This document shows positions 1 through 64,000 of a stretch of 64,000 nt of DNA, piece after piece. The DNA comes from Lophium mytilinum (lineage: Eukaryota), in NCBI GenBank assembly GCA_010093605.1, contig MU004189.1:1-64000 (forward strand), read 5' to 3'. A model generated the notes under the pieces. The model saw nothing but the letters and a program-made list of their open reading frames with translations, had not been told where the DNA came from and did not search any database. Positions within the stretch are counted from its first letter, which is position 1. Every line of letters begins with the position of its first letter. A program made the position numbers and the translations under genes.

Positions 1-95
1 AACCCTAACCCTAACCCTAACCCTAACCCTAACCCTAACCCTAACCCTAACCCTAACCCTAACCCTAACCCTAACCCTAACCCTAACCCTAACCC
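1..95. repeat. Telomeric repeat (CCCTAA)n / (TTAGGG)n, chromosome end
   Basis: About 16 perfect CCCTAA units from base 1, ending abruptly at ...aacccc gtgctagc. Confidence 0.99.
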
Positions 96-114
96 CGTGC
101 TAGCGGGCGACCAA

Positions 115-600
115 TAGTACAGTATAGAAACATCGAGTAAAATTTCGTTACGCGTACTGTATACTTACTAGTAAGCGTATAGTATAGAAGCATCTACTAA
201 AATCTATAAACGCGTACTATATACCTATAAGTAAGCGTATAGTATAGAAGTATCTACTTAAATTTTATTATGCGTACTATATACCTACTAGTAAGTATAT
301 AGTATAGAAGTATCTACTAAAATCCCTAGATGCGTACTATATACCTACTATTAAGCGTATAGTATAGAAATATTTAGTAAAATTTTATTAGGCATACTAT
401 ATATATTTATCTTAGTATATACTATAGAAATATTTATTAAGGCTTTATTAGGTGTACTCTATACTTATATATTAGTATATAGTATAGAAACATTTTTATT
501 AGTCTTATTAGGCGTACTATATATCTATATACTAGTATATAGTATAAAATACTTCTTTAAATTCTATTAAGTATATATCTATTTTAATATATATTATAGA
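115..600. repeat. Subtelomeric 60-bp tandem satellite, ~8 copies, RIP-diverged
   Basis: AGTATAGAA-like start recurs at 121, 181, 241, 301, 361, 421, 481, 541; copies differ mostly by C>T/G>A transitions. Confidence 0.93.
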
Positions 601-3600
601 AATATTTTAAATTATAGTATAGTATTCTTACTAGAAGGCTTTTTATAGAGATTCTTTTAATTATAAATTTATATATTTTTTTTATATATATATATTATAC
701 TAATATTTTTTATAGGGCCTTTATAGAAAGCCTTTCTATAGTAACCCTTATATTACTATAAAAGTAATTATACTTTCTACTTACTATACTTCTAATATAC
801 TTCCCCTACTATAATCTAAATTAAGTAAGTATAAATAAGTTTCTATTATATATCTCTCTATACTTCTAATAAAAATAATAGTTTTTATCCCCCTCTCTTA
901 TCTCTATCTCTCTTTTTCCCTCCTCTAATACTTTTTCTAATACCCTCTTTCTTCTCTCTAATACTTCTTCTAACTTTATTACTATTAACCGCGTATACTT
1001 TTCTTTTACTATCTTTTTTCTAACTATATACCTTACTATTACTACTACTCTATTCTTCCCCCCTACTCTACTTTCTAGAAATAAACTACTTACTATAGAT
1101 AGCCCCGGCGCTAGCGTACTTAGCGCTGCCTACTAATACTCTAGCTATAGTAGCCCTAGCTTACTTACTAGCGCTAGTACCCGCGCCGCTATACTACCTA
1201 GTAGCTATACTATAGCGTTCTTAAAACCCTCTACTATTTTCTACTACTTCTTTATAGATATAGACTTATATATAGCGGGTAGCTATTTCTATATATAGCT
1301 AGAGTACTACCTCCCTTACTATAGCTATATAAGCCGCTTTCTTTAATAGATAGAGTATAGTATAGCTACTAAAAAGAGTATTCTCTAGGCGGTGTAAGGC
1401 TAGTAATAGCTTAGTAGAAAAGTAGGTGCTAGTTTTAAACTTAGTAAAGATTAAAATAGAAATTTTAGAGGCTTAGTAGAATTCTATAAAAATACTAGTA
1501 AAGTTTTTCTAGAGTTTCTTAAAAGTAGTAGTAGTAGAAGTTAAAGTTAAAGTATATTTTTTAGTTTTACTAGGGGTAGAGACTATACCTAAGGCTTTAA
1601 AAGAGAAGAAAAGAGTAAGGCTAAAAGTAGAGATAGCTTCTTTAGCTTCTTTCTTAGAGGTAAAGGGGCTAGTAGTAGTAAGAGAGTAGAGGGAGCTAGT
1701 AGTATAGAGAGTTAAAGTATAGTTTTAAAAGAGTAGAAAGGTATTACTATTAAATAAAAAGATAGATTAAAAAATAGTAAGGGCCTAGTAGTACTAAATA
1801 AAGAGCTAGGTATTTACTAATAAGTATATAGAGATAGAGATAGATTAAAAAGTAAATTAGGCTTAGACTCTAGTAGTAGTAATAGTAGCTTTATACTACT
1901 TTTTAAACTTATTAATACTAAGAAGATTTTATAGCATACTTAGGGTACCTAAAATAGAGCCTCTATATATCTAATCTATTAATAGCGGGGTAGAGTTCTA
2001 ACTACTAAGGGGAGCTATAACCTCTATCTTTCTTTTCTTTTTAAAGCTAGAAAGTAGTATAGTAATTAAGCTTAGTATAAAGAAAGAATAAGAATAATTA
2101 TTACTACCTACGCTAGTATATATATAAGGTTAAAGGCTAGCCTAAGAAGGCTAAGATAGAGTACTAGTTTAATCTATATAAGCTAGGGTAGCTATAGCTA
2201 CTCTACTAGAAGTTATTCTTTAGTACTTAAATAGAAGAGACTCTATATTTATGCATAGCGGGCTAAGTTTATAAGAGGTAAAGTATATTATAGCTTATAG
2301 TTATATAATAGAGCTAGAGCCTATTTTAATTTCTATCTCTTAAATAATCTACTAAACTTTATACTCTTTACTATCTATTAGTAAATTTAAGCTAAAGTAT
2401 AAAAGTCTTATTATAGTATAATAACCTTTATATAAGAAGGCGGCGTATTAGATAATTTCTAGTTAGCCTTTTAATATCTATATTATAGTAGATAACGCTA
2501 GCATAGTAACTATACCTTAAAGTAGCTTTCTTTCTATAATATCTATAATTTTAGGGCTCGCAAGTTAGTAACACAGTAGTAGTAGTAATAGAAGATAAAT
2601 CTTTAGATTTTACTATAGTAGTAAAGGGTAAACTAGTACTATTACTAGGGGTTAGGTCTAGAGGCTCCGCTATAGTAGAAGAAGATAAGACTAATAGTAG
2701 AAGAGTAGAGATAAAGCTATTAAAGAAGAAAATAAGAGTAAGGTAAAGTAAAAGAGTAAAGCCTATTAGATAATTTCTGCATAGGCGGCGTAGAGAGCTA
2801 GAGTATAGTTCTAGAAGAGTAGAAACGCGTTGCTATTAAAGAAGAAAATAGGTTAGGAGATAGCGAGGGCCTAGTAGCGCTAGATAAAGAGTTAGGTATT
2901 TGCTAATAAGCGCGTAGAGATAGGGATAGATTAGAGCGCTACTACTCCTATCTAAGGTTTAAATTTAAAAGTAGATTAGGCCCTACTACTTCTACTCTCT
3001 AGCTATAGCCTTAAACCTTATTTATATAGCTCTTGCCTTCTTCTCTTCTATATTAATCCGCAAGCGCAGAAGCTTCTTATTCTTAGAATTATTCTTAAAA
3101 AACTTATAGTATCTAGGCTACTTATAAGGCCGGGCTTAATCTTAATACTAGGCTTAATCTTTATATTAACTTTATCGGCTAGTTTAGGCTTAATATTAAT
3201 ATTAGACTTAGAAGGTAGGGCGCTATCTCTAGTAGCTTAGAATAGGGGGTTAGCATAGTTATAGAGAGTTTAAGACTTAGTTATAGTAGGCTGCATATTA
3301 AGAGTAGTATTAGTAGGCGTGCCTAGGCTATTACTAAAGAGGGAACCTCTATTTTAATTCTAGATAGTTGCAAGAAGTACTTCTCTCTAGGCACGGATGC
3401 AGGTAGGGTTAGCAGTATCCTCCGCGGTAAGCAGTTTAGTTATATAGGGTTAGTCTATATTAGCTAGCTTAGAAGTTATTTTAGAAATAAATAATAAGAA
3501 CTTCTCTCTAGCGTTTTATACAGCGAGATCCGCGGCATTACTAGGTATATTAGGGTTAAGAAGAGGGTTCTAAGTAATAGTACCTAAGCCTATTAGTGTG

Positions 3601-5299
3601 CCTATTATAGCGGTACTATTCTTAGCGTACTACTCTCCTAAGTTAGTTATATAGGTATTTCTATGGCCTACCGGCTTTAAAACTTTATATACTATTAAAC
3701 TATCTCTCTAAAGTACTTTAAATATAATTAAGAGTCTCTTCTATACTAGTTCTAGCTATTAGTTTACCTATAGCTATAGTATAAAGAGAAATAAGCTAAA
3801 GAAGTAAAGGAAGAGAGGAAGAGTAAATTAGGCGGGCGCTAAAGTAATGCAGGGTATAGTTATATAAACTGTATATTATAGGGACCTACTAGTCCCGCCT
3901 AAGGTAAAATATATATATAGTATAGTAATAAAATAAAACTCTTAGAGCTACTATTTATATATAGTATATAGAGTTAACCTTTAAAGGTTAATTATAAGTA
4001 TAGGTATAATATAAGAGGTTAGCATATAATATACTAAGATTAATAGAAACTAGCGCATTAAACCTTTTTTTAACTACTATCTACCTCTTATAGTATAGCA
4101 GCAGCCCACGCATAATACTATATATAAGTCTTAATTAGTATACTATATACGTCCTTTCTAGAGCGTTCCGGCGGATATTTATAAGATAAGAAGCGGCCTA
4201 ACCTAATATAGAGACGGCTGCAACCCTAAACTAGGCTAAAGTATATAAAATATAGCCCGGCATACTAAGGTTAACGCGTAGTAGCATAGTAACTCTAAAC
4301 GCTAAGAATAATATTTAGTAGGGGTAGATATATCTACATCTGCCTAATATATATATCCTAATAGAGCAGTTAGCTTCTTTTCTTACTACGCCTAATACCC
4401 TGTCTAGGCGCAAGGTTGCAAATACTACCCTAAATTTAGTTGCAAGAAGGAAGCTTATACAGCTAAAGCGCTTATTAAGATAGCTATAAGAATAGAAGTA
4501 AAGAAAAATACTAGAATAAAAGAGCAGTTCTATTTATAATATAGAGACTATTTATAACTATAAGAAAGAGGAAAGTTATATTAAAAGCAATAAATAGTAA
4601 GACTATAACCCCTTAAGAATTACTATCCTTACTAATAATAAGCAGGTCTAAATACATTACTAATAAACTAGAAAGTACAACTATAACACCTAAATTGCCT
4701 TCCGCCGCCTAGTACGTAGAAGACTTAATAATAACACGTGTAAATAACTCTTCTTCTAGTTAGTTTAAATATTATATAATAATATACGCTTTAGGGAACT
4801 ATAGGCAGAATAAAGTTATATATAGCGTGTTAATAGATAGAGTCTATAGAGAGGACTTAGCCTAGCTATATAACTAATATTAGTAAAAAGAGTTAAATTA
4901 TAGGGTATATAATAGTAGATTCTTTACTATAAAAAAGATAGGGAGCATATACTAATAGTATAGATATAATAGAGCGGCATTAGAATATAATTACCCTCCC
5001 TAACTATATAAACTATAGCGGATAAGACCGCCCCCTATAATATAGATAAATAAAATAAATATTATATTACGCATAAAATACGTAAGGCATAGTTATAGTA
5101 GTAAATATTACGCTATATTCTATAGTTAAGTAAGCCGCTATCTAGAGGCTAAATATAAACTAGAAGATTTTAAGAGTATAAAGTATACTACTACTATAGA
5201 GTAGTACTAACTATTAGAGGGTAAAGAATAGAACGCAAGTAAGAAATTAGAATAGTAAAAAGTTAGCAGTACTAAGTAAGTAGGTGCAAACTAATAGCA

Positions 5300-8200
5300 A
5301 GGAAAGTAGTCCTAATTAGAACTGTTAGAAAGAAAAAGAAAAAGATATTAAGAAATACTAAACTAAATTTAAAAAGTAGGGTAAGGGCCTTTATAGAAAG
5401 CCTTTCTATAAAGACCCTACTAGTTATACCTTACTATTAGACTTTTCTAGCGCTATACTAGTCCCCTCTAATTTACTACTATTCTCTTTACTATTAGAGT
5501 TAGTATCTATACCTAATACCGCGGGCGGTTAGCTAATATTAGAATTATTCTTCTACCTATATAGGTCTATTTTTAGTCTAGTAGAGTTTATAGACTTCTA
5601 TATAGTAGCTTTCTTCTTAGTAGCCTTCCTTTTATGCTAAGGGCGCTACTTAGTAATCTCTTTCTCTATTATATACTTATACGGACGATATATAAGGGAT
5701 TTAGATATAGAGTCTTTCTTAGCTACTTTATCCTTCTTTATAGTAGGCTTCTTTTTTATACCTTAGTACTTCTAACTCTTATTAGTATTACTAGAGGATA
5801 TAGTCTTTAAGGTTAGCTACAAGGCCCCTTCTATAAATTCCGGCGGGTTATCTAAGTTACTACTATAGTTACTGTTACGCTTAAAGGCAACTTTAGATAG
5901 CGTAGTATTAAAATCTAGGTAATTATTAAGATACCCCCTATTTTACTTATTAGTCTTAGACGGGACGTTCTCTATATTAATGTTAGGGGTTTTAACATTC
6001 TTCTTATTCTACTTATTACTCTTAGTCTAGTTATTATCTATATTAACGTTAGCTTTTAGTAGTAAATAAAAAACTAGATTATCTATAGAATCCTGCAAGA
6101 AGATAGTAGATATTCCGCGCTGCCTCTTCTTCTATATATTAGGTAATAGGATAGGGTCTATAGAAGGGGTCCTAATAAGGCGTCTATTAAAGGTGCTAAG
6201 AGGGCTAGAAGGTAGAGTTAAAGTAGGTTAACGGGCGGAAGTAGAAGCTACTATAATAGTTAGTACTTAAGTAATATAATAGGCAATACTAAAGGGCCCT
6301 AGTAGAAAGGCTTCCTAAAAAGGCTCTAGGATAAATTCTTACCTATATACTTTGCAAGGAATAAAGTATTATTCTTATACTCTTTACCTTTAGAGTTATT
6401 ACTATTTAGCCTACTAAAAGGGTTATCGCTGTCTATATTACTAAAAATAGCGGGTACTTAATATAAAGAGTTATGCTCCAGCCTATATTAATAGATAAAA
6501 GGGGTATAAGCCTTTCTAGTAGCGCTCTTTATAGGGGTGGGCATATTAGATTTAGTAGAATCTAAGTCTTTAACTATAATAGCAGACTTAAAGTTAGGCT
6601 TGCGCTTCTTAATAGCAGCCGCTAGTGTAGTACTAGCTTTACGCTTCTACTTTAAAGCTTTACTATTTTATTACTCTAGTATCTTTAGCTTTAGCTTTAG
6701 GGTGGCTTTTACTATAAAACACGGATTAGCAAAGTATAAAGAGGCAAGTAGGGCCCTAGTAGAAAGCCTTCCTACTAGAACCTATAAGGGTAAACTTACT
6801 ACTTACAGAATAACGCTTAAGCCTTAAACCTAGCTTATTAATACGCGGTTTCTTAGGCGCTCTACTCGCACCCTTCTCCTACTCTTCTTCTAATTCCAAT
6901 TTAGTAAATTTATACGCTTATTCTTCTTAGAACTTATTACTAAACCCACTAGACTAAAAAGTTATATTACCTTGCGTAAGGGTTATTAGAAATATAAAAA
7001 TATCTTATAGGAAGTTAAAGCGCTTAATATATAATTCTACTAGTATATTTAAAATATCTATTTCGCCTATAATAAGGCGGGGTGCAATACTCTTATTATT
7101 ATAGATTACCTACGCATACTAGCTATCTAGGGTTAGCTTTTCCTTAGAGGTCCCCTCTACCTTAATCTAGTTAGTATTTAACGCAGCAGCAAGACTAGAA
7201 AGCGCTATCTATACCTAGCGCAAGAGAGTAAAGGCATTAAATGTGTTCTAGATAAAGAACGCGGTTACTATAATAGTAAACTTCTAGCTAATCCTATATA
7301 AACGCGCTATTGCCTGCTTCTTAATCTAAATAGAGCCTATAGGGTTAAAAAGATATATATTATAATAAGTAGACTGCAGATTAAGCCTAGCTCTATTAGC
7401 CTAGTAACTAGTAATAAGAATCTTTACTTTAGAGTTAGGGTTGTTAAATAACAAGATAAGGTTATTCCGGTTAGTAGTAGAGAGATTAGAGGCTAGTATA
7501 TAAGTATCTATTTTATAATAGTTAATAATCTTAGTAAGAATTATTTACTTATCTAGGTAGTTAGTTTAGATAATAACCTTCTCTATACGCTTAATAATAT
7601 TATTAGCTAAATAGCATAGTAGTACAGCTACTTTAGGGGCATTATAGATAAAAAGGGTAATAATATAATAAAAGGGTGTAGACTTTACTTTAAAGTCTTT
7701 CTAATTAGGGTTAGTTTAAACGTTCTTATTCCGGGCAATTTGCTTTATTATGCCTCGCAAAACGTCTATTTCCTTTAACCAGTAACCGCTATTATTCTTA
7801 AGAGGGATAATTTTCAGGCCGTCCTTAATCTTATTACCCTCTAAATTTAAAACCTTCTCTCGCGGATATGCTATTATAGCGCGCTTAGAGTAGACTAAAA
7901 ATAGTGTAGTACTTATAAGGTTAAGAGTACGCATAGAGTATATATTAAATGCATAGGTATACTAGCCTATGCAGTTCTTAGTAGAAACTATTAATAACTT
8001 AAGGTAGCTTAGCGATTTATTAGTATAGATAATATAGCCTAGTTTTATAGGCTGTAGCTTAATTACTTACGTAACTAACCGCGGAAGTAATCCTCTAATT
8101 TAGGTAGCAGGATTAGTAGAATTATTTAGGTATATAGAAGGGTATAAGCAAGCAATTATATACTTACTAAAAATTAAGCGCAAATAAAGCCCCTGTATAA

Positions 8201-11100
8201 TCCTAGAGAAATATTAGAAAATTAAAGTAAATAAGAGGAGAGATAAGGGCTCTAGCCGGAAGCCTTTTTACTGGGGCCCTTTATATAATAACTTACAGGT
8301 TAAATAAAGGTAGAATAAAATTTTTAAAAGCCTTATATATATACCGGAAAATTACACCTAAATAGTTATTAGAAAGCTTAAATAGATTATTAGTACCTAG
8401 AATAAACTTAGCTTTACCGGGTTTTAAGCGGTATGTGCGGAATTATAGATACTTATCTCTTAGTTTTATAAAAGATATATAAGTAGGTATATTAGTAATA
8501 CCTATATATAGCAGGGTCCCACTATAGAGTATAGTAAAGTCTAAGTAAAGCTATAACGTAGTTAGGTAGAGATTTACTTAGTTGCTTTTAATAAGCTAGC
8601 ACTTATCTATAAATTAGATGTTAAAACAGCTACTTAAGAGACCGGGCTAGGTGGAGCTTAGATAATATTTAACCTAGTTCTTTAGCTTAGCAAGATTATT
8701 ATCGCTATACTACTTTAATGCAGGCTAGAAACCGTGCTAACTAGCTATTACCTAATAGCTGGCGATTATAATACTCTTAGCATTTATCTTATTTTTAGTA
8801 TTAAATAAGAGATAGTCCCTAGTTAAGATGTTATATAGAAACATAGTGCTATAGAAAGTAACTTAGCCCTTTAATAAATAGATATAGAGCTTAAGTTTAG
8901 AACTAAACTTTATAAGTTTATTTACTATTTAGTATACTAAAACGGGAGGCATAAAAAAAAGGAAGGGCTTTACCAGCCCGGGGTCTTTCTTATCTGCAAC
9001 TTTGCGCTGGCGCTTAGTAATAAGCTATAATTAAATTAGTAGATGCTAAGAGAAACTATTAGGGGGGTAGTAGAAAGGCTTTCTATTAATACTCTTTAAA
9101 GAGAAATTACTTACATATCTAATAAGGGTAGCCATTAAAAATATCTTTCTAATACTAACCTTATCTATAATTAAAGCCCTACTAAGAAAGCCTTTCTATA
9201 TAATATAGTATATATAGTAAGCCCCAGTAATCTACTACTACCTTAAGTAAATATTGCTATTTATTATAATAAGGCGGGGTTCCTAATAGTTATAAATGCG
9301 TAGGGCCTTTATTACTTCTTTAAGGTTATCTAGCTAATAGGCTTTATTAGTTATTAAAAGGCGGAGTGTACTTTATATTATAAGATCTGCCGCGGTTAGT
9401 ATAGTAAAGGGGATAATATCCTTTATATTAATAGCGGTAGCCCTTATATTAGCCTTTATATCTTAGGTATATTTAATACTATCTAGATTAGTATACTTAT
9501 CCTTATTTAGATCTACAGCGCGCATATTTAGGTACTATTTAATAGTATATATAAAATCTTCTACTATCTATCTAATTACCTAATATGCGTTGTATTAAAA
9601 CTTTAATAAGTTCTGGTTAATTATTACTCTAGTGCGCTTAGCATGCGTAATTACTAACTTAAGCTTCTATTTTATAGTGCCGGTAATATACTTAGCGCTA
9701 GTAACATTAATATTGCCTTTCTTCTTATTAACTAGGTTTGCAGTAATTTCCTCTTTAGATAACCTCTAGATAGGGTTATCTACGTTAACCTCTATATTAA
9801 TAGCCGCGAGTTCCTCCTTAGTAAAATAAGAGGGCGACTACTAATAGGGAGGCCTAGAAGGGCCTTAACAGGAAGGCTTTCTATTAATATTTTTACTACT
9901 ATAAGTAATAGTTTTAGCCGGGGTCTTAGGTGCCGGTGCTAGACTAAGCTTTATTTTTTAAAGAATATTCTATATCTTAATTTAGTTCTTAGTATAGGCG
10001 GTCCTGCTAGCTTAAAACAGGCCACTCTTAAATTCTATATTTTTCTTTAATTTAAAAAAGATTCTAAGCGCTTTATTATTAGTAATATTAGCGCGGTTAT
10101 ATAAAAACCTATTAAACTGCTTCCGGTAGTAATTAAAGCATTAACTAATAAATTAAGCTACCTAATCTATAGGTTTATAGTTATCTATCTTAGGCTAAGG
10201 AGTAGTATATCGCTGTAGATTATATAACTCGCCAGTCTTAAAAGCGTTTAGAATAGTAGTAAAACTAGCCCCTTAATTCTAACTATATATAGCGCGCTTT
10301 AGGTCTAAATATCTATCCTTATACTTATTTTAAATTGCTTAGAAATTAGGCTTAGCTAGAATTACTTTAAGTTCTGCTTTTATTTAACTATAAAGCTTAG
10401 CTAACTTTATTCTGCTAGCATACAGCGTGTTTACTAAGGCCTATAACTTCTCTAACTCTTTATCTTTTCTACTACTAGTAACTAGCGCTTAAAGCTTTTC
10501 TTACTCTTTATTAGAGTTTTTAGAGATATTAGAGTTATTACTATAGTTATTACTATCTAGATAAACTACTTTACTATTCGCTAATGTAAGCGTCTCTAGA
10601 TCTATTGCAGTAGCCGGCTAATTGCGCTTTAAATTAATATAGGCCTTAACCCTTAATTTAGTAACTAGTAGAGAGGTAGAATTTAGATCTTCTAGTACTT
10701 TAGAAGAAGTAGATAGTTTCTTATAGCTATTTACTAGGTTAGTTACAGGTAATATGCGCAGGAATGTAACCTTTACTACTACTTTACTAGGGTTCCTATT
10801 ACTTAAGATATTTATAGCTAGCCTATTAATATATTAGCTTATCTTAAATAATAGAAGAAAGAAGGCAGGTAAAGGGCCCTAGTAGAAAGGCTTTCTACTA
10901 AAACCCTTTATACTATGCCGGGTATTTTTAGTATTATTATTTTCTTAATATTTTCTGCCGCCGCATCTTTAAAATTAAGGTAGACTAATCTACTAAGACT
11001 AGTAAAGGGCCCTAGTAGGAAGCCTTCCTGTAATAATTCTTATAATACGCTTACCTTACTCTACTCTTAGAGAAATTGTAATGGAATAAACCTATTAGCA
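5300..11100 (-). pseudogene. RIP-inactivated, intron-containing SNF2/SWI2-family helicase/ATPase gene (core ~7,240-9,180; outer limits uncertain)
   Basis: Minus-strand translation gives RALIIDKVSIRKI (~9,140-9,180; de-RIP GALIxDEVGIGKT, motif I), KPFLFFMPPVLVY* (Ia), FIDKC*LIKS (8,596-8,607 core; DECQLxKS, II), SGTLL (8,512-8,523; SGTPL, III), ARLNLQ (AGLNLQ, V) and KQAIARLYRIS*K (EQAIARLHRIGQK, VI, ~7,280-7,325). Order and spacing fit SNF2. GTAAG...CTAAY...TAG introns at ~9,046-9,114 and ~8,203-8,296. Confidence 0.85.
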
Positions 11101-11148
11101 GAATTAGCTATAATATAACTTAATTTTACCTACTAGATAGTAAACTTA

Positions 11149-11780
11149 NNNNNNNNNNNNNNNNNNNNNNNNNNNNNNNNNNNNNNNNNNNNNNNNNNNN
11201 NNNNNNNNNNNNNNNNNNNNNNNNNNNNNNNNNNNNNNNNNNNNNNNNNNNNNNNNNNNNNNNNNNNNNNNNNNNNNNNNNNNNNNNNNNNNNNNNNNNN
11301 NNNNNNNNNNNNNNNNNNNNNNNNNNNNNNNNNNNNNNNNNNNNNNNNNNNNNNNNNNNNNNNNNNNNNNNNNNNNNNNNNNNNNNNNNNNNNNNNNNNN
11401 NNNNNNNNNNNNNNNNNNNNNNNNNNNNNNNNNNNNNNNNNNNNNNNNNNNNNNNNNNNNNNNNNNNNNNNNNNNNNNNNNNNNNNNNNNNNNNNNNNNN
11501 NNNNNNNNNNNNNNNNNNNNNNNNNNNNNNNNNNNNNNNNNNNNNNNNNNNNNNNNNNNNNNNNNNNNNNNNNNNNNNNNNNNNNNNNNNNNNNNNNNNN
11601 NNNNNNNNNNNNNNNNNNNNNNNNNNNNNNNNNNNNNNNNNNNNNNNNNNNNNNNNNNNNNNNNNNNNNNNNNNNNNNNNNNNNNNNNNNNNNNNNNNNN
11701 NNNNNNNNNNNNNNNNNNNNNNNNNNNNNNNNNNNNNNNNNNNNNNNNNNNNNNNNNNNNNNNNNNNNNNNNNNNNNNNN
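11149..11780. other. Assembly gap (N run)
   Basis: Run of n. Confidence 1.
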
Positions 11781-11799
11781 CTCTTTATATCTTATACTA

Positions 11800-14700
11800 A
11801 TTACTTTACTATCTTTCTTATTAATAATTCTTCTTTATAACGCCGCCCCTACTAGTCTACCTATTAATACTTAAATCTATATACTCCTTAGAACTCTTCT
11901 ACTTAAGCCTTATTCTTCTAGGCCTCTTACCCCGAGTCCTCTAAGTCCTCTATTTCTAAGCTGTAGTTACCTAAACTCTCTTTATACTTATACTCTTTAT
12001 CTAATAACTAACTACTTATATCCCCCTCTTACTCCTTCTATATTACTAAATAATTCCGGAATTCTTTAATTATTAGAATCCTGCCTAAATAAGCCCTTAG
12101 GCTATTTAGTGTATAGTACTTAAACCTAAGCTAGATATATTTTAGATTAACTTAACCTCTAGGGCCTATAATATTATCCTCTATTATTATTATCTTTAAC
12201 TTTCCTAGGCTTTCCTAGGTTATATTCTATACTTCCTTTATAACTACGTCCATGCTAAGGTTAACTACCCCTCCTTAAGCCTATTCTTTAATATATTAGC
12301 TTAGTTAGGCTACCTTATAGTAGTAGCTATTTAGTAGTTGCATATAGATCTACTATATATTTATAATTATATCTCTTTCTTTAATATTATCTTATATATC
12401 TTTAGAGTTGTTTTATTTAGCTTAACGCGTAGTTAAAATTTTATTGTTATTATATCTTAAAAGAACCTAGAGTAATAAGGCAGCTCTTACTTATAGATTA
12501 TTAAGGAATTATTCTACCGTTTTTAGTAACGCTTTATTTCTAATTATTACATTTAATCTTCGCAATTTTATGCGGAAGGGACTATTATTCTATTTTTAAG
12601 TTTCTGCAGCTAGATCCGTAATATTAAATAGCGGCTAGACTTAATTAATCTAGCATCTAGTTAAGTGCCTTAGATAATTTATATTACTATTTCTAGCTAT
12701 ATTCTATATGTAGGCGTAGCTTACTATAAGTTCTAACTTTCTATATAGCTTTATAAGCATATTAGAATAAAGCGTAACTATAGATCTATTTAAAATACTC
12801 TTAAGAAATTAGTTATATAGTTCTTTACTCTTCTATTATATCTTAGTATTTCTATCTTCTTCTATATACTATCTACTTAGAAGCTTATATATATTAGTAT
12901 AGTATACCTTAATAATAAGCGCAGCTGCCTTACCTATTTATGGCGGTGCTAATTGCTAATCTTTTTACACTTTAGTCCTATTTTCGCGTTAAATAGCTAG
13001 CGTGTATTATGCTATAATACTATACTATAGATACTGCATCTCTATATTCTTTCTAGTAAGAGATACCTAAATCTAAGCTTTAGTAAATATAGCTTAGAAT
13101 TAATTTCTAAGGCCGGCTTGCAGTTAATTAACGCCTTAAGGGCTAAGTTGTAGGGGCGTTATTATCTAATCTAAGTACTCTAACTTTAGCTAAGCTATGC
13201 CATACTTCTTAAGGGAGTTTAATAACCTAAGGCTATATAAGGTTATAGGATTCCGGGGGTCTTTTTAATTTATCTACTCTTTTTTCTATAGTACGGATAA
13301 TTAAGTGGGATTACTATATCTAGCAGTAATTTGCGTAAGGCGGATATAAAGAGATACTAAATAACTATTTACTAGCTATTTATCTAGTATTACTACATGC
13401 CTAGTATTACGCCCGGGAGTAACCTAAAGAGATAGTACCTAGAAAAGAAATACCTAGTAATTAAGGTTTATAATAGTAAAGGCATTAACTTCTTCTATAG
13501 AAAGAACCTAGTAGGGGTAATAAGGCTTACTACTATTATCTAGCCTATTCTTTATAGTAAATTTAGGACTTACGCTTTCTTTAAGTTACTTAAGTATAGT
13601 AAGAAGTACTTGGAACTCGGTTTAAACCCTATAGAATAAGTATCTATCTCTCTAGAGTATAGTATAGTGGCGTTAGAGAATAGTAGCAAGACTATTCTAA
13701 AGCTGTTTTCTTTTTAATAATCCTCTAGAGCTACCTGCCGCTTTAAACCACTGCTTAATTATTTTAGTTAAGAATGCAAGAGCTTCTAGTTAAGTATTAT
13801 AAAAGGGCGTAATATTCTTAATAGGTAACTTAAGTATAATCTTATTACTATTATAGATTTTATTATATGCTATACTACTAATATAGCTATAGTTACCTAC
13901 TTAGAGCTCTACCGTTAAAGATAACGCGCCCTAGATAAGATAGTAGGGGTATAATATTATATAAATCTTTTCTTTTCCGCTATTATAGAAGTAAATAGTC
14001 TAGTAGTTATTACAGCTAGTTTTGCATAGAAGGGTAACCCCGGTATCTAGCTAATTAGTAGTTAAAATATCTTTATATCTATAGTTAATCTATATCCCCT
14101 TATCTAGCATATTAATTAGGTTTTTATTAAAAGTAGTAGTTAAAGTACATAGTAGCTAATCCCTACTTTAAATTATACTTAAGGACTTATATGCTATTTT
14201 TAGATTATAACCCGAGACTACTAGGAATACTCCTTTAAATAAATCTTTAGGTATAGTATCTATTCCTGTAAAGTTTTCTGCGTTATAAAGAACTTAGTCC
14301 TAGAATTCTTAGAGTTAATACTATAGAATTATATACTTAGTATTAATATAAGAGTCTCTAGATAATATTATATATTTTTCTTTCTTAATGCTTACTTTAC
14401 CCTATATAATATTAAAACTGTATAGTATATACTACTACTTATCGGGTATTAGAGTATACTTTACTGCAGGTAAGATAATATTATTAAGCCAAGCTGCTTG
14501 CATTATATCTAGTAGATGTAAAGTATCGCCCTTCTACTTATTTAGTGTTAGTATCTAGGGGAAAAATATATAAGTTTTAAATTAATACTTATACCTATAC
14601 CCTATATAAAGCTACTTTATTATATAGAGCTTATGGCCGCGTATTATAATATATTAGTTTTAAGTAATACTTTAGAGAAAGAATAGTTATAGAGATAGTA

Positions 14701-15000
14701 AGAAGTATAAATTATAGGCCGCTAAAGTAGAGATGCTAATAATAACGCTATTAATATTATATACTTGCCGGATTTTAATCTCTTTATTCACTATAAAGCT
14801 AGCTTTAAACCTTATAAAACTAAGCCTTAGAGTTTCTATATTACTAGTTTCTCCGCTTAACATTAATTTCTATGGGACATTATTAAAGTTATTAGGATTA
14901 TCCTCTCTCTATAATAGCTCTAGTTAGCTTATTAGATAGAAGGCTGCATTAGCTGTAATAGGCTCTTATTAGAAGGAAAGGTTCTAAGCTAGAAGAAAGC
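11800..15000 (-). pseudogene. RIP-inactivated long ORF of unknown function, possibly a mobile-element protein
   Basis: Long coding-like minus-strand frames with RIP-type stops: KIRQVYNINSVII (de-RIP RQVYDIDS), FKTYIFFP, AWLNNIILPAVKYTLIPDK**YILYSFN (AWLDDIILPAV...QQHIPYSFD). Confidence 0.55.
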
Positions 15001-15132
15001 TAGTAACTTAGCTAAGGGATCTGCTCTAAGGAACTATTATATAGTTACTTACTATATTATAATATTAGCTACTATATTATTTAAATAGAAAGAGTTAAGA
15101 TATATAGTAAGTATACTAGACTTCTAACGCTA

Positions 15133-15672
15133 NNNNNNNNNNNNNNNNNNNNNNNNNNNNNNNNNNNNNNNNNNNNNNNNNNNNNNNNNNNNNNNNNNNN
15201 NNNNNNNNNNNNNNNNNNNNNNNNNNNNNNNNNNNNNNNNNNNNNNNNNNNNNNNNNNNNNNNNNNNNNNNNNNNNNNNNNNNNNNNNNNNNNNNNNNNN
15301 NNNNNNNNNNNNNNNNNNNNNNNNNNNNNNNNNNNNNNNNNNNNNNNNNNNNNNNNNNNNNNNNNNNNNNNNNNNNNNNNNNNNNNNNNNNNNNNNNNNN
15401 NNNNNNNNNNNNNNNNNNNNNNNNNNNNNNNNNNNNNNNNNNNNNNNNNNNNNNNNNNNNNNNNNNNNNNNNNNNNNNNNNNNNNNNNNNNNNNNNNNNN
15501 NNNNNNNNNNNNNNNNNNNNNNNNNNNNNNNNNNNNNNNNNNNNNNNNNNNNNNNNNNNNNNNNNNNNNNNNNNNNNNNNNNNNNNNNNNNNNNNNNNNN
15601 NNNNNNNNNNNNNNNNNNNNNNNNNNNNNNNNNNNNNNNNNNNNNNNNNNNNNNNNNNNNNNNNNNNNNNNN
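15133..15672. other. Assembly gap (N run)
   Basis: Run of n. Confidence 1.
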
Positions 15673-18049
15673 TATCTATAGAGTATTCTAGAGGGTAAGG
15701 ATAGTATATACGCCTATATATATATATAGTATAGCTATAGGTTTAAGAAACGCTTTATAGAGATAGCGTATAGCGGGTAGAATTTAGCCTAGAGCTCTAT
15801 TATTATTATTTATAGCTTACTAAGGTATTCCTACGCTAGAAGGTAGTAATAGAGAGGGCAATACCTCTCTAGCATCTAGAGGCGGTAGTAATATAGGTAT
15901 ATAAGGAGATAATATAGAAGATGCAGGTAATAGTAACTCTAATACTGCCTCTTCTACTTCTTTATCTACTTAGGCTACTTCTTTATTTACTTTACTTTCT
16001 TTAGCCGCTTCTTCTTCTTTTTTAACTACTGCTCCCTTAATAGTCTATATAATAGCATGCTTACTACTATTACTCTAATTTTACTCTATAGCTTCTATTA
16101 ATTCTATATTACTTTAAATTTTAGGTATATATTAGGCCGCTCTTAACTTACTAGAGTATATACTACTACTAGTAGACTACTAGGTATAAGAAAGTTATAT
16201 TAGTTAAATAGGTTAAGAGGTTAGAGGAGTAAGAGAATAAGTACTACTATAAGTAGCCCGCCCTAGAGTAGAATATTAGGTGGGTTTAGTAGATAGAGAA
16301 GAAGTAGTAGAATAGATACTACTATAGATAGACTACTATAGAGAAGTATATTATATAGGTTATATAGGTTAGATAGATAGAGAAGGAATAGTAGAATAGG
16401 TACTACTATAAGTAGACCGCTACGGAGAAGTATATTACATAGATTAAGTAGAGGTAGAAGGTAATAATTCTTCTATTAAAATAGGTTCTACTTAAGTTTA
16501 TTAGAACCTAACTATAAATACTAGAAGATTATAAAAGATATACTAATTATAAGTTATATAATAGTTTTCTCTAAAGGCTTCTAAGGTGCAATTAGTTATT
16601 AAAAGGGCGTAGGCGCAGGGCGGGTAGAATAAGGGGCCCTAATATTTATACTAGAAAGACCTCTAGAGTTTTTAAAGATAATTAGAAATAGATCTAGAAT
16701 AGAAGTAGAAGTAGGCTTACTAGCCTCTTCTACTACAGCTATTTAGTCTATAGCCCTCTTCTTTTTATCTCTCTTGCGTTGGTTTAAATCCACTATTAAA
16801 CGTAATTTAGCTGCTTTTTACTCTTCTTTATTCTAGTACTTTTAGGGGCGTTCTATGCTAACTACTAGGTATAGTAGTAAGGGGGATAATAGTTTAGAAT
16901 ATAGAGCTAAGAAGTAGAAAGCGGTTAAGGAGTATAATTAGTTAAAAATAAGAATTTATTAATATTCTTATTATAGGGCTTACTCCGCCTAACCCGTTTT
17001 AACACCCCTTATAGATACTGCCACTCGGTTAAGGTTACTAGGAAAGGGCCCTAGTAGAAAGGCTTCCTGCGGTAGCCCTATTAATTACTTTATCTATAAA
17101 TATTATATAAACTATATTCTACCCTTTACTTTATATATTTTATTTAATGCAGCTAAAATTTCTATTATATAAGAATACTATCTAGCAGTAACCTATACTA
17201 AGGCAAGGCTATTATAATATAAAACTCTTTCTATTATATCTATTACCCTCTATAGGCACCTACTACTAGGACTTCGCCTTTTCTATAATGCTTTAAATTT
17301 AATTGCGTATACTATATATAGTATTATAGCTTTATTATAGTATCTTAATATCTAGAAGTTATTATATATAGTAGTAGAAGGCTGCTTAATTATAGAGCTA
17401 TACTCTATGCTACTAGCCGCTCTCTTTTCTTACCCTCTGCACCTACCTAGAGCTATAACTATAGCCTATAAAATATTTCTAAATTGCTAGAATACTATTA
17501 TATTGCATAATAAGTAATTTTCCTTATAAATATCTTTAACCTTATATTATAGTAGTTCTATATAGCGCTAGTTAAGGTCTTTATTAAGTATAAGGCTAGC
17601 ATTATACTAAACTCTTTAAGTAACTTCTATTATTTAGAATCTTACCTCTATATATAACTGCTACTACTACTACAGCCTATATATTAATTCTAAGTTAATA
17701 GATCGCTATTGCATTATATATTATATATAATTCTTTATATATTTCTTCTATACTATATTATAGTAGTTGCATGTAGTAGTAGTTGCACTAATTTTTAAGC
17801 GCGAGGCTATTCTTACGCTAAACCCTTTAAGTAATTTCTATTCTATACCTGCGCACCCTGCGGCCTCTCTATACCTACCTTAAGCTACCACTACAGCTTA
17901 TAAATTAAATTAAAGTTAATAGAACGCTATTATATTACGTTCTAAGTATTATTCTTTGCATGCATACTCTATTTTATATTATAGTAGTTAAATGCGGCGG
18001 TGCAAGGTTATACTACACGTAATTCTTAAAGGTTAATTTTCTCTATATT

Positions 18050-21000
18050 AAACTTGCTTCTCCCTACCTAATTTTAACCCTTTAGCCCCTATAATGTCCT
18101 ATTATTAAAGAACCTAATAATACTAAAGACTTCCCTTAGCTTAACTATAATAGAAAATCTCTTCCTTCTAAACTAGTTTTACTAGATAAACTACCTAAAT
18201 ATAATATCTAGTTTATATTTATATACGTCTATTCTACTATAGTAAAATAAGATAAGGGTGTAGTAATAACTATTACTTTATAAGACTTTAAGTAACTAGA
18301 CTAGCCTAATAAAATAGATAAGTAACACGCCTACAGGCGCTAGGTAGTAAATCTTGCAGGCGTTACTATAGAAGATTACTATTAATTTAAGAAAAAAATA
18401 ACTAAATTACCTTATACTAAAGATTAGCTATAGTAGAAAGTTCTACCCTTTTTCTACTAGATTTTAGATACCTTTAATCTATAAGCTATAAATAAACTAC
18501 TACTATATAGGCCTAGCGTAGACTATACTATTAACTTTAAAGACCTAAATATAAAACCTTCTATCTCTTACTAATACAGCCTCTCTTATAATAAGCTGCG
18601 GGCCGTTAAAGCCTATATTAATAAGATGCTTAGAAAGAGTTTTATTTACTCTAGCACATTACTATTTATAGCGCCTATTATTATTATCTATAAGCTAGGC
18701 GGAGGACTCTATATTTATATTAATTACTAATTACTAAATAAAATTATAATTAAAGATAGGAACGCCCCTTCTCTCTTATATAATATAATTATGTAGCTTT
18801 ATAAAGCTAAGATATACTCTATCTTTAATATTATTGCCGCATTTAATAACATCCATATTAAGAATAGTAACTAGCCTAAGATAGCCTTTTATACTTAATA
18901 TAGCGTCTTTAAGTTTAATATTATACCCTTTAGCTTATATAACGCCCCCGGTATATTCTAGTTATTTATTAACTCTATTCTATAAATATATTTTAATATC
19001 TACTATATAGCCTATATAGATAATATTCTTATATATAGTAATAATAAGAAAGACTATAAAAGAAACTATATAAACATTCTTACTATACTATATAACGCTA
19101 GCCTCTATCTTAATATAGATAAGTATTACTTCTTAGTTAAGAGGGTTAAATACCTAGGCCTAATTATTATACCTGATAGAATAGAAATAGACCCCGCTAA
19201 AGTTAGTACTATTTAGAACTAGAAGCTACCCCGTAATATTAAGGATATATAATTATTTCTTAGTTTTTATAACTTTTACTAATAGTTTATTATAGAATAC
19301 TTATAAATTACTATACTACTTACTAAGCTTATAAAGAAAATAATAGAATAAGGTAACTTTCCGCTACTTACTAATAGCTTAGCAGCGTAAGCCTTTAAAA
19401 AGCTTAAAGCCTTCTTTCTTTTAGCGCTAGTTCTTACCTATTTTAATCTAGATTTAGATTATATTCTTAAAACTAATACCTCTAACTATATAGTAGCCGC
19501 GATTCTTTTATAATAGGAACTAGATAGAATTCTATGTTCTATTACCTTTCTATTAAAAAAGATAACTCTAGCTAAGTATAATTATAAGATCTATAATAAG
19601 GAATTACTTGCTATTATATAGGCCTTTAAAGAATAGCGCCCTAAACTTATAGATATTATTAACCCTACGCTTATTTAAATAGATTATAAGAACCTAGAAT
19701 ACTTTATATTATTAAAGTAGCTTAATTACTGCTAAGCCTATTAGGCTAAATACCTCTTACAGTTTAATTTTATTCTAAACTGGCAACTAGGTAAATAGTT
19801 AACTAAGCCTAATAGCCTTACTTATAGGCCTAGTAATATTCTAGATAATCTAAATAACTCTAGAACTATACATTAAATATAGACAGTTTTAAAAAAGAGA
19901 AACCTACTAGAAGGAATATACTAAGCCCTCTAGCTCGCCAGTATACTTCTTAATAAATAGAAAGTATTTATTATCCAGCTTACTAAGCTAATATATAAAG
20001 TTATAGAATAATACCCTATAGATATTCTATATATTATTCTAGTAGCTAATAGAATAAGAGTAAAAAAGCGCTTAACTAAGGTTATAGCTAATTATAGTAA
20101 GTTAGATAAAGATCTATAGAATGCTGCCCCTAAAGTTACTATACTAATTACCCCTAAACCTATAGATCCTACCGCTAAAGAAGAAGCGCTAAAGGTATCT
20201 AAGCCTAGTAATAAGTTAGATAAGAACTTACTAGGAAATTATACTAATAATACTACTATTTAGTAGATTAATTATATATACGCAGAGAATAATATTCTCT
20301 AATATATTATATACGCTAAAGAGATAGGTAAATAATAAATTCCTCTTAAACTTATTTAGAAATAAGAAATTAAAATTAAGCTTAGCAACTATAAAATCTA
20401 TAAAAATAGGCTATTTATTAACAGCCGCCTATATATTCTATATAACGCAAAGCTCTATATATAATTAATTAAGGAAGCCTATAACTCTCTCCCTAGAGGC
20501 TATACTAAAAGAAACTCTCTCTACTATTATCTCTCCTTCTAGTACTACTAGCTAGGTATTATAAACTCTATTACTATATATATTAACGCCTACCTAATAT
20601 ATAAACGCACTAAGGTCTATAAAAATAGTAAATATAGCTTACTTAAGCTATTACCTATTCTAAATTAATACTAGACGGATATCTCTATTAACTTTATTAC
20701 TAAGCTGCCCCCTTATACTATTAAGGGCCGTATATACTAATACGTTATAGTAGTTATTAACTAACTTTCTAAAAAGTATAAGTTTATTCTACTAGACTCT
20801 ATAGAGCTAGAGGACGTTACGTAGGCCTTTATTAACTAGATCTAGCGCAAGAAAGGCTATCTAGACTATATTATATCTAACTATAGCGCGTAGTTTATAT
20901 TCTTCTTTTAGAAGCATCTATATAAGTATATAGAAATATACCTAAAGCTATCTACTATAGCCTATCTAGAGACTAATAGATAAACTAAAATTATTAACGC

Positions 21001-22514
21001 AGGCCTAAAGTAGTACCTGCGCGTATATATCTATTACTTATAAGATAACTAGGTAAACCTTATTACCTTTACTAAATTTAAAGTAAACGCTAATATTAAC
21101 TAGTCTACTAGAGTATTATCTTTTAAAGCTACTAAAGGCTATACGCCCTATAGTAGGCTAGAACTATTATTACAGGGTATTATTATTCTAGGACCTAAGC
21201 GATAAGGCGTTAATGTAGCTAAAAAGCTAGTTACCTATATTTATAACCTGCGCGAGTTTCTTAAAGGTAAACTACGCTAGAATTAGTTAAAGATAAAGAA
21301 GCTAGCTAACTAAAACCGTCTACCTACCCTAGAATTTAAGGTTAATAATATAGTTATACTTAATACTAAGAATATTTATACTATATAGCTAAGTAAGTCT
21401 CTTAACTATAAAAATCTTAGTCCTTTTTATATAACACGGGTTATTAATAATATAGCCTATAAGCTAGAACTTTCTAAATCTATAAAGGGAATCTTTCTAG
21501 TATTCTACCCCTAGCTACTTTATTAAATTAATAAGACGCCCCTTCTAGAATAATATCTAGAACCTCTACCTATACTTAAGATAAAAGAAGATAGCTTTAT
21601 AGAATAGTTCTATATTAATAAAGTTCTTAACTTCTAGTTTAACGGCCGCTAACTAGATCTATATATAGGTAAGAAGCCTTACTTAGTCTATAAGATAGCC
21701 TAGACTAGGTATAATAACACCCGGCCTAAATAAAAGCCCTATTAGAATACTAATAGTTATAATAAACTTCTTATAGAATACTATATAAAGCATAGTCTTA
21801 AAGTAGAACCTTATTTAATATTTAAAACGCCTAAATAGAAGGTTGCGAAGATAATAGATAAGAGCGTAAGCGCTGCCGCGGCGATAGTAGGCCTATAGAA
21901 TATTCTTAGCACTAGCCTAAGTAAGTATAAATAGCAACCTTATTAGGTAGCTAAGTTATTTTATAAGAAGGCTATTCTATATAGGTAATCTAAAGTAGAA
22001 CTCTAATAGGTAGAAGCTAATAATAGGCCTTAAGTTAATTTATATAGTCCGCTTGCAGTACTTAAGAATAACTATAATAATAAATATAAAAATAGAAAAA
22101 ATAGAAATAATAGAAATAATAGATATAGTAATACTATAGATAGTAAGTATATAAATAGTAAGGCTATATAAGTAGCTTAATAGAAATAGAATAGAAAGAA
22201 TAGAGAAGCTATAACTATAATATATTATAAGCCTTATAGAACTTTAGCTTTTAAAGAGGAAGGTAGTATTATAGTATAAACCTAGAATTATAATAATTAT
22301 ATACTAAGGTTATATATAGCCTCTTATATAACCTAAGTAAGACGCTAGCCTAAGGCGCTAGGCTGCGGCCTGTGCGCTGGTGTTAAACTATAACCTCTTA
22401 AGAGCTTCTAGCTCTCTCTCTCCTTCTTAGCTTAGATTTTTATAATAGTTAATATACCTTATTACTTATATTATATCGGCCCCCTATATATAGGTATAAT
22501 CTATTAATATAATA
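18050..22514 (+). mobile_element. RIP-degenerate, 5'-truncated Ty3/Gypsy chromovirus-type LTR retrotransposon (RT-RNaseH-integrase-chromodomain, 3' LTR)
   Basis: Plus frame: APIIIIYKLGGGLYIYINY (KPGGGLRxCVDY, ~18,670-18,730), AYIDNILIYS (YxDD at 19,013-19,024), KTNTSNY (ETDASDY, ~19,470), NYKIYNKELLAI, TDISINFITKLP (integrase, ~20,675), YKIA*TRYNNTRPK*KP (chromodomain, ~21,690-21,740), purine tract at ~22,252-22,266. Confidence 0.93.
22267..22514 (+). repeat. 3' LTR of the Gypsy element (RIP-mutated TG...CA ends)
   Basis: Starts TATTATAG right after the purine tract and ends TATAATA, consistent with RIP-mutated TGTTAC...GTAACA inverted termini; ~250 bp. Confidence 0.7.
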
Positions 22515-23620
22515 TTATAGTTAGACTTTAAAATCTTAATAGAATTTAGATATATAAAGAAGAGGTATTTAATCTAGTTCTACTTATTTTTTATAAAGTT
22601 ATAGAAGTACTTTCTATTATAGCTATTAGATGCTAGAAATATAAAGGTTTTTAATATATTAAGAAGCGCCTAGATAGGTATAAGGCTATTAAGAAGCTTC
22701 TTTTAGTACTATGCGCGCTTATTTCTAATATCTATAAGAGTAATATTTACGCCCTTTTTAATTAGCTTTACGTGCATTTCTATAGGCCGCGTTCCGCTTA
22801 ATATATTAGCCTAAATAAGGTAATTTATTAATACTAAGCGCTTTCTATTATATATAACTACTAATAATTTAAGTATAGTAGAATAGTTATTATAAGAGGC
22901 CTTTATTATTTTTTATAGCTATATATATTTACTATTAAAGCTAGAAGGCTACTAAGTAAGAATACTATTTATTTTATAGTCTACTCTATTAGTAGAGGTA
23001 CTATATATATATATAGTAGGCTTTATAGTACTACTAAAGTAGTATTAGAACTATACTTTCTTTACTTTATAGCCCTTTTTATTCTTCTTTAAGTAGTATT
23101 TTATAAGTCTATAGCTATATACTAATATATATATTTAAAGCGCCTTTTTAGCTTTCTTTAAAGAGTTATAGGTCTATAGAGGTAGTAGCTAAAGGTCTAT
23201 AGTAAGTATATTATAAAGATATAGAATAAGAATATAATTATTTATAGCTATACTATACTTAAAAAGAGTATTTAAAATTAGTAAATAGCCTAAGTAAGCT
23301 AGTTAGAGGCCTTAAAGTAACCCTCCGGGCTAATTAAAAGACTAGATAAGATAGGGGGGTAGAGAAGATATACTTATATTAAAAAAGAGGTATATTATAA
23401 ACTAAAAGAAAGTATATTAAAATCTTTTTCTTTAAACTATAGTAAAAAATTTACTAGAAAAGTAGTTATATAGATAGTAAAAATCTATTATATAAGTAGT
23501 AAAAAAAGAGTATATATTTAGTACTAGTCTTTATATATAGATATTATATAATCTCTAGGCTAAGGGTTCTTCCGGCGCCTGGGGTTCTGCCGGCGCCCGG
23601 GGTTCTACCGGCGCGCACTT
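22515..23620 (-). mobile_element. 5' half of a RIP-mutated Mutator-like (MULE) DNA transposon with terminal repeat
   Basis: Minus frame DIRNKRA*Y*KKLLNSLIPI*ALL...IKYLFFIYLNSIKILKSNY (de-RIP DIxNERA...LDGLTPIQALL...HLFFMHPDSIEILKSNH), the segment preceding the first catalytic Asp of fungal MULE transposases; three 18-bp subrepeats at 23,563-23,616 at the end. Confidence 0.72.
23563..23616. repeat. 3 x 18-bp GC-rich tandem repeat (GGGGTTCTNCCGGCGCCY), probable transposon TIR subrepeats
   Basis: agggttcttccggcgcct / ggggttctgccggcgccc / ggggttctaccggcgcgc. Confidence 0.85.
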
Positions 23621-23914
23621 AACTACGTAGCAGGCCCGTGGCCGGAGCCTCTCTCCTCTCCACGCAACCTCGTTAATAGAAATACAACCCTTTTCTTGGC
23701 CACGAACCTAACACCGGGCCGAGGGTTATTCCAGTGCCCTCCACGCCTACCTAAGTATTTGAATAGCTGGCTGCCGGAGCTTCTCTCCTCTTCACGCAAC
23801 CTTGTTAATAGTAATACAACTCTTTACTCGGCCACCAACCTGGCAGCTTGCCTCTTCCTCCTTTGCTTATTATCTTCCACTTTGCTAACAACTACGTTTC
23901 ATTCCACTACTCGT

Positions 23915-24730
23915 ATGGGTCCTTTCAATCTGTTTCCACGTTTTGCCCGCTGTTCATCTTCAATCACTAAAAACACCTTTACCCCGTTTTCTCAATTGCA
24001 TCTGTCTAAAAGCGCGACTACTCGCCCACTCGTCCACCGCCAGGTTTACCCGCCGTGGTCCCAGTCTCGCACAATGATGCGGTCGCCACAGAGTGCCATA
24101 CGTGACGACCTCGCCCAGCTGCCCGAGATCAAGAAGTGGGGATGGGTCATCTACCGCTGCACCTACGGCGACAACGCCACGTGGGCCAAGTTCCGCGATC
24201 GCGTCGAAGCCCACTCGCGCAAGCGTATTGCGCAGTCAGATGCGCCTAACATTGCGGAGCGCCTGGAGTGGACGTGGGTTGAAGATTCGTCCGCGCTGGA
24301 CGGAGCCTCGACTGCGGCACTGCGGGAGCGGTTCCGCGCATGGGTTGCAGACGAAGTCGCGCGACAGCCTGGAAACTACCAGCCGACCGTCATCCCACGT
24401 TTCAGGTACTTCATCAAGATTGACCAGGAGGTGCTGGGTAGCTTGGCGGAGTCTAATTTTCGCGAAACGCACTGGTCCGACGACGCTTTTGTCAAGTTTG
24501 TGGATGGCAATTGGGAGCCGTTGGCCGAGAGCCAGCAAGATGGAGAGCAAGAGGATGACGGGTGGGAGAAAGAGGTTTTGGAGCCGATTGAGGGCTGCAC
24601 GGAAGAAGATGTCGGATGGATGCGCATCGCGCCTCACATGATCAATGCGGACTTCTACGACGTGTTGAGCGGTGATGAAAACCAGTGGATCACGTTCTAC
24701 GAACGCCCGCCCAGTATCGTTATACTCTAG
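23915..24730 (+). CDS. Conserved fungal hypothetical protein (WGWVIYRCTY motif family); likely ATG 23,915, alternatively ~24,074
   Basis: Intact GC-rich single-exon ORF; WG(F/W)VIYRxTY..W motif is typical of an uncharacterised ascomycete family; basic/hydroxylated N-terminus. Confidence 0.75.
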   Translation: MGPFNLFPRFARCSSSITKNTFTPFSQLHLSKSATTRPLVHRQVYPPWSQSRTMMRSPQSAIRDDLAQLPEIKKWGWVIYRCTYGDNATWAKFRDRVEAHSRKRIAQSDAPNIAERLEWTWVEDSSALDGASTAALRERFRAWVADEVARQPGNYQPTVIPRFRYFIKIDQEVLGSLAESNFRETHWSDDAFVKFVDGNWEPLAESQQDGEQEDDGWEKEVLEPIEGCTEEDVGWMRIAPHMINADFYDVLSGDENQWITFYERPPSIVIL

Positions 24731-24744
24731 CTTCTTATAGCACA

Positions 24745-24956
24745 TCTTATAATATAATTCTACTTCTTATTCTATATACCTCTGTACCTTATTACCTGTA
24801 ATAGAGAGAGGAGGGCGCGGAGCGCTAGCTAAGAAGTAGGTAAGGCTGACGCTAAGCCTAGTTATGTAATAGTGATTATTACGTGCTAGAGGGCACGTAA
24901 CGCCGTTGCGTGTATTAGAAACGTATCGCGATAGAAGTCGCGTTACGGCTATAATA
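24745..24956. repeat. Short RIP-affected repeat remnant, possibly a solo LTR
   Basis: TpA-rich island between two convergent genes, ending GGCTATAATA (would be TGTTACAGCC on the minus strand before RIP). Confidence 0.35.
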
Positions 24957-24987
24957 ATCTCTATTTATAGACCTTATACAATACTCC

Positions 24988-27687
24988 TCAAAGACCTTGC
25001 CACGTAGATCCTTCAACTATCTTAAAAACAGCTTCGTCCACGATTTCTGTAGACGAGAAACCAACCAGGACCTTGTACTTACCCGGGAAGAATTTCCAGC
25101 GAGCATTTGTACCGTCGTAGAAGCTGACGGCATATTTATCGAGCTCCACCACAACATCCCCGGACGTGCCGGACGCGAGCAGAGGCTTCCGAAAGGCCTT
25201 GAGCTCCTTCTTTGGGCGATCAATCCCATACACCGGTGGCTCCACGTAAAATTGAATGACCACCTTACCAGCTTTCTCTCCAGTGTTCGAAACTGAAGTC
25301 GCTACCTGAATTTTCCCGTCTGGGCCTGAGAATTGCCCAACAATATGCGTCCCGGACAGCTTGAAAGTTGAGTACGAGAGCCCGAATCCAAACGGGAACA
25401 GTGGTGGAATACCGGTACGGTCGTAGTGACGATATCCTACAAAGGTCCCCTCCTCGTATCGAATCACATCGTTGTCGTCACCAGGCCAATTGCCATATGT
25501 TGCATGATCTTTGAGGTCCTTTGGCCAGGTCATAGGCAGCCGGCCACATGGATTCACTCTGCCTGTCAGTACTTTGGCGACAGCATTCCCGCACTCTTGT
25601 CCTGGAAACCAGCACTGCACGATCCCCGCGACCTTGTCAATGAACTGATGCATCGATACCGGCGAGCCTGAGTAATTGACAACGACAGTGTTCGGATTAC
25701 TCGCCGCAACAGCATCGATGAGGGAGTATTGATCCCCCGTTAGATCCATTGTCTCACGGTCATAGCCTTCGGATTCGATCTCGTTCGTTGTCCCGGTGAA
25801 TACCAATGCAACATCTGCCTTGGAGGCTGCCACAGCAGCACTTTTGATCTGTGTAGGAACATCGACACTTTCAAAGAACCGGACGCCCGAGCCTTGAATG
25901 ACGGCTCCGCCTATGGTACGTGCTAAGGCTTCCGGCTCGGTAGCCCAGGACTCTAGGCGGAACGTATATCTCTTTCCCGCTTCCATGGAGAAATTGAATG
26001 TTCGTTCGAATTTGGATCTAAAGAAGTAGAACGCTTCCCTCTGCAATTGCTGTTCCTGTGGACGATGGAATGCTTCCTTGTCGTTGATGTACAATGTGGC
26101 AGTACCAGTGGTCAAGACGGATACCAAGTGCTTCCCGGAAGTCTTTGGCGTAAGATCGAAAGTCAATCTGGTGCAGTAGTCTGGGTCGAGGTACATCGGC
26201 CATCTCTCTTTAATCATGTACTCTGTTTTTTCCAACATCTGCACGCGCACCGTGTTCTCGCCAACCCTTGAGCCATTGAACCATTCCAGTTTTACCGGCT
26301 TCTGCGTACTGCCATTGCTAGCTGGATTCCCGGTGATTGCCAGCGTTTCTGGCTCTGGAAGAGGAACCGCCGCAAAGACTGGAACACCCCGTTCATAGTG
26401 GAACTGGACTCCAGCATCTTGCAGACCCGTTACAGGTGCTACCAATCTAGCACAGTCTACCTTCGCGCTTCCGCCGCCCCCAACTGTCGGGACCATCGCA
26501 TGCTGACCGATTACAACAATATTGGAAGCAGGGCGAAGGGGGAGGACATTGTAAGCATTCTTGAGCAAAACTGCTGATTCTGCAGCGGACTGCGCAATGA
26601 ACTCATCGCGGCCTGAATCCTCAAGATAGACTTCGTCTTTGTCCTCTGAATCCTCGAATCTGCCGCTTTTTCTGACCAGTTCGAGGACTCTTGTAGCACT
26701 GGCGTCAATTGTCGTCTCGGAAACTTGACCCTCTTGGACGGCACAAACCAGCTTGTCTCCACGTAACTTCGTTGGGCCGGGCATTTCAAGGTCCAGCCCA
26801 GCGTCGATCGCTTTGTGTGTTGAGTAAGTTCCTACCCAGTCCGACATAAGAAGGCCGTTGAAGCCCCATTCTTTCCTTAGGATATCGTCTAGTAGGCGTG
26901 GATCATTTGCGCAGTATGTGCCATTTACTCGATTGTAACTGCATGATCAACATCATCGGTAGCTGGAGAACAGTGGAGATGGACACCCTTACCTAGTCAT
27001 GAGGCACCACGGATCCGATAGCTTGAGGATGATCTGGAAGGGCAAGAGATAAACCTCTCTCAGTGTCCGTTCGTCTATCTCAGCCGTCAGGAAGCGTCGT
27101 CGTTTCTCAATATCATTTGCAACAAAATGCTTCGGGGTTGCGCCCACTCCGACTGATTGACAACCATTAATGTACGCCGCTCCCATCACTCCTAGCAGGT
27201 GAGGGTCTTCAGAGAATGTCTCATGGTTCCGACCGCCTATAGTTAACAGTCTTAGTCAGTGGAATAGTTCCATAACAAAAAGGGGAGAAATAAATTACAG
27301 ACTCACCTAACGGGGAGCGGATTAAATTGACAGTTGGCGCAAGTAGGATGTTCGCAGACTTCGAAATCGCTTCTAGCGCGATCTCCTTTCCTGTACGATA
27401 CGCTGTCTCCAGATCGAAAGAGGCTCCAACGCAGGTGGAGCATGGAAAGCATGCCGACTTTACGCCACTAACGTAGCTTTCACCTCGAGCACCGTTAGGC
27501 CCATCTGTGGTCTGTTGGGCGTGAGCAAAGACTAGATCGAAATAAGACTGATAGAACAAACTTTGACGTGAGGGATCAGGATTTTTCCGTTCTTCTTGAT
27601 TACTGGTGTACGCCACCAGTCGGCCGCAGAGGTTAGGGAAACTTTCTCTTCCAGGGACAGCTGGGAGATAATCGGATCGGAAGGCAT
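24988..27687 (-). CDS. Glycoside hydrolase family 3 beta-glucosidase, intracellular type with PA14-like insert and Fn3-like C-terminus; 4 exons
   Basis: Spliced: MPSDPIISQLSLEEKVSL...IPHVK|TTDGPNGARG...RSPLG|GRNHETFSEDP...KHFVAND...MTS|YNRVNG...MSDW (nucleophile), ESEGYDR, PFGFGLSY; introns 27,512-27,561, 27,237-27,306, 26,939-26,992; no signal peptide. Confidence 0.95.
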
Positions 27688-28286
27688 ATCGGTTTTGTTT
27701 GCCCGGTAGCCTTACCATCGCAAATGTAACGTAGAACGTCGCCTTTTATATTATTGGATTTACCTTTACTCTGCCATTCGGGCAGCACGCTATCACGTCG
27801 GCCGCCATAACCTAATGCTCCAAATTCGTCAGAAAGCTACAGCCACGTTTACGCCCGACATTCCCCGCATCTGTTCTGGAGCAATCAGGCCAATATTTTC
27901 CGCCCGGCTTCTGGAGCCATAAGCCCCCTTGACCGACACTCCCCGCCCCTTGTCCATGCGGTGATCTCCTGCATCACCCACGTAAGCTTGGAACGCGAGA
28001 ATCTGTCGAGAGCCGAGCAGGCCAAAGAACATGTTACCAGGCTATGACATAATACGACTCTACTGCATCATAACTTACTGGCCAGGCATATGCACATATC
28101 TTGACTTTCGGGAATAGCAGCACTAGAACGAGTAAGTCTTTATGCAGCACAATCACTACACAAACTCACAGTGAGCTGATATGCGGTATCAGTCCAAAGT
28201 GCAGGGTAGAATTTTCTTCCGAAAGACTCTTTGCAATAACTGTAGCACAGCCAGTATCTCCTAAGCTCCTGCAGATGCCTGAGTCA

Positions 28287-30305
28287 TTAGCCAAGGCCCA
28301 CAGATTGACCATCTCTATGGACACAATCATGCACTCCCATTATCACATCGATATACGACTGTAGGGCAGGACGTTCTTTGCTCCATAGTCTTAGATGTTC
28401 AAGCGCCCTTGCGACGCCAATCTGCCAATTCGACGGAAGTAAATCGATCCCTCTCATATTTTGCTCTCTCGCTGAGATGAGAAGCGTGCATGCAAAAGTG
28501 GTTTCACGGCGAAGCTGAAGCCATTTGCCATGATGCCGGTGACTGTGATTTGAATGCATGAGATAACTGAATCCATACGATAAGGCTTTGCGTGCGTTGT
28601 CGATTACGTCTTCCAGGTTGGGTTGTTCGGTGCGAATCCAGACCTCCAGAAAGGGCCTGTACAGTAATTCGGACACAAGGTAGAATCTTGAACGAAGGAA
28701 ATACTGGAGCTCCTTATCAACTGGCTCCCATCCGACAGGGAATGACATACATTGCGGAAGAGACATAATCCACGATTGAAGCTGTGTTTCAAGCTCCCGT
28801 GCACTGGCAAGTTTTTGCATATATTGGGTGCCGAAAGACTGCTCAGGTAAATTCGCCTCAGGATACATGGCGATGATGATCCCGTCCGCGATGCGTCTCA
28901 GTGCAATTTCAGAGAGGTAGTAGTACCAACTGTCTTCTTCAAGGTTTTTCCAGGGGGAGCGAATGGAAGATTCCCCTTGGGAATTCGGTGGAGAAGGATA
29001 GTACTCTAACATGACTAGGTTGGCGATGGATAGGTGGCTGATGGGTATCTCGGCGAGGATTTCCCTAGAGTCCCATGAGTTTATTCATACGATGTCTAGG
29101 GCACCGAGGCTTCCAATACCTTTCAGACTTTAGGCATGTCCAAAACAGTCGCTGTACTAGACTGGAAGAATCGGTGATATTCAGGTTGGAGGAACTTTGA
29201 CGGCCATAAGCGTCGACTAGAGACCATAAACCATTTCAACATACCTTTTGGAGAGCAAAAGTTGTATGGTAGAGCCACCGGCGGTGAACATCCGGAGAGC
29301 CGCTAGTGGATCTAGAATGTACATGGAATAGATACCAGCAAGGCAAAAACATTGCACCGAGAGACTGTCGGGATTTGTTAACGCAAACCCAAGCCTCTTC
29401 TCGGCTGCCGAGAAGTAGGTATGTGCTAGCTGCAGGTCGCCCTGACCATCCTCGTGATAACTTGTCGTGGTCTCATGTTCGAATAGAGATGCATCTAGCT
29501 CCTGGTAATGCCACTCTTGCGATGCTGCACCAAGGGCACAGCAAAGAAACACCAGGCATGTCGAGGTGTTCCACATGGGGCCGTTTTCGTAAATCGCGTG
29601 ACAGTGTAGGTTCACAGTCTGATAGTCGAGAATTGGGTTCTTTGTGTTCACATTTCGGAAGAATCGACGAATAAGAGGATCCACATCCTCACGGTCAGTC
29701 GAGAGTTGGAGTGGTCTTAATTCTGCAGAAGATCTTGTAAGCGTTCCCGGAGATGCCTCAATCACCTCGCCCCAATCACATAGGTATGCATTCTGCCGCT
29801 GGCCGTTCTGGTCTAAGAACGGAGTTTTTCTGATACTAGCAAAGACGGGCCCAAAAACAGGCCAAGCAAGAACAGACTCGGTACGAGCTCGCGACAAACA
29901 TGGAATGGGTCCCAATGAGCTTTTCCGCCCAGTCAAGCTCGGGAAGGTAGCGGTCAGTGAAGAGTTGGAAGTGACAAAAACGTCAGCCTGATTATTAGAA
30001 GAGTGAGCCAATGGCAGAAGAGACCCATCAGTATCGATTCGCAGAAGAGATTCAATGATAGCTAAGCGGTCGAGGATGGCAAGGCTCGCGGGGTCAAAAG
30101 TGGATGAATCAAGGGTCGCGTAGGAGCAGGCACCGCCGATTTGGACGCAGAAACTGCACTTGGGACGCTCGTTCCCACTAAACGAAGCGGTTTGTCAGTG
30201 AAGTTTTCGGCTGCTTGTTGGCGCTTACCACTTCTTTTTCCTTTCCCGACATGTGTGACAGGCCGTCACAGCGCGACGACGCGGATAAACGGATCTCGTG
30301 GTCAT
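28287..30305 (-). CDS. Zn(II)2Cys6 fungal transcription factor with fungal-specific TF domain; multi-exon
   Basis: YPRRRAVTACHTCRERKKK|CGNERPKCSFC...C across intron 30,178-30,228; FFRNVNTKNPILD, QRLFWTCLKSER, SWYYYLSEIALRRI, HRHHGKW. Confidence 0.92.
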
Positions 30306-31922
30306 TGTGATTAGTGAGAATTGCAATCTGCAGTAGAGTGAAGATTGACTGCGCGCCGATGCAAAGACACCACTGCTTGCGGCGAGAGGGGTGTGCGTGC
30401 GTGTGCGATGGCAAAGGTGACGATGAGAAGGGCACCGCATCAGATGATTAGTCCTAGGCGCCGATCGCTGGGAACTTGTCCCGTCTACGGGGCAAGGTGC
30501 GTCTCCAGATTTCTCTACAGCATTGCAAGACACCATGAAACCATGTTGGGATATCAATGCATTCGTAGCCCCACGTATTGCCTTGCGTCTGATACTATTG
30601 AATGCTCTTGCCAAATCGCTCGACGCGGACTGCTTGATCTAAGCTGATAAAAGCCCTCAGCTCGTACCAGCCAGTGCAGGTAGCTCTGGAGTATCAGGAT
30701 GAATCAAGCCAGCACCGAATCTCTGAAAGGAAGTCGAGGTAATGTTCGAATATGTAGGTGTTAGGAAACTCCCTCGACAGCTTCAAAAGAAATTCTCCAA
30801 TATCTTCTAGCAAGTCCTCTCAAGCGTTCTCAGTCGAGTCTTTTCGGAAAATCTTCCCGTGAGTCGTCCAGTATTTATCTCACGGAGTAGTCTACCGCGT
30901 CTTCTTGTGTGTTTGGCAGCTGGTCTTCCAGTCAGGATTCAGGACTTCGGACAGGCTTCCGTCTGCCTATTAGCCGGGGCCGTAGCCGCGATGTGATTGC
31001 AGAAACAAACCCATCACACTATTTTGAAGCGCAAATCCAGATCCCGATGCATTAGACAGCGATCATGGCACCTTACCTGGTTGCGTGCAGTGCTTCTGAG
31101 ATCGTAAAAACGCGGGACGTCAGATCATCGACCTTAGGGATAAGAAAAGCGGCTTATGGATAGAAACGGAGACATTACAGAAGTCATGACATCGTTCGAG
31201 GTCTGCATTCGAGCCCTGAGAAACGTAGAGAATAAGCAACATGCTCTTTGTTCCTTTACTCATGCTTTATTTCCATCATTTCAATTTTAACTTGCTTACT
31301 TGATAATCAATTCCCAATATCTTGACCCACCAATTATTTTTTGCTTCCGAATGAGTAAATACAACTCAACTTCATCCCCACACTTCCACAGAGGTGTGTA
31401 CCCTCCGGGGACAGCATCCTGGGACGAGGTCATGTTGCATCCAATGCCGTCATCATCAGCATTACCAGCATCATGAGAATGTCTAGCGGAGGGAAACGAT
31501 TACTGATCCAGAACCCCTTAGTTACACCCGCAGAATGCTAATTGTGATCAAGGTAGCACAAACGTCCCTATAAGGCCTGTTCCTCGGACATATCCTAGAA
31601 GGACAGGGCGAACGCCTATCACTTAGGACTGGAACCCAAAAACCACTTGTAAAGCACCCACTCGGCACTTTGTCGCGTGATGGTAAGCAACATGTGTGTG
31701 ATAGTAAGTAGCATGTGTGCACTACGTCTGTGTTCGCAGGGAAATAGTAATCAAGACCAAATACTAATCAAGACCATACATAAACACCACAGCGTTCATT
31801 CCCTAATTCCTTCACCTTCCAACTTCCCTTCGCAGCCTTACCTTCCTGACACTCGCCTCTTGATATAAACAGAACCCCCTTCCCTCCCAATAGCCCCTTT
31901 GAATCCCCCACGATTCCTCATC

Positions 31923-32446
31923 ATGCCCCTCTGGCACATCTACCATCCCCCGAGCACCTTCACCACCCCCACCTCCCGCGCCTCCCTCGCAGCCGCCCTA
32001 ACCTCTCTCTACACCTCCATCGACCTCCCCGCTTTCTATGTGAACGTTTTCTTCCACCCCCTCCCCCTCGACTGCATCTACGTAGGCGGCATCGCTGGCC
32101 CCGACCTTACCCGCCCCTTTATCCGCCTCGTGGGCGAACACATTGCGATGAGGATGTCGGAGAAGGACGAGACTTACTTGAGGTTTTGTGGACGGCTGGA
32201 TGAGGTGAGTACTCATGAGAAAAGGGAAGCCTACCCTCAGGGGGATTGAATTAACGGGGAAACCAGGCGCTGAAACCGCATATTGAGGACATGGGGTATG
32301 ATTGGGAGTACCATGTTGATGAGACGGAGAGGAGGCTGTGGCGTATTCAAGGGCTGTATCCGCCACCGTATGGGAGCGAGGACGAAAAGTTGTGGGCGAG
32401 GGAGAACAGGGCAAGTCCCTGGGAGAAGGAGAAGGCCAAGGCGTAG
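31923..32446 (+). CDS. Tautomerase-superfamily protein (cis-CaaD-like / putative oxalocrotonate tautomerase); 2 exons
   Basis: MPLWHIYHP (catalytic Pro after Met), LPAFYVNVFF, intron 32,205-32,266, then ALKPHIEDMGYDWEYHVDETERRLWRIQGLYPP. Confidence 0.9.
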
Positions 32447-33103
32447 AGGGATAGTGGGGGATGGGTATGGTAGGGGCTGGAGAGGAGATGGTACGAGGCG
32501 AGGTCAGGAGGTAAGGGGGAGAAGAAAGCCTGAGGAGCTCAAAGACTTGCTGGTGGGGATATGCTTAGCTAAGTTAGGATGGCTCGCCGTCCCTGACGTT
32601 CATTCACGAGTTTCATATGCAATCTACACATTCGGTGGACTTGAGAGGCTTGAGCTGAGGACTGCCGCTACTGTACAAAAGGTGAAGCATCAACCCGACC
32701 GATGCTTGGCTGCAGGTCATAAGTCTGAAGCCAAACCACTACCATCCATGGACCCCCGCCAAAAAGAAAAGTCCTCCAGCACCATCATCATGAAAGTGGC
32801 AAGTGGAAAGACAAAAGAAACCAAGCCCAGGAACCCCAATCAAAATTGATCATGACCGTGCTCGTGACCCTCCCTTCGATTATCTTCTGCCCATAGAAGC
32901 TAGAGACCAGAATCACGCCCATTAGTTTTGTAAGACGTTGGGTACCGAGTGAGCGGACACACAACAGAAATCCCTGCCCAGACATTGAGAGAGGAAGGAA
33001 GGAGAATACACGACAGAACCTGGATTGTCAGAAAACTCAGAAGGCGAGTACTGTTTTTCCAGACGATGCGGACGGAAACCCATGAAACCCGAGGCTCGTC
33101 AGA

Positions 33104-36100
33104 TCAGTTGCCGCGATTGTAGGGATGGAAGTTGGTTCGACCACCAGCATGCCTCCCACCACCACGATAGTTCGAACCTGGCTTTCCTGCGTTCTTGGGA
33201 CCCGTGGGGGCGTTCGCCGGCGCGTTGCTCGGCTGGATTGGCGGCGCAGAAGAGCCTTGTCGTGATCCTCGGACGTTTGCTGGACTGGCTTGTCGGAACC
33301 CGCCTTGGTTGGCGACACGGGCGGCGGGACCCTGAGGAGGCATAGGCGGCTGGGGCACGTCGTCGTACATACCCTCCCAGCTCGTGGGTCCGCCTTGGCT
33401 GCCAAATCCGCCTCCTTGCTGCATCCGACGGGCTTGCTGAGCTTCGTACTTCTGTTGCTCGAACATAAGCTGTTCTGTCGCGTTGAATCCGGGGCGGGCA
33501 GCGCCAGCAGCGGCAGGGCCCATCTGGTTCATCATGGCCGCGTTACCATTGAAGCCACCGCCGCCTTGTTGTTGCTGCATCTGCATTTGTCGCATCTGTT
33601 CCATCATCGCTGGATTCATTTGGCCCATCCCGCCTTGATTGCCGGGAGACTGAGGATGAGGGCTTCCGGTTGGCGACATTCCCTGTGGAGGACCGCCCAT
33701 TCCGCCCATCATGGCTGACATCATGGCCGGGTTCATCTGAGGAGGTCCGCCCATACCCATGGCTGCCATCGGATTTCCCGGCATGCCTTGGCCTCCCATG
33801 CCGCCAGCCATCATATTTTGCCGCATCATTTGGAAGTAAGACTGCATCCGCTGCCAGTACTGGGCCATCATGGCGGGGGACATACCAGCAGTCATGCCCG
33901 GGGCGCCTCCCTGCTGGGCATTGTTGCCTTGACCGTCGAAATTTCCATTTTGACCCTCGTTGCGGCCTCCGAACTTGGGGTCCGATCCGTTTCGTCTGCC
34001 GCCGAACTTCTTCTCGTCTTCGCCTTCCCGCATGTTGCCACGGGGCTGAGCTCGCTTGACTTCGATAGGCTTGCCAAGGATCTCCAGTGGTCCTTGGAGG
34101 GTTGCATCGACAGCAGCGTCGCCGTCGAAGGTGACAAAGCCGAATCCGCGAGGACGACCCGTGTCCTTATCCATCATAAGTGTGGCATCGATGACGCGAC
34201 CGAACTGCATGAAGAAGTGTTTAAAGTCTTGTTCAGTTGCCTCTTGACTGACGCCTCCAACGAAGATCTTGGATGTGCGTTCCTGCTCTTCGCGAGGGAT
34301 AGCCCGCTTCGGATCGATCTAGTGGGAACGTCAGCATGCGATCCATGAGTCCAAAGGCATAGGAGGGGAGTGTTTACAATCTTGCCGTCCAAGTAGTGCT
34401 CTTTCACCATGACGGTATTGACACACTTGGGTTCCCTGAAGGTCAGGAAGCCGAAACCACGGGATCGACCAGAAGCGCTGTCGCGCATGACGGTACATTC
34501 GCTGACTTCACCAAATTGAGAGAAGTAGCTCTTTAAGGATTCTATGGAAATTTTGATTAGTGTCTACTCGATATCTATGGCGGGAACTAATGTAGAAGTA
34601 GGCCGATCTAGTGTAGAAGTAGGTCGACAATATAATACAGGCTATAGGGTAAGGGCTTGTGGGCGAGCATATTTCTGTTGAGCATGGACGTTGAAAAAGA
34701 AAGGTTGTGGAGAGGGTGCATTTGCAAAGAAAAGGGCACTGTGACATACCCTCTGTGGTCTCCCAGTTCAGTCCGCCAATGAACATCTTGCTACAGAACA
34801 AATGTCAGCAAACTCCAAAAGTCTTCGAATCATATGCATCGCATCAGCAAGTGGAAAGCAAAACGCAGCAGTTGATGGCCATGATGTCCCAGGCAACGGT
34901 GGCAGCAGCAGCAGTTGTCCAAGGTCCAGAATCCGTCCAAGTGGCGCTTCCGTATGGGAACATGTATTGAAGATGCCGTGATGTGATTTTTGTTCACAAT
35001 CCATTACGGTATCCACAGAAACAATCCAAGGGCCTTTGCTCCAACGTGTTTGCTTGCAGAGTGAGTCGTAGGGCTGGTCGATAGCCGTCGTTCGCTTGCT
35101 GTGTGCCTAGCGAGTTTGACACCACCCACTACCTGCAGGACAGCACACAAGCAAGCCATGGCAAATCGGTCCCAACAAGTGTTTCGGGCGACGAAGCTCC
35201 TCCGAGTACGTCGCTTGTCCCAGACTTCTCCATCATCGTAGACACGCCTTGCAAAGGCACAGGGGATCTCGGTTGAAGCGGCTGTGTTTTGCTACGGAGT
35301 CGAAAGCTAGATAAGATGGTCATGGACCAAGCTAACCATCTTCTCGAACGACTACCCTCAGTTTCGCGCAGGTACGCTCTATGAAGAAATTATCGACATG
35401 AAGCTATGCCCCTTAGAGGTGGCAGGATCTGAGTCCTTTCTGTCAGGCGTATATGAACGTGGTGTTGGTATACCAGTGCTGTCGTCCATCAATGCCGTTT
35501 GCACTCTTTTCCAGGTGTCTGGGCTGCAACTAATCCAGGACCACACGCTCATCCGCCAATGCTAGGGCGCTCAGCCAGACCCACAACCATTGATTTGTCC
35601 GAACCTCCAAAAACGTCGAACCCACTCCGCCCAATCTGCCCCATCGCTATTCTCCAGATCTTGAAGAGCCAAGTCGGCGACATTCGCATCATGTGTTGGG
35701 AGTTCTGTTTTCTTCAAGGGCAGCCGAGATTATGTTAGGCAAAGCTGCCAAATAGATCTCATAATGGATATTTGCATCAAGAAGATGCGAGTTTACTCTG
35801 GCCCAAACCAGAGTTCATTGTTTGAATGACTCTGTGACGCTGATATATGGTATTTCAATACGCTCTGTCGAGGAAGATCTCTTTCTGAATTCGCCCAGGG
35901 TTGACATCCAGGAGTATACTGCTGTCACCGCCGTGCCATCGGGCGTCTTACCTCTAGAGCACCAATGCACCAGATTGTTATGCGACATGCCTGCTACTAA
36001 AATGAAAATGAGTATCAAACTTACCCGTCTTCCTTTATGCCGACAGGGCCGTAGTTGTCGTCATTCTCGACCGGGCCTCCATCATAGTGCTGGTTTGCAT

Positions 36101-36435
36101 CCCAGCCGCCCTGCATCCTCTCGTCGTTATCTTCGACCTTCATCAGAGTTCCATTCATGCCGTTCGTGTGCGACATATCCTGCATGGGTTCCTCAACGGG
36201 CTCGAACTCCTCTTCTTTGGGGGCGGTGTATTCTGGGGCCGCACGAGAGGCTTCGGTAGGTTGGGTGGGGACGTCATCTCCTTCGTAGCTGTTGAGCCCA
36301 ATAGTCAGCTTGCTGCCCATTGCAAAACGCGCAAAGAAGACGCGCGTGGTGGTTGCTGGACGTTGTTCGGGATGTTGTGGAGAGCACTTACAGATCGGCG
36401 AAGAGATCATCTTCGAGTTCCTCGGGTTCGGCCAT
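33104..36435 (-). CDS. hrp1: Hrp1/Nab4 (hnRNP A/B, Musashi-like) two-RRM RNA-binding protein; 5 exons
   Basis: MAEPEELEDDLFADL|YEGD...GIKEDG|KMFIGGLNWETT..., SRGFGFL, PRGFGFV RNP1 motifs, Gly/Met/Gln-rich tail ending FHPY (PY-NLS); introns 36,289-36,391, 34,791-36,024, 34,542-34,749, 34,319-34,377. Confidence 0.9.
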
Positions 36436-36761
36436 TTTTGCTGTGATGGTGAGCGTGAAGAGAAAAGGAGAGAAGGTGAGCAAAGACCGCTGGTGGTTAG
36501 CAGTCAGACGGTGTGCGACACGACAAAGAAGAGTCGTCACGCGCCGGCGGCCCCACTGGTAGCAGCAAAGAAACGCTGGCGAGCGAGACTACGGTGGAGT
36601 GGAGTTGAAGCCGGCGACTGCGAAAGTGCCAGCAAGTGAAGAGGGGTGGTGATGTAGCGGAGCTTGTCGGTGTTGTGGAGGATGCTTCTGCTCAGGCCGC
36701 AGATGAGGAGTCGCGGTTGATAAAGTTAGCGTGCGCTCAGGCCTAGTTAGCGTGCTCGGGG

Positions 36762-37175
36762 CTTGGCGCCACGCGGGGCATGAAAAAGGTGGCACTCTAT
36801 TCTACAGGTGTGTGCGACTGCTTGGAGTTCTTCAACGTATTTTCGGAAGTTTAAACGGGATAGAGTATCTTCCTTTTAGGGTCTGTGGAAACTTATCGAG
36901 GCACTTCAAGCAGTGGTAAACAGATGCATCTAAGAAGGCAGCGTGGTAATTAAGTATTAATAGAGAGTGGCAGTCTATAGTATAAATCTATAAGGTATAT
37001 ACGCTCTCTCTCCATTTTCTATATAGGCTTGTTTAGCACTGCTTGAGGCCCTCTAATATGCTGTTGCTATTTACAAAATATCAGCTCTGGCAAGCCTGAT
37101 AGCTCTTTGGGCCACCTCAGAAAGTGTTAAACTGCTGTAGTGTGCCACTTTTTTCATGCCTAGCGTGGGCGCAAG
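36762..37175. repeat. Imperfect inverted-repeat (fold-back/MITE-like) element in the hrp1-gyp1 divergent promoter
   Basis: CTTGGCGCCACGCGGGGCATGAAAAAGGTGGCAC (36,762-36,795) matches the reverse complement of GTGCCACTTTTTTCATGCCTAGCGTGGGCGCAAG (37,142-37,175); inner pair TCAAGCAGTG (~36,906) / CACTGCTTGA (~37,037). Confidence 0.65.
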
Positions 37176-37250
37176 GCCGCCCGCATCATTCGCATCGAGG
37201 CACAGGCATGCAGGTCGAGTGAATAGCTGCATTGCCTCCCACGCCTCGCA

Positions 37251-39349
37251 ATGGCCTCCAAGAAGCTTCAGCAGGTATGTTCCGTCTTCTGCGTGCTCGC
37301 CTGCGCCTCTCCTAAACTAACATGTATAGGAAATGGTCCAGGTCGGTTCGTTGCGCCCTCTCTGCCCTCCCTCACCATTGCCAGTGCAGCTAACACTTGC
37401 ATCTACCCTTCCCCAGATCGTTCCTCGTGAGTCTAGCTGCTTGTCATAAGGGACATTCGCTCTTTGCTAACCCTCTGCCAGCTCCTCCTCTCCTTTCTGG
37501 CGCACCAATTCAAATACCGCAACATCGTACGACAGCAAGAAGGTCATTGGAGCCTCCTACTCCCACGCCGACTTGCTCAAGTTTGATTCCCTGTAAGACA
37601 CTCTAAGATAGCTCTTGTTTTCCCTGGATTGAACATGTCTCACCCCCCGAAACAGGTCCGTCTCCGGCACCTCTCGTCCCAGAACACCACCCTCCGCCTC
37701 CCGCAGCCGCGACTCGAGCCTTCCACGATCCGGACCTCTGAATAGTATATCGCCGCCGCCACGAAAGAACTATAGAGCCTTTCTCAGCGACACCAACCCC
37801 GACTGGGAAGCTGACGAAGATGACGAGGACGACGATGTCGTGGAAAACACGTATGACGATGACGAGGATGAGTTTGGCCTTCCAAGTATAGCGAACATGA
37901 GACGGAAAGGAAAACGGAAACCACCAAACAAAGGATACGATCCAGGGGGGACTACAAGTCATGTCCGAACTGGCTCCACACATACTCCGTTTTCCATGTT
38001 CAGTGGCGACATTGCTGAAGAGCGGGGCATTCCAAACTACCCCATGGCGAAGAAGAGCGAGGGCAAGATACTACGACCACAATACCAAGAAATACTTCGC
38101 GATCCTGCAAACTCATTACACCTGATATCCCATTCTCCTCTCGCTCCGGGCGCTGTACCGAAAGACGTAGAGGCACACGCCGCACGTATAACGCGAATCA
38201 ACAAGTTCAAACGAATACTGCAAACAAGCACCATCTCCCTCACTGAGCTCCGCGCCGCTGCCTGGTCTGGAATTCCCTCGGAAGTACGAGCAATGACCTG
38301 GCAGGTGCTCCTCGGCTACCTCCCTACAAGTAGTGAGCGCCGAGTAGCAACCCTCGAAAGAAAAAGGAAGGAGTACTTGGACGGCGTACGGAATGCTTTT
38401 GAAAGAGGAACTTCGGGGAGCATTGACCCAGTGGCAACGGGTGTTGTAGGCGCATCCTCGAAACCTTCCGCGAATCGCGGCCGCGGTAGAGGTCTGGACG
38501 AATCGATATGGCATCAAATTAGTATCGATGTTCCCCGGACAAATCCACACTTGGAGCTGTACAGCTACGAAGCCACGCAAAGGTCACTAGAACGAATCTT
38601 GTACGTCTGGGCCATTCGACATCCTGCCTCCGGGTACGTGCAAGGAATCAACGATCTCGTAACCCCTTTCTGGCAAGTATTTCTCGGCGCCTATATATCT
38701 GATCCGGACATTGAATTTGGCATGGATCCTGGGCAGCTACCAAAGCCCGTTTTAGACGCTGTCGAAGCCGACTCATTTTGGTGTCTCACCAAATTGCTAG
38801 ACGGCATCCAGGACAACTACATCTTCGCACAACCCGGTATCCAACGCCAAGTTGCAAACCTCCGAGACCTAACGACCCGAATCGACAAAAACCTAGCGGA
38901 ACATTTGGCGAACGAAGGAGTAGAGTTCATCCAATTCAGCTTCCGATGGATGAACTGCCTCCTCATGCGTGAGATCACAGTCAAAAACACTATCAGGATG
39001 TGGGACACGTATTTGGTATGCTCCAGCCCTTTCATCTCTCCCCACAGTATTCCTAATCCCCGTCCCCTAATCACTTTATCAGGCCGAAGACGATGGCTTC
39101 TCCTCTTTTCACCTTTACGTCTGTGCCGCTTTTCTGGTGAAGTGGTCAGATCGCCTCCTGAAAATGGACTTCCAAGAAGTAATGATGTTCCTGCAAGCTC
39201 TTCCCACCCGCGACTGGACAGAACAGGATATCGAGCTCTTGCTCAGCGAGGCGTATATCTGGCAGAGTCTTTTTCGGGGGAGTAGCGCGCATCTCAAAAA
39301 CACTGGCAGCAAGAGTCTGGGTGGGGTAGGCATGGGCCCCAACACATAG
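37251..39349 (+). CDS. gyp1: Rab/Ypt GTPase-activating protein, TBC domain (Gyp1-like); start 37,251 or 37,333
   Basis: WSGIPSEVRAMTWQVLLGYLP, QISIDVPRT (IxxDxxR finger), GYVQGINDL (YxQ finger), FSFRWMNCLLMRE; last intron 39,016-39,082. Confidence 0.93.
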
Positions 39350-41245
39350 ATGTAATGTACATACGAAGCGACGCAGAAATGGAGTGCTCACTGAGACCCT
39401 AGAGCATATTGCTCTTCGCATATTCGAATGTGGTAAAGCCATGGTAAAACTCTAGAGTGCTGAATCCCTCCAGATCTAGACCGCAAATGAAACCCATCTG
39501 CTTGGAAGTACTTTACAAAGGTTACACGTTGTGGAATGGTACACAAAAAATACCTGGGCACTGGTACGGAATGATGCAATCTGTGGAGGGTAGAAAACGC
39601 CCAGGTACCCTCTTGCGCCAGATCTCGTCGAGCTATCACTGCAGATTCAGGAAAGATGCTCGGTGCATGAATGGGAGAAATGGAGGCCCTGAAGAGACGT
39701 CGATGTCTCGGAGCCCGCACCGATATGCGTGTGAGCTCTATTTCCCAATATGATCTCATCAACACCTATCTATAAGTTCTATATTTAGCATACGAGTCTT
39801 CAAACTGAGCAATTAAGAAGCGACTCTGAAGTTGTGGCAATGCAGACTTGAGGAGGTGTTGGCAGCCTTGAGGAGCTGCCTCGAAACACACCGTCAACAA
39901 TCTTCAACCTGGAACATGGAGCAAGACGCTCTCCGCGGGTGAAACAAGCCGCCGATATCCTATACCGAGCTACTGCGCAAGATTGGTCGCTTCATTGTTC
40001 GCCGAAGAGAAGATGCCCACGAAAGAAACGCAGCCTTATCCGGCGAGCTTCCCGTCAGCTCCGCGGAAGCACCTCGACAATCAACCATGGTCCTTAGTGG
40101 AAAGAGGCTCTTTCCAGTCAGACCATGCTCCCACTCCTGATAGGTTCTACACAGCCACTCTTGGGTACTTTACCCCATACTGCACGCCTTGGAGGCTAGG
40201 TCCCCACTCTAATTAGCAGTACGGAAAGCCCACAAGCCAATCTTGAGGCTACGGCTCGAACATGGCGAAGTTAACACGAAAGATGGATTCTCTGGCATCT
40301 CCCTTGGCAATCGTGGCATTCCAGATGGCGCCAGCTAGAAGCCACAAAGGAGTCGTGACGAAGCTACGTTTGTATAGCATGTAGGCATACCCAGTAATTT
40401 AGCGCGAAGTTAAAGCCTCAGGCAAAACTGGTTGGATTAGAGCGAAGTGCCTCCTTTTCTAGGCTGAATTTACGAAGGCTGAGCTCAGTAGTGTGCTAAG
40501 AGCACGGTACCGTGAGCTGTTACTTTCACGCATTGCCACTCATTTACGACTGACTGGGTGGCTTAATACTTGCGCTAGACTTCCGGATGCGACTACATGC
40601 AGTAGTCGAGAGGCGCTCACACTCACCGTTCACAAAAAGCGAGGCTCTGACTTCCTAGTGCAAGTAGGGAGGGCGGCCGACCGTTCTGGCCAAACACTTG
40701 CTAGGAAACCTTAAATCATACTTCCCAACATCTAACCGCTACCTCGAGTTCTCATCTTGCTTGCTCAAGGGGGTTTATTATATCCTCATATTGAAATTTT
40801 CTAATTCCTTGCTAATAGACTCGTCAGCATAATATGGTTCCTACCGTCTAGAATATATCGTGGCTGCTGAGACTACTGGGGTACTAAGACGTGCAAATCG
40901 TGCTTAAAAGCAGGTGACAACCTGGGGGTTAGGCCACTAAACGAGTGCATGGCCTGTTGAAACTCCACCTGGTAAAGGCAACAATCTTGATCTGCAGCTC
41001 ATGCGCGCTTTTTCTTTGATGCCTAGTCCGCGGCGCTAGAATCGCATAACCCTTCAGCCACCCAAACTAGCAAAGACATTATCTCTGGTTTCTACAGGGC
41101 TACATATGTGCGGCCTCATACTAAGAACATGTTCACTTATACCTTGCACTTTTCTGATTGCTAACTCTATCAGTCTACTTCCCAGATTTTATATCCAAAC
41201 TAGTTCTAGAGAAAAACACGTACAAGCAAATTACTTCGGAGAATC

Positions 41246-42561
41246 ATGGTTCATCACGATGATTTTTTCCCGGATACTCCTACGATGGTTGTCTCGTTCG
41301 GGTGGCTGATGGTGCTCGTTGTTGCAATACCCGTGGGAATTATCTACTACGGGTTGCTCTCGTTATGGTTTCTAGAAGCGTTTCTCATTCTTGCCATGAT
41401 TTCGATCGTTCTCGCGATAATATGGTGGTATTTTCGAGTGCGGGCGGCCCACCCAAGTAAGTGCTGAAACATATTTGAGATGTCTGCGTTTTCTCAACTA
41501 GAATTTAGCCTATTCAGCGAACCGGACGAATACATTAATATTCTCCGTAGTAATGGGAATCGTAGCGTGTTGGCGACTTCCTACGGTAATGCGTTCATTG
41601 GAGACAAAGGTTTGGCAGATTACGGCAGATGATGCTGTATGCACGCATATCACTTGAAATAGCCCAGGACTGATGCTAACATCCAGCAGAGAATAATGGA
41701 TGCTCCCTGTGTCGCATTTGTCCAAGATTTTAACTGGAACGCGCAGGCGCCTCTTAGTACAGCGAGGATGCCGCAGTGCTTTATTGGAAACGCACATCCA
41801 AATCTCCCTCTCTGCTCATCACTAGACCCCAATACTCTTAGGTCGCCTCAAGTGAATTGTGACTGTAGCGACATGTGGCCAGAAACAGTTGAAGAAAGTT
41901 TTATCTGGCATAACCAGCCTTATCGGGTTCTTAACTTTTGTCCCTCGATGGATTTGTTTCTCACTCGTCCTATGGCTATCATGATATTACATGTTTTCTA
42001 CGACTGTAAGCTGGAAATCACAAAGTCAGTTGGAGCTTCTACTTACTTTCGCCTAGTCAACGTGTCAAGGGCCGAGCTAGAGGAGGATTACTATACAAAT
42101 CCATTGTCAAATGTTGCAATATATGATCCAAGCCTTACACTTCGAATTGCCGCGGACCAGAACTCTACGCGGCTTATTCCAATAAACGCGAATGGAATTA
42201 CGTCAATTTCGCTCATTCCGAATCGCCGTCAATATCTCAATAAGAACCCAGTATACGACTACACGTCAACTCCGTCGTCCATAGGTGCTCAAGGCCTCGT
42301 GTGTGATGTTTCCAACACGACCGGGACGTATTGGAAGCCATGTACTGCAGCCGTACATGTGCAATTCTCAACCTTTGCAGGAATGACTACATCTGAAGTC
42401 AAGCAGATGAGCCCTTCCGTTAGCCTCCCTTTCTTTTCATTCTAGCAATCAGACAACTTACTAGACGACAGGCTGCAATAGCCACCGTGGGTGGCTGGTT
42501 CACCTTCCCTCTACTATTCGCCGCCTGGCTTTCAGGACAAGCTATAAAGGCAAAGGGTTAG
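41246..42561 (+). CDS. Hypothetical membrane protein, hydrophobic N- and C-terminal segments around a Cys-containing, N-glycosylation-site-rich domain; about 4 exons
   Basis: ORFs 41,246-41,467 (hydrophobic) and 41,696-42,445 joined by GT...AG introns; final exon ATVGGWFTFPLLFAAWLSGQAIKAKG*. Confidence 0.6.
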
Positions 42562-43587
42562 AGTGCAACCGTCGACGTAAGTGCACTCGGAGCGCGGGCA
42601 TATGAGTTACCGGCGCTTAGGCCTCGTGTTATCCTCTGGCGGATCTTGAGGCATAGTACCGAGTATCAGTTCACATCGAATTTGTCAAGGCATGCGGTAA
42701 TTTCTTTTTGTAACAAAACCGCGATGTACGAAAGTCAAGTCTATGTTGACAACACACTTATTTCAATACGAACATTAAATCTGAACTTTGTTTAGCTTCT
42801 CTAGACTTGAAAGACTGGTTGCTACCGGTGATGCTTTTAGAAGCTGGCATCACATGGGACTAGAGATCTCTCGAAGACTGAGACGATCTACATTGTGAGG
42901 TATGTGAAAGATGTACGCTACTTTAGGCTCCGCCTTCGAAACTTCATCCCCGTCCTAGTTGATATTGTCTCTGCTTGCGAAGTGAGCTGCCCATATCTCC
43001 CCTCGGATCCTCTATAGCCACGCTTTCCCGCTTCTGAATATGGCTTGACTTGTATCAATCCTAATCATACAAACAAATGCCAATTGCGTTGAACTCAACC
43101 CTGCAGCTCCCCCACTCTCCATGCCCCGCCGCACTCACAACCACAAGCAGTGACAGGAAACTGTTAGCAGCACTATTCGCGGGTATATGATACTTGTACC
43201 AATAGTTGACAAGGTTCTTCCCACGCCTCTTCCGATGGCCCCAAAGTCTTGGCTAGAGACCAAATGAGGTAATAATTCCGTCTCTTAACATTTCTTGGAG
43301 ATGCTAAGAGATGGTTCAACAGGCCCAGAGACAGCTTCTCCGTTTCCACTCACTAGACAAAGTTGTATCTCCGAACTCTGTGGGCTTGCTAAAGACGTCA
43401 TACGCAAATGGTGGTATTATGGAAGCACACGAACTACATTCAAGAGTCTACAAAACGCCTGGACCACAAAGGCACAAGAACAGCCACCTACACCATGCAT
43501 GCATCCCCCATCCCACCCAATCCGAACCTAGCCCACAGCTCCCATGCCGGTGTCATCATCATATACAGTCATGCATACATCAACTCC

Positions 43588-46428
43588 TCAAGCGCCCACT
43601 CTGGTACCCTGAGGTCGTCCCCTACCCGCACCACCCCTACCGCCCGGATTCCGGACAGCGCCCGGTCTTGCAAGGGTATACTTCGCAAACGCCCTCGCAA
43701 GCGCCTTCTTACAGCTGTTCTTCTGCGATCCCACAAACGAATCAACCGCAACCGCGATAGCGCGGTCGATGTCAATCGACGAGCAGTATTCCGAAAGACG
43801 CATCTTGGAGAAAGATTCGCTGATACGCATGATGGCTTCGAGATGACGGACCTGAATAGCGAAGTTAGCAACCACACTGAAACAGAAACTCAGCGGTAGT
43901 GTGACTTACGGTAATGGGATAAGCTCCTGTCGCCAAACTCTCCTTCCTCATATCCGCGAACAACTTCGCCACCTTGTCCTGATCGATCTGATACAGCTTC
44001 GGCCGGCACTTCTCGCGTGCGTAAAGGATATACTTCCGCAGCAGCTCCTGCGGGATCTCGCCCTCTTGCTTCGGCATCAACTCGCTGTCGTCGCCTTCGT
44101 CGATGTCCATGGTTTCTCGCTCTGGAATTGTGGTAGGTGCCTCATTGCCGGCACCCGAGACGGGATGGGCCCGGCCGTGGGAGTTGACGACGAATTTGGC
44201 CAGGCGCTCATCCTCACGCGGATCTACGGTGTCGCGGACGACGACCAAGATGTCGAAACGAGACAGGATGGGCTCGGTGAGTTCCACGTTCTGGGAGAAG
44301 GGGATGGTGGAGTTGTAACGGCCGCCAATGGGATTCGCTGCAGCTACGATGGCGCAGCGGGCCTGGAGCGTGGTCACGATGCCTGCTTTCGAGATGGAAA
44401 TGGTTTGCTGTTCCATAGCCTCGTGAATGGAAGTCCGATCTTGGTCGTTCATCTTGTCGAACTCGTCAATGAGACAGGTACCCTTGTCAGCTAGAACGAG
44501 TGCACCGCCTTCGAGCGTCCATTCGCTGGTCATTGGATCTCGACGGACGGATGCCGTAAGACCGACTGCTGAGGCGCCTTGACCAGTGGCGAAGACGGCG
44601 CGGTGAGCGGTCTTTTCCACGTACTTCAAGACTTGTGATTTGGCGGTCCCTGGGTCTCCGAGAAGCAGGACATTGATATCACCACGGATGGCCATCCTTC
44701 CAGGTGCCTCTTTGCTGACGCCTCCGAAGAGTGAAAGTGCAATGGCAGTCTTGATATCGGTGTGGCCGTAAATGCTAGGGGCAATGGAGTTGATAATCTT
44801 GTCGACGATTTTGGGGTCTTTGGAAAGTCGTCGGATCTCGCGCTCATCTTCTTCTGTGAGACGGAAGCCGGCGAGCTGATCGTGCGATTTAACAACGTAG
44901 TTTGCTTCAAGGATGGTCGCGAACACAGGAAAGCCATTCTTGTTGTTGAGTTGCGCATCGTAGTTATTGCGGTAGATGCCTGTTACTTCGATCTCCTCTC
45001 CTGGCTTGGCGGAGTCGATCAAATCCCAGAGCAGAATAACTTCACGGTGGCGCGGTAGACGACCGGCTGGGACAGTACCAGGAGACTCTTGAAGAGTCAG
45101 CTTTTGGAAGTTGCGATAGAGGGTCTTCTCTGAGTTGAGCGTGAATGGCCCACGAGATTGGCAGTTCTGGCAGAAAGAAATCTTGACTTCCACGTTGGAC
45201 TCCTGGTGGAAAGGACCCAGGGTGATACCACACTTCCCGCAATCAAATTTAATCTCTTTGAGCTGTGGGAAGACGCCACTACGACGTGTGACAACTCCAC
45301 TGACCCGCACCAGGCAGTTCAGATGTGTTTGACGGAGTTGGCGTAACGTGTATGGATAAGGGAGGTCGGTGATTCGGACGTGAATTTCGGAATGAATGCG
45401 CTGGTAATCCGGATAATGGATCATCACAACGTCCATCGCTACCTGGTCGAAGATTTGTAGAATCTCAGAGGGAGAGTTGGCCAAGAAATACGCCAGCGCA
45501 GCCTTGGATGAAGCAAGATGATCGAATGAGACCTCCAGAGATTCCGCGTTGATCTCGCCGAGCGTCCGCACTCGTGTGCCGTAGACGGAGGTCATGTTTT
45601 CGTCGGTATATTCGGTCAGAAATGCTCTGAACTCTCTCGCAATAGTGCGGTGCACTGCTGGCTGAGCAACCCAGTCGGTCACACTCGAAGCCTTGACGTC
45701 TTGCAGTTGCTCCAGGCTTAGCTCCTCGTTCATGATATCCTGGTCCATGTCCATATCGTCTTGATCTTCGTCATATCGGCGCCTGTGCCTGCGAGGCTGT
45801 TTGGCAAGTCCAGCAATGCCATCTTCATCTTCGTCAGGCATAAAAGCTGCGGGCATACCGCGCTGGCGCCGGAGCTCCCGATCACGACGATCAAGACGCC
45901 TCTCAAGCTCAGCACGCTGAGCGGCATCGAGACCCTCGTACTCTTCATCGTCAATTTCGATGTCTTCATAGTCGTCGGGCTCGCGTTCGCGCTCATCTCT
46001 GTCGAAGTTGTTGCCGAACAGATTAATACCCTCCTCTTCCTCAGCATTCTCGTCCATTTCGTCGAGAAAGTCCCCGATAAGGTCCTCATCGCCATCAATG
46101 CGATTATCTTCCTCAATATCGTCATCGTCCATCAAAGGCAGAGGTGGAGACGAGGCGATTGCTGGGGGAGATTAGCAATGGGGACATGCTGTTCGTTCAG
46201 CTCTCGAATACTTACGACTGGAAGGCGGATGCGCGTTGGACGATGGGAGGTCGTCGGGTTCCCTGGATCGCTTCCGGCCACTGGCTCCGGCGCGAGCACC
46301 ACGGTTTGCGGACGACATGCTCTGTCGAAGCGGAGAACTTGGGAGTGTCAGGAAAGGTTGAACGATCGCGAAAGGGTGGGCGCTTGTGGTGTAAAGGGTT
46401 TCTAGCGATGAAGGAGCACAAACCTCAT
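43588..46428 (-). CDS. mcm2: DNA replication licensing factor Mcm2
   Basis: Acidic N-terminus, C4 zinc finger (CGKC...CQNC), GDPGTAKSQ Walker A, CLIDEFDKM, ILSRFD arginine finger, YPIT|VRHLE across intron 43,852-43,909. Confidence 0.97.
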
Positions 46429-46579
46429 CTGGCCTCAATGATAGACCTTGGGGCAAGTCGTCGTATTGTAGACTCTGGTAAGCTTGGGCGAAGTATCTGG
46501 GGTCAATGCGAGCGAGGGTAAGTGGGAGGGTGGCAGGTGTGGAGAGGGGGGGGAATTGAAAGTAAGCTAGAGTCAGGAG

Positions 46580-46592
46580 CGCGTCGACGCGT
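46580..46592. promoter_or_regulatory. Paired MCB-like (ACGCG/ACGCGT) cell-cycle boxes upstream of mcm2
   Basis: CGCGTCGACGCGT ~150 bp upstream of the mcm2 ATG; two back-to-back ACGCG cores. Confidence 0.6.
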
Positions 46593-46855
46593 TAAGGCAC
46601 CTTTGTACGGCATACTACAGCTCTGAGGAACAGGACACCAAAGGTCTTGTGCTAGGAGAGTTGCAGTATTCCGCATTCACCCTGATCAGGCTAAGGGCCG
46701 TATTCACGGACTTTAGGAGGAGCAGGGCGACTTGAAAGCTTCAAAACAACAAGACCTTGGCCTCTAACTCACCCATTCCTTGAAGTGTGCCACTTATTTC
46801 TTCTCCTCACCCTAAAACTTGGGCGCACACTCATTGACACTTCCACAACGCTGCC

Positions 46856-48742
46856 ATGGCAGAAGTAACCACCACCGACGGCAGTGGAGCAGCTCACCCG
46901 CCAGCGCCCGTCTCTCGTTCCAACAGCTTCTCGCAGAACTCGGAGAGCTCACAGACTGCGGCCGAGTGAGTATAACTGTCTCACATAATCTTGAGCGCGT
47001 CTGACAGTAAATTCTAGGTTCATTAGCAGCCAACTCCAACTCGAAGCCGACGCGCGTGAGGCACTCCCATATGTTTGTAAATCAGCCCCTCGAGTCGCGC
47101 ATACATCTGACAACATCCAGCAATTCGACACATGCACAAAGCCACTGGGTGCCCTGCGACAAGCACTTTACGCCTGTCTCACATGTAATCCTCCGCCCGC
47201 CTCGCCCGCACAGCAGTACACTCCTGCCGGCGTCTGCTACTCGTGCTCCATATCATGTCACTGCGACCATACCCTCGTTGAGCTTTTCGGAAAGCGCAAC
47301 TTTGAATGCGATTGCGGCACGACGCGCATTCCGGACACGTCCCCATGCTCGCTCCGTCTGAACGAAGAGACTGGGACCAAGGGAGGAGTGCATTCCGAAA
47401 AGCCGGCGCAAGGCAACAAGTACAACCAGAACTTCAGGAATATGTTTTGCGGCTGCGAGCAGGACTATGACGCCCACCAGGAGAAAGGGACCATGTTTCA
47501 GTGCTTGGGGTTAGGGACAGTGGAAGAGGGAGGATGTGGCGAGGACTGGTGGCATCCAGAGTGCGTTGTTGGACTCGACCGCGACGCATACCTGAAGAGC
47601 GTCGAGGATTCAAAGCCCGTGAAAGTAGACACTGCTGTACAAGCTCCCCAGAACGGCATTTCCGTGGCCATGGATGTCATCTTGGAAGAGGAGCCAGCCA
47701 ACGGAACAACCGAAGCACCTGTACCTGTGGTCTATACTAGCGTCACTGGTGGCATAGATGGAAACGATCTTGCGGCAAATGGTGTAGATGACACCGTTGA
47801 AGACGACGACCCACCTCTACCACCCGGATTCCCTAAAGAGGACGACTTCGAGACCTTCATTTGCTACAAGTGTGTTGAAGCCTTCCCCTGGATCCGGAGA
47901 TATGCAGGGAGTCCAGGCTTTCTTCCACCCGTCTACTTCAAACCAGAGAACAGCATCGACGCCGCCGCAGAGGATAGCACAGCCGTGGAAGCACCACCTA
48001 CAATCTCAGAGCCCGCCTCTAAGAAGCGCAAAGCCTCCGATGAAGAATCCGAGCTGCCATCAGACCCATCCATTGCCCCTCCCAAACGCCAAAAGAGCGA
48101 AGCCCCCCTCACAGAATCCGCCCCTATAACGACCACCCTCCTACTCACTCCAAAGAAACCCACCGCGACATCGTCATGCCACTTCGAAACACTCCCACCT
48201 GCCCCAGAAGCCCGTTTCTCTCTCTTCATGCTCCCCGACTTCCGCGACCATCTCTGCCGTTCCCCCTCCTGCTTCCCTCTCCTAAAGCCACACCCCCAGC
48301 TCCTTGAAGAAGAGGAAACGTACGAGCCGCCCATCTCCGAAGACGGAGACAACGAAGGCGCCGCAAGTGTAGGCACGGGGAGCATACTGGATAGGGGCGA
48401 GGCCGTGTTCAATAACATGGACCGTGTGAAGGCTATTGGTAAGTCTATTCCCCCTCGCTCGTGTACTCTTGTTCCAAACCAGTCGCTGATTTATTCGCAG
48501 AGGGCGCAATGGTCTACGCCCATCTCAAAGACAAAGTCAGAGCCTTCCTCCAGCCCTTCGCGGAGAGCGGCCAGGCGGTCGGAGCTGAGGATATCAAGGC
48601 GTACTTTGAGAAGCTACGCGGTGATGCGGATGGGATTAAGGATGCCGCAGGCGGCGCGTCGGGGTCTAGTAAGAAGCGGGATGGAGGAGATGGGGGCGGG
48701 GAGGGCGAGGGGAGCGGGAGAAAGGAGCAGAGTGGTTACTAA
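46856..48742 (+). CDS. UBR-box/PHD-like protein of the UBR7/Mlo2 family; 4 exons
   Basis: LEADAREALPY|QFDTCT...RQALYACLTC, CYSCSISCHCDH, ELFGKRNFECDCG, NKYNQNFRNMFCGC, MFQCLGL...CGEDWWHPEC, FICYKC, MDRVKAI|EGAMVY. Confidence 0.88.
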
Positions 48743-49368
48743 GACGAGATGGTAGTGGAAGCTTTGGAGAGCTGTAAATGTAGGTTAGGCAGCCTGAAGT
48801 GTAGGTTTAATACAATCTGTGCGAGTACATTCCTTCGCGGTCTCTCGAAAGTCATCAGACACGTTGTTTCTGCTGAGCCTCCTGTATGGATTTACCATAT
48901 CCTTCTTAAGAGGATGTTTGCTACGTAGCCCAGGCCTATATGTTGCTCCAACTCCTAACAAAAGAACGAGTCACACGGTTAGTTATGTGCATACTTCCAA
49001 CAAAACTACTCGATTTGCTATGAGCGATACTGTGCTACACCGTCTCAAAAGTGTCTAAGAAAATACAGTTTACACGGTTCATTCTGTAAATACTTGTTAG
49101 AAGATTAGCAAGATTAGCCAATGGGTGCCCGTATGTAGGCAACTCATAGATCCCTTTCGAAACCGGGAAATGAGGCATGAAAGGCATAGGTCACGCCAGC
49201 ATCATCAACAAGGGCACAAAATCTAAGAGCAGATGTGAAACAAATCAGAATTCGCTACAACTCCATCGCGCTTTCGCGCCCCAGGCCCAGTTTGCGCCCA
49301 AGTTCTCCCATACTATACAGTACAATCACGTCACCCCTAACTCCACCCCTATAGACCCCCAAGCCCCC

Positions 49369-51531
49369 CTACAATCTCTGCGTCTTCTCCCCCCTCTCAA
49401 AAAAGTCCAGCGTCAATGCCGCCAAAAACCCCGGAATCTCCTTCTTCCCCTCAACCCAAAACGCAATCTGGTCACGGATCTCGCTTGCAAACGCGCTCTG
49501 CGGCCCCCCGCTCACCTTCATCGTGCCGTTCTCGCCATCGAACACGATGCTGTTCTCCCCCGTCTCCTCATCCCCGGGGTAGAACATAGAGGTCACCCGC
49601 ACCCGCCCGTTCGGCATGAAGTCCATCTTCCATCCTAAGACTGATGCGACGGCTTCCCGGAACTCCTGCGATTTCGCGCCCCATATCTGCTTGAGCCGCT
49701 TCATGCGCTTCTCCCGCTCTGCGACGGTGTGCTGCAGCTCGATGATCTCGTCTTGGGACGCGTGCAGTGTGGCGATGGGGACGGAGTCTGGGGGTGGAGT
49801 GGCGCCCTCGAGGCGGGCAAGGAGGGCGGCGTTGGCGGCGCGGAGGGTGGTGACGGTGCTGAGCTTTAGAGCTTCAGCGTCGGCCGTGGGATTGGAGCGG
49901 AGCTCGAGAACACGCGTGCGTGAGCTCGCTTTCAGGGACTTGAGTTGGCTCTTTTGCGCCATGAGCTCAGACTCGAGCACTGCGATGCGTTTGGTGAGTT
50001 GGGTGGCCTCGTCTTGAAGTTGGCGGTTCTTCCGGCGCAGTTCGCCTAGGCGCTCGTCGTCGTCAGCGTCAAGGGCGCGCTTTTGGCCTGCAGCGATGGA
50101 AAGAGGGGAGCGGGGAGCGGTTTCGGCGGCCGAGAGCTCGTTCTGGAGGGTTTGGGATTCTTTGCGGTACTCGTCTACGAGGGACTCCAGCTCTTGGATT
50201 CGGTGCGTTTTCTGGGCGTCGTATTTGTCGGGTTGCATTTCGCTTTCTTCGATGTCGAAGGTCTTGAGCTGGGCGCGGAGGTACTCGACTTCCTTGGTTG
50301 CGAGGGCTTTTTGGCGCTCGAGTCGGGCGCGGACTTTGTTGTCTGGTGCACCGCCTGATGAGCGTAGCTTCTGCACTTCCTCTAATAGCTTCGCCTTTTG
50401 GTCTTCTAAGGCGCGGATGTTCTCGTCTTTAACGCTCAGTTCGGGCTGGATTGCACCCAGTCGTTCCATCAATGAAGCGGTTTCGACTCGTTCCCGAATG
50501 AAGGCCTTGGCGAGATCCTCCGGGGTGTCGAATTGTAGCTCTCCCTGTGTAGATGACATGTTTTCGAGATATGATGTCCATGACTGCCTCTCGTCTTCCA
50601 GGACCTGTCGCTTCACCTCCGACTCGCTCAACTCCCGGCGAAGGTCATTCATCATGTGGACCTTGCCCTCCAGCGTCCTCTTCTCTTCCTCTACAAGTTC
50701 GATGCTCTTGTGAAGCTTCCGGTATTGTTTCAGCTCCGCATATTGCTCCCGATTCGTAGCCTCGAGCTTCTTGATGTGTGCCACCTGCTCCGAAAGCTCC
50801 CGCTTGATCACTGCTAAAGTGTCCACATCCCCGGATTGCGCCTTCAGCCTCAGAATCTCGGCCTCAAGCTCGCCCGCCTCATCTTCGCGATTGGACAACC
50901 TCTGCTGCGCCGTCTGAAGCGCCGCAACCTTCGCATCCAGGTCCGTCCGCAGCTCCTCCACCGTGGTCTTCAGTGTCTTACACTGTGTCTCCAGCCCGTC
51001 ATATTTATGCTTATTGCTCCGCGCAATCGACGAAAGCTCCGCCTGCGCCTCATCCACCTCCTCCTGCAAGTCCTGGCTCTTCTCCTGCGCCGCGCGCACC
51101 TTTCGCTCAAGCTCTTTCTTTTCATTCGCGTTCCGATCCTGCGCCTCCTGGTGTTCGCGCATCATACTCGTATACTTGGCGGCCGTGGCATTGTTCGAGG
51201 CCTCGGCGGCCTGGGCGCGTCGAAAGTCTTCCTCGGCCTTGGACTGCGCGTCCCGCACCTCCTGCTGGTGCTGCAGGGCCGCCATCTCGCGCTCTTGCTT
51301 GAGCGTGTCAAGCTCATATTGGAGGGTGTTTAGTTGCGCGCGGAGGTCTTCGTTTCCGAGGTCTGTATGCGTGTCAATGGCAGTCGTGTGTTTGGAGTGC
51401 TGGGCGGACTGACCTGGGCGTGAAATGTGAGAGGCGCGAAGGGTTTCCGCCCCTCGGAAAGGCACCCGAGGTGGAGTGGAGGCGCCAGTTAGAAAGTCAT
51501 ACGTGGGCACGCTTTGGTTGCGCGCCGCCAT
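49369..51531 (-). CDS. mad1: Spindle assembly checkpoint protein Mad1
   Basis: Long coiled coil, RVLELRSNPT (Mad2-interaction region), KRLK motif, FREAVASVLGWKMDFMPNGRVRVTS C-terminal domain; single exon from ATG 51,531. Confidence 0.93.
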   Translation of the reverse strand: MAARNQSVPTYDFLTGASTPPRVPFRGAETLRASHISRPGQSAQHSKHTTAIDTHTDLGNEDLRAQLNTLQYELDTLKQEREMAALQHQQEVRDAQSKAEEDFRRAQAAEASNNATAAKYTSMMREHQEAQDRNANEKKELERKVRAAQEKSQDLQEEVDEAQAELSSIARSNKHKYDGLETQCKTLKTTVEELRTDLDAKVAALQTAQQRLSNREDEAGELEAEILRLKAQSGDVDTLAVIKRELSEQVAHIKKLEATNREQYAELKQYRKLHKSIELVEEEKRTLEGKVHMMNDLRRELSESEVKRQVLEDERQSWTSYLENMSSTQGELQFDTPEDLAKAFIRERVETASLMERLGAIQPELSVKDENIRALEDQKAKLLEEVQKLRSSGGAPDNKVRARLERQKALATKEVEYLRAQLKTFDIEESEMQPDKYDAQKTHRIQELESLVDEYRKESQTLQNELSAAETAPRSPLSIAAGQKRALDADDDERLGELRRKNRQLQDEATQLTKRIAVLESELMAQKSQLKSLKASSRTRVLELRSNPTADAEALKLSTVTTLRAANAALLARLEGATPPPDSVPIATLHASQDEIIELQHTVAEREKRMKRLKQIWGAKSQEFREAVASVLGWKMDFMPNGRVRVTSMFYPGDEETGENSIVFDGENGTMKVSGGPQSAFASEIRDQIAFWVEGKKEIPGFLAALTLDFFERGEKTQRL

Positions 51532-52348
51532 GGTGAAGGGTGCTGTTGACAATGTAAGGTGGTGGGAGGTGTGGTAATTTGGTTCTTGTGAAAGCAGTTT
51601 GAGGAACAGTTCACACGACATCCAGTAAGTGCTAGTTCATGGCCCCATCCCTGGGGTGGGATCTGGCGTGGTGCAGTGATTCGGTTTGTTGGTGGTGAAT
51701 GAGGATGTTGTGCCCAAAAGCTCGAGAGCCGCATTCAATTCAGCCACAGAGCTGCACGGACCACCACGACTCCAGCCACATACGAAGTACTTCGCATTCA
51801 CCAATTTCCCTCCGGCTGATTACAATCGATCCCTTCGTTGCGTCTCCGAACCATCCATCGGAGCGTCATCTAGCGCTAGACGGATCCCGTTCCGAGCAGT
51901 CATGGCCTCATGTCTGTTGTATGTACCACCGAGCCTGCCGCAAGATTTCTGTTCTCCATTTCTCATTCGCCATAGCCATCAGAAGAAGGCCAACGCCCAC
52001 CAGAACATCTCTACTTGTCTAGCTTTCACATCCCCTGCGCCTTGTAGCCCCCTCATGGCTGCATCAAAGAACCTATCACTACGCAGAACAGTCAGGCCTT
52101 AAAATAGTCTTTTGCTTTTTTTGATGCAGCATCACAGCCTTCCTGCAGGCTGATCGGCATACAAGGCCAGACCTCAGCCTGGAAGCTGCCGCCATCATGC
52201 TCCAATTTTCATCTTTCTCTCGTTTTACGATTCCTTCGCGCTTCTTGTATGACATACAACAGCATGAATCCTTTCGTTCGAGCTTTATAATACAGTGCAC
52301 AGTGCTTTTCGCTCTTGCTCCTCCCTCGTCTGGACAGGCCCATGCATC

Positions 52349-54595
52349 ATGGAAAGCCAGACAGGTCTTATGAGTGCTAGTCTTGCCTCGCGTCCATCGA
52401 TCTCTTCTGCTTCTTCGGTTTCTTCGGTAGAAAGTTACGAATTCCCCGATTCCCGAGAATCACTCCATGAGCATCCTCGGGCTTCCACTTCGGATTCATT
52501 GTCGTACGCTCAAACATGTGACGGCGATTCGTTCGAGGAATCTAACCGACTCGTTCCACCACACGCATACCCAGAGGAACAAGATATTTCTGCAGCAGAA
52601 AAGTCGACCTTCATACCGACCACAATTACTACAAATCCCAAGGCGAAAAAGAACCTTTCTGTTTGGCAACAAACGAAACATCGGTGGCACCACGGTTTTG
52701 TCGCTGAAATCTGCTGTTGCATTATCGCTATCTTTGCGCTGGTGCTTACCGGTTTAACTCTTCGCATGAACCACAACAGGCCTCTACATCGTTGGCCACT
52801 GCACATTTCGATAAACGCGCTTATATCAGTCTTGACTGGGCTTCTGAAAGTGGGCGTTTCTCTCCCGATAACTGAAGGTAAAAGTTATATGTAGCCACTT
52901 TGTTATACTCGATAATACTAACGGAGAAGTAAAGGTATTAGTCAACTGAAATGGCAATGGTTTGGCGAACGTCCGCAAGACCTCATTGATATTGAGAACT
53001 TTGATTTAGCCAGTAGAGACGCCTGGGGATCCTTACGATTTATCTTTCGAATGGATACCACCGGATTAGTTTACTCCTGGCATCCCCCTTGGCGAGTCCT
53101 GCTGTTTCCATTTCAATGGCAGAGACAGTAAGTAGCCTTACAGCGCTTCGCCGCCCGAACGAACCTGTTTCTAATCCGCAGCAGGAATATCCGGAAATAT
53201 TTCACAAAATTCGCCGCTCTCCTTGCCGTTCTCACATTCATGATCGACCCATTTACACAACAAATGGTGGGATTCGTCGACTGTTATCGTACTGTTGGCT
53301 CTGATCGAAACAGTACAGGGCCACGCGGCGCGATTTCAAGAACCAACACATACGCAGTGTCTGGGGACCAACTACCAACAGGGAAGATTGAGATTGACGG
53401 TCCCATGGCCGTCGCAATCACCACGGGCCTAGTCAACCCACCCACAAATGCATCCTCTCTTGTGCAAGCAGAATGTCCGTCTGGAAATTGTACTTTTGAC
53501 CTGTTTCAAACCATTGGAATTTGCCACTCTTGTCAAGATGTATCGCAAATGATACAAGAAGCCACGGACAACTACACGTTGTCTGATATATTTCCCGATG
53601 GTCGTTCCATCGGGGTCAAACGGGAGGTACCTCTGCAGACCAGCGTGTCCCGCAGCGACAATGCCACCATTCTCGAGGTTGCGGTCTTACTACTGCCCCC
53701 TGTACCAGGAGACCAACCTTTCGCCGTTAACTGCCGCATTGATCCGTGCGTGAAGACGTACAACTCTTCGATGACAAACACTGTTTTGAACGAGACTCTA
53801 GTATCCAGCACTCCCATTGGAGCTAACGCGCTATTGAACACGTTCGACCCATCTTTCATGTCATACCTTCTTGCAACCAGACAGACCCTACGAAACGGCC
53901 AGTGGGGAAACTGCACCCCTGTTCCTGCCATGCCAATGCATACGTCCGATGGATACGATGCGATAAACTCCGATTTCGTACTTGTTTCGAATGCGAATAT
54001 CGATGCGGCTCCAAACGAAACGCTAGCAATTGACAACGGTACACTGTGGCCAAAAGATTGTGTCTGGCAGTTCGGCTTATATTCCGACCGCGCTATCCGC
54101 GAGGAGCTTACCACGGATTTTGACAACCTGACGATACATTATCGAAACGGCGGCGATATAGGACCGCTGTACGCGAAGAAACTTTGGATGTATGGAAATG
54201 CAAGCTTCACCTCAGTAGACCAGGCTATGCGTGATCTTACGGATACAATGACGGCGACCGTCAGGAGCGAAGATTTGACTCCAACCGAATGGGCAGTCGG
54301 AAATGTATCGGTCCGCTACACGTGCATTCAAGTACGGTGGGCTTGGTTCTCTTTCCCGGCTGTGCTAGTCGGCTTAGCTACAATATTCCTGATTGTCCTT
54401 ATACTGCAATCCCCTGGCGGTATGGCGGAAAGAACCTGGAAGTCATCGAGCTTGGCCATTCTGTTTTGCGCGTTGGACGACGCTATGAAGATTGCCGGGA
54501 GGTTTGAGCTAACGAGAGAGGAGATGCTGCGACTTGCGAAAACTACGACAGCTCAGCTTGTCCAGGACGAGGAGGGGAGAGCAAGGTTTCTTTAA
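52349..54595 (+). CDS. DUF3176-like fungal membrane protein; 3 exons
   Basis: WPLHISINALIS, PITE|GISQLKWQWF, FDLASRDAWGSL, IDPFTQQ, CPSGNCTF, VRWAWFSFP, WKSSSLA. Confidence 0.85.
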
Positions 54596-54955
54596 GGCAG
54601 CGTGGATTTGCTGTTGCAGTCCGCTGTTTCGGAGGCTAGTCATGGAAGACTTAGGTGCTATGAAGTGAGAGCACGGTGTGCCATGTGTTTGCAATCCTAT
54701 GCAGATTTTGGCGGCCTTGGGCAAGCCTGAATATTCCGAGCCTATCAGGGAACCCAGCCAGGTGGTCGTTGGGAAGTGAGGAACATTTGTGCGGGTATTC
54801 AGCGTTTGAAAACGGCGAACTTGAAGCGAGACGGGTGGTCACGAAGGGAGCGCGCAGATGCGGATTGAAACGTAGTTACGTTCTCTTGTGTTCAAGCTCC
54901 GCGCCATTGTTATGCGCACAGGAGCGAAACGTGCTCGAGGAACCTAGCAGCGAAT

Positions 54956-56871
54956 TTACGCAACCTCCATCACCTCCTCCCTCTTCGTCCCGTCAGCCCC
55001 GATAAACGAGGTATACTTCATCTTCTTAACCGCCGTACTCGCTTTGCGCGGGTTCTTAGACTCGAAGATATCATCCATCTCCTCAAGCGTAAGCCCCTTA
55101 GTCTCGACGAAGAAGAAGTACATAAAGGCAAACTCGAAAAGATCCCAGAAAACGAAGAAGACGTAGAACCAGTATCCGATCTACGCATATTAGCACCGAC
55201 AGCGAGGTTCACTGGGGCTAGGAAAGCGGTACTCACATGAGACAACGCAATCGGCGCAACGAAGGTATTCAAGAACCCAGCGGCCCCTCCCATCAGCTTG
55301 TACGTTCCCATTCCCTTTGCACGCATATCATTGCTCATTACCTCCGCGGGATAGATCGGTTGCATTGATGTCCACGCCCAAGCAAAGATGGCTCCGAAAA
55401 TGTAGATGAAAGCAATCGAGGCCGAGGAAGACGCCTTGCTGCCGGTCTTGACGTAACCGGCAGCTGTTCCAGCGGTAATGGAAAGAGCAATGATCATGCC
55501 GGCGCAGCTACCCAGCAGCATCTTCCGCCGACCGATAATGTCGTGGAAGCGGGTACCTGCGGTCGAGAAGATCCAACCGACCAGGGCGTAGATGATGTTC
55601 ATGAGGAGTTTCGTGTCGGTGTCATGGATGCCAACGTTGGCGATGAGGTAGGGGAGGTAGTATGAAATGACGCTGGTCATCATGATCAGATGATGAAAGA
55701 AAACCATTTGGCAAGGAGATGCTCACTTGTTCCCTGAGAACTGCCCGAACCAGGCGAAGGTCAGGTTGAGCATGGTCCGATATCTCCGCGCAGGAGACTT
55801 GATAAGAACGCGGAGGTCAAAGAAATTCTTCCACTGGGTCACGCCGTCGTCTCGCATGGACTCGATCATTTCTTGCATCTCGAGCTTCACGATTGGATGG
55901 TCTGAGTCGCCGTTTGCGTGGTACTTTACTAGGAAAGCTCTTGCTTCTTCGTGCCGGTCTTTTGCCACAAGCCTGTTAGGTCAGTCAACGCTCACAAACT
56001 AGATACGGAAAGCACTCACCAACGCGGGGACTCTGGGAAGAACAGAATCGCAATAGACACTAGGGCCGGGCATGCCATTTGAAGCCAGAGCGGAAGCCTC
56101 CAGTCCAAGTTACCATGGTGGGATAGATGCTTATGTGCACCGTATACTGACGAGGTTGCGAGAATCGAGCCCTGCAGTTTCGTTCAGCCGGATTCTCCTT
56201 AAAGTCTTGAATTGTGTGCAGATGTACTCACGATAAAGTAGAAGGTGTTGTAAAGCCCGGCCAATGTTCCTCTGTATTGCGCTGGGGCAACTTCGACCAA
56301 GTACAGCGGGCTCGCTGAACAAGCACACGTAGCAAAGAAAGAGAGCAAGAAGCGGCCACCAATGAAAGTCGGAAGATTCTTCGCGGTCGCGGTTATACAG
56401 GTCCCCACGATGACGCCAATGGTTCCGATGAAGATGAAGCGTTTGCGGCCTTGCCAATCTGCGACCCAGACAAAGAGTGCCGCGCACATCTGACCGACGG
56501 AGAAGATGGCAAAAACGATTCCAGTGCTAGCAGTACCGTTTGAAGGAAGGCCGTAGTAGTTTGTGTAGTTAGGCAGGGTGTTTATAGAGCCCATGAGGGA
56601 GCTGTCGAATCCTGAACATGAGGATCAACATCTATTCGGGTACAAGGCGAATGTATCCGCAATACTCACCACTCATTGTGGAGTTCAAGAAGCAGACTCC
56701 GCAAAGCAGGTAGAGTCGCAGATGGCCAGATCCCCAAGCACTAACCTTGTGCTTCGACATGATGGCTGCATATGTTCCATTGGGATTGCCACTGATCTCA
56801 ACCTCCTCCACCACGGCTTTGAGGTCCTCATGGTCGCTCCCAGTCGACATGTTTCGTGCTGGGTCTGCCAT
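54956..56871 (-). CDS. MFS sugar porter (lactose permease/cellodextrin transporter-like); multi-exon
   Basis: [72 protein letters not shown]. Confidence 0.92.
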
Positions 56872-57397
56872 GATACTTTTCGGATCACCGATGTGGACGT
56901 TCAAGAATGGGGTGAAGTGGACAGAAAGACTCGTGTCTCCCGCGTCCTACAGGCGGTATATCTACACACGCCCAGCCGCCTTGACTGACTCTGTAGCGCC
57001 ATACAGAGTCGCATCCTGTCGTCGCAGCCGACCTCGTCCCTCGCTATCGGACGAGTTTCTGCCGACGTGAATGTTGGATGGTTGGCATTCTGGTGATGAT
57101 CGTTGCTCCACACAGAGGCACCCCGCCCTTTGCGGGTGCCCCAACTTCGGCATCCCGTACCCGAACCCTGCTGGAGGAGCACCCACGAAGCACCCTAACT
57201 TCACTACCCCGGATGTCACCCTCAGATGCCGACACCAGTCGCCGCGGCCCGAGAAACGTCGGCGTTTGATTTCTCTCCCCGCGTGATACATGCCGGCCGG
57301 TCTATTGAACGCTGACTACATGCTTCAAAAGGCGCTGATGTATCCCGTCTGATCTCCCAATTTCATATCGGCTATCGAAATCCAGCAATATCACCTG

Positions 57398-60022
57398 ATG
57401 GAGTCGTCGAAATCAATTCAATCCCTCTCCAGCGGATGGAGTTTCAAACAAGGGGCGAAAGACTCCACCAGCGAATGGCTCTCCGCCGCAGCCATTCCCT
57501 CAGAAGTCCACACCGACCTACTCCACCACAAAAAGATTCCAGATCCATACATCAACCTCAACGAGCTCGCCGTGCGTTGGGTAGGAGATGAAACATGGAC
57601 CTACCGCGCGGAATTTCCCACGCCTCAGAGTTTCGGGTTGCCTGGCTTCACCACCGACCTCGTGTTCCAAGGCCTGGATACTTTCGCGACAGTATACCTT
57701 AATGGCTTAGAACTCTTAGTATCGGACAACATGTTTGTCGAGCACCGCATCAACGTAGCAAGTCTGCTTGCTTGGAGCGACGAAAAGAAGACGAATACAC
57801 TCGAGATCGTCTTCGAACCTGCACGCGCAAGAGGCCTGGAACTCGTGAAGCAGCATCCTGAACACCGCTTCATCGTGCATCAGACCGAAGTCAGCCGCGG
57901 GCCAGTGCGCAAAGCCCAGTATCATTGGGGCTGGGACTGGGGTCCAATTCTGATGACATGTGGCATCTGGAAACCGATCAACGTAGAGACGTATGAAGTA
58001 CGGATCGAAGATTTGTGGGTGAAGTACGATCTCAGCGACGATTTGAAGAAGGTCGAGGGTGAACTTTTTGGTATCGTACCAGAGTGCGAGAACTACAATC
58101 TGAACGTCACCTTCGAGCTATCTTTCGCAGGTAATCAGGTCGCGAGAGTCGAAGGCGTGCAAAGGGGTAAAGACGGCCTCTATATTGCCCCATTCTCTTT
58201 CTCAGAACCCTCCCTCTGGTGGCCTCGCAACTACGGTGCTCAAAATCTCTATACTATCAGCATGCATGTCTCTTCTCAGAAAGACACCATTCTCAGTACT
58301 CTCTCCAAAAGCATCGGCTTCCGCAGCACGGCTCTCGTCCAAGAAAAAGACGCCATCGGCACCTCATTCTACTTCCGCATCAACAACGTCGACATCTTCT
58401 GCGGTGGCTCGTGCTGGATCCCAGCCGACAACCTCCTTTCCCAAATCACGCCCGACCGGTATCGTCAATGGCTTGAACTCACTGCCGACGGGAATCAAAC
58501 TATGATCCGCGTCTGGGGTGGCGGGATCTACGAGACTGACACTTTCTACGACGCGTGTGACGAGCTGGGAGTACTCGTATGGCAGGACTTCGCTTTTGCA
58601 TGCGCCCTATACCCGACCTACGACTCGTACCTCAAGTCCGTGGAGCTCGAAGCGCGCCAGAACGCTCGCCGGCTACGAAACCATCCCGCTCTAGTTATCT
58701 GGGCTGGCAACAACGAAGACTACCAACTGATCGAGCGGTACGGGTTGGAGTACAACTTCGAAGAGGACAAAGATCCTGAATCCTGGCTCCGTTCAACATT
58801 CCCTGCACGTTATATCTACGAGCACCTCCTCCCGAAGATCGTGAGCGAGGAGACCAAGGGCATGATTTATCACCCCTCCTCTCCTTGGGGCAACGGCGTA
58901 TCCACCACCCTGAAAGTCGACCAGACAGTCGGCGATGTGCACCAGTGGAACGTATGGCACGGCGAAATGCGGCCTTACCAGCATCTCCCTCAAATGGGCG
59001 GGCGCTTCGTGAGCGAGTTTGGCATGGAGGCGTACCCCCATCTAGAAACACTGAAGAGCTGCGTCACAGACCCGAGCCAGCAGTATCCCGGAAGTCGGAT
59101 GATGGATTTCAGAAACAAGGCTATCGGGCACGAGAGACGGATGGTAATCTACCTTGCGGAGAATTTCAGGATTGCCGACGGCAGCATTGAGACTTTTACG
59201 CACTTGACGCAAGTCATGCAGGCGGATGCGATGAGCTGGGCGTACAGCGGATGGCGACGCCAATGGAGGAGTCGGGGCGATCGGAAATGCGGAGGGGTCT
59301 TGGTGTGGCAGTTGAATGACTCGTGGCCGACAGTGTCTTGGGGGGTCGTTGACTATTGGTTGGTGAAGAAGCCAGCGTGGTATGCGATCAAGAGAGCGAT
59401 GGAGCCGGTGGCGATTGGAGTTGAAAGAAAGTTCCACGATTGGACGCTAAGAAAGGCCGATGAGTTGTGGCAGAGAGATACAGGACATGTTGATCCTGTC
59501 GCCGCTGTGAGGGAGGTCTCGTTCGATCTGTGGGTTGCGAGTAGTCGGCTTGAACCTATTGAGGGTGTTCTAGACATCAGGTACCTCTCCGTGTCTACCG
59601 GCAAGCCGCTCTACAGAGCGATAACGAAAACGGCTACGATCACGCCAAATGGAACGACGGAGGTCTTCACAGACTACAAACCCGAGGATCCTTTGACAGA
59701 AGAAATCCCAGAGGAGCTCGATCCCTACCTCATCCACATTACCTTCGCCGTCGAAGGCAAGGTAATCGCAACACATGTCTCCTGGCCTGATCCAATCAAG
59801 TACTTGAACTTCGACGACCGAGGTGTGAAAGCCGAGTACTCCGATGATAAGCAATCTGTTACGATCACAACTGCTCGGCCAGTCAAAGGATTTGTCTTCA
59901 GTGAGCGGAGAGGAGTGAAGTTAAGTGACAATGGGTTCGACATCATGCCCGACGAAAAGAAAGTCGTCGCTGTGGAAGGAATCGAAGCGAAGGAGTTGCA
60001 TTGGCGATATGTTGGAGCTTAG
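57398..60022 (+). CDS. Glycoside hydrolase family 2 beta-mannosidase, no signal peptide, intronless
   Basis: FQGLDTFA, RKAQYHWGWDWGP, IRVWGGGIYE, WAGNNED (acid/base), RFVSEFGM (nucleophile), WQLNDSWP. Confidence 0.95.
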   Translation: MESSKSIQSLSSGWSFKQGAKDSTSEWLSAAAIPSEVHTDLLHHKKIPDPYINLNELAVRWVGDETWTYRAEFPTPQSFGLPGFTTDLVFQGLDTFATVYLNGLELLVSDNMFVEHRINVASLLAWSDEKKTNTLEIVFEPARARGLELVKQHPEHRFIVHQTEVSRGPVRKAQYHWGWDWGPILMTCGIWKPINVETYEVRIEDLWVKYDLSDDLKKVEGELFGIVPECENYNLNVTFELSFAGNQVARVEGVQRGKDGLYIAPFSFSEPSLWWPRNYGAQNLYTISMHVSSQKDTILSTLSKSIGFRSTALVQEKDAIGTSFYFRINNVDIFCGGSCWIPADNLLSQITPDRYRQWLELTADGNQTMIRVWGGGIYETDTFYDACDELGVLVWQDFAFACALYPTYDSYLKSVELEARQNARRLRNHPALVIWAGNNEDYQLIERYGLEYNFEEDKDPESWLRSTFPARYIYEHLLPKIVSEETKGMIYHPSSPWGNGVSTTLKVDQTVGDVHQWNVWHGEMRPYQHLPQMGGRFVSEFGMEAYPHLETLKSCVTDPSQQYPGSRMMDFRNKAIGHERRMVIYLAENFRIADGSIETFTHLTQVMQADAMSWAYSGWRRQWRSRGDRKCGGVLVWQLNDSWPTVSWGVVDYWLVKKPAWYAIKRAMEPVAIGVERKFHDWTLRKADELWQRDTGHVDPVAAVREVSFDLWVASSRLEPIEGVLDIRYLSVSTGKPLYRAITKTATITPNGTTEVFTDYKPEDPLTEEIPEELDPYLIHITFAVEGKVIATHVSWPDPIKYLNFDDRGVKAEYSDDKQSVTITTARPVKGFVFSERRGVKLSDNGFDIMPDEKKVVAVEGIEAKELHWRYVGA

Positions 60023-60132
60023 ATAGCCGATATGAAGGCTTAGGAGAGTGCGACTGTCTGAAGCAATATCGTTTCGAGACAAGGATTTATGGTAAAAACT
60101 AATCATAACATTGGCCGATGAAAGATCGAAAA

Positions 60133-61329
60133 TTAGACAGTTCCCTTTTCAATCACTCTGTCCAATAGTGCTTTGACATCGTGCCTTTCAAGCGCATCCA
60201 CTGTCGACCGCACCTGTCGCTCAACCGTGTCTGGGTCATGCCCATACCCTCCATTTGTGAGAGTCGCAATGATAGCATCTAGCGGATCCAGAATGAAAAG
60301 ACAATAGTCCTTCCACGCATGCTCGCGGTCATCGATTTTGACTCCATTCTGCTCCAGCGTGTCAGTATACAGATCAAAGATGTCCCGCTCATGTTCCTTC
60401 AAATCCGTGGTTTGCAAGGCCGTCATCAAGAAGTAAGCCAGGTCCCGATACCCGTACCCGCGGAATAAACACTGCCAGTCATACAGTCCCGCAGTCCCAT
60501 CGGCATACGCGAGCGTGTTTCCGAGATGCGAGTCGCCATGCAGCAGTGTCTGCGGCTTTGTCTCCCAGTAGTCGTACACGGTGGCATAGCTCTTTGCCCA
60601 CTCTTCAAAAAGCGCTTTCGCGTACTCCGTCATCCCCTTCGCAGCCTCCGTCTGAAGAAATCGCCCCCGATTCCCCTCGAAATACTTCGAAACCCACTCT
60701 CCTCCGAATCGCCGAGGCCGCGGCCGCACCCATACCATATCAGTCTTGAAGCGCTCCGTGTTCCAGTATCGCGAATGGATCTTTGCGAGCGCAATCGCTA
60801 CCTCCCGTGCGTGTGACAGAGAGCAAGAATCTTTGATCCAGTACGGTTTAATCCCGCGCGCTTCCAAGTCCTCTAGGATGATGACAAAGCGGCCGCCGGG
60901 GTAGCTGCGGGCGTGATAGGATTTAGGAATGACATCGTTTAGCTCTTCCTGAAGGAGCGTGTACACGGCCGCCTCGAGCTCGGCCATGTGCAAAACTGAT
61001 AGCATCTCGCGTAGGTGGGGATTATCCGGTGTGATTTTGATGAAGATATTGCTAGGCAGTTCGGGGTCAGAACCGTCGCTCCAGGTCAATTCAAGTTTGT
61101 GGCGGCTCGTCATGCCTTCGTGTCCTTCAATCGTAGTAATGCCTTCGACCTTATCGTTAGAGGATCCGAGGACTACCGTCAGCCATTCGGGAGTGACTTT
61201 GTCGATGGTGTGGACTTCGTCAAGCTTCAGCTCCGGCGCATGAGCGAGCATTATGTCGGCAGCCATGAGTGTCTCGAGAGCATGCTGGTGCGCGGACGAG
61301 TGGTCTACCGAGTGGTCTACAGACTCCAT
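60133..61329 (-). CDS. APH/choline-kinase-fold phosphotransferase (EcKinase-like), intronless
   Basis: IFIK, VIILEDL, TLLHGDSHLGN (Brenner motif), GLYDWQ, RDLAYFL. Confidence 0.88.
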   Translation of the reverse strand: MESVDHSVDHSSAHQHALETLMAADIMLAHAPELKLDEVHTIDKVTPEWLTVVLGSSNDKVEGITTIEGHEGMTSRHKLELTWSDGSDPELPSNIFIKITPDNPHLREMLSVLHMAELEAAVYTLLQEELNDVIPKSYHARSYPGGRFVIILEDLEARGIKPYWIKDSCSLSHAREVAIALAKIHSRYWNTERFKTDMVWVRPRPRRFGGEWVSKYFEGNRGRFLQTEAAKGMTEYAKALFEEWAKSYATVYDYWETKPQTLLHGDSHLGNTLAYADGTAGLYDWQCLFRGYGYRDLAYFLMTALQTTDLKEHERDIFDLYTDTLEQNGVKIDDREHAWKDYCLFILDPLDAIIATLTNGGYGHDPDTVERQVRSTVDALERHDVKALLDRVIEKGTV

Positions 61330-62374
61330 GTTGTTGGGCTTGTTTGAAGGATACAATCGTGATTTGCAGGTGTTGAAATCGAAGAGTGTTGGAGGCCTGC
61401 AGGCATGTGGCGTGGAGAATCCGCCAAGGGTTCTGTCTGTCCTAGTTCTAATGCATGTCAGCCTGAGACGAGTTTAGCGCAGATTTAGATGCTCTAACGT
61501 CGCGATCGTGAGTTTCGAACTCCACGGGAGTGAATGCAAATTGTAGGTGACACAACGGCGAAAGCTCTTTATTATAAGAGGGGAGACTTGACAGATATTG
61601 CGCAAAATGTCTTGAAAAAAAGGCAAACCGATTGAAGTTGTTCTGTACAAAGTAGCAGTCAACTTATAGTGTGCAAAGAGTAAGCGATTACTGCAAGGAA
61701 TACTATGCCTGATTCATGTCTTGTGACTGCCCCTCTCGAAGTTACCAGCAAGACTCATACAAAAAGTAGTAACAGCGTCCGGCTGAACCAAATTAGTACG
61801 AGTAACAATGGTCAGTACTGTACCACATGCAATAAGTCTCCAATCTAGGCCACTTTCTACAGCCCAAATAAGGACCCTAGGCCCCTAAATGTGCAAGTAA
61901 GACGGTAGTCAGAATGTTGCGATTTGAAGTCGTCGAACTTGGAATATAGTATGTACAGCCTATTCCTACGTTCGTCTTCTTTGTTTGGTATCTTTCTCTC
62001 AAATACAATACCACAGCCTCTTTCAAGTCGTCGTCGTCTTCGTCGTCGTTGTCGTTGTCGTTTCTATCTGGGCTCAAATTCCAATTCCGGATCCGCATCG
62101 TCGGATAGAGAGCTCCTCGCCAGCTATGCTTGTGGTTGTGGCTGGAAGGAACCTTGCTTGATGCTTGAAAATTCGAGGAGATTCCTGCTATCTGAATCAT
62201 GAAGGTGGTGTTCATATTCGACCCCGCGCCTATCGGCGCAGATCGGCGGGGGTGATGGGGAGGCTGATGTATTCCGGGGTCCGAACTGTGGGGAATGCGG
62301 AGAGACCGACTCCCCCGCGACGACGCGTCTTCTGCCTCTACCAACATCTTCACCTTCTACTTAGTTGAGCCATA

Positions 62375-63867
62375 ATGAGTACCATGAGAACCCTCAAGTC
62401 GACGGGGAGCGGGCGCTTCGAGAAGGAGGATCCCATAGCAAAGCAGAGGCGCGAAAAAAAGCGCATCCAGAACCGCAATGCCCAGCGGAGCCACCGAGAG
62501 AAACAGGCAGCATACATTCGCACCCTGGAGAAGATGGTGAGCGACGCGGTACCTGCTGGTGGCCAGATGCCAGACGCAGCATGTCAGAGCGCGCAAACGC
62601 AGGCGAATTGGATCGAGGAGATTCGCGAGCTTCAGGAGGCCTTGTTGCGCATGCGGAAGAAATTCCAGAGCCTGAGCTTCGCAGCTGCATCAAATGCAGG
62701 TACGACTGCGGTCTCATGCGACCTTCAGCAGGCATTCGACTAGATGTGTACTGACAGACAGCTCTGTGCTAGAGGACCTTATCTTCAAACGGATTCTGAA
62801 CCTCCAGTCTCTTTCTCGTGCCGAAACACCACGTAGCCCAAGACAACCTCAGCAAGGAACGCCTTTCCACATCGCCCAGTCCGTCGAATCCGTGCTAGAT
62901 CCCTCCGGTACCCTGATAGAATGGGGTCAAGATACAGATCTTGCAACGCTCTTCGCCGATGACTACCTTCACAATGGTGCTCCGCCACCTAGCATTCCTT
63001 GCTCCCATTCTGAATTCAACCAAGCACTGGTATTACAACCGAATGTATGCGTCTCTCCACCTGGAAGTGTATCGTCGGCCTCTTCGAAATCATCGCTTGC
63101 CGAATCATTGCGTGTTGAAGACGTGTATCCCTCCACCGACATTTTGGGAGTAGAAAGAACGTTGAAGACGGTACTCGAACAATCAGAAAACCGTGCAGAT
63201 GTCGACAGATCCGTTAGTTTAGCCGTGCGCATCATGTTGAAACGAAGCCCCCTCATCGACGGTATTTTCAGCTTAATGGTACGTCTGCGCCACTACTCAA
63301 TCTCATTGCGGTAGACGAAGTGCATCTAATCAGCCCTAGGGAGGTGCCGAAGCAGTCGAGAGAGTTATCCATTGGAGGATCGCACCGACGGCAGCGAATA
63401 GAGACAAAATCCCCGCGCCTTTCAGACCAACGGTTCTTCAGCAGCACTTCCCGGAGCACAACTACGGCATCGATTTCCTTTACTGGGCCGAACTCCGGGA
63501 TCAATTGATGCTCCAAAACGACATTGACATAGGCCAACTCGTGGAAGACTGCCTACGGAATCTAGTTCAAGAGGTACCGCAGCTAAACCTCTCGCTTCCA
63601 TTGGTGGAGACGTACTTCCATCTTATCGAGCTCGTTCAAACAAATAGCGAGCAGCAGTTGCCGAGTCCCGTCGAGCGTTTCCTTGACTTGACCTACTCTG
63701 ATGACGACCGGGAACCTCTTCGCCTCCATCATCCGCATTACAAGGTTTTTCGTGCGGTGGAGAAATACCAGTTAGACGAGCTGTCGAATAGGAAGATGAT
63801 GCCGAACTTTGCAGAGAAGTATCCCTCCTTAGATCTTACAAATAGTAAGTCCACAATCTACCTTTGA
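62375..63867 (+). CDS. bZIP transcription factor with DUF3425-like C-terminal region; about 3 exons
   Basis: REKKRIQNRNAQRSHREKQAAYIRTLE basic region; later exon with IDFLYWAELRDQLML; GT...AG introns near 62,700-62,772 and 63,279-63,339. Confidence 0.8.
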
Positions 63868-64000
63868 CGCTGAATCTCAATCGTCGTAATATGTCGCGAA
63901 AGTTTCAGCTAATTAGGCCTGCACAGTTATAACGAAATTCCCAGTCGCGAGTTTTGGATAGCTATGAAGCTTGTGAAGGTGCGCGGGCTCGAGGAGATAA

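Follow-up and report, generated by a model that had tools for sequence, protein, structure and literature searches.

The first 23.7 kb inside the telomere that opens the window (the whole 64,000-nucleotide stretch of Lophium mytilinum DNA analysed here) are probably a RIP-degraded, AT-rich mosaic of repeat families, present now or formerly in many copies, one component of which would be a unit of about 5 kb that carries an SNF2-family gene together with its own palindromes. The unit would extend over roughly 6.3-11.1 kb, perhaps reaching further into a run of N, and would hold one gene some 3.7 kb long; the remainder of 96-18,050 would consist of other repeat debris, not demonstrably of the same element. 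The genome is that of a Dothideomycete, its MCM2 sharing 99% identity with the MCM2 of Mytilinidion resinicola. Recombination, between chromosome ends or between AT-rich regions, may have amplified the unit, as may some unrecognised form of transposition, and no amplification mechanism is visible in the block. Once amplified, it would for that reason have become a target of RIP, which would have destroyed all function in the window copy. The palindromes may represent cis-acting sites of the unit, either as putative binding sites of a dimeric protein or as hairpins.

The telomere repeat, (AACCCT)n, was present at the start of the window as previously described (15.8 copies, period 6, 100% matches by TRF and by inspection of the sequence). 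It is followed by a satellite that the earlier note had called palindromic. The satellite itself was recovered, with 8.2 copies of a 60-bp unit (77% matches by TRF, units aligned in register), but the term "palindromic" is generous, since only weak internal dyad symmetry was detected by self-matching in purine/pyrimidine space. From 96 to about 23,800 the AT-rich composition and the indices are those of heavy RIP, as had been claimed (GC 26-34%, TpA/ApT 1.6-2.7, (CA+TG)/(AC+GT) 0.04-0.47), versus TpA/ApT of about 0.65-0.8 and (CA+TG)/(AC+GT) of about 1.1-1.5 beyond 25 kb. The two gaps noted before are also real runs of N, and public-run contigs extend past 11148, so that real sequence exists where the first of them stands.

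Table 1. Features of the telomeric block and its neighbour, in window coordinates.
Feature	Position	Strand	Method
Telomere repeat (chromosome end)	1-95		TRF, sequence inspection
Subtelomeric 60-bp satellite, about 8 units, weak dyad symmetry	117-607		TRF, purine/pyrimidine-space self-match
Two palindromes just inside the satellite (622-654, 715-747)	622-747		Purine/pyrimidine-space scan; fold
RIP-degraded repeat DNA, origin unassigned; palindrome 5385-5417, direct repeat 1698-1850 / 2784-2936	748-6255		Pfam, contigs
3' flank of SNF2 gene, palindromes 6294-6326 and 6751-6783	6294-6783		Purine/pyrimidine-space scan
SNF2 pseudogene, C part: inter-lobe region, C-lobe (motifs IV-VI), C-terminal tail	6924-8198	-	Family HMM, tblastn, phmmer, PDB
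Palindrome at the frame shift	8247-8279		Purine/pyrimidine-space scan, frame analysis, fold
SNF2 pseudogene, ATPase N-lobe (motifs Ia-III)	8311-8997	-	Family HMM, tblastn
Palindromes 9062-9094 and 9174-9206, around motif I, before motif Ia	9062-9206		Purine/pyrimidine-space scan
SNF2 pseudogene, N-terminal region: family-specific helical domain and Walker A; palindrome 9860-9892 inside	9130-10557	-	N-terminal HMM
5' flank of SNF2 gene, palindromes 10874-10906 and 11007-11039	10874-11039		Purine/pyrimidine-space scan; fold
N run, 632 bases	11149-11780		Composition scan; contigs continue past 11148
RIP-degraded multicopy DNA (probable "second ORF" region)	11781-15132		Pfam, PDB, word search, contig depth
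N run, 540 bases	15133-15672		Composition scan
RIP-degraded multicopy DNA; tandem arrays 16152-16460, 17434-18002; palindrome 17046-17078	15673-18300		TRF, contigs; 0 Pfam families
RIP-degraded Ty3/Gypsy retrotransposon, neighbour, outside the finding	18300-23800	+	Pfam

Judged from its sequence matches, one dead SNF2-family gene occupies about 10,557-6,924 on the minus strand and reads toward the telomere. Run against 642 six-frame pieces, a profile built from 30 relatives matched the window at two collinear places only: family HMM positions 268-561, corresponding to the C-lobe, match 8105-7134 (E=1.5e-46), and positions 3-231, corresponding to the N-lobe, match 8997-8311 (E=5.8e-23). By this HMM the 64 kb contain one SNF2 copy, and the N runs could hide further ones. 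The C part was also reached by tblastn with the relative P0002 (7805-6924, 3.6e-33), and phmmer with the X-read translation of 6900-7880(-) returned 174 proteins at E<=1e-3 (best 6.7e-37). All of the top 20 carry SNF2-rel_dom and/or Helicase_C, SNF2-rel_dom being present in 18 and Helicase_C only in two short ones. Similarly, all 15 PDB matches of the C part belong to the SNF2 family (best a Rad54-like protein at 9e-5), the best PDB relatives of the gene being DDM1, SWR1, Snf2 and Rad54. The direct Pfam match of the C part to Helicase_C (E=0.00099, 19.8 bits) falls under the 23.5 cut-off, and the C-lobe is assigned to the SNF2 family by the PDB matches and by the relatives' Helicase_C, which is above the cut-off. 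The N-lobe was not picked up directly by Pfam or PDB searches; the profile of the relatives places an SNF2-type N-lobe (motifs I-III) collinear with the C-lobe, and tblastn with P0047, P0092, P0025 and P0007 reached it at 1e-6 to 3e-5.

With an N-terminal HMM the gene could be followed up to 10,557 (10557-9997 matched by positions 24-189, E=5.5e-6), and motif I was covered (9444-9130 matched by positions 384-488, E=7e-7), its Walker A being read as DKVSIRKI. The N-terminal region and the N-lobe lie in one frame, from 10,557 to 8,311, relative to which the C part (8,198/8,105 to 6,924) is displaced by 1 nt. In 845 aligned codons at least 47 in-frame stops were counted, including 14 in the 324 codons of the C part and 13 in the 229 codons of the N-lobe, and together with the frame change they identify a pseudogene. 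An intact, expressible gene is thereby ruled out; splicing, part of the earlier description, is possible. The predicted product would consist of a family-specific helical N-terminal domain and a two-lobe SNF2 motor, with neither a RecQ nor a RING domain. A confident fold was predicted for the N-terminal domain (pLDDT 80), and no clear known relative of it was found.

The relatives of the gene are uncharacterised Pezizomycotina SNF2 proteins, and not RecQ helicases. Those looked up (30 of 150 listed) represent several fungal classes and have either no name or a generic one, one being entered in its source as "putative DNA repair helicase rad5,16"; the relatives examined lack a RING domain of the Rad5/16 type. 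In their genomes the gene occurs mostly once per 90% cluster, the exception being fragmented copies in Microsporum audouinii. No RecQ-type match was obtained in Pfam and PDB searches of the block, whose sole helicase is of SNF2 type. On the evidence of the family profile, the PDB matches and the relatives' domains, the earlier note was right in placing a minus-strand SNF2-family ATPase pseudogene, rather than a RecQ-type helicase, near the telomere.

From 5,001 onward the AT-rich block is made of many-copy, transition-diverged repeat families, as revealed by public-run contigs. The comparison covered 5,001-25,000, on which 4,636 (X1) and 4,739 (X2) contig pieces were at least 80% alike, and gives no genomic position of the copies. 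The differences in X1 were mostly transitions (A>G 425, T>C 392, C>T 366, G>A 331, each transversion type 5-46). Summed contig depth in X1, which does not equal copy number, was 1,460-7,390 versus about 132 for a single-copy contig at 23,668-24,773, and amounted to 2,270-3,600 on the SNF2 gene region (7,002-9,002) and 3,600-5,800 for 11,781-15,132. The multicopy state that RIP requires, as the earlier note had argued, was therefore found. RIP is known to leak into flanking single-copy DNA, which would favour an ordinary single-copy host SNF2 gene, mutated only by leakage from neighbouring repeats; however, this explanation is extremely improbable, given the thousands of transition-diverged contig pieces on the gene region, the depth there, and RIP indices no less extreme than those of the Gypsy element. 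The left boundary of the proposed unit rests on a possible junction at 6255, weakly indicated by one contig junction with short sides, and its right boundary is hidden in the N run.

A scan in purine/pyrimidine space, at a maximum of 4 mismatches in 33, detected 11 copies of a 33-bp palindrome with the core GGAAG[GC]CTTCC, at 622, 715, 5385, 6294, 6751, 8247, 9062, 9860, 10874, 11007 and 17046 (4, 3, 1, 0 and 2 mismatches at 622, 715, 8247, 10874 and 11007, respectively). A twelfth copy, with 5 mismatches, is located at 9174, and all 12 fall within 622-17,078. No copy with 4 or fewer mismatches was found in 18-64 kb, including 40 kb of genic DNA and the Gypsy element, and the four 5-mismatch matches there do not exceed chance (0-5 in shuffled sequence). 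These data support the earlier report of a palindrome family specific to the AT-rich block within the window. Eight of the 12 copies lie in or beside the SNF2 gene, a region that makes up 28% of the block (binomial P=0.006), at a spacing of about one per kb in the gene and its flanks. Four (9860, 9174, 9062 and 8247) are inside the gene span, that at 8247 being at the site of the 1-nt frame shift, and the copy at 6751 lies near the expected stop. Hairpin folds gave z=-4.1 (715), z=-3.4 (8247) and z=-5.5 (10874). The copies at 622, 715, 5385 and 17046 lie outside the proposed unit, so that either the unit may extend further or pieces of other copies may occur in the block.

The palindrome core recurs in an intact homologous SNF2 locus of another organism, recovered from a metagenome (L001), with 8 matches versus 0.15 expected, a number reached by 0 of 200 shuffles. 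Its copies at 2709, 3510 and 5453 are inside open frames, the last aligning in-frame to the family profile with no gap (read as HFSEGFLKKL). Another, at 4264, lies between motifs I and Ia, the equivalent gene position being occupied in the window by 9062/9174, and those at its stop (6924) and 264 bp beyond (7205) are analogous to the window copies 6751 and 6294. Because the core recurs in the intact locus at similar sites, some of them in-frame, the palindrome can be assigned to the SNF2 gene unit. The arms in L001 differ from those of the window, and 3-4 of the 8 form good hairpins. Two short homologous loci representing C-terminal halves only (L002 and L003) contain no palindromes, and the motif is thus not universal in the SNF2 family.

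Rickettsia palindromic elements (RPE) and the GC-cluster palindromes of mitochondria are short, dispersed at about kb spacing, in some cases in-frame in coding sequence, and occur genome-wide in bacteria or organelles. The palindromes described here are likewise short, spaced at roughly a kb and found at many sites, some in-frame without breaking the coding sequence in L001 and four within the gene span in the window, but are restricted to a single nuclear gene unit with its surroundings, and have a core conserved between distant loci. RPE-like dispersal in unrelated genes was not observed in the window's genic DNA or Gypsy element at the above threshold.

The SNF2 gene and its palindromes might instead form a new autonomous mobile or selfish element, in which the palindromes would be cis sites or RPE-like insertions, and the N-terminal domain or the motor would help it to spread. 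Multicopy status would fit such an element, as would a palindrome array whose conservation extends to a second, distant locus and which coding sequence tolerates in-frame, an N-terminal domain with a confidently predicted fold and no clear known relative, and unnamed or generically named relatives from several fungal classes. We nevertheless regard it as unlikely. Six-frame Pfam searches of 96-18,300 detected no transposase, recombinase, nuclease or Rep domain, at a sensitivity lowered by RIP and with some transposases lacking Pfam models; long translations were searched throughout and short pieces over most of the region (minus strand only for 7,700-9,400, one SNF2 frame for 6,936-7,699). TIRs and TSDs were not seen, L002 and L003 are free of palindromes, and in the relatives' genomes the gene is found mostly once per 90% cluster, apart from Microsporum audouinii. 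Helitron, AcademH and KolobokH, named in the available part of PMC10799480 as helicase-encoding DNA transposons, are comparable as fungal mobile elements with a Helicase_C-containing gene, but have a Rep or transposase domain and defined termini, neither of which was detected here, whereas the window helicase is a full SNF2 two-lobe motor.

The earlier note had viewed 96-18,050 as a single multicopy element. One coherent telomere-linked element, analogous to Y' or TLH but with an SNF2 helicase and recombined between chromosome ends, would accord with a block that directly adjoins the telomere, is RIP-affected throughout and multicopy from 5,001 onward, bears palindromes from 622 to 17,078 that end before the Gypsy element, and contains a gene reading toward the telomere. 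The multicopy part of the claim stood from 5,001 onward; the single unit did not. No direct or inverted repeat pair of at least 50 nt delimits 96-18,050 or 6,255-17,313, even in RIP-tolerant purine/pyrimidine space, and no terminal inverted repeats or defined termini were found for either interval. The palindromes are concentrated on the SNF2 gene, a single chromosome end is visible, and L001 has no telomere repeat and no flanking sequence in common with the window. As weak evidence, summed depth differs by a factor of about 5 between parts of the block, and contig joints connect other partners with 6255, 10946, 15122 and 8151. The data do not support a single 18-kb "telomere element", which we consider quite improbable.

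Fungal TLH genes (Magnaporthe TLH, Ustilago UTASa, S. pombe tlh1/2, Fusarium TLH) are of RecQ type and are defined by their presence at several chromosome ends. Yeast Y' elements are multicopy beside telomeres, are copied between ends by recombination, and have defined ends, an ARS, a uniform structure and their own helicase-like ORF, which is not of SNF2 type. The block resembles Y' in its multicopy state, its telomere-adjoining position and its helicase-like ORF; the helicases differ in type, however, and a Y' unit structure was not demonstrated here. In contrast to the RecQ-family TLH genes, the window gene is of the SNF2 family, with no RecQ domain, and is seen at one chromosome end. Like them, it is a multicopy member of the helicase superfamily that lies at most about 10 kb from the telomere repeat, and RIP affects it as it does a Dothideomycete TLH, the RecQ-type X26 of P. 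nodorum, in the available text of PMC3017866.

A RIP-affected repeat with Rad5/SNF2-like helicases has a precedent in another Dothideomycete, and the earlier note's proviso that the element might already be catalogued thus applies in part, and in spirit. X3X3R8 of Parastagonospora (Stagonospora) nodorum SN15, in the available part of its description (Hane & Oliver 2010, PMC3017866), is a 26-kb RIP-affected multicopy repeat with three Rad5/SNF2-like helicase genes, a Rad6-type ubiquitin-conjugating enzyme and ORFs of unknown function, read by its authors as an amplified endogenous gene region and not as a classical transposon. The block could be the local counterpart of this amplified "endogenous gene cluster", with its helicases, ubiquitin-conjugating enzyme and further ORFs. 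Both come from the same fungal class and are large, multicopy, RIP-affected repeats with an SNF2-like helicase and unidentifiable ORFs, and the relative named rad5,16 points the same way. We judge this reading to be rather improbable, however, because one SNF2 copy was found by the family HMM outside the N runs instead of three in tandem, the relatives lack the RING domain, and neither UQ_con (E<=0.1, both strands) nor any other domain was detected, at a RIP level at which Pfam also missed the SNF2 N-lobe. The likeness drawn here between the window gene and those of X3X3R8 (SNOG_09186 / SNOG_01370) is one of description, and no P. nodorum protein was among the 30 looked-up relatives of the 150 listed. 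Telomere adjacency and palindromes are absent from the available description of X3X3R8 in PMC3017866.

Among the several degenerate minus-strand frames mentioned earlier, the SNF2 gene was verified and no other was. A second large ORF was not recovered: no stop-to-stop frame exceeds 105 aa in 96-23,500 outside the N runs, and the best candidate (11,781-15,130, minus strand) has no Pfam, PDB or word-search relative. The region 11,781-15,132 gave no Pfam families on either strand (short pieces), no PDB matches and no word-search matches. Likewise, no Pfam family reached E<=0.1 in 748-6255 (36 short pieces from six frames), and 5,001-6,334 is multicopy by contigs. Of the adjacent Gypsy/MULE sequence previously proposed, MULE was not seen in the scans, but a Ty3/Gypsy element on the plus strand was detected and served as a positive control for domain detection (frame starting at 18200: RVT_1 6.5e-14, RT_RNaseH_2 6.3e-14, RT_RNaseH 9e-11, SH3_Tf2-1 2.4e-5). 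Several contig joints begin at 18300.

Between the telomere and ~23,800, the RIP-degraded AT-rich block of the window carries on its minus strand the remains of an SNF2-family ATPase gene, as the earlier note had proposed. A look-alike of helicase motifs V-VI was spotted by eye near 7,400 in printed frames, and the 327-aa piece translated from 6900-7880 (minus strand) matched Pfam Helicase_C at E=0.00099, below the family cut-off. All 15 PDB matches of this piece at E≤10 were SNF2-family proteins, the top one being Rad54-like (9e-5), and a phmmer search against 1.84 billion representatives returned 174 proteins at E≤1e-3, including 21 at E≤1e-10 and a top match at 6.7e-37. Among the best 20 of these 174 proteins, 18 contained SNF2-rel_dom, and two short ones contained Helicase_C only. 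A family profile built from 30 full-length relatives was then run on 642 six-frame pieces covering the whole window; it matched at two sites (E=1.5e-46 and 5.8e-23), with no third site anywhere in the 64 kb. An N-terminal profile matched at two further sites (E=7e-7 and 5.5e-6), the first of which takes in Walker A, read DKVSIRKI. With 47 stops within 845 aligned codons, the gene is a pseudogene. All of its segments from 10,557 to 8,311 share a common frame, and the C-terminal part is offset by one base; the offset coincides with the palindrome copy at 8247-8279, where an intron or an indel could account for it. In a log-odds, RIP-aware Smith-Waterman comparison the C-terminal part scored 80.5 bits versus a null maximum of 25-31, and the N-lobe was not confirmed by this pairwise approach.

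Features of the window (empty cells, no value reported)
Feature	Coordinates	Strand	Remarks
AACCCT array	1-95		15.8 units, all perfect
Direct repeat, 153 bp	1698-1850 / 2784-2936		1,086 bp apart
SNF2 gene, C-terminal part	8105-7134	-	family profile 268-561
SNF2 gene, N-lobe	8997-8311	-	family profile 3-231
SNF2 gene, Walker A segment	9444-9130	-	N-terminal profile
SNF2 gene, N-terminal segment	10,557-9,997	-	N-terminal profile
N run	11,149-11,780
N run	15,133-15,672
Tandem array	16152-16460		RIP-degraded, units ~84/159 bp
Tandem array	17434-18002		RIP-degraded, unit ~211 bp
18-bp GC-rich tandem GGGTTCTACCGGCGCCCG	23564-23614		2.8 copies
Stop-to-stop frame, 388 aa	23564-24730	+
MCM2	43865-46132	-	MCM domain E=4.5e-103
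MAD1	49369-51621	-	E=2.6e-75

The gene was missed by several other searches. Pfam searches of six-frame translations of 96-18,300, with stops written as X and in pieces of ~900-2,400 aa, detected no family; from the equally RIP-degraded Gypsy element (~18.3-23.5 kb) this procedure did retrieve RT, RNase H and a Tf2-type SH3. Strict SNF2 motif expressions and a RIP-tolerant scan likewise failed to detect motifs I, II, III, V and VI at ≤1 mismatch, since the motif patterns used were too strict for a clade that has DxVGxGKT and TATP. The verdict of "no SNF2 gene", read from the long translations, was overturned by short pieces and family profiles: the C-lobe missed by hmmscan at 900-2,400 aa gave E=1e-3 as a 327-aa piece in the same frame and 1e-46 with the family profile. 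Long translations of RIP-degraded DNA thus give false negatives. Word-based homologue searches with RIP-degraded queries returned one weak match and then none, and a PDB phmmer search with three minus frames of 7600-9700 returned no matches.

The palindrome family listed in the earlier note proved to be real. An idealised 33-mer, GGGCCCTAGTAGAAAG[G/C]CTTTCTACTAGGGCCC, was searched for in purine/pyrimidine space, which is unchanged by RIP. In total, 12 copies were detected (11 at ≤4 mismatches and one at 5), all within 622-17,078. None occurred at ≤4 mismatches in 18-64 kb, where four 5-mismatch matches correspond to the chance level by shuffles. The copies share no flanking sequence, and the palindromes are therefore stand-alone units, the best of which fold into hairpins (z -3 to -5.5). 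Most of them (8 of 12) lie in the SNF2 gene or directly next to it (6,294-11,039), in a region that accounts for 28% of the block (binomial P=0.006). Literature searches for four core 11-mers returned primers only, and the motif was not found described in print.

The most interesting result is that the palindrome core is common to the window and to an intact homologue of another organism, partly within coding sequence; this conservation is more unusual than the position of the SNF2 gene. A metagenome scan for relatives yielded three loci, one of which, L001 (8.4 kb, 49% GC, without RIP), encodes a full-length homologue collinear with the window gene. L001 contains eight copies of the core GGAAG[GC]CTTCC at ≤1 mismatch, versus 0.15 expected, and none of 200 shuffles reached eight; in several copies the core is flanked by palindromic arms, following the pattern AGGG..TTTTC.core.GAAAA..CCCT. 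Their placement is much like that in the window. The 5' flank or start region and the N-terminal region hold two each, and single copies lie between motifs I and Ia (as do window copies 9062 and 9174), between the lobes, at the stop and ~260 bp past it. The copy at 5453 is in-frame within the coding sequence and aligns gap-free to the family profile, and those at 2709 and 3510 lie within the open N-terminal frame. The exact sites differ, window copy 8247 corresponding to profile position ~235 and L001 copy 5453 to ~290. The other two loci, L002 and L003 (1.8-2.1 kb, C-terminal halves only), contain no palindromes, which counts against a universal role. The retention of the core in a RIP-wrecked copy and in an intact homologue, at similar places and partly in coding sequence, implies a constraint acting on the DNA or RNA itself.

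The flanks of L001 have nothing in common with the window and contain no telomere repeat. Upstream of its SNF2 gene is a 206-nt inverted repeat (1493-1698 / 1785-1990, 82% complementary), and downstream, at 7970-8432, are a 31-nt unit present three times and a 12-nt tandem array, together with a hairpin with a perfect 11-bp stem at 8204-8230.

The perfect AACCCT units at the start of the window mark a chromosome end. From 96 to ~23,800 the GC content is 26-34% and the RIP indices are extreme (TpA/ApT 1.6-2.7; (CA+TG)/(AC+GT) 0.04-0.47), while past 25 kb the GC content is ~50% and the indices are normal. The 18-bp tandem lies exactly on the AT/GC boundary and opens the 388-aa frame. The GC-normal part carries ordinary genes, encoding a GH3 beta-glucosidase, RabGAP, MCM2, MAD1, a GH2 mannosidase and an EcKL kinase. 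The MCM2 exon shows 99% identity to the Mytilinidion resinicola protein and 85% to the second-best match, so that the host is that Dothideomycete or a species very close to it. Since MCM2 and MAD1 are core housekeeping genes situated just 44-52 kb from the telomere, the gene-poor subtelomere is short here (~24 kb).

Contigs from two public sequencing runs of one sample were aligned to 5,001-25,000 at a likeness of at least 80%, giving 4,636 and 4,739 pieces. In the run designated X1, 1,133 pieces showed a likeness of at least 99%, 1,393 of 95-99%, 1,420 of 90-95% and 690 of less than 90%. The differences were overwhelmingly transitions (A>G 425, T>C 392, C>T 366, G>A 331; each transversion type 5-46), as would be expected of copies that diverged through RIP. 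Summed word depth in X1, which is a sum over contigs and not a copy number, was ~1,460-2,460 at 5.0-8.3 kb, 2,960-4,000 at 8.3-11.0 kb, 3,600-5,800 at 11.7-15.0 kb, 6,400-7,400 at 15.7-17.7 kb and 2,700-4,300 in the Gypsy element; a single-copy contig at 23,668-24,773 had a depth of 132. Every part of the AT block from 5,001 to ~23,600 has many genomic relatives, and their abundance is uneven along it. The contigs also extend beyond 11,148, so that real sequence is present in at least the first N run.

The features on which the earlier note built its proposal of a single 18-kb telomere-linked element at 96-18,050 are largely real; what speaks for the single element itself is solely its adjacency to one telomere. 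RIP-tolerant self-comparison revealed no long direct or inverted pair able to delimit either 96-18,050 or 6,255-17,313, and a search for LTRs and TIRs in purine/pyrimidine space detected none. The self-comparison yielded only the satellite, the 153-bp direct repeat and the two tandem arrays. The "second large ORF" of the proposal was likewise not borne out, no frame in 96-23,500 outside the N runs exceeding 105 aa and the best candidate frame being without a detectable relative; a PDB search with the frame 11781-15130 (minus strand) gave no matches. Short-piece Pfam searches of 96-6,935 and 11,781-18,300 on both strands, 7,700-11,148 on the minus and 9,400-11,148 on the plus strand revealed nothing relevant, the sole match being DUF565 (E=0.2), and Rfam gave no matches in 1-24,500. 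Contig joints connected 6255 to 17313 or 15675, 20879 (Gypsy) to 8151 (within the SNF2 gene), 10946 to 13876, and 15122 to 20611, with sides of only ~20 nt at 80% likeness, so that they serve as hints; if the joints are real, other copies occupy other contexts. Segments at these joints resemble each other no more than expected by chance, their scores falling inside the null range. The start of several alternative joints at 18300 points to a boundary between repeat families. The best-supported picture is that of a mosaic of RIP-degraded multicopy repeats, including an amplified SNF2-gene unit with its own palindrome array.

Compared in purine/pyrimidine space, the two copies of the 153-bp direct repeat are 98.7% identical; in real bases the figure is 81%. 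They could be the two termini of a small element of LTR-like or TRIM-like type, or have arisen by local duplication followed by independent RIP mutation. The two tandem arrays are located just before the Gypsy element.

Fungal telomere-linked helicases are of the RecQ type, whereas the window gene is of the SNF2 type and was seen at one chromosome end. Literature searches on telomere-linked helicases, Starship and AcademH elements did not turn up a described SNF2 telomere element. An SNF2-type gene near a telomere that underwent amplification before RIP destroyed it would extend the range of helicase genes known to colonise subtelomeres. One report (PMC3017866) describes X3X3R8, a 26-kb RIP-affected repeat family of the Dothideomycete P. 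nodorum, which after in-silico deRIP contains three Rad5/SNF2-like helicases, a Rad6-type ubiquitin-conjugating enzyme and two unknown genes; X26, a subtelomeric RecQ repeat, is treated there as separate. In the literature searched, X3X3R8 was named nowhere beyond that report. Both X3X3R8 and the window block are large, multicopy and RIP-affected, and combine an SNF2-like helicase with an unidentifiable remainder. Unlike X3X3R8, the window block has one helicase copy and no UBC was found in it, the two being compared by description only. An amplified SNF2-type gene of this kind would also add a second, independent case to the poorly understood "SNF2-helicase repeats", of which P. nodorum provided the first.

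A more far-reaching reading, which we consider rather unlikely, is that the SNF2 gene and the conserved palindrome array form a previously undescribed kind of fungal selfish unit. A chromatin-motor gene would then bear its own cis-acting palindromic sites, even within its coding sequence, and the unit would multiply, possibly preferentially at chromosome ends. In RIP-competent hosts only AT-rich wreckage would persist, and the "unexplained repeats with helicase remnants" of Dothideomycete genomes, X3X3R8 among them, would be instances of this unit.

The window SNF2 gene belongs to a divergent clade to which no subfamily name is attached. Intact members of the family include Tothia fuscella KAF2430341.1, Microsporum canis EEQ31186.1, Aspergillus ibericus RAL01276.1 and Emydomyces WEW56227.1. 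The relatives looked up (30 of 150) are named "hypothetical", "SNF2 family helicase" or, once, "putative DNA repair helicase rad5,16", and originate from Eurotiomycetes, Lecanoromycetes, Dothideomycetes (Tothia), Sordariomycetes and metagenomes. The best solved structures for a full-length member are DDM1 (1.7e-17), SWR1, Snf2, Fft3 and Rad5, and the scanned relatives lack RING, HIRAN and any other accessory Pfam domain. ESM Atlas returned generic SNF2 clusters only, and a scan of viral contigs for relatives was negative. A conserved N-terminal block of ~160 aa is confidently predicted to adopt an all-helical fold (pLDDT 80, pTM 0.73) and has no significant structural relative. For this domain, the best E in a PDB profile search was 0.19, Foldseek gave no matches at E≤0.001, and the best VIA-align Z was 5.3, the noise level for helical models; the matches to the DNA-binding domain of JBP1/JBP3, with Z of 4.4 and 3.8, do not count as evidence. 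In Microsporum audouinii, the 90% cluster of the SNF2 relative P0021 comprises several partial models on contigs of 693-2,424 bp and one on a 260-kb contig, a hint of additional, poorly assembled copies of the gene in that genome.

Follow-up and report, generated by a model that had tools for sequence, protein, structure and literature searches.

A private 35-bp palindrome and a candidate Rep_trans-like nicking enzyme in a chromosome-terminal helicase element of Lophium mytilinum

The telomere-linked helicase (TLH) regions of Magnaporthe oryzae, with their helicase-associated repeats (PMC1635262), and the host-specific subtelomeres of Fusarium and other fungi (10.1101/721753) are described as helicase blocks common to many chromosome ends, with a discrete centromere-side boundary, telomere-like motifs and private repeats. 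The HAR-D repeat of M. oryzae holds a 23-bp imperfect palindrome (PMC1635262), and subtelomeres bearing a MYND gene and hypothetical proteins of 1,255-1,543 residues are listed in the Fusarium paper (10.1101/721753). In the available text of both papers the spread of these regions is put down to recombination and no transposase is named. Rolling-circle initiators of the Rep_trans type, such as RepD and RepC of the pT181 plasmids, RepSTK1 (PMC4797284) and the archaeal Rep-Arvir (PMC13107129), share, in a fixed order, conserved acidic metal ligands, a catalytic Tyr with Lys, and Arg-x-Glu. Their catalytic fold is a TBP-like curved beta-sheet, and their nicking is metal-dependent and leaves a covalent 5'-phosphotyrosine. 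RepD dimers bind a palindrome specific to their plasmid and recruit a helicase (PMC4797284). According to the available text of a 2026 report, Rep_trans is apparently restricted to bacteria, plus a distant archaeal family (PMC13107129). Helitrons, including those of Paramecium chromosome ends (PMC13085455), have one precise 5' end, a simple target-base preference and a helicase partner, and the Paramecium elements are confined to chromosome ends; their HUH Rep is fused to a Pif1 helicase and their ends are 5'-TC and CTRR-3'. Dothideomycetes introner-like elements (PMC4457414) and symmetrical stwintrons (PMC8469720) are longer-than-usual introns with hairpin potential, the former being near-identical end to end and present in hundreds of unrelated genes (PMC4457414).

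The first 64,000 nucleotides of L. mytilinum contig MU004189.1 (the window) begin with a RIP-killed element of ~18.1 kb that resembles each of these systems in part (Table 1). As in TLH regions, collinear copies are common to many chromosome ends and stop at a discrete inner boundary with telomere-like motifs, and the element has private repeats. It differs from them in its helicase, which is SNF2-type and not RecQ-type (DEAD/Helicase_C/OrsD), in having dispersed palindromes instead of tandem arrays, and in that a candidate nicking enzyme and a terminus conserved across fungi were identified. The SNF2 gene matches the Pfam families Helicase_C (E-value 1.5e-6 to 4.9e-6) and SNF2-rel_dom (E-value 0.007). 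A search for close relatives of an SNF2 exon returned two distant helicases and nothing else, and the intact SNF2 relatives at two metagenome loci, L097 and L144, are distant (E-value 6e-4) and carry another palindrome. A MYND-like CxxC pattern seen by eye at about 2473-2552 had no Pfam match.

Table 1. Features of the terminal element in the window
Feature	Position	Strand	Remarks
Telomere repeat (TAACCC)n	1..95		caps the outer end of the element; from sequence
RIP-inactivated ~18.1-kb terminal element	96..18095	-	genes read towards the telomere; collinear copies elsewhere
60-bp tandem repeat block	118..537		adjoins the telomere; repeat families D1, D2, D10
Palindrome, degenerate full-length	621..655		non-coding or without intron assignment; matrix score and sister copies
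Palindrome	714..748		near the telomere, without intron assignment
Predicted intron, 118 nt	5312..5429	-	acceptor uncertain; downstream frame not discriminating
Palindrome	5384..5418		within predicted intron 5312..5429
Broken SNF2-family helicase gene	5430..10966	-	~1,690 codons, five large exons; neither the true start nor the last exon is certain; spliced model
Well-supported predicted intron, 92 nt	6251..6342	-	donor, branch point, acceptor and frame change concordant
Palindrome	6293..6327		within intron 6251..6342
Well-supported predicted intron, 88 nt	6712..6799	-	splice signals and frame
Palindrome	6750..6784		within intron 6712..6799
Well-supported predicted intron, 94 nt	8203..8296	-	SNF2 frame changes across it
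Palindrome	8246..8280		within intron 8203..8296
Well-supported predicted intron, 90 nt	9025..9114	-	splice signals and frame
Palindrome	9061..9095		within intron 9025..9114
Palindrome	9859..9893		longest exon, in frame, low-complexity stretch; same frame on both sides
Predicted intron, 91 nt	10823..10913	-	donor weak, branch point good
Palindrome	10873..10907		within predicted intron 10823..10913
Predicted intron, 88 nt	10967..11054	-	donor good, branch point not found
Palindrome	11006..11040		within predicted intron 10967..11054
Broken gene 2, fungal family without Pfam match	12379..14929	-	intact relatives have a modelled N-terminal domain like that of Rep_trans initiators; candidate palindrome reader
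Small basic ORF, GRP-R/K start and basic helix	16668..16856	-	similar ORF precedes gene 2 in relatives
Palindrome	17045..17079		upstream of the small basic ORF; outside any recognisable intron
Precise inner end, telomere-like repeats	18063..18095	-	conserved in relatives from other fungi

The inner end is fixed and starts with TTGTA, and the opposite end is the telomere. The L. mytilinum genome has 32 such inner ends, 20 on the plus strand near left chromosome ends and 12 on the minus strand near right ones, with different flanks among the 30 examined. Among 61 metagenome loci that encode gene-2 relatives, this terminus was matched 19 times, always on the gene-2 strand (shuffle mean 0.2), and a purine stands 5' of it in 19/19 matches. 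A precise 5' end, a simple target-base preference, a helicase partner and confinement to chromosome ends are common to this element and the Helitrons, whereas the Helitron 5'-TC and CTRR-3' termini were not found. HUH Rep and Pif1 domains were also looked for with Pfam; in the frames scanned, the only helicases matched were of SNF2 or DEAD/OrsD type, and gene 2 matched no family.

The ten 35-bp palindromes reported by the initial annotation are all real, with 17-bp arms around one central base and 9 to 16 of the 17 arm positions complementary at each of the ten coordinates. A matrix built from the ten copies scores them at 37-54 bits (32-53 when each is left out in turn), far above the best value, 17.5 bits, from 200 dinucleotide shuffles of the RIP-affected region. 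Among three partial copies proposed in addition, the one near 631 proved to be a full but degenerate palindrome; the other two are no copies, that near 6507 being a half-site within coding sequence and that near 9175 scoring 0.3 after pooling of copies. Sister copies reveal 13 sites per element, two of which coincide with N in the window. Seven of the 13 are in predicted SNF2-gene introns (four well supported), one is in a coding frame, and five are in gene gaps or without intron assignment. Two gaps of ~5 kb have no sites, and one of them spans gene 2. The whole 43-Mb genome has 113 forward and 112 reverse matches (reversed control, 0 and 0); the matches listed, about half of these totals, all fall inside element copies, as do 17/17 sites of a separate set. 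The sites are not parts of longer mutual duplications, but the 18-kb block as a whole is duplicated, each site keeping its fixed place.

Each half-site consists of AGGG, eight loose bases and GGAAG. Transversions are concentrated in the eight central arm positions (24/26), with only 2/26 in the nine positions of the outer and inner blocks. The left, telomere-side arm had been described as the better conserved, which is so in most sites and not in all. The arms do not covary: a site's own arms pair no better than randomly combined half-sites (157 vs 156 exact; 203 vs 199 as purine/pyrimidine, p=0.11), and the same is seen in unmutated DNA of the relatives L097 and L144 (228 vs 226 over 20 sites). 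The centre base on the coding strand is G in seven sites and C in six. Lack of arm covariation, two conserved blocks and a G:C centre in either orientation together fit a protein-binding site in double-stranded DNA. The putative dimeric, probably element-encoded binding protein suggested by the initial annotation is favoured by these indirect tests and by the confinement of the listed sites.

The best candidate for such a protein is gene 2. The N-terminal model of an intact gene-2 relative (pLDDT 90.9) had its best structural matches, among 48,161 chains, in two Rep_trans rolling-circle initiators, 4CIJ (Z 6.7, rmsd 4.7, 179 aligned residues) and 4CWC (Z 6.1, rmsd 5.8, 172 aligned), Z scores of 6-7, below 8, being in the range that the comparison tool grades as possibly generic; the third-ranked match had Z 4.8 over 59 residues. 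Seven residues (D83, D85, D304, Y385, K389, R465, E467) are near-invariant, each in 53-56 of 56 family sequences, and follow the order of the Rep_trans active site in the available text of PMC4797284, with motif spacing different from that of RepD. The likeness of the modelled domain to Rep_trans rolling-circle initiators is moderate. Gene 2 differs from these in its size of ~1,000-1,450 residues, its large insertions and its lack of detectable sequence similarity to them. Pfam gave no family for the relatives P0003 and P0006 at E<=1, hence no PF02486, a match that Rep-Arvir and like distant Rep_trans members also lack (PMC13107129). No match was obtained with the gene-2 model by Foldseek on PDB and viral libraries, with the family in HMM searches, with five relatives in PHROG, or in viral contigs searched for gene-2 relatives; the PDB sequence search gave no relevant match and ESM Atlas no usable one. 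Fold searches with a truncated 869-residue model, lacking the N-terminal strands, returned helical bundles only and were unhelpful.

Palindromes of other sequence accompany gene 2 elsewhere. Among the 61 metagenome loci, many of which come from few samples and so are not independent, 28 carry one of two other private palindromes: the second in 3 loci (20 sites; shuffles 0) and the third in 25 (103 sites; shuffle mean 1.05, maximum 3). No locus has both, and 33 loci, many of them short or heavily mutated, have neither. Relatives of the L091 type have DEAD, Helicase_C and OrsD domains beside gene 2; since RecQ-type and SNF2-type elements both possess private palindromes, what they have in common is not the helicase. 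Neither viral contigs searched by pattern, nor metagenomes searched by exact match to a single two-block pattern, nor any intact relative examined yielded the window's own palindrome. Look-alike palindromes centred on GGAAG are present in the mutated DNA next to relatives that bear a different palindrome in their own body, and for this reason the pairing of palindrome and gene 2 is not cleanly one-to-one. An iterated matrix for these look-alikes gave 19 matches, two of them offset duplicates, against 0-1 in shuffles, which is weak evidence as the matrix was trained on its own matches.

We consider it rather probable that the palindrome is a lineage-private site in double-stranded DNA, likely read by the gene-2 product, in an undescribed fungal element that spreads in a rolling-circle-like, Helitron fashion. 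The best reading of the sites is as docking places for the gene-2 protein. A protein with two-fold symmetry would meet, in each half-site, two contact blocks separated by roughly one helical turn; its likeliest identity is a gene-2 product with a basic N-terminal part, a Rep_trans-like nicking domain and a large helical C-terminal part. About a dozen sites would have been retained by selection where coding permits, in introns, gene gaps and a low-complexity exon, and would act in cis to load the enzyme onto the element that encodes it or raise its concentration there, or would serve in its autoregulation. A dozen spread-out sites in a eukaryotic chromosome differ from the one origin of Rep_trans plasmids.

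It is unlikely that the sites have another reader, either a host transcription or chromatin factor or a separate small basic protein, which would regulate how the element's genes are expressed or silenced, with no role in transposition. The gathering of 10/13 sites within 6.4 kb, over the SNF2 transcription unit and the sequence upstream of it, would suit such a regulator, as would the four operator-like sites of L091, all in gene gaps, and the basic-helix ORF preceding gene 2 in many relatives. However, for a host factor one has to explain why none of the listed matches in 43 Mb lies outside element copies and why three unrelated palindromes exist in three lineages, both of which are better accounted for by a co-evolving, element-encoded reader. 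As to a separate basic protein, one (P0011) of 150 family proteins has the basic ORF and gene 2 fused, so that this ORF may be the first exon of the gene-2 protein. The likeness of the window's small ORF to the basic ORF of relatives was judged by eye, BLAST giving no match.

The position of the sites in introns, predicted from splice signals and reading frame, raises a further alternative, namely RNA hairpins acting in splicing or RNA processing, or the core of a self-copying introner-like family that seeded the SNF2 introns. Each of the seven predicted introns holds one palindrome and six are 88-94 nt long; several sites fold at -17 to -22 kcal/mol on the transcribed strand, where the 3' arm is in most cases the better one; look-alikes in other fungi lie 4-12 nt past a donor in 8/14 sites checked; and L097 and L144 have long SNF2 ORFs without interruption. 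In the seven intronic sites G.U pairs are commoner than A.C mismatches (14 vs 7), but RIP C-to-T changes mimic G.U pairs. Hairpins would not explain the lack of compensatory changes between arms, nor a loop base that, in the transcript, is randomly G or C. Intron bodies beyond the palindrome are only weakly alike (3' bodies, mean z 0.8 over 21 pairs, maximum 2.9), and the distance from donor to palindrome varies from 6 to 19 nt. What is common here is 35 bp within one element, unlike the whole-intron similarity of introner-like elements, and the matches listed include no copies in unrelated host genes. Five sites are outside clear introns and one is exonic, at 9859-9893, where the sole candidate intron, of 43 nt, would shift the frame. 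The equivalent palindromes of intact relatives lie in coding frame or gene gaps: 4/12 sites of L097 and three of L144 are in frame within open ORFs, and a palindrome-encoded peptide is present in 4/150 family proteins. The pattern is not the one expected of RNA hairpins or of introners, and we regard this alternative as quite improbable. Both the location of most sites in predicted introns and the host element, with its precise end and candidate nicking enzyme, go beyond the initial annotation.

The RAYT protein spreads REP sequences, and a typical short fungal intron is ~35 nt shorter than the palindrome-bearing introns here. A very small non-autonomous insert that a nuclease encoded by the element has spread locally and that introns tolerate, with no present function, the second proposal of the initial annotation, would suit this intron length, the constant 35 bp, random orientation, unrelated flanks and recurrence of palindrome sub-types between sites, but is highly improbable given the position-specific rather than uniform decay, the absence of visible target duplication at the palindromes, the lack of listed matches outside the element, and in-frame copies retained in relatives at a cost to the protein.

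Returning to the docking-site reading, movement would probably follow the Helitron fashion, the enzyme nicking the fixed end and joining it 3' of a target purine, and copying may be helped by the helicase carried as cargo, of SNF2 type here and of RecQ type in other elements. In this genome copying would run out to the telomere, and therefore only terminal copies of the same polarity would persist. The element family may copy itself with an enzyme fold whose known occurrences are confined to rolling-circle replicons of bacteria and archaea. More tentatively, an undescribed class of DNA transposon of eukaryotes, common among ascomycetes, could be involved, with rolling-circle strand transfer by a non-HUH tyrosine nuclease of Rep_trans fold, interchangeable helicases (RecQ/TLH or SNF2) and a lineage-private palindrome co-evolving with the enzyme; in that case its one-ended insertions would account for some or all of the TLH subtelomeres of fungi. 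A literature search, with most subscription journals, Repbase and supplements outside its scope, returned no description of a fungal Rep_trans-like element or of this palindrome.

This offers a testable alternative to recombination for the helicase blocks capping most chromosome ends in many filamentous fungi. Its parts are named (a candidate enzyme, a conserved terminus and a private putative binding site) and all are present in the intact natural relatives L097, L144 and L089-L091, while the three unrelated palindromes constitute a natural specificity-swap experiment. If the fold assignment is true, Rep_trans-type initiators extend to eukaryotes; if it is false, an element-wide private palindrome invading introns and coding frames in three lineages still needs explaining.

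The palindromes were also considered as general nick or target sites, a role that we reject because, of five internal junctions that were mapped, only one lies within a palindrome. At the 11006-11040 site, one sister array shows a junction to a new element end, 8 bases inside the palindrome.

The window is a left chromosome end of the fungus, with telomere repeats followed by an RIP-inactivated element. The ten dispersed 35-bp palindromes claimed in the initial annotation are all present where it placed them, and its partial copy near 631 is a degenerate eleventh copy, whereas the two near 6507 and 9175 proved not to be copies. A matrix built on the ten sites scores them at 37-54 bits (32-53 in leave-one-out), against a top score of 17.5 in 200 shuffles. 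In the own genome (43 Mb), forward matches to three patterns numbered 113, 17 and 99, with 0 for reversed controls; among the matches listed, about half of them for the 113-match and 99-match patterns, every one lies inside an element copy. The element, an 18.1-kb block, is collinear at many chromosome ends and carries 13 palindrome places, the same in each copy; pooled element copies provided 176 palindrome site copies.

Features of the window, of other contigs of the genome (C) and of sequence loci, mainly metagenomic, with gene-2 relatives (L)
Feature	Location	Remark
Telomere repeats	window 1-95	from sequence
Element, window copy	window 96-18095	
Eleventh palindrome copy	window 621-655	degenerate
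143-bp direct repeat, two copies	window 1705-1847, 2791-2933	inside element
Interior match to window ~2990-3640	C10:843924-844594	74%, less mutated; sole sizeable non-terminal element piece seen
Gene 2, broken	window 12379-14929	minus strand
Direct repeats, 75-84-bp period	window 16225-16460	three times
Candidate intron, 77 nt	window 16907-16983	no palindrome; upstream of small basic ORF
Direct repeats, ~215-bp period	window 17435-17994	three times
RIP'd relic, multi-copy	window ~18100-22500	directly inside element's end; interior-site matches 83-87%
GC-rich 21-bp tandem repeat, short	window 23560-23620	at sharp RIP'd/gene-rich border
41-bp inverted repeat pair	window 36759-36799, 37138-37178	338 bp apart, 80% complementary; gene-rich ordinary DNA
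Head-to-tail arrays at left ends	C5 18096-18600 (L153, L154); C8, C16, C17, C22	
Fixed end joined to telomere-like repeat arrays	L089:124, L091:121	intact RecQ-type relatives
Mutated look-alike palindromes	L126:82; L131:4144, 5539, 5844, 6924, 7013; L142:6894; L099, L113, L114, L116, L119	

The minus strand of the element holds a broken SNF2-type helicase gene. By splice signals and frame, seven palindromes (named by their start) lie between donor and acceptor in predicted introns, 88-94 nt long in six of the seven. Sites 9061, 8246, 6750 and 6293 have a clear donor, branch point and acceptor; the three weaker cases are 11006 (lacking a branch point), 10873 (poor donor) and 5384 (uncertain acceptor). 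The splicing-implied frame is the fewest-stop frame in 5/5 large exons, an agreement that is not a blind test since the splice sites were picked with the translations already seen. Site 9859 is exonic and in frame, and the remaining five of the 13 fall in gene gaps or have an ambiguous placement. The palindrome-free 77-nt candidate intron implies that the site is absent from some introns of the element.

Gene 2, the candidate reader of the palindrome, belongs to no Pfam family and has 237 relatives; among ten looked up, the three named ones are ascomycete hypothetical proteins. A metagenome scan yielded 61 loci with relatives, many from few samples, in which a small basic ORF is followed by gene 2. 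In L089-L091, L107, L109, L110 and L122 the helicase linked to it is RecQ-type and has an OrsD domain; in L097 and L144 gene 2 is linked to an SNF2 gene. The window's own palindrome is absent from every intact locus among them. Private palindromes were sought in 37 of the 61 loci, guided partly by motifs already seen, and two were then counted in all 61: AAGTTGAC-N4-GTCAACTT occurs in 3 loci (20 sites; shuffles 0) and a TTGGCATG-centred type in 25 (103 sites; shuffle mean 1.05), with both together in none and neither in 33. Four of the 12 sites of the unmutated L097 lie in frame within its SNF2 and gene-2 ORFs. Because RecQ- and SNF2-linked relatives have private palindromes, in L097 partly in frame, a dispersed private palindrome is a trait of the family that depends on neither introns nor helicase type. 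A complication is that mutated DNA beside some relatives, whose own body has the second type, contains look-alikes of the centre of the window's palindrome. Mutated palindromes centred on GGAAG/GAAAG-S-CTT, with T-rich arms, are seen in other fungi's repeats; of 14 examined, 8 lie 4-12 nt after a donor and are followed by a branch point and AG. They may represent a lineage that is sister to the window's palindrome.

Motifs D-x-D, D, K-x-Y-N-x-x-K and R-x-E are near-invariant in the gene-2 alignment. Their order recalls Rep_trans initiators, the rationale (written down only after the fold result) for folding the N-terminal domain of the L091 relative alone (pLDDT 90.9). Among 48,161 chains, the two best structural matches are the Rep_trans proteins 4CIJ (Z 6.7) and 4CWC (Z 6.1), moderate values over 172-179 residues each; the third-ranked chain (Z 4.8) is a 59-residue helix match. 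Foldseek (PDB and viral libraries) and HMM searches returned no match, and by predicted fold and motif order the gene-2 protein is a candidate member of Rep_trans. RepD is described as dimeric, binding a palindrome specific to its plasmid and recruiting a helicase (PMC4797284). The reading we consider probable is that the gene-2 protein would dock at the palindrome on its own element, that the fixed end would be moved by Helitron-like strand transfer, and that the survivors in this genome would be terminal copies only. That a host regulator or a separate small regulator reads the palindrome appears unlikely.

The left and right arms of a site resemble each other no more than half-sites paired at random (identity 157 vs 156; by purine/pyrimidine class 203 vs 199, p=0.11), and the L097 palindromes likewise show no arm covariation. 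The nine positions that make up the outer AGGG and inner GGAAG blocks account for only 2 of 26 transversions, the eight positions between them for 24. Every site has a G:C pair at its centre, whose transcript-strand base is G in 7 sites and C in the other 6, and outside the palindrome the intron bodies are barely alike. Such a pattern is that of a symmetric double-stranded site in which each half has two contact blocks. Two observations speak against it: at intronic sites G.U pairs outnumber A.C mismatches (14 vs 7), an excess that RIP is able to mimic, and the transcript's 3' arm is usually the better one. An explanation by an RNA hairpin or introner core is distinctly less probable. A neutral micro-insert is very improbable. 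Tests of membership place the element outside both introner-like elements and Helitrons; it is laid out like telomere-linked helicase regions, without their RecQ gene. No description of such an element was found in the literature searched.

At its fixed end the element breaks off abruptly at 18095. Such ends occur 32 times in the own genome, 20 of them on the plus strand close to left contig ends and 12 on the minus strand, placement being established for all contigs but one. Flanks differ among the 30 ends examined, six of which join a complete inner end head-to-tail to a truncated earlier copy. One array join runs through two telomere repeats, and T is the target base before the join in 4/5 internal joins. 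The 61 loci contain 19 terminus matches, two of them one physical site, all on the gene-2 strand (shuffles 0.2), mostly 2.4-3.6 kb upstream and with a purine directly 5' in 19/19. Since the terminus is kept at ~30% protein identity to the window's gene 2 while flanks vary, it points to an enzyme-defined end. In L090 and L140, near-identical to L089 and L091, the fixed end is joined to other sequence.

A strong RIP signature and AT-rich DNA extend to ~23.5 kb of the window, beyond which lie ordinary genes, e.g. MCM2 and two glycosidases. The relic next to the element, read by eye, is a putative gypsy-like LTR retroelement.
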